Positions 1 to 64,000 of a stretch of DNA of 64,000 nt are shown piece after piece. The translations under genes were made by a program, and so were the position numbers. The stretch lies in assembly GCA_051313645.2 (NCBI GenBank), contig JBNRSN020000007.1, forward strand, positions 98,766,001 to 98,830,000. Reading direction: 5' to 3'. Every line of letters starts with the position of its first letter. Positions within the stretch are counted from its first letter, which is position 1. The stretch comes from Centroscyllium fabricii (lineage: Eukaryota). The notes beneath the pieces were generated by a model. It had not been told where the DNA came from and did not search any database. It was given only the letters and a program-made list of their open reading frames with translations.

Positions 1-1189
1 TGATGATACAAAGATAGGTGGGAAAACAAGTTGTGAGGAGGACAAAAAGAATCTGCAAAGGGATATAGGCAGGCTAAGTGAGTGGGCAAACATTTGGCAG
101 ATGGCATATAATGTGGAAAAATGCGAGGTTATCCACTTTGGTAGGAAGAATACAAAAGCAAATGTTATTTAAATGGAGACTACAAAATGCTGTGGTACAG
201 AGGGATCTGGAGGTCCTTGTACATGAAACACAAAATGTTAGCATGCATGTACAGCAAGTAATTAGGAAGGCAAATGGAATGTTGGCCTTTATTGCAAGGG
301 GGATGGCATATAAAGGTAGAGAAGTCTTGCTACAACTGTACAGGGCATTGGTGAGACCACACCTCGAGTACTGCGTACAGTTTTGGTCTCCTTATTTAAG
401 GAGGGATATACTTGCTGTCGTAAAACACGATTTCCTAAATAACCTAGGAAGAGTTACTGGTCGGACTTTCAAACAACCTAGGAACAGTTACTGGTCGGCC
501 AGCTGAGGGCACCGACCAGGGAGTATAAATACTGGGGTCTGAGCCCCAGTTTAGACAGAGACACTCTAGAACTAGGAGGCTAGTGACTGTAAACTCATTC
601 TCACTCTTTATGTTATGTTATCAGTTGAATAAAGCCTTGCTTTATGTTCACTAAGAGCTTGGTAAGTCTTTATTACATCATTTGCATTGGAGGCAGTTCA
701 GAGAAGGTTCATGAGGTTGATTCTTGAGATGAGGGGGTTGTCTTATGAAGAAAGGTTGAGCAGATTGGGCCTATACTTATTGGAGTTTAGAAGAATGAGA
801 GGTAATCTTATTGAAACATATAAGATTTTGAGGAGGCTCGACAGGATGGATGCAGAGAGGATGTTTCCCTTTGTGGAGGAATCTAGAACTAGGGGGCATA
901 GTTTCAGAATGCGGGGTCGCCCATTTAAAACGGAGCTGAGGAGGAATTTCTTCTCTCAGAGGGTCGTGAATCTTTGGAATTCTTTACCCCAGAGAGCTGT
1001 GGAGGCAGAGTCATTGAATATATTTATGGTGGAGATAGACAGATTTTTGAACAATAGGGGAGTCAAGGGTTATGGGGAGCGTGCAGGAAAGTGGAGTTAA
1101 TGCCAAGATCAGATCAGCCATGATCTTATTGAATGGCGGAGCAGACTCGAAGGGCCAAATGACCTACTCCTGCTCCTATTTCTTATCTT
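1..1189 (+). mobile_element. CR1-type LINE, 3' part of ORF2 (RT C-terminus) and 3' UTR, interrupted by a solo LTR at 416-680
   Basis: ORFs 78..506 (LYRALVRPHLEYCVQFWSP) and 687..1100 (EAVQRRF...RRNFFSQRVVNLWNSLP) are typical CR1 ORF2 C-terminal motifs; CR1-like 3' tail gatcagccatgatc...ctactcctgctcctatttctt. Confidence 0.9.
416..680 (+). mobile_element. Solo LTR (265 bp)
   Basis: TG...CA ends; flanks cttgc (411-415) and tttgc (681-685) form a near-perfect 5-bp TSD; contains TATAAA and AATAAA; removing it rejoins the CR1 reading frame (DIL-ALEAVQ). Confidence 0.75.
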
Positions 1190-1551
1190 ATTAATTAATG
1201 TTGCTCAGGTGCTCAAAGCCTTTGGCTCAGAAGCTTAGAAAATCGTGTTGAGAGGATCCACCAGCCAAGGATCAATTACTTGGCACTGACTGAGTAACAG
1301 TGTGTGGTGCTTCAATCTCATCACAGATAACAACAAGAATGATATAATTTAATGAAACCTTAAACCTCCATTCCCTAATGGTACAACTCTACCAGCAGCA
1401 GTCAAGATGACTACCGCAATCAATTTCAAATCTACTGGCTCCTTAGGACAATGGCCATGGTTAAAAACATCGCTTTGGACATCTGCGTGCCAGCCTCAAA
1501 GAGAGGCACAGCACAGTCATAAACAAATACATCGGCCAACATAGAATATAC

Positions 1552-1851
1552 TGACGTATCTTCAATAATCTAATAAAACTAAAGACGAGTAGTTACCTCA
1601 ACTCAAGGCTTTTATTAGCTTACAATGGAGCTACGCTCCGATCGAACATCAGGTACAGAATGAATGGGGGCCGGTCAGTCCCCACCTATAAGGCACTCAC
1701 CTGAGGGGAGGAGTTAGAGGTGTGGCTGACCTGGCCCCGCTACAGTGTCGCAACACAGGACAGTTGCATCATGCACCCGACCGCTATACATACCGATAAT
1801 ATTGGTTACAATATTATGGTGGTAATTACAGTATATACAACGGTTACCACA
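1552..1851 (-). mobile_element. Solo LTR of the YLDN Gypsy family
   Basis: tgacgtatc...ggttaccaca ends as in the LTRs at 15027 and 63466; perfect 5-bp TSD tatac (1547-1551 / 1852-1856). Confidence 0.9.
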
Positions 1852-2210
1852 TATACAATAATAGAATATTAAGCATCCTGAAGCAAGGCATCTGTTGTTT
1901 GGGATGGTCTGGGTTGCCTTCTAGTAGGCAAAGTGTTTACTCTGAGCTGCATACTCCATAATCTATTTATACAGAGGAGTAGATTAATAACTGAAGAGAG
2001 AATGGGAATGCTTATGATAGAAGATATGGAATTTCAGCAGTCACAAAAAGGTGGAGATGCCCAATACTAGCAAGGAAAACCAGGGCCAAATTCAAGCAAC
2101 TTCAGGTTTCAGCTTCAGTTGGGTACTGGTTCCTAAAATATTCACGGCCATTCTGGCATATGTTCGCCGCAGCATTGGTGGCAGCATCTCAGACTGGCTG
2201 TAAAAGAGAT

Positions 2211-2313
2211 AGTAAAATACTGCAGATGCTGGAAATCCAAAATCACAACAGAAAACACTGGAGAAACTCAGCAGGCCAGGCAGCATCGGTGGAGAGAGAA
2301 ACAGAGTTAACGT
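2211..2313. repeat. Penelope-like (pLTR-type) repeat fragment, host of Gypsy element A
   Basis: aaatactgcagatgctggaaatc...gagagagaaacagagttaacgt; homologous to 37577-37660 and reverse-homologous to 62883-62955. Confidence 0.55.
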
Positions 2314-2836
2314 TGAGGTAACCGTATTACCACATGTATATAGTTACTTGTATAGTTGTGGGTGCATTGGCGGGACTTGTACACTGTGGGGTCACTTATG
2401 TATAGATACTGTATGTAAGACCAGGTCAGCCACACCTCTAACTCCTCCCCTCAGGTGGGAGCTTATAGGTAAGGTCTGCCCTGCCCCCATTCATTCTCGC
2501 CTTGTGCTCGACCAGAAACTAGCTCCATTATAAAGTTAATAAAAGCCTGTAGTTAAGGTAACTACTCGGCTTTTGTATTATTGACGATACTGTGGCGGCA
2601 CGCCCACTGAGACATCGAATCCGCCATGGGAACTCCGCGGAGCAAAGCCCCGCTCATCCGGGTGACGCGACGACGTCACCACGTCGGCCGACGCGATGAC
2701 GTCACCAACCGCGGGACTGTTTAAATACGCTCGTTGCGAGTGGTTCACTCTCTTTCTTGTTTTGTTTAGTATATTAAAGCTGTATTTTCTCTAGCTCTGG
2801 CTCACGTGTGGTTCCTAGGCCCTGCCGGCGCTACAG

Positions 2837-2848
2837 TGGTGACCCCGA
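2837..2848 (+). promoter_or_regulatory. Primer-binding site, tRNA-Trp type
   Basis: TGGTGACCCCGA 1 nt after the LTR; identical to the first 12 nt of the tRNA-Trp PBS known from avian retroviruses (TGGTGACCCCGACGTGAT). Confidence 0.8.
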
Positions 2849-2926
2849 ACTGGAACGACTTCCAGAGAAGAAAAGCTGCCGCAGGATCTGGGACCACCAG
2901 CCAAAGAACTTTTTAAATAAGAAAAC

Positions 2927-3128
2927 ATGGTAAACCCAAGGAACCAAGCTCCACGAACGCAAGGACTTGGCCAGAACGCCGGACGTGGACTAACTCTACC
3001 CGAGTTCTGGGAGCAACGGCCAGTGGCCTGGTTTATGTGCATCGAGACCAGCTGCCGCACACATGGCATCCAGGGGGACGACCGCTACGACCTGGTGTTC
3101 TCAGCCCTACCACAGACGACGATCGATC
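2927..3128 (+). pseudogene. gag: N-terminal gag of element B, cut off by insertion of element C
   Basis: LPEFWEQRPVAWF motif; the protein continues at 8129 ([14 protein letters not shown]). Confidence 0.8.
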
Positions 3129-3378
3129 GGTTACCATTGTTGTATACCTGTGTGCAAAGATGCTGCTGGGAGCCAGGTCAGCCACACCCCCGACTCCTCC
3201 CCCCAGGTGGGAGCACTATAAAGGTGTGGTCTGACCCAGCCCCTTTCATTCCTGTATGTGATCTGCCGAGGAGATTAGCTCCATTCTTTATTAATTAAAA
3301 GCCTTGTATTAACGGTAACTACGAGTCGTCTTTAATTAAGTTAGCGACCACGCTACAATTTTAATTAATAATTTTACA

Positions 3379-6300
3379 ATGGAGAGCTGGACATTAGCCC
3401 CCAGGATGCCGCGGCACCGGTCACCTTCAAGCTCTGGTTCAGAGTGCTAGAGGCCTATATGGCAGTCGCCAAGGCTGAAACGGATGCGCAAAAACTGCAA
3501 GTACTGCTATCCAAGATCTCCAGCAGGGTTTTCACCCTCATCGAGGACCATACAACGTACGTAGAAACGGTGGCGACCCTCAAGAGGTACTACGAGCGCC
3601 TGGCCCACACGGTCTACGCCCGCCACCTACTAGCGACCCGACCTCAACTACCCGGTGAGTCAAACGACGAGTTTGAGCAAGCGCTCCGGGGCATGATACG
3701 GGCCTGTGGCTGTAAGGGTGGAATGACTATGATACAGGAGGAAAACCTCCTCCTCCGGGACGCCTTCGTCTCAGGACTAAGATGCGCAGTAGCATGTCAG
3801 AGGCTACTGGAAAAGGAAAATCTGACCTTTGAAGAGGCAACCGCGTTAGCAAAATCGGTGGAAGGGGCCCGCAACAAATTTCAGACGTACGGTGGTACCA
3901 GCTACCAAGCTTACAATGTTTGGGCCGCGACCCAACAGGCGCCACGGATCGAGAGCCCCACCATGGCCGCGACGGCCACCACGGACACTAAGCATAAACA
4001 TTGTTATTTTTGCGGCAAAGGATTGCACCCCAGGGCAAAGTGTCCAGCCAAGACGGCGACCTGTGACAAATGCTCCAAGAAGGGACACTTCTCAAAGGTC
4101 TGCAGATCCAATCCAGCTGCAGCACCAAAAAAGTACAACAGTGCCTGTGAGAGCTCTCAGGAACAGGTAAGCTGCATTTGCAGTAATTTATCCCGACGGC
4201 AAGCGCCCCCCCACCCACCTCGATGCAGCGGCGACCAGCCGAACGCGACCCTCCTACGCGGCCGGCTGCATGCGAACCACGGGCGCCGCCAGCGCGTTCA
4301 CCGCGGTTCGCTGTGTGCAGATCACGGGCACCGCCAACGCCTTCACCGCAGTTCGCTGCGTGCGAATCACGGGCACCGCCAGCGCCTTCACCGCGGTTCG
4401 CTGCGTGCGAATCACGGGCACCGCCAGCGCCTTCACCGCGGTTCGCTGCATGCAGATCACGGGCACTGCCAGCGCCTTCACCGCGGTTAGCTGCGTGCGA
4501 ACCACGGGCGCCGCCAGCGCCTTCACCGCGGTTCGCTGCGTGCGGATCACGGGCACCGCCAGCACGCCAGGGCTCTGTACTAACCGAATCTTGTCTTCCC
4601 CCAGGTCCCTCCATGTGCGAGCCAGGGGGGCGGCCATCTTGTCTTCCCCCAGGTCCCTCCATGTGCGAGCCAGGGGGGCGGCCATCTTGTCTTCCCCCAG
4701 GCCCCTCTATGTGCGAGCCAGGGGGGCGGCCATTTTGTCAGGTCCCCTCCACGTGCGAGCCAGGGGGGCGGCCATCTTGTATTCAGGGCCCCTCCATGTG
4801 CGAGCCAGGGGGGCGGCCATTTTGTCAGGTCCCCTCCACGTGCGAGCCAGGGGGGTGGCCATCTTGTATTCAGGGCCCCTCCATGTGCGAGCCAGGGGGG
4901 CGGCCATTTTGTTTTCAGGCCCCCTCCATGTGCAAGCCAGGGGGGCGGCCATTTTGTGCGCAGCTCCCTTCAGCAGGGGCTGCGGCAACCGGACCTACAG
5001 TTAGCCAGGACAAGCCCCACACCCTGTCTAACTCCATAAGGCCAATCAAAATCAACGATCACATGGTCAACTGCCTTTTTGACACGGGCAGCACCGAGAG
5101 CTTTATCCACCCTAATACAGTGCGGCGCTTCGGACTGCAGGTCCTGCCCACTAACTACCAAGTCTCATTAGCTTCACAGTCCCACACCGCGGACGTCACC
5201 GGCTACTGCTCCGTCACGCTCACCGTCCAGGGACGCGTGTACCGTAATTTTAAATTGTATACCATCCAGCAGTTGTGTGCCCCAGCCTTACTAGGTCTGG
5301 ACTTCCAGTGCCACTTCAGGAGTGTGACAATGGAGTTCGGCGGGACCCTTCCCCCACTCACCCTCAGTAGCCGGGACAATCTCCTCCCAAAGCGGACCCC
5401 GGCCTGCGGCCTCTCCACCCTGAAAATCGATCCCCCCTCGCTGTTCGCCAACCTCGATCCGAAGTGCAAACCTATCGCCACTAAGAGTCGGCGGTACAGC
5501 GAGGGGGACCGCATGTTTATCAGGTCGGAGGTCGGGCGGATGCTAAAGGAGGGGATTATTGAAGCCAGCACCAGCCCCTGGCACGCCCAAGTTGTAGTGG
5601 TGAAGTCTGGCGACAAACAACGGCTGGTTATCGATTACAGCCAGACTATCAACCGCTACACCGGGCTCGACGCCTACCCCCTTCCCCGCATCTCGGAAAT
5701 GGTCAATCAGATCGCCCAGTACAAGGTGTTCTCCACGATCGACCTTAAATCGGCGTATCACCAGCTCCCGATCCGGAAAGCTGACCGCCCCTACACCGCC
5801 TTCGAGGCGAACGGTCGGCTCTATCACTTCCTCCGGGTCCCATTTGGCGCGACCAACGGAGTGTCAGTGTTCCAGCGGGAGATGGACCGTATGGTTGATC
5901 AAAATGACTTGCAGGCCACCTTCCCTTACCTGGACAATGTGACCATCTGCGGCCACGACCAGCAGGACCACGATGCCAATCTGGCCAAATTCCTTGACAC
6001 GGCAGCTAAGCTGGACCTTACGTATAACAAAGACAAATGTGTCTTTAATACAACCCGGCTCGCCATCCTCGGATACGTGGTGGAGAACGGGCTCCTCGAC
6101 CCCGACCCACAGCGTATGCGACCCCTGCTAGAACTGCCCTTACCTCACAACCCCAAAGCCTTGAGGAGATGTCTAGGATTTTTCTCCTACTATGCACAAT
6201 GGGTCCCGCAGTTCGCAGACCACTCCTCAAGGCTGCCGTCTTCCCTCTTTCTATAGAAGCTCAAACGGCATTCGAAAAGATAAAAGGAGATATTATCAAG

Positions 6301-7866
6301 GCGACCAAGCTCGCTGTTGATGAATCCATCCCTTTCCAGGTGGAGAGTGACGCTTCGGACTTTGCCCTTGCTGCCACCCTGAATCAGGCAGGCAGGCCCG
6401 TAGCGTTTTTCTCCCGCACCTTACAGGGACCCGAAACTCGCCACTCAGCAGTGGAAAAGGAGGCCCAGGCCATTGTGGAGGCTGTGCGCTACTGGCGTCA
6501 TTACCTGGCCGGTAAGCATTTTACCCTGCTCACCGACCAACGGTCGGTGGCGTTTATGTTTAACAACAAACTACGGGGTAAAATCAAGAATGATAAGATC
6601 ATGCGGTGGCGGATCGAACTCTCGACTTACGAGTACGACATTCTTTACCGACCAGGGAAACTCAATGAACCCCCGGACGCACTGTCCAGGGGAACGTGCG
6701 CCAGTGCCCAGCTAGACCGGCTGAAGGACCTCCACGACCGCCTCTGCCACCCGGGTGTCACCAGACTCGCCCATTTTGTCAAATCCCATAGCCTCCCCTA
6801 CTCCATCACGGAGATCAAGGCTATGACCCGAGATTGCCCTGTCTGCGCCGAGTGCAAACCCCACTTTTTCCGGCCAGACACGGCGCACCTCATCAAGGCC
6901 ACCCGCCCCTTTGAACGCCTCAGCGTAGACTTCAAAGGCCCCCTCCCCTCCACTGATCGCAACTCATACTTCCTCACGGTAGTGGATGAGTTCTCCCGCT
7001 TCCCCTTCGCCTTCCCCTGCCCAGACATGACGAGCGCAACGGTGATCAAACACTTCACCACGCTGTTCGCCATCTTCGGTCTCCCCAGCTACATCCATAG
7101 CGACCGGGGGTCATCGTTCATGAGCGATGAACTGCGTCAGTTTCTGCTCCAGAGAGGGGTTGCCACGAGCAGAACGACCAGTTACAACCCCCGGGGGAAC
7201 GGCCAGGTAGAAAGGGAGAATGGGATCATTTGGAAGGCGGTCACCCTGGCCCTCAAGTCCAGAGGCCTTCCAGTGTCCCATTGGCAGGCAGTCCTCCCAG
7301 ACGCGCTGCACTCTATTAGGTCGTTATTATGTACAGCTACTAATGCCACCCCGCACGATCTTGTTTTTTCTTTCAACAGGAAGTCAACTTCGGGGACGGC
7401 GCTCCCACCATGGCTGACGACCCCTGGGCCGGTGTTCCTTAAGCGGCACGTTCGGTGCCACAAGATGGACCCCCTGGTGGACAAGGTACAGCTCCTACAC
7501 GCCAACCCGCACTATGCCTTTGTGCAGTTCCCAGACGGGCGTGAGGACACCGTGTCCATCAGGGACCTGGCCCCGGCCGGCAACACCGCCACAGCGCCTC
7601 CTGCTGGCCAGCAGGTCAACCTACCATCAGACACAAGATGGGCCCCGAGTTTCCCCGCCGATGCACCAGACGAGGTCCAGCAGAACCCACCACGTCCTGA
7701 AACTACAGCACCGACGGAGGCGGGCTATTCGGCCATGGGGGCATCACCACCAACATCGGAACCCCGGCGGTCCGCAAGACAAACGCGACCGCCGGAGAGA
7801 CTTATCACGAACTGTTCGATACATTCACCCCCCCCCCCGGACTCAAAGTTTTTAACAAGGGGTGAA
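3379..7866 (+). pseudogene. gag-pol: gag-pol of element C with frameshifts (near 3388, ~4200, ~6220)
   Basis: Zinc knuckles CYFCGKGLHPRAKC and CDKCSKKGHFSKVC; protease LFDTGS; [15 protein letters not shown]; RNase H ESDASD; integrase HHCC, DFKGP, SDRGS, GQVER. Confidence 0.9.
4268..4955 (+). repeat. Two in-frame tandem arrays (45-bp RFAACESRAPPAPSP units; 42-48-bp CEPGGRPSC units) between gag and protease
   Basis: Repeats visible in DNA and in ORF 4223..6256; unit lengths are multiples of 3. Confidence 0.9.
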
Positions 7867-8128
7867 TGTGGTAACCCTTATATGGGTAACCCTTATATGG
7901 GTTACCATTGTTGTATACCTGTGTGCAAAGATGCTGCTGGGAGCCAGGTCAGCCACACCCCCGACTCCTCCCCCCAGGTGGGAGCACTATAAAGGTGTGG
8001 TCTGACCCAGCCCCTTTCATTCCTGTATGTGATCTGCCGAGGAGATTAGCTCCATTCTTTATTAATTAAAAGCCTTGTGTTAACGGTAACTACGAGTCGT
8101 CTTTAATTAAGTTAGCGACCATGCTACA

Positions 8129-11100
8129 GTGCCCACCGCAGGCAGTTATGAATCACTCAAGGCCGCGCTTATAATTTTTTTTACCCCCTCTCAATTTGAG
8201 CGCGACTGCCAGCTCCTCGACCTCCCCGAACTCGGGGACGCAGACCCATCGGACCTCTTAGGTCAGATGCAAGCGCTCACACCCAACCTGGCCTCCCTCT
8301 TCCGCAACGTCTTCCTCCTTAAACTACCCCGCGCCATCAGACCGGCCTTGGCGGCCCTTGGCCAGCGGAGCGATGACGAGCTCGGAGAGGAAGCCGACAG
8401 GCTCATGGAGGCGCAGCGCACCCGCTCAACCACGTGCGACCCTAACTCCGCATCGGTAGAGCGCAGCCAATCACCCCCCAGGCATAACTTTACGCCTGAA
8501 CCTAGGGCCCCACGCTCACCTAGGCAACCGCGTCCCTCTAGCACCGGCTGGTGCTACTACCACACGCGGTTCGATCATAAAGCGCACCGCTGCGTCCAGC
8601 CATGCGCGTTCAAGCCACGGCCCAACTCAGCCCCCACCATGTCTGTAGGCCACACAGGAGCACTGCTCTTTGCCACAGACAGCGGCACAGGTCTCAGGTT
8701 CCTCTGCGACACAGGCGCGCAGCAAAGCATCGTGCCAGCCTCCCCTGCAGAAACCAAACAAGGCACCCGGGGCCCGCCACTAGCGGCGGCCAACGGCTCC
8801 AGTATAAAAACGTACGGCACCTGCAAGCTTACAATTACCCTTGCAAGCCACGCGTACACTTGGGATTTCGTAACGGCCCAGGTCACATCGCCCCTCCTCG
8901 GGGCAGACTTCCTCTGCGCCTACGGCCTACTGGTCGACGTAAACCGGCGCCGCTTGGTCAACATAAATACTATGACGACCATCCCATGCTCCACAGGGCC
9001 CGCACTCCTGGCCCACGCGGCAGCCCAATGCCGCTCCCGGGACTCCGATGCCTACGGCACACTCCTGGCAGAGTTCCCCGCCCTAACCAACCCCACGTTC
9101 ACCGCCCGCCAGGCCAAACACGGGGTGGAGCATTTTATAACGACCACAGGCCCTCCCATCCATGCCCACGCCCGTAGGCTCGACCCGGCCAAGCAGGAGA
9201 TAGCGCGCACCGAGTTCCGCACCATGGAGCAACTCGGTATAATCCGCCACTCCAGCAGCCCCTGGTCCTCTCCGCTCCACATAGCCCCCAAGCCCGACGG
9301 AGGGTGGCGCCCCTGCGGCGACTACCGCCGCCTAAACAACGCCACCACCCCGGATAGGTACCCCGTACCCCACATCCAGGATTTTTCCGCCAGATTAGCG
9401 GGCTGTACGATCTTTTCCAAGATCGACCTGGTGCGTGGCTACCACCAGGTGCCGGTACACCCGGCGGACATTCCAAAAACGGCCGTTATTACCCCCTTCG
9501 GGCTCTTCGAGTTCCTGAGGATGCCCTTCGGCCTTAAAAATGCGGCCCAGGCCTTCCAGCGCCTCATGGACTCAGTCCTACGGGACTTGAGGTTCATTTT
9601 CGTCTATTTAGACGACATTCTCGTGGCCAGCACCTCCCCCCAGGAACATCTCCTGCACCTCAGGACCCTGTTCCAGCGCCTTACCGAACACAGCCTTATC
9701 TTAAGCCCCACCAAGTGCAAATTCGGCCTCGAGACTATTGACTTCCTCGGCCACCGCATTTCCCAAACAGGGGCCATACCCCTGCCCTCCAAGGTGCAGG
9801 CGGTACAGGAATTCCCCCGCCCGCACTCCATTAAAGGGCTGCAGGAATTTTTAGGCATGGTTAATTTTTATAACCGCTTTATCCCGGGAGCAGCCGCTCT
9901 CATGGCCCCCTTATACCAGGCCACCCGCGGGCAGTCCAACAAGGCTGCGGTTGAGTGGACGGCCGACGCCGCCACCGCCTTCACCGCAACTAAAACCGCC
10001 CTGGCAAACGCCACCCTCCTAGCCCACCCTAGGCCCAATGCCAGAGTAGCCCTCACCACCGACGCCTCCGACCATGCGGTCGGGGCCGTATTTGAGCAGT
10101 GGACCGGCAACTCGTGGCAGCCCCTGGCCTTTTTCAGCCGGCAACTCCGACCCCCAGAGGTTAAATACAGCGCCTTCGATAGGGAGCTACTCGCTCTCCA
10201 TCTGGCAGTGCGACACTTTCGTTTCCTCTTGGAGGGCCGCCACTTCACAGCCTTCAGCGACCATAAGCCACTCACGTTTGCGATGGCTAAGGTCGCCGAA
10301 CCCTGGTCGGCCAGGCAGCAGCGCCAACTCGCGGCCGTGTCGGAATTTACAACCGACATCCAGCACATTTCCGGCCGCGACAACGTGGTCGCTGACTGCC
10401 TCTCACGCCCCACCATTAACGCCGCCCAAATGGCGGTCGATTACGCCCAGCTGGCCGCGGACCAGCTGGCCGACCCCGACCTGCTCAACGCAGCAGCTAA
10501 TCTCCCCGGCCTCCACTTGGCCAAAATCGCGCATGGCCCCGCTGCCACTGTCGTCTGCTGCGACGTATCCTTGCCGCAACCCAGGCCAGTCGTACCCCAC
10601 GCTTGGAGGCGACACATATTTAAGACCCTCCATGACCTGTCCCACCCCGGCGCCTGCACGTCCATCAAATTAATCTCGGCCCGATTCGTATGGCGTGGCC
10701 TGCGCAAGGACGTCCGCGCCTGGGCCAGCTCCTGCATAGCCTGCCAGCGCTCCAAAGTGCATAAGCACATCAGGGCACCGCTGGAAACTTTTAAAGTGCC
10801 GGCCAGACGCTTTGACCACGTCCATATCGATCTCGTCGGGCCACTACCGCCATCCCGGGGCCACACGCACCTAATGACCATGGTCGACCGCAACACTCGC
10901 TGGCCAGAAGCAGTCCCCCTCACTGCCACCGGCACCACGGACTTGGCCAGGGCGTTCATCGCCACCTGGGTCGCCCGCTTTGGCGTGCCCACAGACATCA
11001 CCTCCGACAGAGGACCCCAGTTTACGTCGGCATTATGGGCGGCCATCGCCCGCGACCTTGGGGTGACACTACACCGAACCACCGCATACCACCCACAGGC

Positions 11101-11731
11101 GAACGGCCTATGCGAACGGTTCCACCGCTCAATGAAGTCATCACTACGAGCCACACTAAAGGACGCATCGTGGACCGACCGCCTTCCATGGGTTCTCCTC
11201 GGGCTGCGCTCGGCAGTCAAGAAAGAACTAAACGCCTCGGCAGCAGAGCTCGTCTACGGCCAAACTCTAACGGTGCCGGGCGAGTTCCTGGCTGAGCCCA
11301 ACGCTCCCTGGTCAGCCGACCAGTATTTAAAAGACTTCGCCAACCCGGCACGAGCTTTCCAGCCACTACCAGTGGCCCGGCACGGAGAGCCGGCAGCTCG
11401 GGTGCCGGACGACATTAAAAAAGCTAAATTTGTGTTCGTCCGGCGCGACGGACACCGATCTCCACTACAGCCACCGTACGATGGCCCCTACAGAGTGCTT
11501 CGGGCGGGAGCTAAAGCGTTTGAATTACAAATGGGCAACAGGACTGACACTGTGACAATAGACTGGCTCAAGCCGGCGCACGTTATAGCGGGTGAGACAA
11601 CGGTCCCCGCACAACCACCACAACGCGGTCGCCCTCCCGCAACAAAACCCGCCCACACTCCACCGCAGAACCAGGAGCAACAGACAACACGGTCCGGCCG
11701 CATCATCCGGCCACCCCAACGGCACACATAG
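8129..11731 (+). CDS. gag-pol: Uninterrupted remainder of the gag-pol polyprotein of element B (1200 aa)
   Basis: CHCC finger [18 protein letters not shown]; protease CDTGA; RT YLDD; RNase H TDASD; integrase HHCC, DLVGP, SDRG, GLCER; GPY motif. Confidence 0.93.
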
Positions 11732-12008
11732 ACTCTGTCACTATTCCTCCCGGACGGATTCTGGGGGGAGCTGTGTGGCGGCACGCCCACTGAGACATTG
11801 AATCCGCCACAGGAACTCCGCGGAGCAAAGCCCCGCTCATCCGGGTGACGCGATGACGTCACCAACCGCGGGACTGTTTAAATACGCTCGTTGCGAGTGG
11901 TTCACTCTCTTTCTTGTTTTGTTTAGTATATTAAAGCTGTGTTTTCTCTAGCTCTGGCTCACGTGTGGTTCCTAGGCCCTGCCGGTGCTACAATACGTCA
12001 ATTTTAAT

Positions 12009-12836
12009 GGGCCCTGTTTTCCTGTGCTCCAGAGGAGCTGCACACTCACGAAGTGGGGTCAGAAATGCCCCGTGGGTGTGCAGCACAGGGGATGCCCACG
12101 AATGGTAATTTCCTGTGCTGATGGGCAAGGCCCGTCAGCTTCCAACGCAGGAAGACCTTGCACTGACGATTTCCTGTCAGAACGGTGATTTTTGGAGAGT
12201 GATTCTGTGTGCAACTGGCTCACAAGCTGCACATTTAAAAACCAGTAGTAAGGGGAGAAGATTTAGTTACTGAAGCAGGTAAGTTAATTTTTTAACTTAA
12301 ATTTTAATTTTTTACAGTTTTTGGGAGTAGTGTGGCCAGATCGGTAGCGTTAAATTTTTAAGTTAAAGTTTTTAAAAAAAAATTACAAATCCAATTTTAA
12401 GTTAATTTACCTGTTTCAAATTACTAATTTTTAAAGTTAAATTTCTGAAATTTTTAACTCTCTAGCTATTAAAAAATCTAAGAGGAAAAAATGGGAGACT
12501 TACCTTCCGTTTCTTCCTCTGAGAAGCTGCTGTGCCCGCGCTGCTCCTCCACCGAGTCTGTGAGTGCAGCTCCGCACTTCCCTGCTCTCACAAAGGTCCG
12601 ACTCGGGATCTGTTTATTTAAATTAGGGATCTGGGGGTGTTTTTTATTTAAATTTGGGATCTGTGGGCGGGGCTTACACTGCGCATCTAGCGTGGCTGGA
12701 CTGCCACGCAGCGCAGGAACGGGGAGGAACGGTTAGGAAATTGACGTTGAAACTTCTGTGCAATGTTGGTGCGTGAGATTAGGAGTCCCCAGGGTCCTAG
12801 CGCACGCACTAACCGGCACACAGGAAAACAGGGCCC
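12009..12836. mobile_element. Non-autonomous DNA transposon (MITE), probably ISL2EU/Harbinger-related
   Basis: TIR gggccctgttttcctgtg / cacaggaaaacagggccc; AT on both sides (TA or TTAA readings are also formally possible). Confidence 0.8.
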
Positions 12837-12854
12837 ATTAACTTTATTTTTAAA

Positions 12855-13059
12855 ATGGAGAGTAACGCAGTGAAACCGGACAGACTGGATATAAATCCAC
12901 AAGAACCAGACGCTGCTAACAATTTCGAACATTGGTTCGGCCTAGTCGAGGCCTACATGAAGGCCGCAAAGGCAACGAGCGATGGGGACAAACTGCAGGT
13001 CCTCTCGTCAAGAATCAGCAGCCTGGTGTACTCCTTCATCCGCGGCCTCACGACATACT
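12855..13059 (+). pseudogene. gag: Truncated gag of element A
   Basis: KPDRLDINPQEPDAANNFEHWFGLVEAY aligns by eye with D gag KPEKLDISPQDPAAPATFEHWFGLLEAY. Confidence 0.85.
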
Positions 13060-13156
13060 GCAAATACTGCCCATGCACAGAAATTTAAAGATATCGCGCA
13101 TTAAGAAAAACAGGCCACGCAGAACAAAGCGCAGCTAACCGGAAACATTGGAGATA

Positions 13157-14697
13157 GTCATTGCCTGGCACTTGTGTGGTGCGAATGTTACTGCCACTTA
13201 TCAGCCCAAGCCTGAATGTTAACCAGGTCTTGCTGCATGCGGGCATGGACTGTTTCATTATCTGAGGAGTTGCAAATGGCACTGAACACTGTGCAGTCAT
13301 CAGCGAACATCCCCACTTCTGACCTTAAGATGGAGGGAAGGTCATTGATGAAGCAGCTGAAGATGGTTGGGCCCAGGACAGTACCCTGAGGAACTCCATC
13401 AGCAAGCTCCTGGGGCTGAGATAATTAGCGTTCAACAACCACAACCATATTTCTTTGTGCTAGATATGACTCCAGCCAGTGGAGAGTTTTCCTCTGATTC
13501 CTATTGACTTCAATTTTATTAGGGCTCCTTGATGCCACACTCCGTCAAATGCTACCTTGATGTCAAGGGCAGTAACTCTCACCTCACTTCTAGAATTCAG
13601 CTCTTTTGTCCATGTTTGGACCAAGGCTGTAATGAGGTCTGGAGCTGAGTGGCCCTGCCAGAACCCGAACTGAACATTGGTGAGCAAGTTATTGGTGAGT
13701 AAGTGCCGCTTAATAGCACTGTCAGCGACACTTTCCATCACTTTGCTGATGATTGAGAGTAGGGTGATGGTGCAGTAATTGGCCGGATTGGATTTGTCCT
13801 GCTTTTTGAAGATAAGACATACCTGGGAACTTTTCCACTTTGTTGGATAGATGCCAATGTTGTAGCTGTACTGGAACAGCTTGGCTAGAGGTGCGGCTAG
13901 TTCTTCAGCACGACAGCCGGGATGTTGTTGGAGCCTTTCTTGTATCCAGTGCGCTCAGCTGTTTCTTGATATCACATGGAGTGAATTGAATTGGCTGAAG
14001 ACTGGCTTCTGTGAAGGTGGGGACCTCAGGAGGAAGCCAATATGAATCATCCACTCGGCACTTCTAGCTGAAGATGGTTGCAAACGCTTCAGCCTTTACT
14101 TTTGCACCCACGTGCTGGGCTCCACCATTATTGAGAATGAAGATTTTCATGGAGCCTCCTCCTCCTGTGAGTTAATTGTCCACCAGCATTCATGACTAGA
14201 TGTGCCAGAACTTCAGAGCTTTGATTTGATCCATTGGTTGTGGGATTGCTTAGCATGTCTATAGCATGCTGCTTCCACTGCTTTGCATGCATGTAGTCCT
14301 GTTTTGTCACTTCACCAGGTTGGCACCTCATTTTTAGGTACACCTGCTGCTGCTCCTGGCATGCTCTTCTACACTCCTCATTGATCCAGGGTTGGTCCCC
14401 TGGCTGGATGGTAATGGTAGAGTGAGGGATTACAGATTGTGGTGCTATACAATTTTGCTACTGCTGATGGCTCACAGCGCCTCATGAATGCCCAGTTTTG
14501 AGCTGCTAGATCTGAATCTATTCCATTTAGCACAGTGGTAGTGCCACACAACACGATGGAGGGTGTTCTCAGTGTGAAGACGAGGCTTCGTCTTCACAAG
14601 GATTGTGCAGTGGTCACTGCTACCAATACTGTCACGGACAGATGAATTTGCAACAGGTAGATTGGTGAGGATGAGGTCAAGTAGGTTTTTCCTCATT
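13157..14697 (-). mobile_element. Degenerate CR1-group LINE ORF2 (endonuclease end and RT)
   Basis: NLLDLILTN...SSDH (APE C-terminus) and QFGF..GHSAPDLIT..ALDIK.AFD.VWH (RT). Confidence 0.8.
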
Positions 14698-15317
14698 GCT
14701 GTGAGTCTGGAGTCACATATAGGCCAGACCGGGTAAGGGCAGCAGATTTTCTTCCCTAAAGGACATCAGTGAACTAGATGGGTTTTTATGACAATCATGG
14801 TCACCATTACTGATACAGGTTGAGCACCGTTAATCTGGCACGGCGGGACCAGGCCCGTGCTGGGAAAGTGAAAATCCCGAACGATTGAAGCGTCGGTGAG
14901 CGCATGCGCAGACCATTCAAAATGGCCGCTGCGAAAGGCTGGCGGCCATTTTGAGTGGTCTGCGCATGCGCTTGTCATTCGGGGAGGCCCAGGATCGGCT
15001 CGGAGAGGCCCAGCGAGGTTGGGCTCTGACGTATCGTCAAGGTCTTCAATTAAAAGAGTCGACGCGTAGTTACCGAAACTAAAGGCTTTTAATTACTAAA
15101 GAACGGAGCTACTCTCCAGACGAACTACTGTACAGGAATGGATGGAGCCTCGGTCAGACCACACCTATACCAGGGCCTCACCTGGGGGAGGAGTCGGGGG
15201 TGTGGCTGACCTGGCTCCCAACAGAGTCACAGTAAACAGGGCTGTGCCTAACATCTGCACAGCCCATCATTAGCCATGGTGATACAGTGGTATAACTGAT
15301 ATAGAACGGTTACCACA

Positions 15318-18300
15318 TTCACCCCTTCTTAAAAACTTTGAGTCCAGGGTGGGTGAATGGATTGAACAGTTCATAATTAATCTGTCCGGCGGTCGTGTCT
15401 GCCTGGAGGACCGCCGGCGCTCCGGTGTTGGCGGCGGTGCCTCCTGGGTCAAATGGTCCGCATCTGCCGGCGCTGTGACTTCAGGTGGCGGCGGGCTCGG
15501 CTGGTCCCCGCCGTCCGGGTCGTAGTCGGGGAAACTCGGGGGCCATCGTGCGATTGGTGGTTGGTCGGCCTGCTGGCCAGCAGGAGGCGCTGCGGTGGTG
15601 TTTCCGGCCGGGGCCAGGTCCCTGATGGACACGGTGTCCTCACGCCCGTCCGGGAACTGCACGAAGGCGTAGTGCGGGTTTGCGTGTAGGAGCTGTACCA
15701 TGTCCACCAGGGGGTCCATCTTGTGGTTCCGGACATGCCTTTTAAGCAAAACCGGCCCCGGAGTCGTCAGCCATGGAGGAAGAGCTGTCCCCGAAGTCGA
15801 CCTCCTGTTAAAAGAAAAAATCAGATCGTGCGGGGTGGCGTTAGTGGCAGTACACAACAGTGAGCGAATAGAGTGCAGCGCGTCTGGGAGGACTGCCTGC
15901 CAATGGGACACTGGAAGGCCTCTGGACTTGAGGGTCAGGGTGACCGCCTTCCAGATGATCCCATTCTCCCTTTCTACCTGGCCGTTCCTCCGGGGGTTAT
16001 AACTGGTCATTCTGCTCGTAGCAACCCCTCTCTGGAGCAGAAACTGGCGCAGTTCATCGCTCATGAACGATGACCCCCCGGTCGCTATGGATGTAGCTGG
16101 GGAGACCGAAAATGGCGAACAGCGCGGTGAAGTGTTTGATCACCGTTGCGCTCGTCATGTCTGGGCAGGGGAAGGCGAATGGGAAGCGTGAAAACTCATC
16201 CACTACCGTGAGGAAGTATGAGTTGCGGTCGGTGGAAGGGAGGGGGCCTTTGAAGTCCACGCTGAGACGTTCAAAGGGGCGGGTGACCTTAATGAGGTGC
16301 GCCGTGTCTGGCCGGAAAAAGTGGGGTTTGCACTCGGCGCAGACAGGGCACTCCCGGGTCATAGCCTTGATCTCCGTAATGGAGTAGGGGAGGCTACGAG
16401 ATTTGACGAAATGGGCGAGTCTGGTGACACCCGGGTGGCAAAGGCGGTCGTGGAGGTCCTTCAGCCGGTCTAGCTGGGCACTGGCGCACGGTCCCCTGGA
16501 CAGTGCGTCCGGGGGTTCGTTGAGTTTGCCTGGTCGGTAAAGAATGTCGTACTCGTAAGTCGAGAGTTCGATCCGCCACCGCAGGATCTTATCATTCTTG
16601 ATTTTACCCCGTTGTTTATTATTAAACATAAACGCCGTTGGTCGGTGAGCAGGGTAAAACGCTTACCGGCCAGGTAATGACGCCAGTAGCGCACGGCCTC
16701 CACGATGGCCTGGGCCTCCTTTTCCACTGCTGAGTGGTGAGTTTCGGGTCCCTGTAAGGTGCGGGAGAAAAACGCTACGGGCCTGCCTGCCTGATTCAGG
16801 GTGGCAGCAAGGGCGAAGTCCGAAGCGTCACTCTCCACCTGGAAAGGGATTGGTTCATCAACAGCGAGCATGGTCGCCTTGATAATATCTTCCTTTATCC
16901 CTGCGAATGCCGTTTGGGCTTCTACAGAAAGGGGGAAGACGGCAGCCTTGAGGAGTGGTCTAGCCTTATCTGCGAACTGTGGGACCCATTGTGCATAATA
17001 GGAGAAAAATCCTAGACATCTCCTCAAGGCTTTGGGGTTGTGAGGTAGGGGCAGTTCTTGCAAGGGTCGCATACGCTGTGGGTCGGGGCCGAGGAGCCCG
17101 TTTTCCACCACGTATCCGAGGATGGCGAGCCGGGCTGTATTAAAGACACATTTGTCTTTGTTATACGTGAGATCCAGCTTAGCCGCCGTGGCGAGAAATT
17201 TTGCTAGATTGGCATCGTGGTCCTGCTGGTCGTGGCCGCAGATGGTCACGTTGTCCAGGTAAGGGAAGGTGGCCTGCAAGTCGTTTTGGTCAACCATACG
17301 GTCCATCTCCCGTTGGAACACTGACACTCCGTTGGTCACGCCAAAGGGGACCCGGAGGAAGTGGTAGAGCCGACCGTTCGCCTCGAAGGCGGTGTAGGGG
17401 CGGTCAGCTTTCCGAATCGGGAGCTGATGATACGCCGTTTTAAGGTCGATCGTAGAGAACACCTTGTACTGGGCGATCTGATTGACCATTTCTGAGATGC
17501 GGGGAAGGGGGTAGGCGTCGAGCCCGGTGTAGCGGTTGATAGTCTGGCTGTAATCGATAACCAGCCGCTGTATTTCGCCAGACTTCACCACTACAACTTG
17601 GGCGCGCCAGGGGCTGGTGCTGGCTTCAATTATCCCCTCCTTCAGCATCCGCCCGACCTCCGACCTGATAAACGTGCGAGCCCCCTCACTGTACTGCTGA
17701 CTCTTAGTGGCAATGGGTTTGCACTTCGGATCGAGGTTGGCAAACAGCGAGGGGGGGTCGATTTTCAGGGTGGAGAGGCCGCAGGCCGGGCTCCGCTTTG
17801 GGAGGAGATTGTCCCGGCTACTGACGGTGAGGGGGGGTAAGGTCCCGCCGAACTCCATTGTCACACTCCTGAAGTGGCACTGGAAATCCAAACCTAGTAA
17901 GGCTGGGGCACACAACTGTTGGAGGGTATACAATTTAAAATTACGGTACACGCGTCCCTTGATGGTGAGCGCGACGGAGCAGTAGGCGGTGATGTCCGCG
18001 GTGTGGGACTGTGAAGCTAGGGAGACTTGGTAGTTGGTGGGCAGGACCTGCAGTCCGCAGCGCCGCACTGTATCAGGGTGAATGAAACTCTCAGTGCTGC
18101 CTGTGTCGAAAAGGCAGTCAACAGTATGCTCATTAATGCTAATCGGTATTATTGAGTTAGACAGGGTATGGGGCCTGCCCTGGCTAACTCTGATTCTAGC
18201 TGCCGCAGCCCCTGCTGATCGGGGCTGTGTACAAGATGGCGTCGCCCCTGGCTCGCACATGGAGGGGTCCTGGGTACAAGATGGCGGCGCCCCTGGCTCG

Positions 18301-19616
18301 CACATGGAGGGGCCCTGGATACAAGATGGCGTCGCCCCTGGCCCGCAGCTGGTGGGGCCCCGTATACAAGATGGCGTCGCCCCTGGCTCGCACATGGAGG
18401 GGCCCTGGATACAAGATGGCGTCGCTCCTGGCCCGCAGCTGGTGGGGCCCCGTATACAAGATGGCGCCGCCCCTGGCTCGCACATGGAGGGGCTCTGGTT
18501 GCAAAATGGCGTTTCTGAGGGGACGCACGCGGTGGGGCCTTGTGAACGCGCTGGCGGCGCCCGTGATTCGCACGCAGCGAACCGCGGTGATCGGGTTGGC
18601 GGTGCCCATGATTCGCACGCAGCGGGCCGCGGTGATCGGGTTGGCGGTGCCTGTGATTCGCACGCAGCCGGCCGCGTTGGGGGGTCGCGCTTGGCCGGCC
18701 TTTGCTGCATCAGGGTGGGGGATGGGGGCGCTTGTTGTTTACCCCCGTACCGTCGCTGGATCGCGCTGCTATTGCAGCTTACCTGGTGTCTGTCGGTGCT
18801 CTCACAGGCTGCACTGTTGTACCTTGAGTTGGGCGCTGCTGGAGCTGATCTGCAGGCTTTAGCGTAGTGTCCCTTCTTTGCACACTTCTCGCAGGTCGCT
18901 GTCCTGGCTGGGCATTTCGCTCTAGGGTGCAGTCCCTAGCTGCAGAAGTAACAGCGCTTGCTTTTAACGTCTTTAATGTCTTTAGTGGCCGTCGCGGCCA
19001 TCGTGGGGGCCCCGGCCCGTGGCGCCCAGGCCTGGGCCTGTTGTGGCGCGGCCCATATGTTGTAGGCTTGCGGGTTAGTGCCGCTGTATGCCTGTAACTT
19101 GCTACGGGCCCCCTCTACCGATTTGGCTAACGTAGTCGCCTCCTCGAGGGTTAAATTGTCTCTCTCTAGTAGCCGCTGGCGGGCTTCCACACACCTCAGT
19201 CCTGTGACATAAGCGTCCCGAACGAGGAGTTCTTCCTCCTCTGCAACAGTTGTGCCTTTGCAGCCACAGGCCCGTACCAGGGCCAGGAGCGCTTGCTCAA
19301 ACTCCTCATTTGACTCACCCGGTAGCTGAGGTCTGGTCGCCAGCACATGTCGGGCGTAGACCGAATGGACTGGGCGCACGTAACATTTCTTCAGGATTAG
19401 TATAGTCCTTTCGTAGGTTGAGGCGTTCCTGACGAGGGTGAATACCCTGCTGGAGATTTTTGATCGCAGGACATGTAGCATGTCCTTGTCTGATGTAGCC
19501 TCGGCGGCTTCCATGTAGGCCTCCAGAAGGCCGAACCAGTGTTCGAAGGTAGCGGGAGCAGCAGGGTCCTGGGGACTGATGTCCAGCTTCTCAGGTTTAA
19601 CTGTGCTGCTATCCAT
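15318..19616 (-). pseudogene. gag-pol: gag-pol of element D, originally a single ORF (TAG at 18936, frameshifts near 16635 and 16075)
   Basis: ORF 18936..19616 is in frame with 16470..18710; protease FDTGS, RT YLDN, RNase H and integrase motifs; tandem arrays at about 18230-18670. Confidence 0.9.
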
Positions 19617-19767
19617 TTTAAAATAATTTAGTAATTAAAATTGACGTATCGTCAAGGTCTTCAATTAAAAGAGTCGACACGTAGTTACCGAAACTAAAGG
19701 CTTTTAATTACTAAAGAACGGAGCTACTCTCCAGACGAACTACTGTACAGGAATGGATGGAGCCTCA

Positions 19768-21181
19768 TGTAAGGGGTTTGGCAGCCGGCCTTCTCCAGGC
19801 TCGACCTAGAGTCCCTGCACCTTGCCTTGGTCCCGCGACCAGGCCTCGCACACCGGGTCCCTGTGAGCGGTTCGAAACGCTCCCCCCTACGGTTCTCGAC
19901 ACTGGGCTTATGTACAGGAGTTGTGATAGTGTAGGTAATTCCTGCCAGAACAGAGTTCCAAGAGACCAGAGATGTGATGTTTAAAACACAGTTCTTTATT
20001 ACACATTCAATACTTTACAAAAGTAGAACCAAACGTTAATCATTGTTAAAACAGGATGGAGAGGGTACGACACAACGTAACATTGGGCAAACATTAAACA
20101 GCTACACCCCAATATGCTTCCACGACACCCACCCTCCACTTCCTACACTATCCTATGTCCAGACGTGCAGAAGCGGAACACCATACTCACCATGGGCTAT
20201 GTTTACTGGGGGTTCGGGGTTCGTTGGTTGCACCTCCTTCGTCCTTCGATTAGGTAGCTGTGGAAGGGGCTCTCTCTCTCTCTCGCTCTTCCGCCTTCCT
20301 GGCTTCCTGGCACCGACTTCTGATGCAGGCAAGCACTTTTCTAGCTGATCTCTAACCGAGTGCACCTTTCTTTCTGGTTCAGACCTCCACTGCTTCTCTC
20401 CAGCTCTTACTTTTAAATCGATACTGTTACTGTTTCTGGCTATTAACTGCCATCAGCTCTTTGCTTGAGCTCTCGTTCTTCAGTTCGTCAGCCTGTTAGC
20501 TTCCTAGCTCATCAGTTACCCTCTGTCCGACTCCCTCTGTCCGTTGTGTTTTCTTAGTTCAAAACCCTGGGCCGTTATACCCCCGCACCTCGCGCTTATC
20601 TGCGCGCCAGATCTAGCGTGCCCTTTTGTCTTTAAGTGAGGTTAGATCTGTTCTTTTCTGTTCTGATGGTCGCCTAACAGACTGGTAATCTCCTGACCAC
20701 CTGTAAACGTTTTTCCTGTTAAGCGATCTCTGTGCATAAGCTTTTTCCCATCACCTGCCCTCGGGTTTCTATGGGCCTTTTGTTTTAGTTGACGAGGTTA
20801 CCTCGGTGCCCTTTGTCCATCTGCTGGACACCGGCGCCTCCCAGTCTGGGGACTCGATCTCGTTATGTGGGCTATTCATGACCAATATCCAAAGTCTATC
20901 TGGTCATGATTTTGCAGAAAATGTGTGTGTGGGGCTGTTTTAGCTTCACTCTGCCAGGCTGATCACGTGGTCGGCGAAGCCATTTTGTGGCCCCTGCTTG
21001 TGTCTGGTTTTCTTTTAAAAGTCTCTGGCTATGGCCCTTTTCCCTGGTACAGAGCCACATCTCCATACCCAGGGTGCCCCCACATTATCGGTTTTAACAA
21101 AAGCATGTTGCTTGCAGTTCTGTGTTATGAAAAGTGTTGATAGTAGTTCTGGATCCGGGAAACATCAGCTCAAATCTTACA
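19768..21181 (-). repeat. 3' LTR of the gag/env element
   Basis: Direct repeat of 26909-28322; minus-strand TATAA near 20577 and AATAAA near 19997. Confidence 0.95.
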
Positions 21182-21604
21182 GTCCCTCCTGTTTGATTCC
21201 ACACACCCCAATGTGTTGCAATCAAATTAAATTACGGTTGAGCTATGTTTTCCCGGTTGTCCACGTCCAGACCCCCACTATTTTACCTAAACTAGTGCCC
21301 AAGTACTTAACGTACAGTCCCCATCTTTCAGGCCGACCTATACATTACTGCCTTCCCGGGTCACTATATACACATAAACATTCCCCAGATTTGTGCCCGT
21401 CTTTCAAAACTTACACCCCTTTTCCTCGGCTGATGCCGTCCACCAACCGTCCTCCTGTCGGTGATCGTTTTATTGGGGCACAAAGATCAATACATACACC
21501 ACAAAAAGAAAATACCTTCAAAACTTAAACGTAAATATCTATACAGTGTTTTCAATGAGACTCTCTCACAGAGAGGTAAAATTGGAGGTGACTTCTTCCC
21601 CATG

Positions 21605-24079
21605 TCAGCAGCTTGTCTCTGCCTCCGGTTCGTCCGCCCTGACGTACCGGTCCCTCCATTCCCCTCTGCCTATCCGGCTGCGAAGCCGCTGTCTCCCTCT
21701 GCACTGTCCACATATTAAATAGGACACTATAAAAGCTTGCACCACCACTAACACGTGTGATGCAATTCTAACCCAAGATGGGACTTCTATATTATTGAAC
21801 AGGTCCCACCACGGGGGAACCACTATCTCCAATATGTCTGCCCCAATCTTATCTGTCTTCTGTTCCAGGGTGTAAAAATGCTTTTGCGATACGGCAACTG
21901 CTTTTAAAAGTGTTGTGAGGTGTTCGGGGAGAGGGGGTATGGCATACCCAAAATGCGCCACAAAGTGCTGCAGGTTGGTGAAATTCTCCCTTACAGTGAT
22001 GTGAACCGTGGAGGGTTCAGGTATGGGGACGATTCGCAGCTGTGCCACTTGAACCTCTGCCTGTGGTTTAAAACAGAAGCTGCTGTCACTCACCGGACAT
22101 AGGCCATGCTGCCCGTGTCGGTAGTGTTGCGCTGCAGTGGTAATACAGTAAGTACCACCCCCTATGTATGCCACCTGTGGAGGGACATGGTCCTGTGCCA
22201 TCGCCTCCATAGTGCAATTCATAGGCTTCGCGCCAACAGCCCTGAACCCACACTACTGTACCCGCAAGACATTCAAGTGCTGGGGACACAATATTATGTG
22301 TGCTCCCCTGCTCCGGCACCCCGAGAGGTCTGTACCTGTCATCGACTGCTCCCAGCGGACAACATACGGTGGGACCTCTGCGTAGCGAACGTGTACTCCC
22401 CCCTGAATGACTCCGATGTTCTCCACCCTGTATACCGGTGCGGGCCTTGCCGTCTTGCCCAACACCGGCATCCGTACCACCACTCCCATGACCGTGTAAT
22501 TAGAACGCCCACAGTCAATGGGAACCGGGTACGCCTCTGACGCCAACCTGAGCTGACACGGTGTAAGCGCGTTCTGAAAAGGCTGCAGTGCTTGGAGGTG
22601 TTTGTTACTGATCCAGGACGGGACCAACCCTTGCTTCAGGTCCTCAAGGTTGCTGCGGCCCTCGCCCAGCAACCACGCCCCGTACAGAACGCACACCTCG
22701 TTCTGCGCAGCCTGGTCAGAAGCGTTCCGATCTTCCTTGATCAGAGCGTTCACCGTGCTCGCGTGTCTTTCTAATTCCGCGATTATCTCGCGCAGGTGCA
22801 GTGTCATCGCCTGGTCCTCATGGAGCTCCGACCCGACGACCTTGTTCTCCTCCGTGAGGATGTCCTTCAACTGCGACTTTAAACCGTTTATCTGGGTCTG
22901 CAGCTCCATGGTGTCGAGAGCGTTGACCACAGAGGCTCCGGTGTTAAAGCCCGTGAACACATCATTCACTACACCCCTCTTTTGTCTCCCCGTTTGGCCC
23001 CATGTCTCTGGCCCTTGGCGGTACAGGCTTGCCTTGTCTACACTGGCCAGGTCAAATTCGTAAAACTGCCTGTACATATTTGCCAGCAGCACCTGATATA
23101 ACCTTTCGGTCTCCTTGGGGCACCACTCCGGCAACCTTACCTCGGTGAGGTTTAAAATCACCGAGGCCACCGTGTAGTGCACCCCCTGGTATAATACCTG
23201 GCCACCCTGGCCATTCTCGGGCCCCCGTGTAGTCTTGGGGCACCCACCCTCCTGTGCTGCTGCCCGCCTCGGTGTGGGAGGTGTTGTGCGTGGTCGGGTG
23301 ACGAGTTCAGTGGCGTTAACTGGGCTCGGGGAAAATGGGACCCCACAGGCTTGTGAGCTAACATCCCACCTCATCCCCTTACCACCATCTTGCCACTGCT
23401 GGTGGAAAAATATGCTGTTCCCTGTGGGGCACAAATACCTGGAACCCCACATACACACATAAATTCCCTCATCAGGCTCCCACCACTTGTCCCAACAGAC
23501 ACTCAAACTTTCATTAGTCCCAAAGACTGTCCTGTGAGTGTTGTTGTCCAGCTTTTCCCAATTCACGGTTGAGTTGGCCATGGTCCGGCTGGTTTTACGT
23601 AGCCACCACCTCAACCGGGTGTCGACCTTTCCGGTGCACCTCAGGCAAATCCTCTTGCCGGCCGTGACGCTGATCTTCTGGGCGACGATCTTCACTTTTG
23701 GGCACAATAACTCAGTGTCCCTGAAGAAAAATCCTGGGGTGCCGAGATACTCAGAAGCGTTCGATCCCAGCCACCCTGGCCATCGCCCCTGGTGGAAGAA
23801 AACGGCAGCTCCTTCGGTTGTCCGTTGTCCCGTCCCATCGGTCGCGGTAGGCGCGGTGCTTCCCGAACATCCGTATACCACGATGTCCTGGGTGCGGCCC
23901 CGATAGGCCCACCCGCATCCGATCGCCAGGAAGATGATTCCCCATCTTAGTGCCTCGTTCGGTTCCTGAAACAGATAACGTTGGTATAGCCAGCCTCTCC
24001 AAGAGCGCTTGGCTGTGTTAAAGACCCATGCTTGGGTCTGATGACCCCAGCCCGTACCCCGCATCTGCACCCTGGACAC
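21605..24079 (-). CDS. env: Envelope / class I fusion glycoprotein, about 820 codons with one in-frame TAG at 22253-22255
   Basis: ORFs 22253..24079 and 21605..22222 share a frame; signal-like WGIIFLAIGCGWA; Ig-like C..W..DEGIYVC; furin site RQKR; fusion-peptide-like GVVNDVFTGFNTGASVVNAL; heptad repeat; Cys-rich ectodomain; TM IASHVLVVVQAFIVSYLIC. Confidence 0.85.
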
Positions 24080-24183
24080 ATTGCCCCTTTTACCTAACCC
24101 AGTAAAATATAACTTAACTTACCACTAAACTTCTTAAAACTACCTAGCCTATAATACAGCGCCGCCCTTCCAAGGCGGCCAGG

Positions 24184-25137
24184 CTAATCCTGATCCAGGC
24201 TGCAGCGCGCCGCTGTCTGTGGCTTGGCCGCGCTGCCTGCATCCTTTGAAGTGCCGCAGCCTGTGGCTGCCTGCCAGTGACCATCTTCCTTTCTCCAACC
24301 CAACAAACTGCCTGTCGCTGGGGCCCCGTACCATTCCGGCCAAAGCTTCCTCAGTTGAGGTATCCTGCTGGACCTACGGAGAGTCACCTCAGGCACGGCC
24401 CCCTGGGCAGCCCGGTTGAGGACAGGTTCCCGCCGTGCCGCAGCTCGGGTGAACCCCGCAGCTGCCGACCCCGGCCCTTCCTCATCCAGCACTACCCCCT
24501 TGGGGTTGGGTATATCCGCGGCTTCCGACCTCACCCTGTCTGTGACAGGTGGTGAGTCTCCGCCCGCTACCCCCGCCTCCCTGGTGCTTGAGTCGAGGAT
24601 GCTCTCGTCATCCCCCTCCGACTCCCACTCCTCCGTCATGAGATTCAGCCCCAGACCGAGCTGATCAGGCTCGTCTTCGTCTGAGTCCCATCCAAACCGG
24701 GACGCCCTCCATTGCTGGGAAACGTCTTCCTCCTTTCCCCTCACGCAGGCAGCTTTACCCACCTGCGTGACCTTCCTCATTTTTGGCTGTGATTCTCTAT
24801 CCACAGGGCTTGCCCCTGTGACTGACCCCTGTTTTACCTGCTGCAGCTGACCTGTTGCAGCCTTTGAGGTTTTAAACTCCCTTTTGACTTCAGCTGCCTG
24901 GGTTTTTGCCTCCAGGCTAAACAGCTTGCACCTGCTGTGAAGCATTTTAAAAACCTTGAGTTCTTCCTCTAAACTGCTAGCTTTTGCCGCTAGCCTGTCA
25001 TTCTCTTTCCTTAAAGCCCGTTCCACGACCTGAGCTCCTGCAACCTGGCACCCCAGGAAGTCCTCCAAATTACCGGAGGTCTCTTCCTCTGCATGTCTTT
25101 CCGAGGGAACCGGGTTGACAGGCTGCGCGGGCTCCAG
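24184..25137 (-). CDS. ORF2: coiled-coil plus acidic/disordered protein in frame after the gag TGA (possible readthrough extension)
   Basis: Open from 25137 to the stop at 24184 in the gag frame; no protease, RT or integrase catalytic motifs. Confidence 0.6.
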   Translation of the reverse strand: MEPAQPVNPVPSERHAEEETSGNLEDFLGCQVAGAQVVERALRKENDRLAAKASSLEEELKVFKMLHSRCKLFSLEAKTQAAEVKREFKTSKAATGQLQQVKQGSVTGASPVDRESQPKMRKVTQVGKAACVRGKEEDVSQQWRASRFGWDSDEDEPDQLGLGLNLMTEEWESEGDDESILDSSTREAGVAGGDSPPVTDRVRSEAADIPNPKGVVLDEEGPGSAAAGFTRAAARREPVLNRAAQGAVPEVTLRRSSRIPQLRKLWPEWYGAPATGSLLGWRKEDGHWQAATGCGTSKDAGSAAKPQTAARCSLDQD

Positions 25138-26904
25138 TCACTGGGGAATGTCCGGTGTCCCCCCCGCACCCGGGGAGCCGGTGGCGACTGCAACCTTCCC
25201 TTGTGCTTCCATGAGGGACCGCATCACCTCGATCATTGACTCCAACGTTTCGGGCTTAACGGCTATCTCAGCGCGCGGAGCGGGGTTGGCCCTAACCTCC
25301 TTGGGGAAAGCCCTGCAGTCTTTCCTCCAGTGCCCCACCTTACCGCACCTAAAACACTTGGACTGTGTGGCAGGGTTGCCCTCCTGACGCCATTCCTTCG
25401 GGGCCGATGTAACGGCCTCCGCTACGTGCACCTTCCCCTTGACCGACTTGGTGGCGGTGCTCCGGGTGTTCCGATACCCCACGGTGAGGCGGTCCAAAAC
25501 CGCGTCCTCCGTGGTGTTCGTTGGGTCGAACCAGGCTTTCGCCTGCTCCCGGACAGCTGCTAGGCTGTTCGTTACCAAGCACCGAAGCCACTGCGCCCTA
25601 ACATTCCCGACCAGGGCATCCCGGTTCGGGACCTGCGGGCAGCTACGTTGGTAGACCGGCCACAGTCTCGCCGCAAAAACCCTCGGAGGTTCTCCCTCCA
25701 TCTGGAGAGTTTTCCCCAAGCGGGCAAATGGACCCTCATCGTCCGTGCCTAAAACCTCCAGAACCTCTTCCCTTAACTGTTCGTAGGTTCTGGTACCCCG
25801 TTTGCTCTCATCACTGAGGCACTGAAGGAGTGAGTAGTCCAGGGAGAACAATAGCATCCTCGCCTGCTCCCCCTCGTCGCAACCATTGATTGCGGCGGTC
25901 TGCTCAACCTCCTGAAAATGCAGTGAAGGGTCCCCCGATTCGGACAGCTTCTTGACTTGCCCGACCATGGACCTCAACTGCTGGGCGCTGTGGGGCACTA
26001 TAATCTGACTTTGGACAGGCCCGGGATCCCCGTTCGCTGCGTCGGGTCCCCGCCTGGTCTCCAGCAATGGACACATCGGTGCCTGCGCCGGTTCCCTGGC
26101 CGGTCCCCACCCCTGCTCACTCTCCCCAGCGCCCCCCTTCTCCCAGGAAGCCTCATAGCTGGGGGGATCGTGATACGTGGGGGCCGAAGCCACCACGGGC
26201 ATGCACGGACCCCTTGCTGGAACCCTTGCTGCTGCCAGTGATGATCCCGCTGCGGGGTTCATAAGGCAGACCAACCCACTAGCCCTATCTAAGGCGCTGC
26301 GCAGGCTTTCGATCTCCTCCCTACAAGCCCCGTGATCAGCCCCTTCGGACCGATCCTCCAAAGCCATTTTATAGGCTGCTTTAACCCCCCGGAGAGTCTC
26401 CCCTGTGGCTCCCAACTGTTGGTCTAGGCCGGCACACCGCTGCCTAATTGCGCCCTCACTGAGCTTAGCGTCAGTGATCTGGCACTCCAACAGTTCAACC
26501 TTGGCCTCATATCGGTTGACCAAAACCCGGCGCTCCTTGTTCAAGGAGTCCAGGGCCTCGATCAACTGGAGCCCTCCCTCAGCCTTTTCACTCACCTCCT
26601 CACGGAGGTTCCCTATCTGGGCTGCCTGCGCTGCCACTACACGGTCCAGGAGCTGGACCTGCTTCTTGTAGCACGACAGCCAGACGGCCTTTTCTACCAA
26701 TTTCTTGTGCGCCTTGCTGGACGTCCACCGGATCGCTGCATCCAGTGGGCGCTTGTCTTCCAGCAACTCACACATCCATGGCTTGGTCAGATTGACCTTG
26801 CTGAACACATAGTCGGCCATGCGTTCATCTATCATATCCCTAGTTCTTACAACCGTTTCTGGCACACTATCATCCTGTTGCCAGTGTCCCTTCGTGGACG
26901 CCAT
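25138..26904 (-). CDS. gag: Gag, 588 aa, intact
   Basis: N-terminal coiled coil, PPSY late-domain-like motif, helical capsid-like region, CCHC knuckle CFRCGKVGHWRKDC. Confidence 0.88.
   Translation of the reverse strand: MASTKGHWQQDDSVPETVVRTRDMIDERMADYVFSKVNLTKPWMCELLEDKRPLDAAIRWTSSKAHKKLVEKAVWLSCYKKQVQLLDRVVAAQAAQIGNLREEVSEKAEGGLQLIEALDSLNKERRVLVNRYEAKVELLECQITDAKLSEGAIRQRCAGLDQQLGATGETLRGVKAAYKMALEDRSEGADHGACREEIESLRSALDRASGLVCLMNPAAGSSLAAARVPARGPCMPVVASAPTYHDPPSYEASWEKGGAGESEQGWGPAREPAQAPMCPLLETRRGPDAANGDPGPVQSQIIVPHSAQQLRSMVGQVKKLSESGDPSLHFQEVEQTAAINGCDEGEQARMLLFSLDYSLLQCLSDESKRGTRTYEQLREEVLEVLGTDDEGPFARLGKTLQMEGEPPRVFAARLWPVYQRSCPQVPNRDALVGNVRAQWLRCLVTNSLAAVREQAKAWFDPTNTTEDAVLDRLTVGYRNTRSTATKSVKGKVHVAEAVTSAPKEWRQEGNPATQSKCFRCGKVGHWRKDCRAFPKEVRANPAPRAEIAVKPETLESMIEVMRSLMEAQGKVAVATGSPGAGGTPDIPQ
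26886..26903 (-). promoter_or_regulatory. Primer-binding site, tRNA-Arg(TCG) type
   Basis: TGGCGTCCACGAAGGGAC, 5 nt after the LTR; 17/18 to TGGCGACCACGAAGGGAC, the complement of vertebrate tRNA-Arg(TCG) 3' end as recalled. Confidence 0.8.
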
Positions 26905-26908
26905 AATC

Positions 26909-28322
26909 TGTAAGGGGTTTGGCAGCCGGCCTTCTCCAGGCTCGACCTAGAGTCCCTGCGCCTTGCCTTGGTCCCGCGACCAGGCCTCGCACACCGGGTC
27001 CCTGTGAGCGGTTCGAAACGCTCCCCCCTACGGTTCTCGACACTGGGCTTATGTACAGGAGTTGTGATAGTGTAGGTAATTCCTGCCAGAACAGAGTTCC
27101 AAGAGACCAGAGATGTGATGTTTAAAACACAGTTCTTTATTACACATTCAATACTTTACAAAAGTAGAACCAAACGTTAATCATTGTTAAAACAGGATGG
27201 AGAGGGTACGACACAACGTAACATTGGGCAAACATTAAACAGCTACACCCCAATATGCTTCCACGACACCCACCCTCCACTTCCTACACTATCCTATGTC
27301 CAGACGTGCAGAAGCGGAACACCATACTCACCATGGGCTATGTTTACTGGGGGTTCGGGGTTCGTTGGTTGCACCTCCTTCGTCCTTCGATTAGGTAGCT
27401 GTGGAAGGGGCTCTCTCTCTCTCTCGCTCTTCCGCCTTCCTGGCTTCCTGGCACCGACTTCTGATGCAGGCAAGCACTTTTCTAGCTGATCTCTAACCGA
27501 GTGCACCTTTCTTTCTGGTTCAGACCTCCACTGCTTCTCTCCAGCTCTTACTTTTAAATCGATACTGTTACTGTTTCTGGCTATTAACTGCCATCAGCTC
27601 TTTGCTTGAGCTCTCGTTCTTCAGTTCGTCAGCCTGTTAGCTTCCTAGCTCATCAGTTCCCCTCTGTCCGACTCCCTCTGTCCGTTGTGTTTTCTTAGTT
27701 CAAAACCCTGGGCCGTTATACCCCCGCACCTCGCGCTTATCTGCGCGCCAGATCTAGAGTGCCCTTTTGTCTTTAAGTGAGGTTAGATCTGTTCTTTTCT
27801 GTTCTGATGGTCGCCTAACAGACTGGTAATCTCCTGACCACCTGTAAACGTTTTTCCTGTTAAGCGATCTCTGTGCATAAGCTTTTTCCCATCACCTGCC
27901 CTCGGGTTTCTATGGGCCTTTTGTTTTAGTTGACGAGGTTACCTCGGTGCCCCTTGTCCATCTGCTGGACACCGGCGCCTCCCAGTCTGGGGACTCGATC
28001 TCATTATGTGGGCTATTCATGACCAATATCCAAAGTCTATCTGGTCATGATTTTGCAGAAAATGTGTGTGTGGGGCTGTTTTAGCTTCACTCTGCCAGGC
28101 TGATCACGTGGTCAGCAAAGCCATTTTGTGGCCCCTGCTTGTGTCTGGTTTTCTTTTAAAAGTCTCTGGCTATGGCCCTTTTCCCTGGTACAGAGCCACA
28201 TCTCCGTACCCAGGGTGCCCCCACATTATCGGTTTTAACAAAAGCATGTTGCTTGCAGTTCTGTGTTATGAAAAGTGTTGACAGTAGTTCTGGATCCGGG
28301 AAACATCAGCTCAAATCTTACA
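26909..28322 (-). repeat. 5' LTR of the gag/env element
   Basis: Direct repeat of 19768-21181, followed by the PBS and gag. Confidence 0.95.
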
Positions 28323-28496
28323 GTCGGTCAGACCACACCTATACCGGGGCCTCAGCTGGGGGAGGAGTCGGGGGTGTGGCTGACCTGGCTCCCAACAGAG
28401 TCACAGTAAACAGGGCTGTGCCTAACATCTGCACAGCCCATCATTAGCCATGGTGATACAGTGGTATAACTGATATAGAACGGTTACCACAGGCTC

Positions 28497-28810
28497 GGAG
28501 GCGCGAGGCTGTGCTCCGAGTGGCGAGGCTGGGCTGGGCTCGGAGAGTTTGGGCTGGGTTGGGCTTGGAGAGGCTGAGTGGGGCAGGGTTTGGAGAGGCG
28601 GGGCTGGGCTCGGAGAGGCTGGGCTGGGCTCGGAGAGGCGAGGCTGGGGTTGGAGAGGTTGGGCTGGGCTCGGAGAGGCGAGGCTGGGTTCGGAGAGGCT
28701 GGGTGGAGCTGGGCTCGGAGAGGTTGGGCTGGGCTCGGAGAGGCGAGGCTGGGTTCGGAGAGGCTGGGTGGAGCTGGGCTCGGAGAGGCTGGGCGGGGCT
28801 CAGAGGGCCA
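28497..28810. repeat. GC-rich minisatellite inside the MITE
   Basis: Variants of ggctgggctgggctcggagag in tandem. Confidence 0.85.
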
Positions 28811-29116
28811 GTGAATGATCTGCACATGCGCTCACCGTTTGGTGGCGCATGCGCAGATCAATCATCGAAGCATCAATCGCGGTGGCCATTTTGCGCATGC
28901 GCGGCGCAGTCGGGGAAATTATTGCCGGACGTTCGAAGCTGCCTTTTTTTGGGTAACGGATTACTGGTGCTCAACCTGTACTAACCTTTTATTCCAGATT
29001 TATTTAACTAACTGAATTTAAATTCCACAGGTGCCGTGGTGGGATTTGAACTCATGTCTCCAGATCATTAGTCCAGGCCTCTGGATTACTAGTCAGTAAT
29101 ATAACCACTATGCTAC

Positions 29117-32100
29117 TGTAACCTTCAATTACGTTCTCGGAGTCGAGTAGTAGATTAGAACAATCAGGCTTTTATTCACTACAGTTAGATTACACACCAG
29201 CAAGCTGACTGTCCCCTGGAATGGCACGGGGGATGGGGGCAGTCACTTATATACCTCCTCCAGCGGGGGAGGAGTCGTGGGCGGAGCCGGGAATGTTCCA
29301 GGTATCATCTCGCAGTGGAATACAGTACAGGTATAGGTTACATGGTGATACATGGTGATTAGCTATATACAGTGATATACACGTTTATCACATTCACCCC
29401 TTCTTTAAAACGAAAGTACAGCGGGGTGAAAAAGACTAATAATTACAAGAATGATCACAGGGAAAAAAAAAATATATTACAAACAGGGTTCTTATGACTA
29501 CAGGTTTAGTCTATCAGGCGGTTTCGTTGTCCGCGTTGATCTTCGCACCGCTGGTGGTGCCTGTGGTGTTCGTGGTCGTGGAGCGGCTGGTTGTGTCGGT
29601 TGCTCCATTGATGCCGGTCGACTAGTGGTGGTTGTTGTATTATTTCTGGGTGGCAGTGGTGCCCTTATTCTGACAGCAGGGGGCGCGTTCTCTCCTTCGT
29701 CCTCTGACTCTAGGGGGCGCGCGTTGTGGATCCAAGCTTGGGGCCCGGTCGTGCTGCTCGCAGGTGCCTTGTGGACATACTGGGGTACTGGGCCCACGTG
29801 TCGGGGTGTGTACTTCGGCTTCGGCGGCATGGGGAGCGTCACAGGATGTTTTGGGTGCGCGGCCTGCTGGGCGGGGCTTCTTTGGAGCTCGGGCTGCCTG
29901 GCGGGGCTGGGTTTTGGGACTCCTGCTGGGGCTAGGTCCTTTATGGACACGGTGTCCTCCCTCCCGTCGGGGAACGCTATGTAAGCGTACTGGGGATTGG
30001 CGTGCAGGAGGTGGACCCGTTCGACTAGGGGGTCTGCCTTGTGTCCCCTCACATGCTTCCGAAGCAGGACCGGTCCCGGAGATAGTAGCCACGATGGTAG
30101 CGAGGTCCCGGAAGCTGACTTCCTGGGGAAGGCAAAAAGTCTTTCGTGAGGGGTGGCATTGGTGGCAGTACACAGGAGGGACCGGATGGAGTGGAGTGCT
30201 TCAGGGAGAACGTCCTGCCATCGGGTGACTGGGAGGTCTTTAGACCGTAGGGCTAACTGGATGGCTTTCCAGACCGTGGCGTTCTCCCTCTCTACCTGTC
30301 CGTTCCCCCGGGGGTTGTAGCTGGTAGTCCTGCTAGTCGCGATGCCTTTCGCTAGCAGGAACTGGCGCAGCTCGTCGCTCATAAAAGAGGCCCCCCGGTC
30401 ACTATGGATATAGTTGGGGTACCCGAACAGGGAGAAGATGCTACTGAGAGCCTTGATGACGGTGGCGGAGGTCATGTCCTGGCAGGGGATGGCGAAGGGG
30501 AAGCGGGAGTACTCGTCGATGACGTTGAGGAAGTACACATTCCTATTGGATGAGGGAAGGGGTCCTTTGAAATCGACACTGAGTCGTTCAAAGGGGCGAG
30601 TGGCCTTAATCAAGTGCGCCGGTCTGGCCGGTAAAAGTGCGGCTTGCACTCCGCGCAGACCTGGCAGTTGCTGGTCATGGTCTTGACCTCCTCGATAGAG
30701 TAGGGGAGGTTGCGGGACTTAACAAAGTGAACCAACCTGGTGACCCCCGGGTGGCAGAGGTCATTGTGAAGGGTTTGGAGACGGTCAGCCTGTGCGCTGG
30801 CACAGGTACCGCGGGATAGGGCGTCTGGGGGTTCGTTAAATATCCCGGGCCGGTACAAGATATCATAATTGAACGCGGATAGTTCAATTCTCCACCTCAA
30901 TATCTTGTCGTTCTTGATTTTACCCCGTTCCTTGTTATTAAACATGAATGCGACTGATCGTTTGTCAGTCAGTAGGGTAAAACGTTTGCCGGCCAGGTAG
31001 TGCTTCCAGTGCCGCACTGCTTCAACAATGGCCTGGGCCTCCTTTTCAACTGAGGAATGGTGGGTTTCGGGGCCTTGGAGGGTACGTGAAAAGAAGGCCA
31101 CGGGTCTGCCCGCCTGGTTAAGGGTGGCGGCCAGGGCAAAGTCCGATGCATCGCTCTCTACCTGAAATGGGACGGACTCATCCACAGCGTGCATCGTGGC
31201 TTTGGCAATATCGTTTTTAATTCTGCAGAATGCCGAGTTGGCTTCTGCAGAAAGTGGAAAAGAGGTCGATTTAAGTAGTAGGCGAGCTTTGTCCGCATAA
31301 TTGGGGACCCACTGGGCATAATACGCGAAAAATCCCAAACACCGTTGAAGAGCTTTGGGGGTGTGGGGGAGGGGAAGCTCCATGAGGGGGCGCATGCGGT
31401 CCGGGTCTGGACCGATGACTCCATTCTCCACCACGCTGCCGAGGATGGCCAGGCGGGTGGTGTTAAACACACATTTCTCCTTATTGTATGTTAAGTTCAG
31501 GGTTTTGGCCGTGTGGAGAAATTTTTGGAGATTGGCGTTATGGTCCTGCTGATCATGGCCGCAGATGGTCACATTATCAAGATACGGGAAAGTGGCTCGC
31601 AGCCCGTACCGATCAACCATTCGGTCCATCTTCCTCTGGAAGACCGAGACCCCGTTCGTGACGCCAAACGGAACCCTAAGGAAGTGGTAGAGGCGACCGT
31701 CAGCCTCGAAGGCTGTATAAGGACGGTCCTCTGGGCGGATGGGGAGCTGGTGATAAGCCGATTTTAGATCAATCGTGGAGTACACTTTAAACTGGGCGAT
31801 TTGGTTCACCATGTCCGCTATCCGGGGGAGGGGGTAGGCATCTAGTTGGGTGAACCGGTTTATGGTCTTGCTGTAGTCCACCACCATCCTATTCTTCTCC
31901 CCGGTTTTAACTACTACTACCTGCGCTTTCCAAGGGCTATTACTGGCCTCTATGACCCCCTCTTTTAGGAGGCGCTGCACCTCAGATTTTATAAATACCA
32001 TGTCCCCAGCACTGTAGCGCCTACTTTTGGTGGTGACGGGCTTATAGTCTGGGGTGAGGTTGGCAAAGAGAGATGGAGGGGCAACCTTAAGGGTTGAGAG

Positions 32101-33758
32101 GCCACAGGTAGTGTACTAGGGGTACCGCCTTGAGCCGCGGTTTCTGACCGTGAGTGAGGGAAGGGATCCGCCGAATGCCATCGTAACGCTCTGAAGGTGG
32201 CACTGAAAATCCAGTCCCAGGAGTAGGGGGGCGCAGAGCTGCGGCAGCACGTAAAAACTAAAGTCGTTAAACATTGCGCCCTGTACATTAAGCGTTACAA
32301 TACAGCGCCCGGTGACGTCAGCGGATTCCGACTTGGACGCCATCGATATTCTCTGGCGCGCAGGGATTACTCTAAGGGAGAGGCGCTTTACAGTATTTTG
32401 GTGAATAAAACTTACTGTGCTCCCACTGTCGAACAGGCACACCACTTCTTCCCCGTTGACTTCCACCGGCATCATCGATTTCTCCAGTGGTTGAATCTTC
32501 CTCTGGTCTAGGCTCATGGATGCTAACACCGGGTCCTCCGAGTTGTCTTGATCCGGAGAGTAGTCCTCCAAGTCTGCTCCCCAAGATGGCTGCCGCCATG
32601 TGGTGTACTGTGGAGGTGGAGGCTGAGTCCAAGATGGCCGCTGTTGCTGCTGCTGCCACGAGGGCTGCTGAGTGGGGGATGGGTGAGCCCAATATGGCTG
32701 CTCCCCTGTTCTACACGCGGCACTGCCCAGTTTGGATTTTGCGCTAGTGTTTTTACAGACCTTCGCATAATGTCCCTTCTTGTCGCATTTTGAGCAGGTC
32801 GCTTCTCTAGCAGGGCAGCTGCGTCTTGAGTGCTGAGGTTGTCCACAAAAGTAGCATTTAGCTTTAGCGTGGGCAGCTGTGAGTAATTCTTCTGCCGGTC
32901 GTTGCGCCAGCACTGTCCAAGATTGCGGGGCTGGGCCCGTATAGTTACTTGAATATGAGGATAGGTCCATTGATGCGCTATCCAGCGCGTGCCCCAAGTC
33001 TGTAGTCGCCTGTAAGTCCTGGCCGTTCTGCTCCAGCAGTCTCTGCCTGGCATAGTCCGATTTTAGGCCTGTTACATAGGCGTCTCGGATGAGGCTCTCT
33101 ACATGGACTTGAGCCGTTTGCGCTCTGCAGTCGCAGTCCCGTGCCAGAATTCTGAGGGCTCTTAGGACTCGTTATTTTGTTGCTTCCTGGTGGCGAGTAT
33201 ATGTCTCGCGTGGACTATGTTTGGTGCCCGATTATATTCCGTCTCGAGGATCCTGATGGCCTCTTGGAACGATGGGGCGTCCACTATCATCGAGTACACT
33301 TGAGGGCCCACCCGGGCATGGAGGAGTCGCCGTTTTTGCTCCTCGGTCACTATGACCGCCGCGTTGGCTCTGATGTACCCTTCGAGCATGTTTCGCCAGT
33401 GTGAGAAGGCGTTCGATGCTCCTGAAGATCGGGGATCAACTTCGAACACTGCTGGTTTAAGCATTGTGGTATCCATTTTACAGTAGTGAATAAAATTGTA
33501 ACCTTCAATTACGTTCTCGGAGTCGAGTAGTAGATTAGAACAATCAGGCTTTTATTCACTACAGTTAGATTACACACCAGCAAGCTGACTGTTCCCTGGA
33601 ATGGCACGGGGGATGGGGGCAGTCACTTATATACCTCCTCCAGCGGGGGAGGAGTCGTGGGCGGAGCCGGGTATGTTCCAGGTATCATCTCGCAGTGGAA
33701 TACAGTACAGGTGATATATGGTGATTAGCTATATACAGTGATATACACGTTTATCACA
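29117..33758 (-). mobile_element. Gypsy element E (YLDN family, divergent subfamily); LTRs 29117-29392 and 33497-33758
   Basis: Perfect 5-bp TSD gctac (29112-29116 / 33759-33763); LTRs differ by a 14-bp indel and a few substitutions; PPT aagaaggggtgaa. Confidence 0.93.
29498..33476 (-). pseudogene. gag-pol: gag-pol of element E with about three frameshifts
   Basis: ORFs 33162..33476 (gag), 32116..32997 (knuckles, FDSGS protease), 30610..32001 (RT YLDN, RNase H), 29498..30649 (integrase). Confidence 0.9.
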
Positions 33759-33982
33759 GCTACCATTCCCGCTAAATGAAGGGACATTCCCCATCCCTGC
33801 TGATTTTGGCAGGGTCAGTGGCGAGGTCCAGGGTGGGCACACGGCAAGACTGAAGACAAGATGCGCCGCCTTGTGGATTTTCAATGCCAGTAACTTTAAA
33901 TATATCAAAACTGATCAGTTCAGGTATAGCTCAACCTGAACTTTACAAGTATAAGCTGATGAGAGAGATCATCATCTCATTA

Positions 33983-34349
33983 CACAGAAAATAGGAGCAG
34001 GAGTAGGCCATTCGGCCCTTCGAGCCTGCTCTGCCATTTTGACGAGATCATGGCTGATCATCCAAACCCAGCACCCCCCTCCTACCCTCTCCCCATATCT
34101 CCCCGACACCCCCAACTCTAAGAACTATATCTCACACACATATTCATGGGTAATTTTAGTATCTCCAATTCACCTAACCTGCATGTCTTTGGGTGGTGGG
34201 AGGAAACCGGAGTACCCGGAGGAAACCCACACAAACACAGGGAGAACATGCAAACTCCACGCAGAGAGGTCCCAGGCCAAGCACGATTCGAACCCAGGAG
34301 CTCCTTATTGCGAGGCAGCAGGGCTAACCACTGCGCCACCGTGTCATCC
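33983..34349 (-). mobile_element. V-SINE (HE1-like) with tRNA-derived head and CR1-type tail
   Basis: ggtggcgcagtggttag A box, ggttcgaatc B box, V-domain gtggagtttgcatgttctccc...gggtttcctccggg; tail shared with the CR1 3' UTR. Confidence 0.85.
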
Positions 34350-34360
34350 AAAAATGTCTG

Positions 34361-34476
34361 TGTCAGAAGTGGGATTCAAACCCACGCCTCCAGTTGGAGA
34401 CCAGAATGCCCCGGCTTGTTTGCGGAAGGACTTTATTCCTTGAGTCTGGCGCCTTAGACCACTCGGCCATCCTGAC
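34361..34476 (-). tRNA. tRNA-Leu-CAA: tRNA-Leu(CAA) with a 32-nt intron (34407-34438); T-loop variant TTTGAA
   Basis: GTCAGGATGGCCGAGTGGTCTAAGGCGCCAGACTCAAG-intron-TTCTGGTCTCC..GGAGGCGTGGGTTTGAATCCCACTTCTGACA; T5 terminator 6 nt downstream. Confidence 0.92.
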
Positions 34477-36004
34477 ACTCATTACATCATGAACTGTACA
34501 GCTGGGAGCAAGCAGCCCTATCAAAGGAAAAAACATCCAGTAAAGATTTTCAAAAGCAAATCATCTGTATAATGTAGGAAATTTTACATATAGTAAATAG
34601 TGAATTGATAAATTGTGATTCTAAAAATATCTCAGTCTGGTTATTTGACTACATGACTGATGATCAGTACAGCTTGTTCAAATCTGTGGACTATGGTTTA
34701 TGTGTCAGACTGCCACCTAGTGAAGACTCATATACATCAGGGTGTTTTAGTTTGCAGAATATTTTCCAGCAAGTGCCTCATAGCCCACAAGCATCAAAAG
34801 CTGGTAAGAAATACTACTTTTAAATGTGGTAGGATCGGATGCATGCTGCCATCTCCCTAGCTCAACACCAGGAGGCAGTATCCTCAAGGTTTTACCGGCA
34901 AAGTTCATGTTCAGTAATGAGGGGCCGGTTTCTGCTACTTGATGGAAAGTTTGTGCATTGAGACTTACCGCTGCCTCACCCAATCGACCTGCATTTCTCT
35001 CCCCCCGCCCTGCCACTGGCTGCTCCTTCCCTGCCTGTTACATACAAATGGTGGCAGAGTCCTGGTCCCCAGTGGATTTCCCTCCCATTCGAGTACTTTG
35101 TTACCACGCCCCATAGCTGCTGCCAGGAATGTGGGTTAAGCCCCTGGAAGTGGTGGTAACAGCCCTGAGGTTTCCCTGTGGAGGGGAAGGACATTGTAAT
35201 GGCCTTTTCTCCTTCCATCGTTGCTTTGTAGGCCTCAATATGCCCTTTTCAGTGCCTGGCTACCTCTTTTGGTGCTGCAGTGGCAGTGTTGTGATTTTGT
35301 AGCTAGGCAATGGGCAGGCACCGTCTTGGCGGTGGGCATCCAGGTGCAAGCTGGGATGTACATGCTGGATAAAATCCGACCTGAGTGGGGGTTGTGGCAG
35401 TGTCACAGGGGCGAGTGGAGGTCCTGTCCCATTGGAACACCACCGCTGGGAAGTGAATCGCAGTTGTAACATGCATTATTCTCCAATGCATGGATTCAGA
35501 TGGTACATGCCTAAATAAGAAGAACCTACTGATTCTTTTTCAGATGCTGATAATTTTTCATATCACAGAGTGTGTTGGAAGATGGCGCACCATTGGATCA
35601 GCTGATCCCCCCATGTTCTATGTGGATTGTGTTTAGGGAACAGCTACACATAAGTCAGATCCATTGACTAGAGCTTTGAATATATAAACACACTACTTTT
35701 TCTTTTAATTCACTTGCCCAGTGTTTTTTTTTCTTTACACTCCTCTCCTGACGGTATTGACTCTTGCTGAGGTACAATTCAACAGGTAACCCGCCAGACT
35801 CTTGCCCAAGTGGCAAATCATCATAGCCCTATTACTGACCTGCACATTTTAATATGTAAATATAGATTTAAAAAAAGGCCCGACATCAAACCTTGTGACT
35901 GTGGGCAAAGCATAGCATTTTGCTTGCCCATAAATGAAGAAGTCCCTGGACCAGGCTTGCTCAAGTTGACATCTTAAAGGCAGATGGTAATTTCTGTCAC
36001 CGAA

Positions 36005-37382
36005 TCATAGAATGATACAGCACATAAGGAGGGCATTCGGTCCATAGTGCCTGTGCTGGGTCTTTGAAAGAGCTGTCCAATTAATCCCACTCCCCTGCCC
36101 TTTCCCATAGCCCTGAAAAATGTTCTTCTTAAAGTACAGGATGAGCACCGTTAATCCGTTACCCGAAAAACTGGTAGCTTCAGATGTCCGGCAACGATTT
36201 CCCCGACTGCCCTGCGCATGTGCAAAATGGCCGCCGCGCATGGCTGCGCATGCCCGGGCCTCCCCAACTGGTCTGTGCATGCGCAACATGGCCGCCCTCC
36301 CCGAACGATTGATGCATCGGCGAATGATCTGCGCATGTGCCGCCGAACGGCGAGCGCATGCGCAGACCATTCAAAACTTCGTGCCGGCCATTTTGAATGA
36401 TCTGTGCATGCGCCGCCGAATGGCGAGCGCATGCGCAGGCCATTCAAAATTTTGCACCGGCCATTTTGAATGGTCTGCGCATGCGCCGCCGAAGCTTCAA
36501 TCATTCGGCGTTTTCAACAATTCGGCACGGTGCTGGTCCCGACCCTGCCGGATTAACGAACTTCAACCTGTATTTGAAGTAATTATTAAATCTGCTTCCA
36601 CCACCCTTTTCAGGCAGTGCATTACAGATCATAACAGTTCTCTGCGTAAAAAACATTCTCCTCATAGCGCCTCTTTTGTCAATGACCTTAAATCTGTGCC
36701 CTCTGGTTACTGACCTTTCTGCCATTGGAAACAGTTTCTCCTTATTTACTCTATTAAAACCCTTCATGATTTTGAACACAGCTATTCCATTTCGCCCTAC
36801 CTTCTCTGCTCGAAGGAGAACAACCCTAGCTTCTCCAGTCTCTCCACGTAACTGAAATCCCACATTCCTGGTATCATTCTAGCAAATCTCCTCTGCAATC
36901 TCTCCAAGACCTTGACATCCTTTCTAAAGTGCGGCGACCAGAATTGGACACAATACTCTAGCTGGGGCCAAACCAGTGTTTTATAAATGTTTAGCATAAC
37001 CTCCTTGCTTTTGTATTTTATATGCCTCTGTTTATGAAGCCAAGGATCCCATTTGCTTTTTTAACAGCCTTCTCAACTTGTCTTGCCACCTTCAAAGACT
37101 TGTGTACACACACCCACAGGTCTCTCTGTAGCTGCACCCCTTTAAAATTGTACCATTTAGTTTATATTACCTCTTCTCGTTCTTCCGACCGAAATGCATC
37201 ACTTCACATTTCTCTGCACTAAATTTCATCTACCGTGTGTCTGCCCATTTCACCAGTCTGTCTGCGTCCTCTAGAAGTCTGTTACTATCCTCCTTACTGT
37301 TTGTTACATTTCCGAGTTTCATGTCATCTTCAAACTTTGAAATTATGCCCTGTATACCCAAGTCCATGTCATTAATATATAT
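36005..37382 (-). mobile_element. CR1 LINE 3' fragment
   Basis: YKTLVWPQLEYCVQFWSPHFRKD motif; 3' tail near 36005. Confidence 0.85.
36137..36570. mobile_element. Tc1/mariner-type MITE, same family as 14816-28978
   Basis: caggatgagcaccgttaatc...gattaacgaacttcaacctg with TA TSD; repeated gcgcatgcgc motifs. Confidence 0.85.
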
Positions 37383-37879
37383 CAGGCTGACTTCTGGACG
37401 GGGAAGCTGTGGAGTTAAAGCTCACAGCATGCGGGAGGTTCCGGGTTTCCCGTGCTCTACCGCCCGCCCCAACCCCCACCCTCATCCCCGCTCCTGACGG
37501 GTCCAAACATAAAAATTCCGGCCGATGTTTCCACTTGTGGGGGAGTCTAACACTAGGGGCTAGAAATATAAGATAAAAACAAAAAATGCTGGAAATACTC
37601 AGCAGATCAGGCAGCATCTGTAGCGAGGGAAACAGAGTTAACATTTTAGGTTGATGACCTTGCATTTGATGGATTGGCAGAGTAGTCCTCTATTTTTCAA
37701 TTATTACCCTACATGCCTATACTTAGCTTCATTATTTTTCATTGCTGCTCACTTTGAAATCACATTGTACAAAGCAATGAAGATGGGTATTTATTTGGGG
37801 GTTCCAATTAAAATGAGGAACAGGAATTTGTGAGGGGTCAATAAATGCAGCTACAAAGACCCATGAGGCATTTTAGCCA

Positions 37880-38250
37880 CACATGTCACTATCCCAGGAC
37901 CTGCGTTTATAAATCCCTCCATGCATACCTGGACATATCAGAGGAGACCGATGTTTGCCACCTCTGCTTCCCAAGACATCATGCCACAGAATTGTGCCAA
38001 CTAATGCACAATGACCTACAAGCAACATTTGTTTCAGGAACGGTGTTCCCTATAGATGTGAAGGCTACTATTGCATAAAGCTTTTATGCTACGGGATCGA
38101 TCCAAGCCATCCAGGAGACATCGGCTGCATCTGGCAGTCTGCAGTGCACACATTTCTCAGGGAAGTGACAACAATTTTCCTGTTAAAAGGAAATATTACC
38201 TGGAGAGGATGCACATGTTATACTTGGTGACAGGCTTTCCCTGAGTGCAA
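37880..38250 (+). pseudogene. Degenerate PIF/Harbinger (HARBI1-like) transposase N-terminal fragment
   Basis: Translates as YLDISEE...ELCQLMHNDLQ...PIDVKATIA*SFYATGSIQ...GDIGCIWQSAVH..LREVT, resembling the Harbinger HTH region. Confidence 0.65.
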
Positions 38251-38347
38251 ATGTTGTAGACCCATGTGAATGAAAGAACTAGCATTTATATAGCACTTTA
38301 CAGATCTTCATGAAGCCCCAAATAAATATTTTTGAAGTGTAACCACT

Positions 38348-38958
38348 GGGCTTGTACTTGCTGGAGTTTAGAAAAATGAGAGGGGATCTCATTGAAACGT
38401 ATAAAATTCTAACAGGACTGGACAGACTGGATGCAGGAAGGATGTTCCCGATGGCGGGGGAGTCCAGAACCAGGGGTCACAGTCTAAGGATAAGGGCCAT
38501 GATGTGGAGATGCCGGTGTTGGACTGGGGTGGACAAATGCAAGAAGTCACACAACACCAGGTTACAGTCCAACAGTTTTATTTGAAATGATAAGCTTTCG
38601 GAGCGCTGCTCCGAAAGCTTGTGATTTCAAGTAAAACTGTTGGACTGTAACCTGGTGTTGTGTGACTTCTTGCATTTAAGGATAAGGGGTAAGCCATTTA
38701 GAACAGAGATGAGGAGGAATTTCTTCACCTAGAGAGTGGTGAAGCTGTGGAATTCTCTACCACAGAAGGCAGTAGAGGCCAATTCATTAAATATATTCAA
38801 GAAAGAGTTGGATATATTTCTTAAGGCTAAAGGGATATGGGGAGAAAGCAGGGACAGGGTGCTGAAATTGAATGATCAGCCATGATCGCATTGAATGGCG
38901 GAGCAGGCTCGAGGGGCCGAATGGCCTACTCCCGCTCCTATCTTCTATGTTTCTATGT
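38348..38958 (+). mobile_element. CR1 LINE 3' fragment
   Basis: LEFRKMRGDLIETYKIL...SRTRGHSLRI; CR1 3' UTR with ttctatgt tail. Confidence 0.88.
38497..38676. mobile_element. 180-bp palindromic Penelope-like insertion
   Basis: About 70-bp inverted arms around ggagcgctgctcc; 12-bp TSD taaggataaggg (38485-38496 / 38677-38688); related copy at 45500-45660. Confidence 0.75.
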
Positions 38959-40613
38959 TGTTATATTGGCAAATAGAGCAGCCTACTTCCGCAAATGCAA
39001 ATAAGACATATGACCATATTTGAGGGACATTGGTGTTGGTTGAGAAATGAATGTTGACCAGGACATTGGAAGAACTGTCAAATCCAGTGTTGTCGGAAAT
39101 TTTGATCACCACTTTGATGTTCGAACTGAGAGAACCGGAGGTCCTTAACAGGCCAAAAGAGATGACAAAAATATTTAATGTAATGCCAGATTTTGAAGGT
39201 AATCGATCCCCTCTGGGATCAATTACCTTTGATCACTGCAATGTCTGGGACCTTGAGAAGGCCTTGTATCGAATCCACACTTGCTCTCAGTAAGTATGGC
39301 TTCTGCTGGGCCAAAGGAATCCATAATGAGTGGACTTCCCAGGGTAGTCCAGGCATGTCAGCAGACATACCTCTAAACTGGCAGATGAGCAGAAGATTCA
39401 TCTGCCCTCCCCATACCTCAATCTAGCCAGAGCATAAATCAGAGGGATGCTGGGGTGGTGGGGGGAGTGGGGAGGAGGATGGTGGTCAGGGAGTCCGATC
39501 ATGGGCGGGGAGCAGATGGTGGTGGAGGTGGGGACCGATCATTGAGGGTGGGAGCAGACAGATTGCGGGGTGGGATGAGGGTGGGTACAGAGGTAGGCTT
39601 GTTGTGCCTGGAGGAAACATCCTGCTCCCACAAGCCCTGCAGTAAAAGCACTTACCTTATGGATTCAGCCCTTTCGCCTCCTTTTACCTGCCGGGTTTCC
39701 CGAGGCCAGGGATACCTGGCTGACTGTGGTTAAAATGAAGGCACGCAGCCTCATTAAAATAATTAAATGACCAACCCGCCTCCTGCGAGCGGATTGGTCA
39801 CCTGCCTCTCGTCCTCCGTTAAAACTGGAAGTGGGCAGGTTCAAGGCAGGTTGGGTTTCTGTTGCAGATCTTTAGTTTTTTAACCTCCCACTTGAAACAA
39901 ACCCCACCCGCTTTTGGGGATTAAAATTACCCCCAATATGGTCAAATAAAATTAGATAATAAAATAAAGCATGGAATTTAGACATTTACCAAATGGCTGC
40001 CTCTCCCTCCCTCCCGGATTGGCAACTGTAAGTGCCAAAAGCTCCCTTTCCCTTCACTGGAAAATTCCTGGATAATTTTTCAGTTGACCTGCTAACATGT
40101 AACAGTTCACACCATCTAACTTTATCCATATTGTTGTCATATATCAAAGTAATGATTGACATCACTTTCCATTGCTTGTTGTAACTCACTTCCTCTCACA
40201 GCATTTTCTCACTCGCACGGAAGCTGTGCTTTGCCTTCACTTCTCATGAATTCTTTTACAGACATAATTTAAGCCAGACAGCTGAGTGGAATCCGCCAAT
40301 TTCTTTCTGTGCCAAATGATACGTCAGTCTGGCCGGAGACGAAGAAAGAGACTGGAGAATATCCAGATAGTTACATCCTGACAGTATTGTTATTTGGACT
40401 AACCTGGATGATTTGGAATTAAATTGCATTCCTAGCCAAGTGAGAGCAGTGCATATTGTTGCCAATTAATCGGACATTAAATCTAAAAAAAATGTGCATT
40501 TTTTAAATTGTATTTATAATACAATAACAAAACTCTGATGTCAAAGTGTCGCTATATGGGGTTTGAAAACTGGTAACACATGTCTACATCTGTAGGAGAA
40601 GACTGTAAAAATG

Positions 40614-41202
40614 GAGTACTCACGTGTGGGGCCATCGGAAGTGCCGGTTTCTGGCATGCACCGCACATGCGCGCAAAACCGGCAATTCCGATCGCCTGAA
40701 AGAAGGGGCCAGGGGTCGGTACGCATTCATGTGCACGGCAGCGGCTGCGCAATGCACTTCCGATTTTTTAACAGGTTTTTATCAGTGTAAGAATTTGAAA
40801 AAGTTACGGCTGATATTTTCATGCGCAAAGAGTGGATTTCAGCAGGTAAGTCTTTATTTAATTCAATTTAAACATTTTTTTCCACAAGTTTTTCATTTTT
40901 AAATACTTTGAAGAAAGGTAAGTTGATTTTTAGCCCCGTTAAATACTTTAAATATATTTTTATTAATTTTAATTTTTGTTTAAAATAGCTAATTTGTGTC
41001 ATTGATAGTTATTTAAAAAAATGTGATTTATTTTTTAATTTATTTTAAGATTTAGTGATGTTTTGGGGTTGTAGTATTCATAAGTTTGACAGGTCTTCCA
41101 TTGGAATTCCATGCGGGTGGAATAGAGAACAGCAGGCGCGATCCGTAAGTGTGGGTTGGAGGCTTGCACTCGCGGGAAGCCTCCAACCCGAATTTCTGGC
41201 CC
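40614..41202. mobile_element. MITE fragment, inverted homolog of 46264-46976
   Basis: The end aagcctccaacccgaatttctggccc is the reverse complement of the start of the 46264 copy; internal AT-rich core also matches. Confidence 0.7.
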
Positions 41203-41375
41203 ATTAGCTTAAAATTCAATGGTCCCATACTCCCAACTGGGAGCTGCACTGAAAGGAAGCATGGGTCGGAGGTAGGGCTCCTACACTCTAGTTTCTATTT
41301 GCCAACCCAAGAGCTCTTTGAGTTTGGTTCCCTGTTGGAATCATGGGATTACTAAATTTACCCGATTGACACTAC

Positions 41376-42203
41376 GGGCTGGATTTTGCCGGTGCTCAGA
41401 GTACGGGTTTGGAGGTGGGTCCGCTGTCAAATTAGCAAAGATTGACAGTGGGTAGGAAACCCGCTGTCAACCCACCTCCAAACAATTTTTCCAAGTGTTG
41501 GGTCCCCGATTTGCGAATGGACCTGACACCTGCCTATTAATTGTTAGTTGCCAGTAGTTGATGGGCTATTTTTGAATTTTGCCGCTTCTGGCTCGGGCTT
41601 CCAGACATCTGACACCATGCCAGGTAAGTGTGGCGTGTTGTGAGTCTGTTGTCATGTTTCTGGATTGATGACAGCTGCAGAAGTGGTGTGAAGGATCCAA
41701 TGTCGCACTGGCGAGTCTCAGAGGAAAGAAAATGTTGGGAACTGCATTTTGAAAACATTTACACTTTTCTTCAGGTTACAAGTTTTTAAATCCATGTCCA
41801 GTGCCATCTTATTGGGAGAACCTCTCACCAGTAACAGATCGCTCCTGTCACCTCACCTGCAGCTGCCATCTATTCCAGCCTATGGAGGGAGTCATTGGAG
41901 AGTCTGGGTGCAAGAGGTCACCTTTTTCCAGTGACCGTCAGTGTTTTCAGCACCTCAATGCTGTTCAACACTGAGAAATCAACTGTCAAAAAAATTGTGC
42001 ATGGTCCCTTTAAGGAAACTGATAGATGACATGTCATCAAATGATGTCGTCTGACCCGCTTCCTTTTAATTGGCCAACAAGCTTGCCGGGCAGGCTTAAC
42101 AAGGTCAATCGAGGTAAAATCATGTCTGTGGGCCGGATAAAGTTGGGGGCGGGACTGGAAGCCGGAAACCACCTGATCCGCATTCATTGATAAAATCGCG
42201 GCC
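41376..42203. mobile_element. Harbinger-type MITE
   Basis: Imperfect TIR gggctggatttt / aaaatcgcggcc; 3-bp direct repeat tac on both sides. Confidence 0.55.
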
Positions 42204-42649
42204 TACATGTTAGCTAATAGTGGTTTTACAACTAAAATGCTTTTGGCTAAATAAATAAGTAAGTAAATTTTATTGTCACATAAATGAACACATTCAATTA
42301 GTGAAATGCCTACTGCTATTCCACGTGCTAGATAACAATTAACAACAAAAAAACCACTAGAAACATAGCACGCCCAGAACCCGCAAGACGTCAAGCCATT
42401 CTCCGGCGCCATCGTTGAGGGTCCGCTAGTGCTCCGGCTCCAGAGCTCGATGTTATTAACTAACAACCATAACGATAACTGTAACGATAACTGCTGATTT
42501 GAGGTCCTCAATGATTACGGGAGTGAAAAAAACTAGAGGCCTGATGTCCGACCGTCGGTCCGAGGACAGACCCCAATGAAACGCCGGATCACCACAGGAG
42601 TGAAGTCACTGAGACCCGACCCGCGGCCCGGCGAACTTTGAGCTCCCAC

Positions 42650-43150
42650 CCACGGGAGTGGAGAGGCCCGACCACGGCCCTGCGAACTTCGAGCTCCCGC
42701 CCACGGGAGTGGAGAGGCCCGGCCATGGCCTGACGAAACTCCAAGCAGCGCCCACGGGAGTAGAGAGGCCCGACCATGGCCCGACGAAACTCCAAGCTCC
42801 GCCCATGGGAGTGGAGAGGCCCGACCATGGCCCGACGAAACTCCAAGCTCCGCCCACGGGAGTGGAGAGGCCCGACCATGGCCCGACGAAGTTCGAGCTC
42901 CCGCCCACGGGAGTGGAGAGGCCCGACCATGGCCCAACAAAACTCCAAGCTCCACCCACGGGAGTGGAGAGGCCCGACCATGGCCCGACGAAACTCCAAG
43001 CTCCGCCCACGGGAGTGGAGAGGCCCGACCATGGCCCGACGAACTTCGAGCTCCCGCCCACGGGAGTGGAGAGGCCCGACCACGGCCCTGCGAACTTCAA
43101 GCACCCGCCCACGGGAGTGGAGAGGCCTGACCACGGCCCGATGAAACTCG
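42650..43150. repeat. 51-bp minisatellite, about 10 units
   Basis: Unit ccacgggagtggagaggcccgaccatggcccgacgaaactccaagctccgc; appears as 17-aa repeats in several frames. Confidence 0.92.
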
Positions 43151-43803
43151 AGCTTCCAACGGTAGGACCAACGACATTTTCTCATTCACTCCTGAAAACA
43201 TTGAGGACTAAAAAAAATTCAAAATTCAAATCTAAATTTAAATTCAAAACATTGGCCAAACTCTCAGATGACTTTCCCAAGGGCCAATGTTTTAAATCTA
43301 ACCTCAAAAATGATGTATAACATTATTTCAAATCAATTCTTGAACAGCACGCCATCGCAACTACCGCTCCAGCCGGAGCACAGCGCCCCCCCCCCCCATG
43401 GTTGCAAGGTGATTGACCGAAGAGTATCACCAATATTAATTTGAGCGAAGTCGTGCTTAATTGAGAATACTGTACTTTGCTTATGTCATAATGATGCCAA
43501 GATGGTGAACATTACCAAAGGTAAGTCAAAAGGGCAAAAATTCTTAGTTGCAAAGTAATCCTTCTATTCCATTATTTACTGTTATGCTTCATTTAATTCC
43601 TGCGAATGTTTCCCTGCTGTTTCTCATTCCACTTTGATTATTGCTTAGACTTGAATATTTCAATGTTCTCATATCCCCCTCTGAGGGCTCGAATTTCCCA
43701 GGGCCATGGAGGCGGCAATGGAGATGTGTGGGGTGTTAAAATTGCAGAATTGGGGGGCACGAATCCTTCCCACCCACAACCCACCTCCATGCCCGTTTCC
43801 CAG

Positions 43804-44190
43804 GAGGCGGGTATCCGACCTGTGCTGGGAGCCGCCTCCCCGAGGCGGGTATCCGACCTGTGCTGGGAGCCGCCTCCCCGAGGCGGGTATCCGACCTGTG
43901 CTGGGAGCCGCCTCCCCGAGGCGGGTATCCGACCTGTGCTGGGAGCCGCCTCCCCGAGGCGGGTATCTGACCCGTGCTGGGAGCCGCCTCCCCGAGGCGG
44001 GTATCCGACCTGTGCTGGGAGCCGCCTCCCCGAGGCGGGTATCCGACCTGTGCTGGGAGCCGCCTCCCCGAGGCGGGTATTCGACCTGTGCTGGGAGCCG
44101 CCTCCCCGAGGCGGGTATCCGACCCGTGCTGGGAGCCGCCTCCCCGAGGCGGGTATCCGACCTGTGCTGGGAGCCGCCTCCCCGAGGTGG
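43804..44190. repeat. 38-bp minisatellite, about 10 near-identical units, within a probable MITE (about 43685-44859)
   Basis: Unit gaggcgggtatccgacctgtgctgggagccgcctcccc. Confidence 0.92.
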
Positions 44191-45319
44191 GTAGGGGATT
44201 AGTTCCAATTAACCGCCTGTTAACAGGCAGTTTTTGGCCTAATCCATATTTTTAGCCCTTAAGTGTGGGCTTCGCGACGGCTCCAAACTACGCCAAGTTA
44301 GTGAGGCGGACCGTCAGGCTGAAGGGCTTGGAGGGTTCGAAATGTCCGGTGTTCAGGTGAGTGATGGGTGCATGAGTGCAGAGGTAAGTGTGTTTCGTGT
44401 GTGTAAAGTGTTTAAATAAGTTTTACTTACCTTTACTTACTAATGCAGGCTTCCTTCCTTCAGGTCTCGGGAGTCCCTCATCTCACCGGCACAGAAAGTA
44501 GAATGGCCGCGAGCTGTCAAAAGTTGGAGCATTCAGCTTTCTGTTCTGGAGAGATTTCTAACTGAGTCTGTGGAGAAGGACTCATGTTAGAAGTCAGGTT
44601 GTCAGTGTTTGACAGCTTCACAGAGCTGTCAAACGCTGATATTTCATCTGTCAAAAGCTCTTGACAGATGAAATGTCAATCCCTGACGTCACCTGTAACT
44701 GGGTGTCCCTTAATTGGCCTGCTGAGCCCGCTGGGTGGGCGCAACAAGGTCAATCAAGGGAAAATCACATGGGTTGGCCACAAATCGATGGAGGCGTGAC
44801 TCCAGCCAAAAAAGTAGGAGTCCCGCCTCCCTCATGTCCCCATTGACAAAATCCAGCCCTTGAATGACTCTCCGAATTCGGCAAAGTTCTCTGCACCCTC
44901 TGGCTCATACCCCAGGCCTGTATCCACCTCTGAGTGTCTCCCCAAATTTGACTCAAATCTTCTATGCTTAACCCCTGCTGAGGTTCCCTTCTTATACTGT
45001 CAATTCAAACCTATGGAGCTTCCCTGGGCCTATCACTGGCTGACACTCAACCTTCCTTTCTTTCTCCATAAGGTCTCTCGTGTCACGTGATCTTACCCAG
45101 TCCTTCCTTTTTTGTATTTTTCCACAGCAGTTAAAGTATTTCAAGAACCTTGGTTCTACACTTAGGCATCTTCCCTATCTGTCTGGTTTCTATGTCGTTA
45201 TCAGTCTAGTTGCTGTGCTTCAGCAGATCCCAGCCTTTTCCAAGGTCCTGCTGCAATGCTCTTTCAATGTACCATTGTTCATTCTGTCAGTCTCCTGAAA
45301 TCTAACAAAAAACTCCAGT

Positions 45320-45481
45320 ATCTGCACACCTGAAATGTACTTTATTGTATGCAATTGTATGTAACTTATTTGCACTACTCTCGGGAGTGGCGAGTCTTCG
45401 TTTCATTGTATTGTACTAGTACACTGCAATGACAATAAAATTGAATTGAATTAAATTAATTGAATTGTATTGAATTGAATT
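45320..45481 (+). mobile_element. Rex1/Babar-like LINE 3' end
   Basis: Reverse-homologous to 54928-55075; tgacaataaa followed by an (attga)n tail. Confidence 0.75.
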
Positions 45482-45499
45482 CAGTTATATTTATATTCG

Positions 45500-45660
45500 C
45501 CATGATGTGGAGTTGCTGGTGTTGGACTGGGGTGGACAAATGTAAGAAGTCACACAACACCAGGTTAGAGTCCAACAGTTTTATTTTAAATCACAAGCTT
45601 TCGGAGCGCTGCTCCTTCACCTGACGAAGGAGCAGCACTCCGAAAGCTTGTGATTTCAAA
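45500..45660. repeat. Penelope-like inverted pLTR fragment with hammerhead core motifs
   Basis: Homologous to 38497-38676; CTGACGA (45621), ggag-cagca-ctcc stem, GAAA (45642). Confidence 0.6.
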
Positions 45661-46263
45661 CAGACAATACGGCAACTGTACAGTATGTCAATCAGCATCT
45701 GCATAAAGGATAAGTTAATGCCTCGAGTTGCACTGAATAAGATAGTTTTAGTGGTATTTCTGTTACTTTTCCACTGGCAGTGCTAAATGATTACTGTTAG
45801 TGAACTAAAGCCAACAGTTATTGACGTGTCGATCACATTGAACAGGGAGAAATGTCTAAGGGGATTACTTTTTGTTCAAAGTTACATAACAGTGATTCCT
45901 TTTACCTTGACGGAGACCTGCTGTTATAATGTTGCTTTTATTTTTAGAACTGTTTTTCTTTCCATGGTTTCACAGTCAGCTTTTGCTGGTTTTCTAGTCT
46001 GGCATGTCTGTAATAAGGTTAGCTATTGTGGTTTTATAATATCCACAGTACTGCTGCCCACCTTGTGGCAAAACAAGCAACAAGTGCTGTAATCTAAATC
46101 ACTTTAGGGATGAAGATTGACGAGAATGTTGTCACCGAGGAGAAAAATGACTTTGTAGGAACCATCCATTTCTTTCACTGCAGGTAAGGAATCGGAGGTA
46201 AAGCCTGACTTTAGTAGACGACGAAGGAAAATTAAGTCTGATATTGGGACTTAAGGAAATTTT

Positions 46264-46976
46264 GGCCCAGAAATTAGGTTGGAGGCTTCCCGCGACTACA
46301 AGCCTCCAACCCACGCTTACGGACCGCGCCGGCCGTTGATCATTGCACTCGCATGGCATTCCGATGTTGGGACCTCTGAAGTGGCGGTGCACTGTGCTGC
46401 TGGATTCGAGCGGCGAAGATAGTGCGAGATAGCGCGCGGGATCACGTGGGCTGCGGAGAGCCAATCGGAGCACAGAATGCTCCATTCATAAGTTTGACAG
46501 GAAGACCTTCACTAAATCTTAAAATAAATTTTTAAAAAATCAAATTTTTTAAAATAACTATCAATTACACAAATTAGCTATTTTAAACTAAAATTAAAAA
46601 ATTTGAAAAAAATAATTAAAGTATTTGATGGGGCTAAAAATCAACTTACCTTTCTTTAAAGTATTTAAAAATGAAAAACTTGTGGAAAAAAATTCTCAAA
46701 TTGAATTAAATCACTACTTACCTGCAGAAAACCACTTGCGCTTGAAAATAGGAGACGTCAATTTTTCCAATACTTAGCCGGATAAAAAGCTGTAAAAAAA
46801 TTGGAATTCCATTGCGCACCCGCTCCCGCGTTCTGACCCCTGATCCCTTCTTTCAGAGGATCGGAAGTGCAGGTTTCGCGAGCATGCGTGGTGCATGCCA
46901 GAAACCGACAATTTCGATGGGCCCACGTGTGAGTACCCAGCGCGTACTCACGCGTTGGGACCCTAATTTCTGACCC
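46264..46976. mobile_element. MITE (Harbinger/ISL2EU-like termini)
   Basis: TIR ggcccagaaattagg / cctaatttctgaccc. Confidence 0.7.
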
Positions 46977-47441
46977 ATTATGGCATGTTTAATGAGCTCA
47001 AAAATCAAGAAACATTTTCAACTTGAAAGAAGCAGCTAACTGCTTTCACCAGGAAAAAGCTTCAGGTCAAAGTTAAATGTTTGTTTATTGTCCAGTACAC
47101 AACAGGCGATCTGTTATGGGACAGAAAGTATGTGAGCAATTAAATCCATCAAAATCATTACATGTTTAAGTGAGTCAGGTGTATTGATTATCCGGATGTT
47201 AAAAGTTAAAAGAAAACACATCACAGCAAGGCTGATAATGAAGTTGAGCCTGTGGTTTACTTGCAGTAATCTGTGATAAAATGAAAGCACTTATACTGCA
47301 TAGAAAAACTACAAAATAATGCCATAAACTGAAGACTGGGCCAATGCGGTAATAATGATATTGGAAAGTCAGATGAAACTTTACATATTGCCTTCACAAG
47401 AGAAATTCGATAGCATCGATAAGTGGGAAAATTACCAGCTA

Positions 47442-47981
47442 CAGGAAACTCTGGTTTAAACGGCAACTAAATATCCGGAATTCTCTATTAACTGGCAAAA
47501 TTCTCACTCCGAAAACAACACTTGAATAACTGGCAATGTTGCCAAGTCCGAGTCTCCCGCGGTGGCCAAGTTAGTCAGTGTGTGTAGTTTTCCAAACTGC
47601 CACTACTTGGCTTTTTGGCGCTGTCGGAAGTCGGAACACCTCAATACCCGTGTAATAGGAGTCTGACTCTCCCGCGCTGCCAATAGTCTCTTCTGATCCG
47701 CTATTTTACAGGGGTACCGTGTGTCTCCCACGCTGCTGGTAGTCATTGCATTGCATTACCCTCAACTGGCAGTACTGTACTTAATCAAACATATTCCACC
47801 ATCCATTTAACACAACATTCTGTAGGTGAGTACCCAATTACTGTATACTGTACATTTCTTGATTTTTAAATTTTTCTTTGTGAAAAATAGCCTCGGTAGA
47901 TAACCCCCTCTTTCATCCGGAATTTTTGATCAACCAGCAACACGCCGGTCCCGTCGGTGCCGAATACCAAAGAGTTTCCTG
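47442..47981. mobile_element. Tc1/mariner (pogo/Tigger-like) MITE
   Basis: TIR caggaaactct / agagtttcctg, TA on both sides. Confidence 0.75.
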
Positions 47982-48137
47982 TAGTTACTGTTGATAATGT
48001 AGTTTCCAGTGGAGAGGGGCAACTGACAGAATCTCCACAAACCTGTAGTTTATTGGTGAAGAAAGTAAAATTGACTCCTTTCACTGTTACTTGTTTTTTT
48101 AAGTGGTTTGTCTGTGCAATGTTACACTGCAGAGGAA

Positions 48138-48531
48138 AGAAGAAAGAATTTGCATTTTAAAGCACCCTATCATATTACTTAAAAAATCCCAAAGTCCTTT
48201 GGTATTTGGCAAATTCAGTAACATTTTGCATACTGCCCAATCTCACTAATAGCACTGCGCTGAGATAAATGATTGGTTAATCTGTCTTTGGTGGCTTTGG
48301 TTAAAAGAGAAATGTTTGTCAGGACACTTGAATGATCCCCCTGCTCTTCTTCAAATAGTGCAATGAGATCTCTAACATCTACATGAACCACCAGAACAGA
48401 CAGACAGGATAGGCCTTGGTTTAATGTCTTAACCAAAGGATAGTTCCAAAAGATTGTGTGCTTGAGTTCTAGAATAGGTCTTGAATCAATGATCTTCTGA
48501 CTCTGAGGCAAGCGTGTCACTGACTGAGCCA
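48138..48531 (-). mobile_element. Old DeuSINE-like (SacSINE1/AmnSINE-related) SINE
   Basis: ccctgctcttcttcaaatagtgcaatgagatct Deu-domain-like core; tggctcagt A-box head at the right end. Confidence 0.55.
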
Positions 48532-49879
48532 AGCAGTAACCCAATACAGGATAAGCTTTTGGGGTGGCAGACAGTTTGTGACCATGCCAACTGCTGCATG
48601 GTGCTCAACCTCTTTTATAAAGTGTAGGAAAAGGCAAGAAAAGCTTTCAGAGAGATAATTACCACCACCGGGTCTGCTCCACCTACTGAATACCTCACAT
48701 TTCTGGGAAGATGTTTGCTGTTCAGAAAAAAAGTTTCAACTATTTTTTAAACAATTTTATCCAATCCGATTGATGTAGCAGGACTAACATGCACAGGCTC
48801 TCATTCATATTTTCCTCAGGACCGAGCACTACACTTTTAAACTCTACCAGATTTTGCTATCTTTACTTAAAAGCTGCTTCTTGCTAACTCATTTAAATTC
48901 ATAAAGCAACATGATTCATATCCGACACAAAATGTTTTATTTTCCTCGCGGTCAATTAAAGCAACTCTTCAGTGTAGTTTATTTAAGTTACTGGCAATGT
49001 TTTATGCATGTACAGTGTAGCTTTAAGGGGCTGCTCAAAGCTCCAACAGAATGATGTCATTAGCTCCTCTTGCGAGCTTCCTTGCTTTCCAGTTACTAAC
49101 TTCAGGGTTGGAATTTCCACCGTACATGGAAATATAATCTAAAGGTAATTAATTATAATTTGACAGACCTTGAAGAAAAATGAAAATTTTCCATCCTAAC
49201 CTAACCTTAAGGATATTTTTCCCCTTTCGGCAGTTGTGGTTTACCCTCAAACCTTTTAGTACTGTTACTGTTTAGAGAAGATTCCTTAAGTTTTTAAGCG
49301 ACCCTTTCTTCAGCAGAGTAAAACTAAGTCAGTGAGCAACTTTACTTGTGGTGACTGTCCTGACAGTTGAGCTCCTTTAGTTCAGTGTAAGATTTGTGTA
49401 TTACTATCCTCTTTGGGTGCTGTTATTCACTGCCATGTTGACAACAGCTTTATGGCACAGCTGAATTCTCTTCTTAATCTCATTCATAGATATAACATAC
49501 TTGCGAAATTTCCAGAAGTTTCAAACAAATTGAACCAAAGCATTAGTTCAACAACGAGACATGAGAAGCCTATTTTTTTTGCTCACTTTATCTGTGAGGG
49601 CAGCTTTTGGATATAGATATGGATATGAAGGTAAGTGAATTTTGTTGATTTTGATTTTCTTGTGGTTTTGAGGGAATTGATAGGTGTTGGAGAATTTTTC
49701 ATTTAATTGCAATTTTCTCTTTTTTTTCTGAAACCATTGATTTCGCTGATGTGCTGTTGCATTGATGTCAGCAGTCCTCTGGTCTCTCATGCAACTGGCC
49801 ATTCTGTGGGGTACTACAATTGGGGCTCAGGATCTCTCCCTTACTGAGTTCAGCTAACTCAGCACAGACTGGGAATCTG

Positions 49880-52260
49880 TTGGGGTGGGGGGTTGAGGCG
49901 GGGGGGTGAGGGGTTGAGGTGGGGGCTTGATGCAGGGGTGGAGGGGGTTGAGGCGGAGGGGTGGTGGTTTGAGGTGGGGGGGTGTGGGGGGTGGAGGTTT
50001 GAGGCGGTGGGTGTGGGGTTGAGGCGGGGGGTTGAGGCGGAGGGGTGTGGGGTTGAGGCGGGGGGTTGAGGCGTGGGGGATGGGGGTTGAGGTGGGTGGT
50101 TGAGGAGGGGGTTGAGGGTGGGGGGTGGGGGGGTTGAGGTGGAGGGGTGGGGGGTTGAGGGTGGGGGGTGGGGGGGGTTGAGGTGGAGGGGTGGGGGGTT
50201 GAGGTGGGGGGTTGAGGGGCGGTTGAGGCGGAGGGGTTGGGGTTGAGGCGGGGGGTGGGGGGTTGAGGTGGGGGGGTTGAGGGGGGGTTGAGGCGGAGGG
50301 GTTGGGGTTGAGGCGGGGGGTTGAGATGGGGGCGTTGAGGAGGGGGGTTGAGGCGTGGCGGTGGGGGGTTCAGGGGGTGGGGGGTTGAGGCGGAGGGTTG
50401 AGGACGGGGTTGAGGGTGGGGGATGGGAGGTTGAGGCGGAGGGGTGGGGGTTGAGGTGGAGGGGTTGGGAGGGTGGGGAGATGAGGTGGAGGGGTTGGGG
50501 GTTGGGGGGTTAAGGCGGAGGGGTTGGGCGGTTAAGGCGGAGGGGTGGGGGTGGGGAGTTGAGGCGGAGGGGTTGGGGAGTGGGGGTGGGGGTTGAGGTG
50601 GGGGGGTGTTTGGGGGTTGAGGCGGAGGTGTTGGGAGGGTGGGGGGTTGAGGCGGAGGGGTTGGGAGGGTGGGGGGTTGAGGCGGAGGGGTTGGTCTTGA
50701 GGCGGGGTGGCCGGTTGAGGAGGGGGTTTGGGGGGGTGGGGGTTTGGGGGGGTTGATGCAGGGGTGGAAGGGGTTGAGGCGGGAGGTGCGGGGGGTGAAG
50801 GTTTGAGGCAGTGCGTGTGGGGTTCAGGCGGAGGGATGGGGGGTTAAGGTGGAAGGGTGGGGGTTTGGGGCGGAGGGGTTGGGGTTTGAAGTGGAGGGGT
50901 GGGGGGTTGAGGCAGAGGCGATGATGGTTGAGGTGGGGGGGTTGGGGGGTGGGAGATTAAGGCGGAGGGATGGTGGGTTGAGGTGGGGGTTGAGGAGGGG
51001 GGTTGAGGCGGGGGTGGGGGTTGCAAAGGGGGGTTGAGGAGGGGTGTGGGGGTGGGGGTTTGGGGGGTTGAGGCGGAGGGATGGGGGGTTGAGGCCGGGG
51101 TGTTGGGGGGGGTTGAGGTGGGGGTGGGGGGTTGAAGAGGAGGTTGAGGAGGGGGGTGGGGTTGAGGTGGAGGGGTGGGGGGTTGAGGCGGGGGATGGGG
51201 GTTGGGGGGTTGAGGCGGAGGGGTGGGGGGTTGGGGCCGGGGTGTTGAGGCGGGGGTGGGGGGTTGAAGAGGAGGTTGAGGAGGGGGGTGGGGTTGAGGT
51301 GGAGGGGTGGGGAGTTGAGGCGGGGGGTGGGGGTTCGAAGGTGGGGGTGGGGGGTTGAGGCCGGGGTGTTGGGGGGTTGAGGCGGAGGGGTGGGGGGTTG
51401 AAGCGGGGGCGTGGGGGGTTGAGGTGGATTGGGGTTGAGGGTTGAGGTGGAGGGGTTGGGCGGTTGAGACCGAGGGATTGGGAGGGTTGAGCGATTGAGG
51501 CGGAGGGGTTGGAGTTTGAGGCGGAGGGGTTGGGGGTGTGGTGGTTAAGGCTAAGGGGTGGGGTGTTGGGGCATGGATGTGGTAGGTTGAGGCGGAGGGG
51601 TGGGGGGTTGAGGCGGAGGGGTTGGGGGTTGAGGTGGTGGGGTTGGGGGTGGGGGGTTAAGGCGGGAGTGTTGGAGGTTGAGGCGGATAGGGAGGGGGGT
51701 TGAGGCGGGGTTTGGGGTGTGGGCAGTTGAGGCGGAGAGGTTGGGGGCGTGGGGGGTTAAGGCGGAGGGGTGGGGGGTTTTGGCGGGGGGTGGGGGTTGA
51801 GGCGGGGGATGGGGGTTGAGGCGGGGGTGGGGGTTGAGGCGGGGGGGTTGAGGCAGGGGGGTTGAGGCACGGGGTGGGGGGTTGATGCAGGGGTTGGGGA
51901 TGGGGTTGTGTGGGTGAGGGGGGAGGTGGGCCGGGGTTGTGGGTGGGGTTGGGGATGGGGGTGTGTGGGGGGCTTGGGGGGTATGGGTGGTGTTTGGGTG
52001 GGGTGCTGTTGGGTTTGGTATGGGGGTTGTGTGGGTGGGGGGTGGTTGGGTGGGCGGGGTGGCTGGTGGTGGGGTTGGGAATTGTGTTTGGAGGGCTGGG
52101 AGGGGGCTGGAGATTGGGGTATAGACGGGTTGGGGTGGGGGAGTTGCGGTGTGGGTTTTTGGGGTGGGGGTTGTGGGAGGAGTGATTGGGGGTTTTCGGG
52201 TGGGGGGGTGTGGAGAGCATGGGGGATGTACCGAGAGTCTCGCAGCTGGTGGGGAGGGGG
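49880..52260. repeat. 2.4-kb G-rich degenerate tandem repeat (ggggttgaggcgga-like)
   Basis: Continuous G-runs on the + strand. Confidence 0.92.
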
Positions 52261-54927
52261 CCCAGGTCAGTAGAGGCCCGGGGCCCCTATAAAGCCTGAA
52301 GGAGCCGTTCTGCAGGTCGGAATCCTCTGAATTAGAGCTGAGTTGGACTGTTGAATTTCACTGGAGCAGAGTGAAGATTTCTGTGACAAATCTTAGCCTT
52401 GGTGTCTTGTAACGGGAAATGATTTTTGCTCTCTCGCGCTTGCTTATATACCAACGATTCAGATTTAATACTAAAGAAAACCACATGCTTATGTGTAGAA
52501 TTATATTAAAACCCAACAGTTAAGGGTGCTAATTGATAGGATTGCTAGCTCTTTGCTTTCTTGTCCAGTGCTTTGGGATTTGTTGCTTTTCCATTCAACT
52601 CCAGCTTGATGAATTGCCAAAGGGTGATTAGCTAAAAGTTAGTTGTAAAATATTTTTGATTGAACACAGCTGAGATGTATTGAGGTTATAAAGCTGTGAT
52701 GTTTTAATGAATTAACATGAGCATCAAGTGCCACCAGGAGGTTCAGGAATATAGGAAAATGAGAAAAATAAAAGCTTTGGAAAGCTGACTGACTAACAGC
52801 AATTGATTTTAAAATGTCTTTTTCAGTACAGGCAGGTTGGAAAACTGCAATCAATTCCATCCAGGTCGTTTTCAACAAGTAATCTGATTCTTTCCAATGG
52901 GAGGAAAAATGCTTCAACCCATAATTTAATTACCTAACTGATAAAATATTTCTTAGGATGGGGGCGGAAACAATAATTAACAACTAAAATTCACAAAATC
53001 ACTTATCTGACTACAACACAGGAAGCGCTATAAAAATGCTAAAATATAGTTGGTGAGATCTTGGATAAACCGTGGCAGTGATTTGCTCTCATGTGTGTTT
53101 CCTTCCCAGACTTTGAATTGGTTAATGTCATGATGGTTTCAAGCTTTGACCTGGTCTTGTTTTTCATTCAGAATATTGCTGTCCATTATTCCCTTTGTAT
53201 GCTTTCTAACATTTTGCTGTTAAGATTTGTTATAACTAGCCACAATTTATTTACATTTGTGTTGTTCAAATGCTCAAAGTCATAAGAGCTGGAGCTCTAT
53301 TGCTCCTTGCCAAAACTGCACACATTTGAATCCAAAGCAAGTCTGCCACTCAAACCTCATCGCTGCCTCTGCTGGGAATGGCTTTTTCACCTGTTTGCAA
53401 GGCTATATGAGGAGAGTGTTAATGGGGCAGGATGCTTCATCTGCAGAGTATTAGTGAGAGTCAGTGTTAACCCTTGTTGAGGTAAACTCAGAATAAGCTC
53501 CTCGTCTCTCGATGGATGACCATCTTCAGAGTTCATGAAGCTGTTAGTTCCTATAAGCAGAAACATGACCTTCCAATATAGGTATATCAACTTCTATTTT
53601 CTAAAGGGGAGACTATAGTCTTCTGAAGAGCACAGTTTTGATGATTTATTTTGTGTGCAAACACATTATGGAGTACCAAAGCATGTTAAATCTATCATCA
53701 TCAAGTTCATGTGATGTTATGATGAAAATGACAGATGGTAGCTTTTCTCTTTCTGGAAGCCAAAAAAGATTTGCCAAATCTTTTCATGAGGAAAACAGAG
53801 CTCCTTTAATTAAAGTCTAGTATTCCCCTAGCTTTTCCTTCCATTTTGTAACTTCTGCCCTGCTACACAAAAATCTGTGTCAAGAGCTCGAAGTTCCAGT
53901 GAGGCTGTCCTTAGATAGTAAATACCATTGTGGAATGGTTAATGTATGAAATCAATTTCCTAAGATTCCAACATTAATTTGACACAGACTACAATAGTAG
54001 AAATCAATAATTTTCTCCCCCAAAAAGCTGTGGATGCTGGTACAATTTGAACTTTCAGGACTGAGGTCGATAGATTTTTGTTACGTAAGAGTATCAAGGG
54101 ATTTGGCGCTAAGGTGGGTGACGTATCGTCAATTAAGACACAAAGGCGAATAGTTACCTCAACTAAAGGCTTTTATTAACTATAAATGGAGCTGGTCTCC
54201 GGATGAGGTTAAGACGGTGAATGAACGGGGGATGGTCAGCAAGCCACCTATGCACTCTGACCTGAGGGGAGGAGTTAGAGGTGGGGCAGTTCCTGCCGTC
54301 AGGTATTTACAGATATACATGTATGTGACCAGTAATGCTGTCAGGTCATTACTGGTGTGGACATTATATACAGATGGTAAATACGCATATACCACATTCA
54401 ACCCTTCTTTAAAAATGAGTCCGGCGGGGTGAACGTGCGTTAACACAGTTGGCAATTTAACCTTCTGTGATCAGTCTCTCGGGTGGCTGTGTCTGCCTGA
54501 GGGACCGACGGGGTGCCGGTGATGATGGTTCTGGTCGCGGGGTCGGGGTCGTGTTGTCCGCCAATGGTGGCAGCAGTGCGATGTCCGACCTCTGTTCGTC
54601 GGCCGTTGATGTCGAGGGTGTGTGTATGGGGGCCAGTGTTCTGTGGGTGGTAGCTGGTGGAGCTGAGGCTCAACCGGGGGTTCCGTGATCGTGGTCCCGG
54701 CGGGCGCCAGGTCCCTGATTGAGACCGTGTCTTCGCGCCCGTCCGGGTATGCCAGGTACGCATATTGCGGGTTGGCGTGGAGCAGGTGCACCCGTTCCAC
54801 CAGGGGGTCCGTCTTGTGGCCGCAGACATGCTTCCTAAGCAAGACTGGCCCCGGGGTGGTCAGCCACAGTGGGAGCGCTGTCCCCGAAGTCGATTTCCTG
54901 GGGAAGGAAAACAATTGTTCGTAAGGT

Positions 54928-56384
54928 TCAATTCAATTCAATTCAATTCAAGTTTTATTGTCATTCCAGAGTACTAGTACAATACAACGATATGAAGACT
55001 CGACGCTCCCGAGAGTAGTGCAAATAAATTACATGCAAATTGCATACAGTAAAGTACATTTTCAGGTGTGCAGGTACCGAAGTTTATTTTTAGAGTTCAG
55101 GAGGCTGACAGCCCTGGGGAAGAAGCTGTTCTTAAATCTAGTCGTGCGGGTGCAAATTGATCTGTAGCGTCTCCCGGAGGGCAGGGGGGCGAACAGACTG
55201 TGGCTAGGGTGTGTGGGGTCTTTAATAATGTTCAGAGACCTCCGTCGGCAGTGTTTGAGGTAGATGCTTTCCATTGACGGTAGCTGGGTACCGGTGATTC
55301 GTTGGGCAGTTTTGAATACCCGCTGCAGGGTCTTCCGGTCCGAGATGGTGCAATTTCCATACCAGACTGTGATGCAGCTTGTCAGTATGCTTTCGATTGT
55401 GCAGCGGTAGAAGTTGGAGAGGATGCCGGATGACAGCCTGGCTTTTTTCAAGCTTCCTTAGGAAGTACAGGCGCTGTTGGGCCTTCTTAACCAGAGAGGA
55501 GGTGTTTAGTGACCAGGAGAGGTCTTCCGAGATGTGGACACGGAGGAACTTGAAGCTGGACACCCTTTCCACCTCAGTCCCTTGGATGAAGATGGGGGTG
55601 TGTCTTCTGCTTCCAGTCCTCCGGAAGTCCACTATGATCTCCTTAGTTTTCTTGGTGTTCAGTGCCAGGTTGTTGTCGGCACACCATCCCACAAGGCGTT
55701 GGATCTCATCCCTGTAGGCTGACTCATCGTTGTTGGTGATCTGGCCAACCACCGTGGTGTCATCCGCAAACTTGATGATCGTGTTGGAGCCATGGACAGC
55801 CGCACAGTCGTGAGTGAAGAGGGAGTAGAGGAGGGGGCTCAGCACACAGCCTTGTGGGGCCCCCGTGTTCAGGGTAAGTCGGGGGGAGGTGAGGTTGCCT
55901 AACTTCACAGATTGTGGTCTGTTGGTTAGGAAGTCCAGGGTCCAGTTGCAGAGGGAGGTATTCAGGCCGAGGGTGAGGAGTTTGTTAGACAATTTGCTGG
56001 GGACGATGGTGTTGAAAGCTGAGCTGTAGTCAATAAACAGCATTCTGATATACGTATCTTTGCTATCCAGGTGGTTTAGTGCAGAGTGAAGAGCTGTAGT
56101 GATAGCATCTTCCATAGATCTGTTCCCACGGTAGGCGAACTGGTATTGGTCCAGGGCGGCGGCGATGCTGGCTTTGATGTGGGCCAGGACCAGCCGCTCG
56201 AAACACTTCATGATAATGGGTGTAAGTGCGACAGGGCGGTAGTCGTTCAGGCACGTCACGGACGTTTTCTTGGGCACAGGGATGATGGTGGCGGTCTCGA
56301 AACAGGTAAGGACAGCTGCCTTCGCCAGTGACAGGTTGAAGATGTCAGTGAAGGCTTCAGCCAGTTGGTCGGCACATTCTTTGA
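54928..56384 (-). mobile_element. 5'-truncated Rex1/Babar-like LINE inserted into the integrase of F
   Basis: RT motifs [46 protein letters not shown]; (ttgaa)n tail; the F frame rejoins as NAT-PYEQLFSF. Confidence 0.9.
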
Positions 56385-58353
56385 GTGTGGCATTGGTAGC
56401 AGTACACAGCAAAGAGCGGATGGAATGGCGCGCGTCGGGGAGGACCTGCTGCCAACGCGATACTAGAAGGCCTCTGGACTTCAGGGCCAGGGTGACCGCC
56501 CTCCAGATCGTCCCGTTCTCCCTTTCTACCTGGCCGTTCCCCCGGGGGTTGTAACTGGTCGTTCTGCTCGAGGCAATCCCCTTCTGGAGCAGAAACTGAC
56601 GCAGCTCATCGCTCATGAACGATGACCCCCGGTCGCTGTGGATGTAGCTGGGGAGACCGAAAATGGCGAACAGCGTGGTGAAGTGTTTGATCACCGTTGC
56701 GCTCGTCATATCTGGGCAGGGGAAGGCAAAGGGGAAGCGGGAGAACTCGTCGAAAACCGTGAGGAAATACGAGTTGCGGTCAGTGGAGGGGAGGGGACCT
56801 TTGAAGTCCACACTCAGGTGCTCGAAGGGGCGGGTGGCCTTGATGATGTGCGCCCTGTCTGGCCTGTAAAATTGGGGTTTGCATTCAGCGCAGACAGGGC
56901 ACTCTTTGGTCACAGCCTTGATCTCCAAGCTGGAGTAGGGGAGGCTACGAGACTTCACAAAGTGGGCAAGTCTGGTGACACCCGGGTGGCAGAGGCGATC
57001 GTGGAGGTCCTGCAGGAGGTCAAGCTGGGTGCTGGCGCACGCTCCCCTGGACAGTGCGTCCGGGGGCTCGTTGGGCTTACCTGGCCAGTAAAGAATTTCA
57101 TACTCGTAAGTCGAGAGCTCGATCCGCCACCGAGGGATTTTATCATTCTTAACTTTACCCCGCTGTTTAGTGTTAAACATAAACGCCATCGACCGTGGGT
57201 CGGTGAGTAGGGTAAATCTCTTACTGGCCAGGTAGTGGCGCCAGTAGCGCACTGCCTCCACAATAGCCTGGGCCTCCTTTTCAACTGCGGAGTGGCGAAT
57301 TTCGGGTCCCTGTAGGGTCTGGGAGAAGAATGCTATGGGCCTGCCCGCCTGGTTGAGGGTGGCGGCGAGGGCAAAGTCCGATGCGTCACTTTCCACCTGG
57401 AAGGGGATGGACTCCTCAACGGCGTGCATGGTCGCCTTGATGATGCCTTCCTTGATCTGGGCGAATGCTGTTTGGGCATCTGCCGGGAGTGGGAAGACGT
57501 CGGCCTTGAGGAGAGGTCTGGCCTTATCCGCATACTGGGGAACCCATTGTGCGTAGTAGGAGAAAAACCCCAGGCATCTCTTCAGGGCTTTGAGATTGTG
57601 GGGTAAGGGCAGCTCCTGCAGGAGACGCATACATTGGGGATCGGGGCCGAGGACCCCGTTTTCCAGCACGTAGCTGAGGATGGCTAGCCGGTCCGTACTA
57701 AAGACGCACTTGTCCTTATTATACGTCAAGTTCAGCCGTTTGGCTGTGTGAAGGAATTTGGTGAGGTTGGCATCGTGGTCCTGCTGGTCATGGCCGCAGA
57801 TGGTCACGTTGTCCAGGTAGGGGAAAGAGGCCTGCAACTCGTTTTGCTCAACCATCCGGTCCATCTCCCGTTGGAAGACCGACACTCCGTTGGTCACGCC
57901 GAAGGGGACCCGGAGGAAGTGGTAGAGCCGGCCGTTTGTCTCGAAAATGGTGTACCGGCGGTCGGAATTCCGGATGGGGAGCTGGTGATATGCCGACTTG
58001 AGGTCAATTGTGGAGAAGGCCTTGTACTGGGCGATCTGGTTTACCATATCCGAGATGCGGGGGAGGGGGTAGGCGTCGAGCCTGGTGTAGCGGTTAATCG
58101 TCTGGCTATAGTCTATGACCATGCGCAGTTTCTCGCCTGTCTTAACCACCACGACCTGGGCCCTCCAGGGGCTGGTGCTGGCCTCAATGATCCCTTCCTT
58201 TAGCTGGCGCTCGACCTCCGATCCGATAAACGCCCTATCCCCTGCACTGTACCGCCGACTTTTGGTTGCAATGGGTTTGCACTTGGGGTCGAGGTTGCCG
58301 AACAGAGATGGGGGGGGTCGACTTTTAGTGTGGACAGGCCACAAGTCGAGCAC
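55222..58353 (-). pseudogene. pol: Chimeric 1043-codon ORF: Gypsy RT, RNase H and integrase core fused in frame to a LINE RT
   Basis: Junction ...CTATNAT|[10 protein letters not shown]... at about 56384. Confidence 0.8.
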
Positions 58354-59700
58354 TGCGTTAGGTCGGGACAGTCCCGGTTACTGACGGTGAGGGGGGCCAG
58401 GGACCCACCGTATTCCATCGTCACACTCTTCAGGTGACACTGGAAATCCAGTCCCAGTAATAATGGGGCACACTGCTGCGGGGGAACGTACAACTTAAAA
58501 TTACGGTAGGTGCAGTCCCTGACACGTTTACCACAGTGGGTAAATGGAATAGAGGTACAAATCAGCCATGATCTAAGTGAATGAGGGAACAGATTCAAGG
58601 GGCTAAAGGCATCATTGTTTTGTTTGCGTGTGTCTGTGCGTCTATTTTGCCTCACATACTTGGATATTATTGAGTATGCTGAGTTTTTTATTGATCTGCT
58701 GAGTCATTGGTGCTGAATTTCTTCAATGTATCCTCCTTTGAAAACTGGGGTCTGAACATTGGACATGTCCTGTGTGTTTCAGAACAACAGAACATTTGCA
58801 ATCTTATATTAATTGATACATTTAGGTTGAGTTGTTTTTTGTGCTCATCTAAGTGAGGGATGCATTGCAAGGATCTCGAACACTTTTCCAGGTTTGCAGT
58901 CAGTCGCAACATTAGCATGGACAGATATAGGTTAAAGCTCCTTCTACTCTGTTGCAGCAACGTATCTTAATCCAACCTTCTGGAGAGGAGAGGCAAGAAA
59001 AATGTGTCAATAAAAAGTGCTGAGAGACATGAATAATGTAAGCTATTGGACTTATGCTCTGAGTGAAGAAAGCGAGGACACAGGCTTAAAATTACTATGC
59101 CTCACATATTGGATGAAATCTGGGCCCATAATTCTGATTAGTAAGCCTCGATAGAACTCTCACCAGCTAAGAGTTGTGAGAATTCCGTGAAGGCCCCAAG
59201 TAGGACCTCAGACTTTATGCAGCCAATGGCAATCGATTTCAATCTTGCCTTAAAAATCACATTACATGCTTTCTTAGGAATTGGACATTTTTACCACCTA
59301 TGGAAGAGCATCTGTGGGCCACTCCGCCATAAAATGGTAGATTGGGGTGGCCACCTCTGAAGTGCCTTTTTGCATGTTGGCGGCCCACACCAACTGTGAA
59401 AATGGCTCTCTTGCTGCAATTTGGGATGGGACCTACGGCTATTAATCTGGGCAGCAGCGAGGCCCACCTCACCGCATTTGCGCTGGCAAAAAAGAATCCA
59501 TTGGAATCTTGGCCCCTGCCCCTCTTTGTATTCCCCAAGTATATACACACAATTGGAAATGTGGAACAAACTCCAAGCAAAAGCAGTTGAGGCTGAATCG
59601 CTTAACTTTAAAAAAAAGAGCTAAATAAATATGATACAAAAACAAAATACTGTGGATGCTGGAAATCTGAAATTCTGACGAAAGGTCTTCGACCTGAAAC

Positions 59701-62700
59701 TGTAAGGGATCGGTTTAGGACCCAAACGCAGAAACACCGGAAGTCCGTAAACAGACACAAAATACCTTTATTCCCAGGACAAAATCTATATATATATATA
59801 TATAACGATATGATAACCACAGTGTAATAAACAATGAATGAATATAGTCAATCACAAAGAAAGCAATAGTCCAATGTCCCGAGAGCCGGTAAGCAGGAGC
59901 TCAACAATCCAAACCCTAAGTGTTGGTAGTTGAAAAGCAAGGCCCAAAATCTGGTGCAGAAGTACTTCCAGTCCCAACAGTCCAGGGAAGATGGCTCCTG
60001 TTGTGAACACAGCAAGTAATCCAACTTGACCGAAACAGGTAGTCCAAAAGCAAACTCGAATAGAAACTTAACAGTAATATATAACAAAATAACAGGATGA
60101 AGAAAACAATAGAACACTCTTACTCTCACAGCACCAGAAACCAAAACGAACTGGCAATGAACAGGTGAAGACTGGAGGCTAATAACCCTCTCCAGCTAAT
60201 TGTATAATAGGGGCTAACCAATCCAGAGAAGGACATGATAATTGGAGTAACGACTCAATAAACTGAAAAGAACCCCTATGAACTTAAAGGGACAGTCCCA
60301 AAACCCTAAAGAAACCTCTATAAACTAAAAGGGACAGTCCACCCCATGACAGAACCCCCCCCTCAAGGGGGCGACTCCTGACGTCCCAAAGCCTCAAATG
60401 CCGGATCAGGCGGGTAAAGAAGTGTGGAGGGGAACCAATAGTCCTCGAAACACTCCTCTATGTCCGTCTCGTAATCTGACTGAGAAGAATCCTCTTCGTC
60501 TGCAGATTCCCACTCATCATCAGGTTCCTCCTCCTTGGTCAGGCTCTCCTGTAACTGAATGGCTCCGATGACTTGCCTAGATCTCTCAAGAGTCGAAGTC
60601 TCCTTGTCTGGCTGATCGAGGTGGCTCGAATGGGAGTCGCTAATGGGTTGCGTTTCCCCTATATCTTGAGTAGGACACGAAAACCTCTCCGCTGGGTCAA
60701 ACTCCCTCTGCCCAACCTGTCTCTCTGGAGACCCAGAACGACTATAGTTGGCAGCAGGCGGGTCTTGGTCCGTCGCGCGAAGGCCAGAAATCTGAGCCCG
60801 TCTCAGACAGCCCTGGTGACAGGAAAGGTTCCAGCCCAGAATATCTCCAGTGTTCCAATCAATGTGCGGGTTGTGGCGACGAAGCCAAGCGTGTCCAAGA
60901 ATCAACGGAATCTGTGGTGATCGTAAAATGTGGAACTGGATACTCTCCTGATGGTCTCCAGACATCAGCATCAGCACAGGTGAGGTCTGGTGTGTCACCG
61001 TTCCCAAAATATGACCATCAAGGGCATGGACAGGATACGACTGTGGTAGTGGCTCCTGGTCAATCCCCAGTTGCGTGACCAGATCCTCATCAATTATATT
61101 CATGTCCGCTCCAGAGTCAATACATATAATGATGCTCTGGGATCCCCTGGGGAGAAGAAATCTTGCTTGACACAAGGGTCGTGGGTTGGAAGAGAAGCCA
61201 TCAGGAGCTCGGCTCATCATAACGACTCCATTGGTAGGTGAGTGCGGTCCCTTATACCTTGCTGGCCGAAACCCGGTGCGGCCCAACTGCATAGGCTCAG
61301 GACCCCCTGGCTCTACCCCTGCTGCAACCGTCTCTCTGGATGGCCCGAATCTTCCTTGGTTGCGACCCCATTGCATTGATTCGGGGGCCACTCGCTCAGG
61401 CCTAGCAGTCGCAGTCCCCCTGGGTGTCATGAATACCTCTGGAGTTTGACTAGGAGGATGTCGACCAGACCCTCCCAGACGTCTCTCACGTCGACGCGCC
61501 TGGATGCGAAGATCGATCCGGGTGGTCAGATAAATGAGTTCATCTAGGGTGGGAGGAAGGTCGTAGGAGACTAGGTCATCCTTGATATACTCGGACAGGC
61601 CATGAATAAACACCTCCCTTAAAGCGGCCTGATTCCACTCACTCCGACGAGCCCTGATACGAAAATCTATAGCGTAATTCGCCACCGTATCGTTTCCCTG
61701 GCTTAGACTCATGAGTCCCTGGGCTGCTTCAGAGTCGAATCTCACCCTGCCAAACACCCTTCTCAATTCAGTGGAGAACGCCTCGAAAGAAAAACAAGCC
61801 TGAGTATTTCTCTCCCACTCGGCGGTTCCCCAAAGCCGGGCTCTATCCGTGAGGTGATTAATTACGAAAGCTACTCTTGTCCTCTCATTGGCAAAGGTGT
61901 GGGGCTGTAATGAAAAAAGTATGGAGCAGCTGGTGAGAAAAGGCTCACACTGCTCGGGATCACCGGCATATCGCTCTGGTACCCCGACACGGGGTTCGAG
62001 TGCGGGAGCTATTAGTTGATGCATGGGTGCTAGCCCCCCCTCTGAATCCGTGTGTGGTGGAAGCGAGACCCCTGCCGACTCCGACACTTCCCGCTGGCTC
62101 CAGGCGGTAGTCAACCCCTCTATCTTGGAAATAACTTCCCCCAAGGCCAGACCTTGGTGTGCCAGGGCCCCCTCCACATGTATCAGACGTTTCAGTGCCT
62201 CTGCTGGGTCCATGGTGGCCAGTTCGTTCTGTAAGGGATCGGTTTAGGACCCAAACGCAGAAACACCGGAAGTCCGTAAACAGACACAAAATACCTTTAT
62301 TCCCAGGACAAAATCTATATATATATATATATATAACGATATGATAACCACAGTGTAATAAACAATGAATGAATATAGTCAATCACAAAGAAAGCAATAG
62401 TCCAATGTCCCGAGAGCCGGTAAGCAGGAGCTCAACAATCCAAACCCTAAGTGTTGGTAGTTGAAAAGCAAGGCCCAAAATCTGGTGCAGAAGTACTTCC
62501 AGTCCCAACAGTCCAGGGAAGATGGCTCCTGTTGTGAACACAGCAAGTAATCCAACTTGACCGAAACAGGTAGTCCAAAAGCAAACTCGAATAGAAACTT
62601 AACAGTAATATATAACAAAATAACAGGATGAAGAAAACAATAGAACACTCTTACTCTCACAGCACCAGAAACCAAAACGAACTGGCAATGAACAGGTGAA

Positions 62701-62882
62701 GACTGGAGGCTAATAACCCTCTCCAGCTAATTGTATAATAGGGGCTAACCAATCCAGAGAAGGACATGATAATTGGAGTAACGACTCAATAAACTGAAAA
62801 GAACCCCTATGAACTTAAAGGGACAGTCCCAAAACCCTAAAGAAACCTCTATAAACTAAAAGGGACAGTCCACCCCATGACA
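59701..62882 (-). mobile_element. Element G: non-autonomous sushi-like LTR retrotransposon; LTRs 59701-60351 and 62230-62882
   Basis: Perfect TSD gaaac (59696-59700 / 62883-62887); LTRs look identical except one TA unit; G-run PPT. Confidence 0.95.
60363..62213 (-). CDS. gag-pro: Gag-protease fusion (PEG10/RTL/sushi-like), 616 aa, acidic tail, no RT
   Basis: PERYAGDPEQCEPFL...VAFVINHLTDRARLW capsid region; EPMQLG; protease IDSGAD and ILGHAWLRRHNPHIDW; Kozak gccaccATGG. Confidence 0.9.
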   Translation of the reverse strand: MDPAEALKRLIHVEGALAHQGLALGEVISKIEGLTTAWSQREVSESAGVSLPPHTDSEGGLAPMHQLIAPALEPRVGVPERYAGDPEQCEPFLTSCSILFSLQPHTFANERTRVAFVINHLTDRARLWGTAEWERNTQACFSFEAFSTELRRVFGRVRFDSEAAQGLMSLSQGNDTVANYAIDFRIRARRSEWNQAALREVFIHGLSEYIKDDLVSYDLPPTLDELIYLTTRIDLRIQARRRERRLGGSGRHPPSQTPEVFMTPRGTATARPERVAPESMQWGRNQGRFGPSRETVAAGVEPGGPEPMQLGRTGFRPARYKGPHSPTNGVVMMSRAPDGFSSNPRPLCQARFLLPRGSQSIIICIDSGADMNIIDEDLVTQLGIDQEPLPQSYPVHALDGHILGTVTHQTSPVLMLMSGDHQESIQFHILRSPQIPLILGHAWLRRHNPHIDWNTGDILGWNLSCHQGCLRRAQISGLRATDQDPPAANYSRSGSPERQVGQREFDPAERFSCPTQDIGETQPISDSHSSHLDQPDKETSTLERSRQVIGAIQLQESLTKEEEPDDEWESADEEDSSQSDYETDIEECFEDYWFPSTLLYPPDPAFEALGRQESPP

Positions 62883-63465
62883 GAAACATTAACTCTGTTT
62901 CTCTCTCCACAGATGCTGCCTGACCTGCTGAGTATTTCCAGCGTGTTCTGTTTATATTATAAATAAATATCTGGTTGGGAATGAGTTTAGGATTCTAGTC
63001 TTGGATTAAATACTCATGGGACATGATGGTCCATCATAATTGGAGCTCAGGGTGCATTGGAGATTGAGTGATCGGGTGATCGTATTGTTTGTGGAAGGCA
63101 GCAGGCCAAGGATGAATAGTGAGGATGTGAATGAGAATGAATATTGAATAAGGGTGTTTTCCTTGATTAGTTTTGTGGATCAGGATGTAATTATACTGAA
63201 TGATACCTCAGGAGATTAAATGAATGAGGCAGACACCCTGAATGAGGAATTGCGCATGATCTGTGGAAGAAGTGAGTTTGATGGGCTGAATGCTTTTCTT
63301 TTATTCTGTGCTTTCTTGCGTAACACAATGAACAATAGTGCCGTGAGTGTGGGCTGCAGGCATCTATTTTTTTTATTGTGTGTCAATGTAAAGGAAAATC
63401 ATTTACCTTACACCACAATTGGCAATGTGGAAATGCTGAGACAAGATATAGCCATGTTTCACAGG

Positions 63466-63755
63466 TGACGTATCGTCAATACCTCAGATTAAAAGAGTCG
63501 ACGAGTAGTTACCGAAACGAAAGGCTTTTAATCGCTAAGAACGGAGCTACCCTCCGGAACGAACTTCTGTACAGGAATGAGGAGCCTCAGTCAGTTTCCA
63601 CCTATAAAGGGCCTCACCTGGGGGAGGAGTTAGAGGTGTGGCTGACCTGGCTCCCAACAGTATTACACAGTATACAGGGCTGTGCCTTACATCTGCACAG
63701 CCCATTATTGTCACAATAATACAGTGGTAAACAACTATATACAAGGGTTACCACA
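63466..63755 (-). mobile_element. Solo LTR of the YLDN Gypsy family
   Basis: tgacgtatcgtc...gggttaccaca; perfect TSD acagg (63461-63465 / 63756-63760). Confidence 0.92.
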
Positions 63756-64000
63756 ACAGGTATCCAAGCAAGACTAAAAATCCCCAACTGTTGCCTCACA
63801 TACGTCAAATATCCACTTTTCTTCTAAAGCTCTAGTCTTGCTAGTAAAACCTGGGCAGATTTAGAAATGCTTTGACTGGTTACATGATACTTGTAGATGT
63901 TTTATAACTGGAATCTCTGATATTTCAGGATTAGTTACCCTGTTCCATTATGTTTCTCAATGCATTTCTTGGCAAGTTATTTGCTTATTCTGAATGATTT

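Follow-up and report, generated by a model that had tools for sequence, protein, structure and literature searches.

In a lineage of Ty3/gypsy retrotransposons, the bases that follow the 5′ long terminal repeat (LTR) are an exact Watson-Crick complement of a segment of the same LTR, the arm, which ends in ...TAAA and is then followed by RCC. The feature is real and lineage-wide, and it extends far beyond the stretch in which it was noticed, namely 64,000 nucleotides of Centroscyllium fabricii DNA (the window; positions are counted from its first letter). Minus-strand DNA of these elements is probably self-primed from the arm, which would lie internally in the transcript, after a cut of the RNA at AAA/GCC.

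The stem in the window

Copies A, C, D and E of the window belong to one Ty3/gypsy lineage. An earlier note on the window had proposed a stem between the post-LTR site and the LTR in every copy that retains the junction, and a sequence check found all seven stretches quoted there in place. The stem is complete in C (13/13), D (14/14) and E (13/13), and in copy A the site flanks on both sides of an insertion match the arm at 2530-2544 once that insertion is removed. The site begins 1 nt past the CA of the LTR as described, the single spacer in copy C being A (3358). The features are as follows.

3129..3357, + strand: 5′ LTR of copy C; first ~33 nt absent, TACA end, 98.7% match with the 3′ LTR
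3217..3222, + strand: TATA box of copy C; a TATA-like word is found in related copies
3245..3251, + strand: initiator-like TTCATTC of copy C; predicted RNA start at 3248, which would put the arm 40 nt downstream
3288..3300, + strand: LTR arm and proposed primer of copy C; ATTAAA at 3294-3299; 13/13 complement of 3359-3371, with covariation
3301..3304, + strand: GCCT after the arm of copy C; proposed cut at 3300/3301 and predicted start of a second helix
3331..3339, + strand: second partner of the arm in U5, copy C; D/C-like subfamilies only
3359..3371, + strand: equivalent of a primer-binding site in copy C; 1 nt past the LTR, no TGG
3379..7810, + strand: gag-pol (PR-RT-RH-IN) of copy C, frameshift-broken
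7857..7866, + strand: polypurine tract of copy C, from sequence
7867..8128, + strand: 3′ LTR of copy C; its copy of the arm is at 8059-8071
19627..19715, − strand: copy D; arm 19715-19702, site 19640-19627, 14/14
33483..33562, − strand: copy E; arm 33562-33550, site 33495-33483, 13/13
2530..2544, + strand: arm of copy A; its site is split by an insertion into ~12002-12007 and 12838-12847
418..680, + strand: solo LTR of a long-leader subfamily of the same lineage, the likeness being judged by eye

Copies D and E are flanked by 5-bp target duplications. Copy A has been broken twice, by the tRNA-primed gypsy element B in its U5 (2591-11992) and by a short inverted-repeat insertion in its site; the latter (~12008-12837) has GGGCCC ends and probably a 3-bp duplication. 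Element B (+ strand) carries a TGGTGACCCCG site and a 4-bp duplication, and copy C in turn sits in the gag of B. Two relatives have likewise inserted just past the arm of such LTRs. We take the TGGTGACCCCG site of B to be of the tRNA-Trp type, and its gag to be a CsRN1-like CHCC gag.

Two further elements lie in the window. A sushi-like element at 59700-62885 (−), which serves here as a control, has 657-bp LTRs that are 99.7% alike and a Ty3_capsid/DUF4939 gag with protease, without pol; its post-LTR bases 62228-62218 form an 11-nt complement of 62686-62676, the classical Tf1 layout. The element at 19768-28325 (−), inserted in the 5′ LTR of D, has 1,417-bp LTRs that are 99.4% alike. Besides a zinc-knuckle gag it has two further ORFs, one of them env-like with an RQKR site; a search for pol found none, and the env-like ORF had no match in the Atlas. 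Its ATG lies 4 nt past the LTR, where neither a TGG site nor an LTR complement of more than 6 nt was found.

Pairing and covariation in the host genome

One search pattern used on the host genome constrained nothing but the end of the LTR, five bases at the start of the site and the start of gag, and it gave 72,116 matches against 94 for its control. Among 112 loci selected in this way, 110 have at least 11 of the 13 positions paired, and in these 110 copies 1,411 of 1,430 positions are Watson-Crick pairs, with seven G-U and six A-C; all 110 have the spacer of 1 nt past the CA, a spacing set by the selection pattern itself. Each site fits its own arm (7.85/8) far better than permuted partners (5.06 ± 0.13). 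Genome-wide, 223,916 junctions were counted in the 7.2-Gb genome, whereas the control pattern was found once, and the choice between AATAAA and ATTAAA (position 6) is mirrored on the other strand of the stem in all but 951 of them (427 + 524). Since the pattern counts stand far above the controls and own partners beat permuted ones, the stem is not a product of chance.

The covariation proposed in the earlier note proved strong in a larger set of copies. It covers 250 of 257 fetched copies, in which 3,217 of 3,250 stem positions pair, with G-U and A-C at 10:10, and the perfect 13-mers found in the host are of 20 distinct sequences. The stem has a sharp edge: the pairing fraction is 0.97 at position 13, 0.36 at 14 and 0.18 at 15, and in the E-like group it falls from 97% to 11% across the 13/14 edge. 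On a gag DNA tree, positions 6, 8, 9, 10 and 12 change 4, 13, 8, 1 and 3 times, respectively, both sides together, and at these positions no unpaired state is common to three or more copies. Some of these 29 paired changes may be due to recombination instead of new mutation. At position 7, G-U singles (492 genome-wide) are at the level of decay, and compensated G-C doubles number six against about one expected if single rates are supposed equal. Wobble is not favoured in the main stem. The long-leader subfamily, which was obtained by protein search, has the same stem, 44 of 47 copies pairing at 10 or more of 12 positions.

Distant relatives

Distant loci were fetched from metagenome contigs by protein similarity, with the site disregarded. 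Three of the 84 had too little upstream DNA, and of the 81 scored, 66 reached at least 10/12 and fall into 35 groups; the other 15 are decayed, replaced or partial, not all being accounted for. The pairing in two of the 35 groups (L145 and L173) was judged to be chance and these were dropped, leaving 33 families. In them 417 of 429 positions pair, which is an upper view because the groups were chosen on pairing, and own partners again exceed permuted ones (8.67/9 vs 4.73 ± 0.23). The 33 families contain 32 different site sequences in the same geometry, which excludes one tRNA as the common partner. CAA precedes the site in 29/33 of these protein-selected families and RCC follows the arm in 25/33, and where a second LTR is complete, as it is at seven loci, the end of the repeat is no more than 2 nt from the site. 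The stem, 13 nt long in the host, ranges from 13 to 18 nt with a soft edge in the distant relatives.

Unbroken relatives have a single gag-pol ORF of 1,450 aa with protease, RT, RNase H and integrase, and the lineage has the TG...CA LTRs, polypurine tract and PR-RT-RH-IN order of Ty3/gypsy elements. No chromo family was found in the 1,450-aa ORF or in the Pfam lists for 120 relatives, and Ty3_capsid/DUF4939 matches, present in the sushi-like element of the window, are absent from the gag of the lineage. Between gag and protease there are in-frame tandem repeats (window 4200-4960 and 18230-18680), with units such as ACESRAPP and MCEPGA in relatives. Among proteins with a named source, the nearest belong to rays and catsharks (73-80% identity), and there are relatives at 56-66% in Trichuris, Actinostola, Ischnura, Cyamophila and Styela as well as in many further contigs, so that the hosts include sharks and rays, a nematode, a sea anemone, insects and a tunicate. 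None was found in the viral contigs searched. For a comparison with the named metazoan gypsy clades Cigr-1, MolGy, Mag and CsRN1, RT words of the lineage were looked up in supplement files of PMC6238403 and not found. Loci L091-L103 are animal-type retrotransposons in contigs under the names of bacterial metagenome-assembled genomes, which likely reflects host contamination of those genomes.

Predicted RNA start and the poly(A) signal

In copy C the arm lies 71-83 nt from the TATA box at 3217-3222, in agreement with the 70-80 nt given in the earlier note. In 91 of 98 D/C/A-like copies the arm is preceded, at 67-70 nt, by a TATA-like word; a YCATT initiator follows at TATA+28 to +30 in 68 of these 91, and another 18 have it at +25 of a tandem CATTCATT. 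The distance from TATA to arm is 68-72 nt in 69/87 E-like copies and 91-99 nt in at least 31/44 long-leader copies. From this spacing, the RNA is predicted to start ~40 nt upstream of the arm, or 65 nt in one subfamily, and the arm would therefore be internal to R and present at both ends of the RNA. This predicted start supports the claim that the geometry is unlike that of Tf1/sushi elements. A search of RNA runs for the D LTR had no match, and contigs from three runs yielded no usable transcript ends. In the sushi-like control, the 11-nt arm lies 3 nt past an initiator-like CATT and ~375 nt upstream of its AATAAA.

The hexamer in the arm is ATTAAA or AATAAA, and nothing else, in 108/110 host copies, as the note had it, and GCC follows the arm in 100/110, that is, in most copies although not always as had been stated. 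Among the distant families 17/33 have a canonical hexamer in the arm; 16/33 do not, five of them having one downstream. In the host, the change at position 7 by which pairing is preserved while the hexamer is lost has not spread, suggesting that the hexamer is a working poly(A) signal, and the arm probably has this second function there. The proposal that the stem hides the signal at the 5′ LTR alone has become weaker. In predicted folds the hexamer is paired at 0.97 with the site and still at 0.55 without it, and it is paired without the site in 47/94 host copies, the reason being that U5 of many LTRs contains another co-varying partner of the arm. This partner is lacking in 30/107 copies, and in all 77 that have it, it matches arm position 6; it may form a poly(A) hairpin in both LTRs of the D/C-like subfamilies, as far as the predicted folds can tell. 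Masking of the poly(A) signal is at most a secondary role.

Other helices are less constant. A helix ctccatt/aatggag over the gag ATG is indeed present in the predicted fold of C, but it is a subfamily trait and not conserved (6 bp or more in 32/110 copies, 2 bp or fewer in 43/110). The four bases past the arm are paired above shuffled controls in 33/45 representatives (Wilcoxon p 5e-4, predicted folds). The Tf1/sushi group is characterised by a pretzel of three duplexes that involves sequence next to the site; in the present lineage a helix starting at RCC, mostly a local U5 hairpin, was predicted in 30/45 folds and was absent in 15/45, the folds being computed without pseudoknots. Its first pair may be A-U, G-U or G-C, so that wobble is tolerated in this helix, in contrast to the main stem.

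Probable self-priming and the source of the primer

The earlier suggestion of self-priming at a site without a tRNA match agrees with the absence of TGG past the LTR and with the complementarity of the site to its own LTR. In the model regarded as probable here, the arm would pair with the post-LTR site, and the RNase H of the element, whose catalytic residues are present, would cut the RNA at AAA/RCC at the junction with the RCC helix, by analogy with Tf1. Extension from the new 3′ end of the RNA would copy U5 and thereby fix the end of the LTR 1 nt away. The location of the site 1 nt past the CA, where the 3′ end of a primer defines the LTR end, is counted in favour of self-priming. So are the distance of about 13 bp between the two active sites of the Ty3 RT (PMC5371799) and the cutting of its own RNA duplex by the RNase H of Tf1 (PMC7175516), although a 13-nt primer is also expected from a Tf1-type cut measured from the 5′ end.

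The arm that serves as primer may be the one in the 3′ R, belonging to the same or a co-packaged RNA, and this version is tentatively preferred, being slightly favoured over priming by the 5′ arm. In this version strong-stop DNA would extend as far as the cap and be transferred to R at a point immediately upstream of the primer. Trimming of R by RNase H to the edge of the duplex would leave a remnant of 13 nt, which could account for the sharp edge of the stem, and once this remnant is copied in plus-strand synthesis the site would again be its perfect complement. Such elements might represent a fourth kind of priming, in which the RNA is circularised, its poly(A) tail is cut off behind the signal, and the new 3′ end of the genome is the primer; this is offered as a tentative proposal. 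With similar reserve, plus-strand copying may be what keeps the site an exact mirror of the arm in an animal-wide clade of Ty3/gypsy elements. Ty3 and Ty1 do not inherit the site from the primer (PMC5371799), so site copying is not a given, and strict selection could alternatively maintain the perfect pairing.

The same cut could instead be made in the 5′ arm, folded back on the site. This would free a capped primer of ~53 nt, and strong-stop DNA would end at GCC and jump on the short stretch of R between the cut and the poly(A) site. It is the version nearest to Tf1, and the stem is predicted to form locally with a probability of ~0.9 in the leader of C. Nevertheless, the unpaired 40-nt tail of such a primer leaves the sharp 13-nt edge unexplained by itself. 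The two versions should also differ in crossovers: a cut in the 5′ arm would place them at the arm end or beyond it, and priming by the 3′ copy would place them between the RNA start and the arm. In 160 D/C/A-like copies (165 sites), the excess of incompatible site pairs is greatest at −30, upstream of the arm (z 3.6 and 4.2; p 0.003, the limit of 300 permutations, with 23 boundaries tested twice), there is no excess at +20/+30, and the result at +13 is mixed (z 0.3, and 2.6 with the wide test window). The strongest signal is thus upstream, against the 5′ version. The signal is weakly replicated: 87 E-like copies gave z 2.4 at −30 together with z 2.2-2.9 at +30, the latter in favour of the 5′ arm, and 39 long-leader copies gave no crossover signal. 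Copies of the D subfamily have no informative site in R, single mosaic cases in the LTR comparison can also be read as homoplasy, and segment-distance correlations do not separate the versions (arm-R1 0.71, arm-U5 0.67). Two-strand folding, which ignores concentration and topology, joins the site to the 3′ arm in 89/125 copies with the U5 partner, and without this partner the 3′ arm wins in 7/96, the 5′ arm being preferred in the other 89. On balance these results favour the 3′ copy but do not decide the matter, the 5′ fold-back being slightly less probable.

Readings outside this model are all unlikely, to different degrees. Tf1-type priming might have re-arisen in a non-chromovirus clade if a minority or packaging-specific transcript started at the arm and RNase H cut 13 nt in. 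The fixed length of 13 nt in the host equals the ruler of the Ty3 RT, an initiator-like CATT lies ~5 nt upstream of the arm in 24/91 copies, and Tf elements are reported to use alternative start sites (PMC5341516). This reading is nonetheless unlikely: the conserved TATA and initiator are 40-65 nt upstream, and no TATA is found at a fitting distance (24-36 nt upstream of the arm in 0/33 distant families); R would be reduced to ~35 nt and would open with the poly(A) signal; and the sushi-like control of the window has a different layout. Alternatively, the stem might do no more than mask the 5′ poly(A) signal or control translation, the primer being, for example, some A-rich RNA of the host or else a poly(A) tail paired with the TTT(T). 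The restriction to two hexamers and the compensated change at position 7 that never spread do mean that the hexamer is constrained beyond pairing, and its pairing rises with the site in predicted folds. A regulatory hairpin, however, should accept G-U and need not adjoin the LTR end, about half of the distant families have no canonical hexamer in the arm, and no other primer site is found there, which together make a purely regulatory role quite improbable. Ty3/gypsy elements by default use a tRNA or a fragment of one as primer, as with element B and its TGG site, but here the sequences make such priming extremely improbable. The TGG start expected of such a site was found past the 5′ LTRs of neither the host copies nor the distant families, and the 20 host and 32 distant site sequences each match their own LTR. 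A genome search for TGG after LTRs was uninformative, its matches being mostly flanks of 3′ and solo LTRs. The 64-kb window contains no tRNA genes, and Rfam gave only three sub-threshold miRNA matches.

Implications

Self-priming in animals has so far been linked to chromoviruses of the Tf1/sushi group. Independence of tRNA would also exist in a second and very successful gypsy lineage of animals, which has a different layout and more than 220,000 junctions in one genome. This layout would tie priming to 3′-end formation. Its elements would escape silencing by tRNA fragments, and LTR finders that require a tRNA site would miss or down-rank them. Because the cut site and the source of the primer are predicted to the base, the model is directly testable.

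Comparison with known systems

The primers of LTR elements are a whole tRNA, half a tRNA, or a self-primer released from the 5′ LTR portion of the transcript (PMC6317226), and further background on priming and LTR elements is found in PMC3601003, PMC6934838, PMC6238403, PMC11363490 and PMC13524379. Ty3, whose RT is the nearest with a solved structure (E 3e-32), differs from the present lineage in priming with tRNAiMet on a bipartite site that is not inherited from the primer, and the 5′ and 3′ ends of its RNA cooperate in initiation (PMC5371799). Skipper, with a polypyrimidine site, and the fungal GalEa, with a conserved hairpin site, also lack a tRNA site and their priming is described as unexplained; unlike the present lineage, they are reported without an LTR segment complementary to the site in the available text of PMC5006619 and PMC5445492. 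The plant Ty1/copia elements of the TAR lineage (Houba, Osr-1) share with the present lineage an LTR-complementary site outside the chromoviruses, but belong to another superfamily and another kingdom; their self-priming is predicted, as is that of Tcn1 in the literature, and the accessible part of PMC6317226 does not place the TAR primer on the poly(A) signal. The pairing of the U5 partner in the D/C-like subfamilies resembles the poly(A) hairpin of HIV-1. In that hairpin, AAUAAA is held in a stem with downstream U5; its role is regulatory only and the primer is tRNA-Lys3. Tf1 keeps its primer on the cDNA, a property not used as evidence here. The literature covered, which leaves out most subscription journals, Repbase and GyDB, contains no account of a site complementary to a poly(A)-signal arm.

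The closest parallel is the Tf1/sushi group (Tf1, Tf2, Tj1, sushi-ichi and Tcn1), in which the first 11 nt of the RNA are the primer and a chromodomain is present (PMC4600332; bioRxiv 10.1101/2022.12.06.519325; PMC7175516). The lineage described here differs in that its arm is 13-17 nt long, lies ~40-65 nt past the predicted start and 24-76 nt before the LTR end, and overlaps the poly(A) signal, and in that a chromodomain is absent. It is outside the Tf1/sushi group by the chromodomain, and probably also by the position of the primer. Nevertheless, both have no tRNA site, a post-LTR perfect complement of an LTR segment, helices by the presumed cut, which are predicted ones in the present lineage, and a Ty3/gypsy RT with RNase H, and the lineage likely works in the manner of Tf1 self-priming.

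What the first reader, a model, noticed from the sequence alone, without database searches (positions are those of the whole stretch)
19768..28322. Young pol-less retrovirus-like element encoding only Gag, an accessory ORF and an F-type envelope
Seen: 1414-bp LTRs about 99.4% identical by eye, PBS, PPT-like tract, intact 588-aa Gag, a 317-codon ORF2 and an env frame with a single stop. No protease, RT, RNase H or integrase motif is visible between the LTRs. Known: the env layout (furin site, fusion peptide, long heptad repeat, Cys-rich beta region, C-terminal TM about 430 aa after cleavage) fits paramyxo/pneumo/baculovirus F-type fusogens rather than the short TM subunit of gamma-type env. Lokiretroviruses are the vertebrate retrovirus lineage reported with Mononegavirales-F-like env. 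Inference: this is a helper-dependent satellite retrovirus that supplies structural proteins and borrows Pol in trans, and it was mobile recently.
Basis: partly seen in the sequence, partly recalled or inferred. Interest (0 to 1): 0.88.

Follow-up and report, generated by a model that had tools for sequence, protein, structure and literature searches.

The report
Pol-less parasite of a shark retrovirus
This is one of about 230 young copies of an endogenous retrovirus, likely of a shark or ray, whose enzyme gene has been swapped for a short unrelated piece while its capsid and envelope genes (the envelope predicted to fold like paramyxovirus F) were kept, and it likely multiplies by borrowing the enzymes of near-identical complete copies in the same genome.

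Summary
Minus strand, 1414-bp LTRs with 9 mismatches, tRNA-Arg PBS, gag, 317-codon ORF2, env with one stop, no pol. It is no one-off deletion: 202-227 genome sites carry the same pol-replacing cassette, and 48 of 61 two-LTR copies have their own 4-bp TSD (median LTR divergence 0.28%). The helper exists: at least 178 RT-marker sites; sampled copies read gag-TGA-pol-env at 97-99% identity, use the same PBS and share alleles. ORF2 is no separate accessory gene: about 100 foreign codons are fused in frame to the last ~213 codons of helper Pol, behind the gag stop. The Env model matches paramyxo/pneumovirus F (Foldseek E 6e-11, Z about 12). It is not a lokiretrovirus: RT+tether rejects that clade (AU p 0.004); it sits with unnamed frog/coelacanth ERVs near snakehead retrovirus. 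That it supplies structural proteins is unshown: Gag and ORF2 vary neutrally, env is weakly constrained. The youngest wave switched primer tRNA and is mostly pol-less; the cassette junction also appears at ~94% in a second organism. This scan earlier noted similar F-type/Ig envelopes in other shark genomes, not the pol-less form. Verdict: new variant of known non-autonomous ERV morphs.

The parts
26909..28322 (-). 5' LTR, 1414 bp, TG...CA
19768..21181 (-). 3' LTR, 1414 bp, 9 mismatches to the 5' LTR
26886..26903 (-). Primer-binding site, tRNA-Arg(TCG) type, 5 nt from the LTR; one mismatch to the family's usual PBS
25138..26904 (-). gag: N-terminal helical/coiled-coil-like region, capsid, one CCHC knuckle; ends in TGA. 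First ATG overlaps the PBS; Met24 (26835) is the conserved start (inferred)
25121..25209 (-). 5' part of the cassette: gag end and first ~6 codons after the stop, homologous to but only ~60% identical with the helper; likely from another member of the clade
24833..25120 (-). Foreign part of the cassette (~96 codons), standing where the helper has 3663 bp of pol; no source found
24184..24832 (-). Helper Pol C-terminal acidic tail (post-integrase, ~213 codons), ~99% identical to the helper; completes ORF2 (25137-24184)
21605..24118 (-). env frame (first ATG 24064); one TAG at 22255-22253 and a 15-nt in-frame gap near 23205 in this copy; 823 aa in unbroken natural copies
23437..23692 (-). Possible Ig-like domain in the Env N-terminal part (weak)
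   Evidence: not resolved in the model (pLDDT <50)
22976..22987 (-). Furin-type site RQKR, the only R-x-[KR]-R in Env, followed by a hydrophobic peptide and long helices
23831..23845 (-). PBS-like sequence inside env; junction point of three independent env-only derivatives
21182..21194 (-). Purine-rich tract before the 3' LTR (PPT-like)
19764..19767 (+). Left copy of the decayed 4-bp target duplication (right copy 28323-28326); target is a young gypsy element

Best explanation
The element is a non-autonomous, pol-replaced morph of a young endogenous retrovirus that likely spreads by being packaged and reverse-transcribed with Pol made by its pol-bearing sister copies. Shown: the helper reads gag-TGA-PR-RT-tether-RNaseH-IN-tail-env; in the morph a ~380-bp cassette replaces the gag end and all enzyme domains but keeps the frame into the Pol tail; both forms share LTR ends, PBS, gag and env at 97-99% and were active over the same span; copies integrated independently and recombine. 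Inferred: the cassette came in by template switching from another member of the clade (its first 90 bp are a diverged gag end), and the morph has since copied itself in trans. Intact gag and env are likely a result of youth and exchange with the helper rather than a service to it; env may be weakly selected. ORF2 would be made only by readthrough of the gag TGA as a Gag-ORF2 fusion (untested). The latest wave uses tRNA-Arg(CCG) instead of tRNA-Arg(TCG) and is dominated by the morph, as expected of a parasite outcompeting its helper. The virus is a basal canonical retrovirus of the snakehead-retrovirus/OVEX1-like grade with an F-type Env.
For: Copy number: cassette 27-mers 202 exact and 227 within 3 mismatches; RT 27-mer 178 exact; reversed-pattern controls 0. 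37 of 39 best gag matches and 39 of 39 further cassette hits have the same junctions. 48 of 61 two-LTR copies have exact 4-bp TSDs, median LTR divergence 0.28%; helpers 7 of 10 and 0.43%. Helper Pol domains by Pfam. Between-form distance (gag 1.5%, env 0.75%) is about the same as within the morph (1.4%, 0.74%), with no fixed difference outside the cassette. Recombination: four-gamete conflicts in 57% and 73% of non-CpG site pairs within the two PBS groups, LD decay p 0.002 in group A; L066 regained 239 bp of helper integrase sequence; three env-only copies arose separately at a PBS-like site. PBS-B copies are younger (median 0.14%, n 30, against 0.42%, n 39; p 1e-5); the first 40 PBS-B hits in contig order are 37 pol-less, 3 env-only, 0 pol-bearing. 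Shared non-synonymous changes observed/expected: morph gag 1.05, ORF2 1.6, env 0.69; helper enzymes 0.47. Precedent for central-segment swaps and takeover by defective morphs: PMC10924933 (passages).
Against: Trans-complementation itself is not observed; no RNA holder was listed. ORF2 is open in 70 of 76 copies, more than gag (50 of 76) or env (40 of 72) even allowing roughly for length, and the gag stop is TGA-CTG in 77 of 77 copies with a stable downstream fold (z -2.6), which a functional readthrough product would also give. Only 1 of 15 sampled PBS-A helpers has all three ORFs open against 26 of 71 morph copies, so the morph could be the larger source of Gag and Env. The pooled LD-decay test was not significant (p 0.79) and group B only p 0.06. 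RT alone did not reject a clade with loki-type sequences (AU p 0.17), nor did IN (p 0.15). No named foamy or ERV-L sequence was in the trees, and in the RT+tether tree SnRV grouped with gamma/epsilon-like rows, not with the helper.
Confidence: 0.8

Rival explanations
1. A cooperative, two-part virus: the pol-less form is a long-lived satellite that is the main source of Gag and Env, and makes a functional Gag-ORF2 readthrough protein in place of Gag-Pol, while the longer form mainly supplies Pol.
For: ORF2 open in 70 of 76 copies and in frame with the Pol tail; TGA-CTG in 77 of 77; env shared non-synonymous deficit 52 against 75.6 expected; few sampled helpers fully open; the 3' cassette junction is bridged at ~94% identity by a contig from a second organism (X2 record 10), so the cassette is older than the present burst or moved between hosts with its helper.
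Against: Gag and both parts of ORF2 show no deficit of shared non-synonymous changes (1.05, 1.6, 1.6); shared env frameshifts occur in 2-4 copies each; helpers encode their own gag and env; the helper's stop context has no comparable fold (z +1.9); the second organism rests on two samples of one study.
Confidence: 0.15
2. The element is a lokiretrovirus satellite, like zebrafish BHIKHARI.
For: F-type Env with RXKR site, dual RNase H, coiled-coil Gag N-terminus and NYNRIN-named relatives are all lokiretrovirus features. RT-only and IN-only AU tests do not reject the grouping.
Against: Helper RT reads LPQGF/QYVDD, while published Loki-Lch and four database proteins with its motif read CPFGY/[IV]YVDD; identity 32-35% to those, 46% to SnRV, 49-54% to frog/coelacanth elements; RT tree separates them 95/99 and 100/97; RT+tether AU p 0.004; the nearest frog/coelacanth proteins' motifs are absent from the part of the loki supplement that was held.
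Confidence: 0.04
3. A single post-insertion deletion, or copies spread by segmental duplication or assembly error.
For: Some copies are tandem or duplicated (L048/L049, L057/L058, L149); the window copy has no perfect TSD.
Against: Over 200 dispersed sites, distinct TSDs, identical junctions, foreign rather than simply deleted sequence; the junctions stand in single contigs of two DNA runs; the window's TSD is explained by the empty site.
Confidence: 0.01

Closest known systems
Bovine ERVK[2-1-LTR] C/D pair, MusD/ETn, KoRV-A/recKoRV (PMC10924933, passages)
   Same: [quoted passage not shown]
   Different: Bovine D-type has no intact ORF; here whole gag and env and an in-frame ORF are kept and only the enzyme domains are gone; different retroviral class and host.
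Zebrafish BHIKHARI Bik-1/Bik-2 (10.1101/2024.03.25.586437, passages)
   Same: Young pol-less fish ERVs with an intact coiled-coil Gag, needing a partner for Pol.
   Different: Bik elements are lokiretrovirus relatives, gag-only (Bik-2 has neither pol nor env) and no pol-bearing Bik-1 is in the reference genome; here env is kept and the helper is abundant.
Snakehead retrovirus (SnRV) and chicken OVEX1, clade Huo / class III grade (PMC2717909, PMC6001957, PMC12193657, PMC13517186; passages)
   Same: Coiled-coil Gag with one zinc knuckle (SnRV), pol by readthrough of the gag stop, large env, similar RT (46% to the SnRV-matching P0041).
   Different: TGA rather than TAG stop; no SnRV-type accessory ORFs seen; nearer to unnamed frog and coelacanth ERVs than to SnRV; sister relation to SnRV not supported.
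Lokiretroviruses (PMC7947760, main text parts 1-3 of 4 and parts of the supplement)
   Same: F-like Env with RXKR, dual RNase H, coiled-coil ('smc') in front of the capsid.
   Different: RT motifs and RT+tether phylogeny exclude it; none of the five cartilaginous fish rows found in their Table S2 is starred as positive.
Foamy virus Env and paramyxo/pneumovirus F (PMC11468914, passages)
   Same: Same F-type class I fold: profile hit to foamy gp130 TM (8rm1, E 6e-4), structural Z 8.5 to it and about 12 to henipavirus/hPIV3 F.
   Different: Foamy Gag has no zinc knuckle and Pol is made separately (recalled); this Env has a possible Ig-like domain ahead of the F core.
TERV of ruffed grouse (as described in PMC2717909, passages)
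   Same: Defective ERV devoid of pol with LTRs, gag and env sequence.
   Different: TERV has only a truncated env TM region and alpharetrovirus-like gag and LTRs.

Membership tests
Non-autonomous ERV morph (helper-dependent) | Lacks the enzymes for its own replication | tested here: met
Non-autonomous ERV morph (helper-dependent) | Many independent integrations with the same defect | tested here: met
   202-227 sites; 48 of 61 with own TSD
Non-autonomous ERV morph (helper-dependent) | A co-resident pol-bearing element with matching LTR ends and PBS, active in the same period | tested here: met
Non-autonomous ERV morph (helper-dependent) | Direct proof of packaging and copying in trans | not testable with these tools
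   only indirect: recombination and shared alleles
Lokiretrovirus | RT falls in the clade sister to canonical retroviruses | tested here: not met
   (RT+tether AU p 0.004); RT alone p 0.17; loki rows were identified by motif match to Loki-Lch, not by name
Lokiretrovirus | Env similar to Mononegavirales F with RXKR site | tested here: met
   no PF00523 hit by sequence
Lokiretrovirus | Dual RNase H (tether plus RH) | tested here: met
   helper Pol; shared with all retroviruses
Lokiretrovirus | Integrase closest to CGIN1/NYNRIN | tested here: inconclusive
   relatives are named NYNRIN-like; IN tree unresolved; CGIN1 itself not in the tree
SnRV/OVEX1-like (clade Huo, class III grade) | RT groups with SnRV-related ERVs | tested here: inconclusive
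   46% to SnRV-matching P0041; clade with it not rejected for RT (p 0.5) but not recovered for RT+tether; no named ERV-L or foamy rows
SnRV/OVEX1-like (clade Huo, class III grade) | pol in the gag frame behind a suppressible stop | tested here: met
   TGA in 19 of 19 helpers, pol in frame; readthrough itself untested
SnRV/OVEX1-like (clade Huo, class III grade) | Gag with N-terminal coiled coil and a single zinc knuckle | tested here: inconclusive
   one CCHC met; coiled coil judged from sequence only, no fold was run for Gag
F-type class I fusogen | Shared F core fold with long heptad helices and beta domains | tested here: met
   model pLDDT 58.7 overall, mostly 60-90 over the core; Foldseek E 6e-11 to hPIV3 F, TM 0.5 by target; VIA Z 12.4, 335 aligned, rmsd 5.9
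F-type class I fusogen | Trimer formation and fusion activity | not testable with these tools
   not run

The most novel reading that the evidence does not exclude
A persistent satellite retrovirus of cartilaginous fish: a pol-replacing cassette has travelled with its helper across host species, keeps the gag readthrough site so that a Gag-ORF2 decoy (foreign helical domain plus the helper's Pol tail) is made in place of Gag-Pol, supplies much of the F-type Env, and recently escaped ahead of its helper by switching primer tRNA. That would be a functionally two-part retrovirus rather than a decaying defective.
Probability: 0.15. Interest if true: 0.85.

Novelty: new variant of a known kind. Interest (0 to 1): 0.6.

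Why it matters
It is an unusually complete natural record of helper-parasite dynamics in a retrovirus: roughly 230 pol-less and at least 180 pol-bearing copies under about 1% apart, with recombination, a primer-tRNA switch, takeover of the youngest wave by the defective form and repeated env-only by-products, all readable in one genome. Known defective morphs mostly lose their ORFs; this one keeps gag and a full env, which makes the open question of whether defective ERVs pay anything back to their helpers testable. It also shows an F-type Env, possibly with an Ig-like front domain, in a canonical, non-loki, non-foamy retroviral lineage shared by sharks, rays and frogs, so F-like Env cannot be used to call lokiretroviruses.

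Tried and rejected
Single-sequence AlphaFold of Env failed (pLDDT 33); the alignment-based model was used instead. Pfam and PDB sequence searches with single Env sequences found no fusion family. The source of the foreign cassette was not found: no hit in the 159 loci, the window or the stored proteins, Atlas gave only unnamed clusters at 0.87-0.90, and a 3-mismatch genome scan gave about the same count as the exact one, so no large close donor family; a more diverged donor is not excluded. Raw pN/pS suggested purifying selection on gag (0.38-0.47 shared against 0.65 single) but this vanished after correcting for CpG and transition bias. The pooled LD-distance test was flat; the within-group test was chosen afterwards. 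Expression: no RNA holder listed; X1 and X2 are only guessed to be RNA. The first idea that the missing TSD meant a recombinant of two insertions was rejected. A paper on cartilaginous-fish foamy viruses (PMC9972966) was not held; ERV-Spuma.0-Sca of the catshark (PMC10699275, parts 1-2 of 4 read) groups with AciFLERV, whose RT motifs differ from ours by eye, but its sequence was not compared. Eight literature searches (listings seen) showed no report of this pol-less form; Repbase/Dfam and closed journals were not searchable, and the loki supplement was held only to page 300 of 318.
Full report
Observation. The window holds an 8555-bp LTR element on the minus strand at 19768-28322. The LTRs are 1414 bp with 9 mismatches. 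Inside are a PBS, gag (588 codons from the first ATG, one CCHC knuckle), a 317-codon frame directly behind the gag TGA, an env frame with one TAG and a purine tract. No enzyme domain is found. The flanks differ, but 7 of 7 paralogous copies of the gypsy element it sits in show the empty site, which makes the flanks a 4-bp duplication with one change on each side.

It is a family. The genome G000 is 7.2 Gb. A 27-mer from the middle of ORF2 has 202 exact sites, a second one 227 within 3 mismatches; controls were 0. I fetched the 39 best gag matches other than the window: 37 have the window's layout and 2 carry pol. I then fetched 39 cassette hits in contig order from the first 100 listed: all 39 have the same junctions, one with 239 extra bases of helper integrase. 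Of 77 pol-less copies (window included) 61 have two LTRs, median divergence 0.28%, and 48 of these 61 have an exact 4-bp TSD; gag from Met24 is open in 50 of 76, ORF2 in 70 of 76, env in 40 of 72. The first 37 were chosen for gag similarity; in the unbiased 39 the counts are 19 of 38, 37 of 39 and 18 of 37. With the rate of 0.5e-9 assumed for catshark in PMC10699275 the median age is about 3 Myr, with the 2.2e-9 used in PMC7947760 under 1 Myr; several copies have identical LTRs.

The helper. An RT 27-mer has 178 exact sites. I fetched the first 20; 19 show gag-TGA-pol and one is a fragment. For statistics I dropped that fragment and two segmental duplicates and added the two earlier pol-bearing copies (n 19). 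Pol reads PR, RT, tether RNase H, RNase H, integrase, SH3-like end and an acidic tail. Helpers share LTR ends, the PBS and 97-99% of gag and env with the pol-less form; median LTR divergence 0.43% (10 copies), gag open in 6 of 18, pol in 10 of 18, env in 9 of 16, all three in 1 of 15.

What ORF2 is. Identity to the helper falls at window 25209, stays near 60% to 25121, is lost to 24833 and returns to about 99% at 24832. The first 90 bp are a diverged gag end: after the stop the morph reads LEPAQP, the helper QQPAQP, two related pol-bearing families LKPAQP and LRPALP. So a cassette from another member of the clade likely replaced 3663 bp of pol and joined in frame to the last ~213 codons of Pol. 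Its ~96 foreign codons have no identified source. The stop is TGA-CTG in 77 of 77 copies and TGA-CAA in 19 of 19 helpers; UGA followed by C is the readthrough context listed for alphaviruses, and UGA readthrough is listed for some aquatic retroviruses (PMC13517186, passages). Readthrough here is inferred.

Dynamics. The forms are not separated by any fixed difference outside the cassette, and distances between them equal those within the morph. Within PBS groups 57% and 73% of non-CpG site pairs break the four-gamete rule; LD falls with distance in group A (p 0.002) and weakly in B (p 0.06), while the pooled test was flat (p 0.79). Two PBS types match genomic tRNA-Arg(TCG) and tRNA-Arg(CCG) genes. 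The CCG type has 89 exact sites and is younger (median 0.14% against 0.42%, p 1e-5). Its first 40 sites in contig order are 37 pol-less, 3 env-only and no pol-bearing copy; 3 pol-bearing ones were found further on, two of them picked because they lay next to RT hits. The env-only copies join the PBS to a PBS-like site inside env and are each closer to different full copies (13-15 mismatches) than to one another (21-28), so they arose separately, likely by a faulty second strand transfer. All this fits copying by reverse transcription in shared particles.

Does it pay the helper back? After correcting for mutation classes, shared non-synonymous changes in the morph are 63 against 59.8 expected in gag, 11 against 6.9 and 33 against 20.4 in the two parts of ORF2, and 52 against 75.6 in env (P 0.04 and 0.02 for its halves, not corrected for multiple tests); helper enzymes give 10 against 21.2 (P 0.006). 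So only env shows a weak constraint. Against a purely passive reading: ORF2 is rarely broken, and a contig from a second organism bridges the 3' cassette junction at about 94% identity (X2 record 10; two samples, one study). The two DNA runs, which may be the source sample, hold both junctions in single contigs.

Env. Relatives come from skate, sawshark, bamboo shark, smooth-hound and frogs, the closest at 82-85% from a skate, so the host is likely a cartilaginous fish. A 39-sequence profile hits foamy virus gp130 (E 6e-4); Atlas features match PF00523 and Baculo_F clusters at 0.93. The model from 43 sequences (mean pLDDT 58.7; first 206 residues unresolved) matches hPIV3, RSV, NDV and henipavirus F (E down to 6e-11; Z 12.4) and, among predicted viral proteins, lispivirus, baculovirus F, WEHV-1 and WDSV Env and feline foamy Env. 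The N-terminal part weakly resembles Ig domains (12 of 14 PDB hits at E 0.2-1.5 are antibodies, TCRs or Robo); two earlier notes of this scan report like envelopes in other shark genomes.

Classification. Lokiretroviruses are defined by RT position (PMC7947760). Four database proteins carry the Loki-Lch RT motif and one matches the SnRV RT printed in that supplement. The helper RT is 32-35% identical to the former, 46% to SnRV and 49-54% to unnamed frog and coelacanth elements. The RT tree places it with canonical retroviruses (95/99), apart from the loki-type clade (100/97); forcing it with loki is rejected for RT+tether (p 0.004) but not for RT alone (0.17) or IN (0.15). Gag layout and stop readthrough resemble SnRV and OVEX1 (PMC2717909), the clade Huo of PMC6001957, but the exact place is open, as no named foamy or ERV-L rows were available.

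Verdict. The pattern is known from cattle, mouse and koala ERVs (PMC10924933) and from BHIKHARI; keeping whole gag and env plus an in-frame cassette, the primer switch and the possible cross-species persistence make it a new variant worth follow-up.

Noticed in passing
L136, L137, L138 (G000 C711 and C723); window 23831-23845 is the matching site: Env-only derivatives: LTR, PBS, then env from a PBS-like internal site, LTR. Three separate origins; two have their own 4-bp TSD.
   Followed up: yes
L066: Pol-less copy that regained 239 bp of the helper's integrase end in frame (ORF2 396 codons): a back-recombinant.
   Followed up: partly
L048/L049, L057/L058, L040, L149: Tandem arrays of the pol-less element sharing LTRs (period about 7.15-7.3 kb), up to four units on contig C991.
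   Followed up: no
L035, L046, L089: A related pol-bearing family (gag ~70%, pol ~79% DNA identity) nested with this one in both directions; its Pol has a longer, repeat-expanded acidic tail.
   Followed up: partly
window 15270-19767 and 28323 onward: The target is a young gypsy element; 39 other sites match 287 bp of the flank at about 100%. More gypsy copies at about 3100-11700, 29500-33200 and 54600-62200, one with a LINE RT inserted in frame at 55222-58377.
   Followed up: partly
helper copies H090-H126, L037, L041: Many helper LTRs carry an extra ~170 bp near LTR position 705 that most pol-less LTRs lack; PBS-B copies have a distinct LTR subtype (94-95% to the window).
   Followed up: no
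window 24184-24832: The Pol tail shows an excess of shared non-synonymous changes (33 against 20 expected), clustered at a few codons; unexplained.
   Followed up: partly
window 23437-23692: Ig-like sequence pattern at the front of Env; a bamboo shark relative is annotated 'Ig-like domain-containing protein'.
   Followed up: partly
P0027, P0028 (sawshark gene models): Pieces of this Env are annotated as N-terminal parts of host Niban-1-like and cadherin-related proteins; probably annotation fusions, not checked.
   Followed up: no
window 49800-52400; 42574-43236; 43728-44259: A long G-rich degenerate repeat and two minisatellites (51 and 38 bp units).
   Followed up: no

Follow-up and report, generated by a model that had tools for sequence, protein, structure and literature searches.

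In an LTR element of Centroscyllium fabricii, the env mRNA is quite likely spliced from a donor in the R region of the 5' LTR (position 27331, minus strand) to an acceptor at position 23966, with an ATG in the LTR serving as the start codon. This is predicted from the sequence of the window, i.e., the whole stretch of 64,000 nucleotides analysed here, and of related copies. A first-pass annotation had suggested that splicing brings the env ATG from the LTR, and this is supported by the comparison of four element families together with the loss of the competing leader in a second organism.

The host element and its affinities

The element occupies positions 28322-19768 on the minus strand and is bounded by LTRs of 1414 bp (5' LTR, 26909..28322, with TG...CA ends; 3' LTR, 19768..21181), which differ from each other at 9 of 1414 sites. 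Its insertion site is the LTR of a gypsy element. The gag ATG at 26904 overlaps the primer-binding site (PBS; 26886..26903, minus strand), which we take to be of the tRNA-Arg type. The gag gene (25138..26904, minus strand) encodes a CCHC knuckle and closes with a TAG in frame with pol, of which a remnant is left (24184..25137, minus strand), about 3.66 kb being missing between 25121 and 24832. The predicted second exon of env (21605..23965, minus strand) encodes most of a putative signal peptide, an RQKR cleavage site, an F-type ectodomain and a transmembrane (TM) segment, and in the window copy it is interrupted by an in-frame stop at 22255-22253. A search for a long ORF on the sense strand between env and the 3' LTR yielded none.

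As 11 of 20 fetched copies carry the approximately 3.66 kb of pol that the window lacks, the window copy is a non-autonomous, pol-less derivative; 8 of the 20 are colinear with the window and one is rearranged. In the pol-bearing copies, pol continues in frame after the gag TAG and encodes a reverse transcriptase (RT), two RNase H domains and an integrase. Near-identical copies are abundant in the 7.2 Gb genome (the best 76 of 13,928 candidates were scored, with about 99% identity), and by this sequence evidence the family is young and of high copy number. In most of these 76 best-matching copies, including pol-less ones, the env frame is long and open.

Lokiretroviruses, or lokiorterviruses, have been described as gag-pol-env elements with LTRs, a tether plus a second RNase H, an RXKR site and an Env resembling the paramyxovirus F protein (PMC7947760; PMC9040795). 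The present element shares the dual RNase H, the RXKR-type site and the paramyxovirus-F-like Env fold, and its gene order, RNase H domains and modelled Env suggest that it is lokiretrovirus-like. At the family level, gag-pol-env between two LTRs is found (pol in 11 of 20 copies). The tether and the new RNase H are both recognizable in the pol of copy L007 (RT_RNaseH/RT_RNaseH_2 at 470-602, RNase_H at 650-792). Env combines a putative signal peptide, the RXKR motif, a coiled coil and a TM segment with an F-related fold that is indicated by a model: the ectodomain was modelled at a pLDDT of 68, and the top Foldseek matches were the F proteins of hPIV3, NDV and RSV (best E 9e-7). Sequence-only Pfam and PDB searches for F-type homology returned nothing, the match being found by the fold search alone. 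The nearest named Env relatives come from Rhinoraja, Pristiophorus, Mustelus and Chiloscyllium; those of pol are frog and coelacanth proteins with dual RNase H (44-46%), with no named lokiretrovirus among the matches. The element differs from described lokiretroviruses in that its nearest named relatives are from a skate and sharks, and no smc gene was seen. Errantiviruses possess a single gypsy-type RNase H, whereas two RNase H domains are present here. Like foamy viruses, the element has its major donor within R, ahead of the poly(A) signal (given the inferred start site), but it has neither a spliced mRNA of its own for pol nor accessory genes after env.

The predicted splice join

Within the 5' LTR, the minus-strand ATG at 27334-27332 directly precedes GTGAGTATG, and the predicted splice donor, GTGAGTAT, lies at 27324..27331 (minus strand); the coordinates given for this pair in the first-pass annotation are correct. 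The 3' LTR carries a second such pair, ATG/GTGAGT, at about 20193. The donor scores 9.9, which is the best of any GT in the LTR (next, 8.3) and the second best among GTs upstream of env, with an approximate weight matrix. Upstream lies a promoter module, GGCG..GATAAG..TATAA (27713..27752, minus strand; TATA at 27720), from which we infer a transcription start at about 27690, and a polyadenylation signal, AATAAA (27136..27141, minus strand), lies 190 nt downstream of the donor. With the promoter module on one side and AATAAA on the other, the donor falls within R and upstream of the PBS, as had been proposed, which implies that a spliced env RNA would lose the PBS along with the packaging region. 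On unspliced RNA, the LTR ATG opens a uORF of 16 codons. Its context is moderate, with C at -3, and it is preceded by two tiny uORFs, of 2 codons (27645..27653) and 8 codons (27568..27594), both on the minus strand and both already noted in the first reading.

The predicted acceptor, TTATCTGTTTCAG, is found at 23966..23978 (minus strand), with its AG at 23967-23966 and GAA beginning at 23965; it had been identified before, and its position proved common to all four families. It scores 3.9 and ties for fourth among 366 AGs (approximate weights). Joining donor and acceptor would remove an intron of 3366 nt (27331 to 23966). The join is in frame: exon 1 closes with a complete codon, and the first position of the next env codon is 23965. 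The LTR Met and the 20 residues from 23965 form a putative signal peptide of 21 residues, ending in G-W-A before Y-R-G, in agreement with the length of about 21 residues originally estimated. Its hydropathy peaks at 2.6 over WGIIFLAIGCG, and it was judged by hydropathy and by the -3/-1 rule. The first in-frame Met of exon 2 occurs only at residue 129. A hairpin upstream of the acceptor was also considered and dropped, being no better than shuffled sequences in 5 of 5 cases (z -0.64 to 0.54).

Contigs from four runs per region, none of them on record as RNA, were inspected for the join. Over 21190-28325, a joint between 27332 and 23965 was absent from the 15 of 20 joints listed, and over 23840-24140 no loose end fell at the acceptor among the 20 of 33 listed.

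In the proposed env transcript, transcription would begin at the LTR promoter, near 27690, and ribosomes would pass the two uORFs by leaky scanning or re-initiation to reach the ATG in its moderate context. Exon 1 would then contribute a single codon, the LTR ATG, to the signal peptide.

Start codons in four families and competing readings

Genome searches with diverged Env proteins and DNA identified three sister families of the window's family A. Env nucleotide identity is about 79% for B and about 68% for C, which includes a subgroup E; the third is D. The comparison alignment comprised 80 loci and the window. A donor of the form TG/GTRAGYAT between TATA and poly(A) signal, as well as the acceptor, is kept in all four families. 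The promoter module lies 120-680 nt upstream of this donor in every family (2 of 15 rows have a different TATA-like site), and the distance from the donor to the AATAAA downstream is 150-335 nt, so that the donor falls in R throughout. Between A and B the donor region can be aligned base by base; in C and D it was matched through its motif and its location between TATA and AATAAA, and we regard C's donor as homologous and D's as homologous by position and likeness only.

The triplet ending exon 1 is ATG in 28 of 28 family A LTRs, GTG in 12/12 of family B, TTG in 7/7 of family C and GTG or GGG in 8/8 of family D, so that no ATG occurs at the donor among 27 LTRs of the sister families. The opposite is seen after the acceptor, where an in-frame ATG of its own is present in none of 21 family A sequences and in 52 of 56 from the sisters, 11-18 nt past the acceptor (B, 11/11, at 11 nt or, in one, 12 nt; C, 23/25, at 13 nt; D, 18/20, at 18 nt, one D locus not aligning). 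At the position of the sisters' ATG family A has GCA, and the Met of B aligns with Ala5 of A. The start codon is thus found either at the donor or past the acceptor, never in both places, and an ATG stands at the donor only where none follows the acceptor.

The first-pass annotation had asked whether donor, acceptor and phase are conserved in relatives. Donor and acceptor are, but the phase is not: the donor triplet is in frame with env in A and out of frame in B and C, A being one base longer than B after the acceptor. This mismatch does not matter, because B and C both have their own ATG after the acceptor. As the GTG of family D is also in frame with env, a matching phase alone is not diagnostic.

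Given the conserved TG/GT, an A at -3 together with the right phase would arise by chance alone in about 1 of 12 cases. Extra conservation of the A of the LTR ATG over neighbouring A's was sought in variant counts and gave no signal (1 variant site versus 2 and 3, against 1056 exact genomic copies of the 21-mer spanning ATG and donor). The case goes beyond chance because the start-codon pattern is reciprocal across families, and not through the A at -3 alone.

Rooting was attempted with outgroups in a tree of the Env C-terminus (18 rows) and in a pol tree (13 rows), and in both A, B and C/D formed an open fork. On parsimony and branch lengths in these unrooted trees, family A probably represents the derived state. 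It may have arisen by a change of the donor -3 base to A and the gain of one base after the acceptor, upon which the internal ATG would have become dispensable.

Alternatively, Env may start at the ATG at 24064, reached through an internal promoter or a further-upstream acceptor, the LTR ATG being incidental. The resulting leader of 53 residues is the longer, atypical one recognized earlier, as it adds 33 mostly polar or basic residues encoded at 23966..24064 (minus strand), which would be intronic in the spliced transcript. Long retroviral Env leaders do exist, and the 33 codons form an open frame in the window as in all 20 of the family A copies fetched, although this is weak evidence as the copies are 97-99% identical. 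However, in the main A-like contig of a second organism, present in three runs from two studies, leader codon 17 has become a stop through substitution and four further leader codons carry non-synonymous changes, while the acceptor is intact and no in-frame ATG has been created. In another A-like contig from this organism, assembled from one run at a depth of 3.6, the pyrimidine tract has gained a single nucleotide, which shifts the leader out of frame, and in family B the leader is closed by stops. The 28 AGs between 24300 and 24060 include no good acceptor upstream of the ATG, none scoring above -1.5 compared to 3.9 for 23966, and the conserved acceptor sits inside the leader itself. A start at 24064 is therefore quite improbable. 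Two Rhinoraja gene models (P0002 and P0007) likewise show an A-type N-terminus with no Met there, and cluster with A at 100/100. The LTR donor was read in family A LTRs; the A-type elements of the second organism and of Rhinoraja were compared at the env side alone.

The acceptor might also be used from a stronger donor-like site in gag (26590..26595, minus strand), which would place Env behind Gag(1-103) in a fusion protein, the arrangement of idefix-type errantiviruses. This site has the top donor score upstream of env (11.2 versus 9.9) and is in phase 0 with env, but it varies among eight family A copies, three of which have GTGAGT, four GTGAGG and one a disrupted site, shows no donor consensus in any of the 4 B copies aligned there, and would bury the signal peptide behind 103 Gag residues, making this a very improbable route to Env. 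Least probable of all is that the LTR donor mainly blocks 5' polyadenylation through U1, with family A env barely translated and the ATG reflecting drift at a free position: the layout of donor before poly(A) signal is that of foamy viruses (PMC3694450), and the LTR ATG is conserved no more than its neighbours and has the chance expectation given above, but the env frames are mostly long and open even in pol-less copies, the env sequences of A and B have diverged largely without breaking the frame, a pattern that requires translation, and a poly(A)-blocking role is compatible with the LTR-initiated env transcript rather than exclusive of it.

Known systems and implications

In foamy viruses, the donor lies within R and upstream of the poly(A) signal; U1 bound there masks 5' polyadenylation (PMC3694450). 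The present element resembles them in having its donor inside R and upstream of AATAAA in both LTRs, and by analogy U1 at this donor may mask the 5' poly(A) signal, which lies 190 nt further on. It differs in that its pol lies in frame behind the gag TAG and not on a spliced mRNA of its own, and an LTR-derived env start codon is not among the features described for foamy viruses in the available text of that source. In Drosophila errantiviruses, the F-type Env starts from an upstream exon, which supplies a short peptide encoded upstream of gag (ZAM, Beagle), an AU dinucleotide (springer/gypsy) or a Gag peptide (idefix; 10.1101/2023.08.03.551782; PMC2585583). The donor of Springer lacks an AUG and sits outside the LTR, 43 nt downstream of it (PMC13097621). 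In the present element, by contrast, the LTR itself contains both the complete ATG and the donor, which lie upstream of the PBS.

In avian leukosis/sarcoma viruses, the env start codon is supplied by Gag, and in snakehead retrovirus it comes from a leader ORF upstream of gag; these exons contribute several codons, compared to the lone ATG here, and are not known to derive from the R region of the LTR. Neither precedent appears in the available text of PMC2717909 or PMC9143442. Mouse ERVL/MaLR LTRs provide host genes with a promoter, a splice donor and sometimes a functional AUG (PMC5538554). In the mouse, the AUG is thus used by host or de novo genes, whereas that of the present element would serve its own env.

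Splicing is not mentioned in the main texts of PMC7947760 and PMC9040795, nor in the available text of PMC13524379. Neither lokiretrovirus splicing nor an env initiated at an LTR ATG turned up in the literature searched, an absence that carries little weight because subscription papers and splice-map supplements were thinly covered. Each ingredient has a precedent, namely the foamy virus donor in R, the errantivirus upstream exon and the mouse LTR AUG; the arrangement is new.

The model describes a concrete and testable env transcript for a group whose gene expression is undescribed in the papers found. The four families amount to a natural experiment in which the start codon swaps sides of the intron, and ORF-based annotation would assign these Env proteins a wrong N-terminus. 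The element further suggests a loki-like clade among hosts that the founding survey had found negative, with 0 of 6 cartilaginous-fish genomes positive (PMC7947760; PMC9040795). Genome-wide, about 1056 LTR sites could supply first exons that bear an ATG; of the first 100 copies of the 21-mer listed, 35 have no same-strand partner within 20 kb. Tentatively, a loki-like lineage with abundant copies and recent activity in cartilaginous fishes may have moved its env start codon into the LTR, so that a single U1 site would couple the masking of 5' polyadenylation with env initiation, and some thousand LTR copies, a third of them unpaired, may constitute promoter-ATG-donor cassettes able to start host or new proteins.

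Promoter, primer-binding site and gag start

The LTR carries a promoter module upstream of the TATA box, consisting of an E2F-like GC element and a GATAAG motif (27752-27713, minus strand). This module is common to all four related element families of the genome (A to D, the window copy belonging to A), though the remaining LTR sequence can scarcely be aligned among them.

In the window copy, the primer-binding site (PBS) is overlapped by the start codon of gag (26904-26886). Four of eight family-A copies possess a different PBS; in these, the preceding gag ATG is gone and an in-frame ATG occurs four codons further on, inside the PBS. In family B, gag likewise begins at the edge of the PBS. 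The PBS types presumably resemble different tRNA-Arg species.

Insertion and amplification without pol

Clean 4-bp target duplications were found at seven of eight other copies, and the flanks of the window copy (19764-19767 and 28323-28326) each depart from the host 4-mer at the single base adjoining the LTR. The surroundings are densely nested with gypsy LTR elements (3000-19700, 29000-33700 and 54000-63700), several with identical, recent LTRs, and contain tandem repeats at 42574-43236, 43728-44259 and 49880-52300.

The pol gap of the window copy lies at 25121-24832 (minus strand). A gag and env subfamily lacking pol has amplified: among the first 100 LTR donor sites (ATG|GTGAGT) listed on one contig of the genome, 20 neighbour spacings measured 7.0-7.7 kb versus 8 of 10.4-10.8 kb.

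Host transcripts and host range

Two Pristiophorus gene models (P0006 and P0010) are fusions of this env with host exons of Niban-like and zinc-finger type. This points to capture of the acceptor or the env exon by host transcripts, or else to mis-annotation.

For cartilaginous fish, the supplement of a lokiretrovirus survey gives 0 of 6 (PMC7947760). Families A to D are loki-like, with dual RNase H and an F-type Env, and are numerous in the genome of a probable cartilaginous fish.
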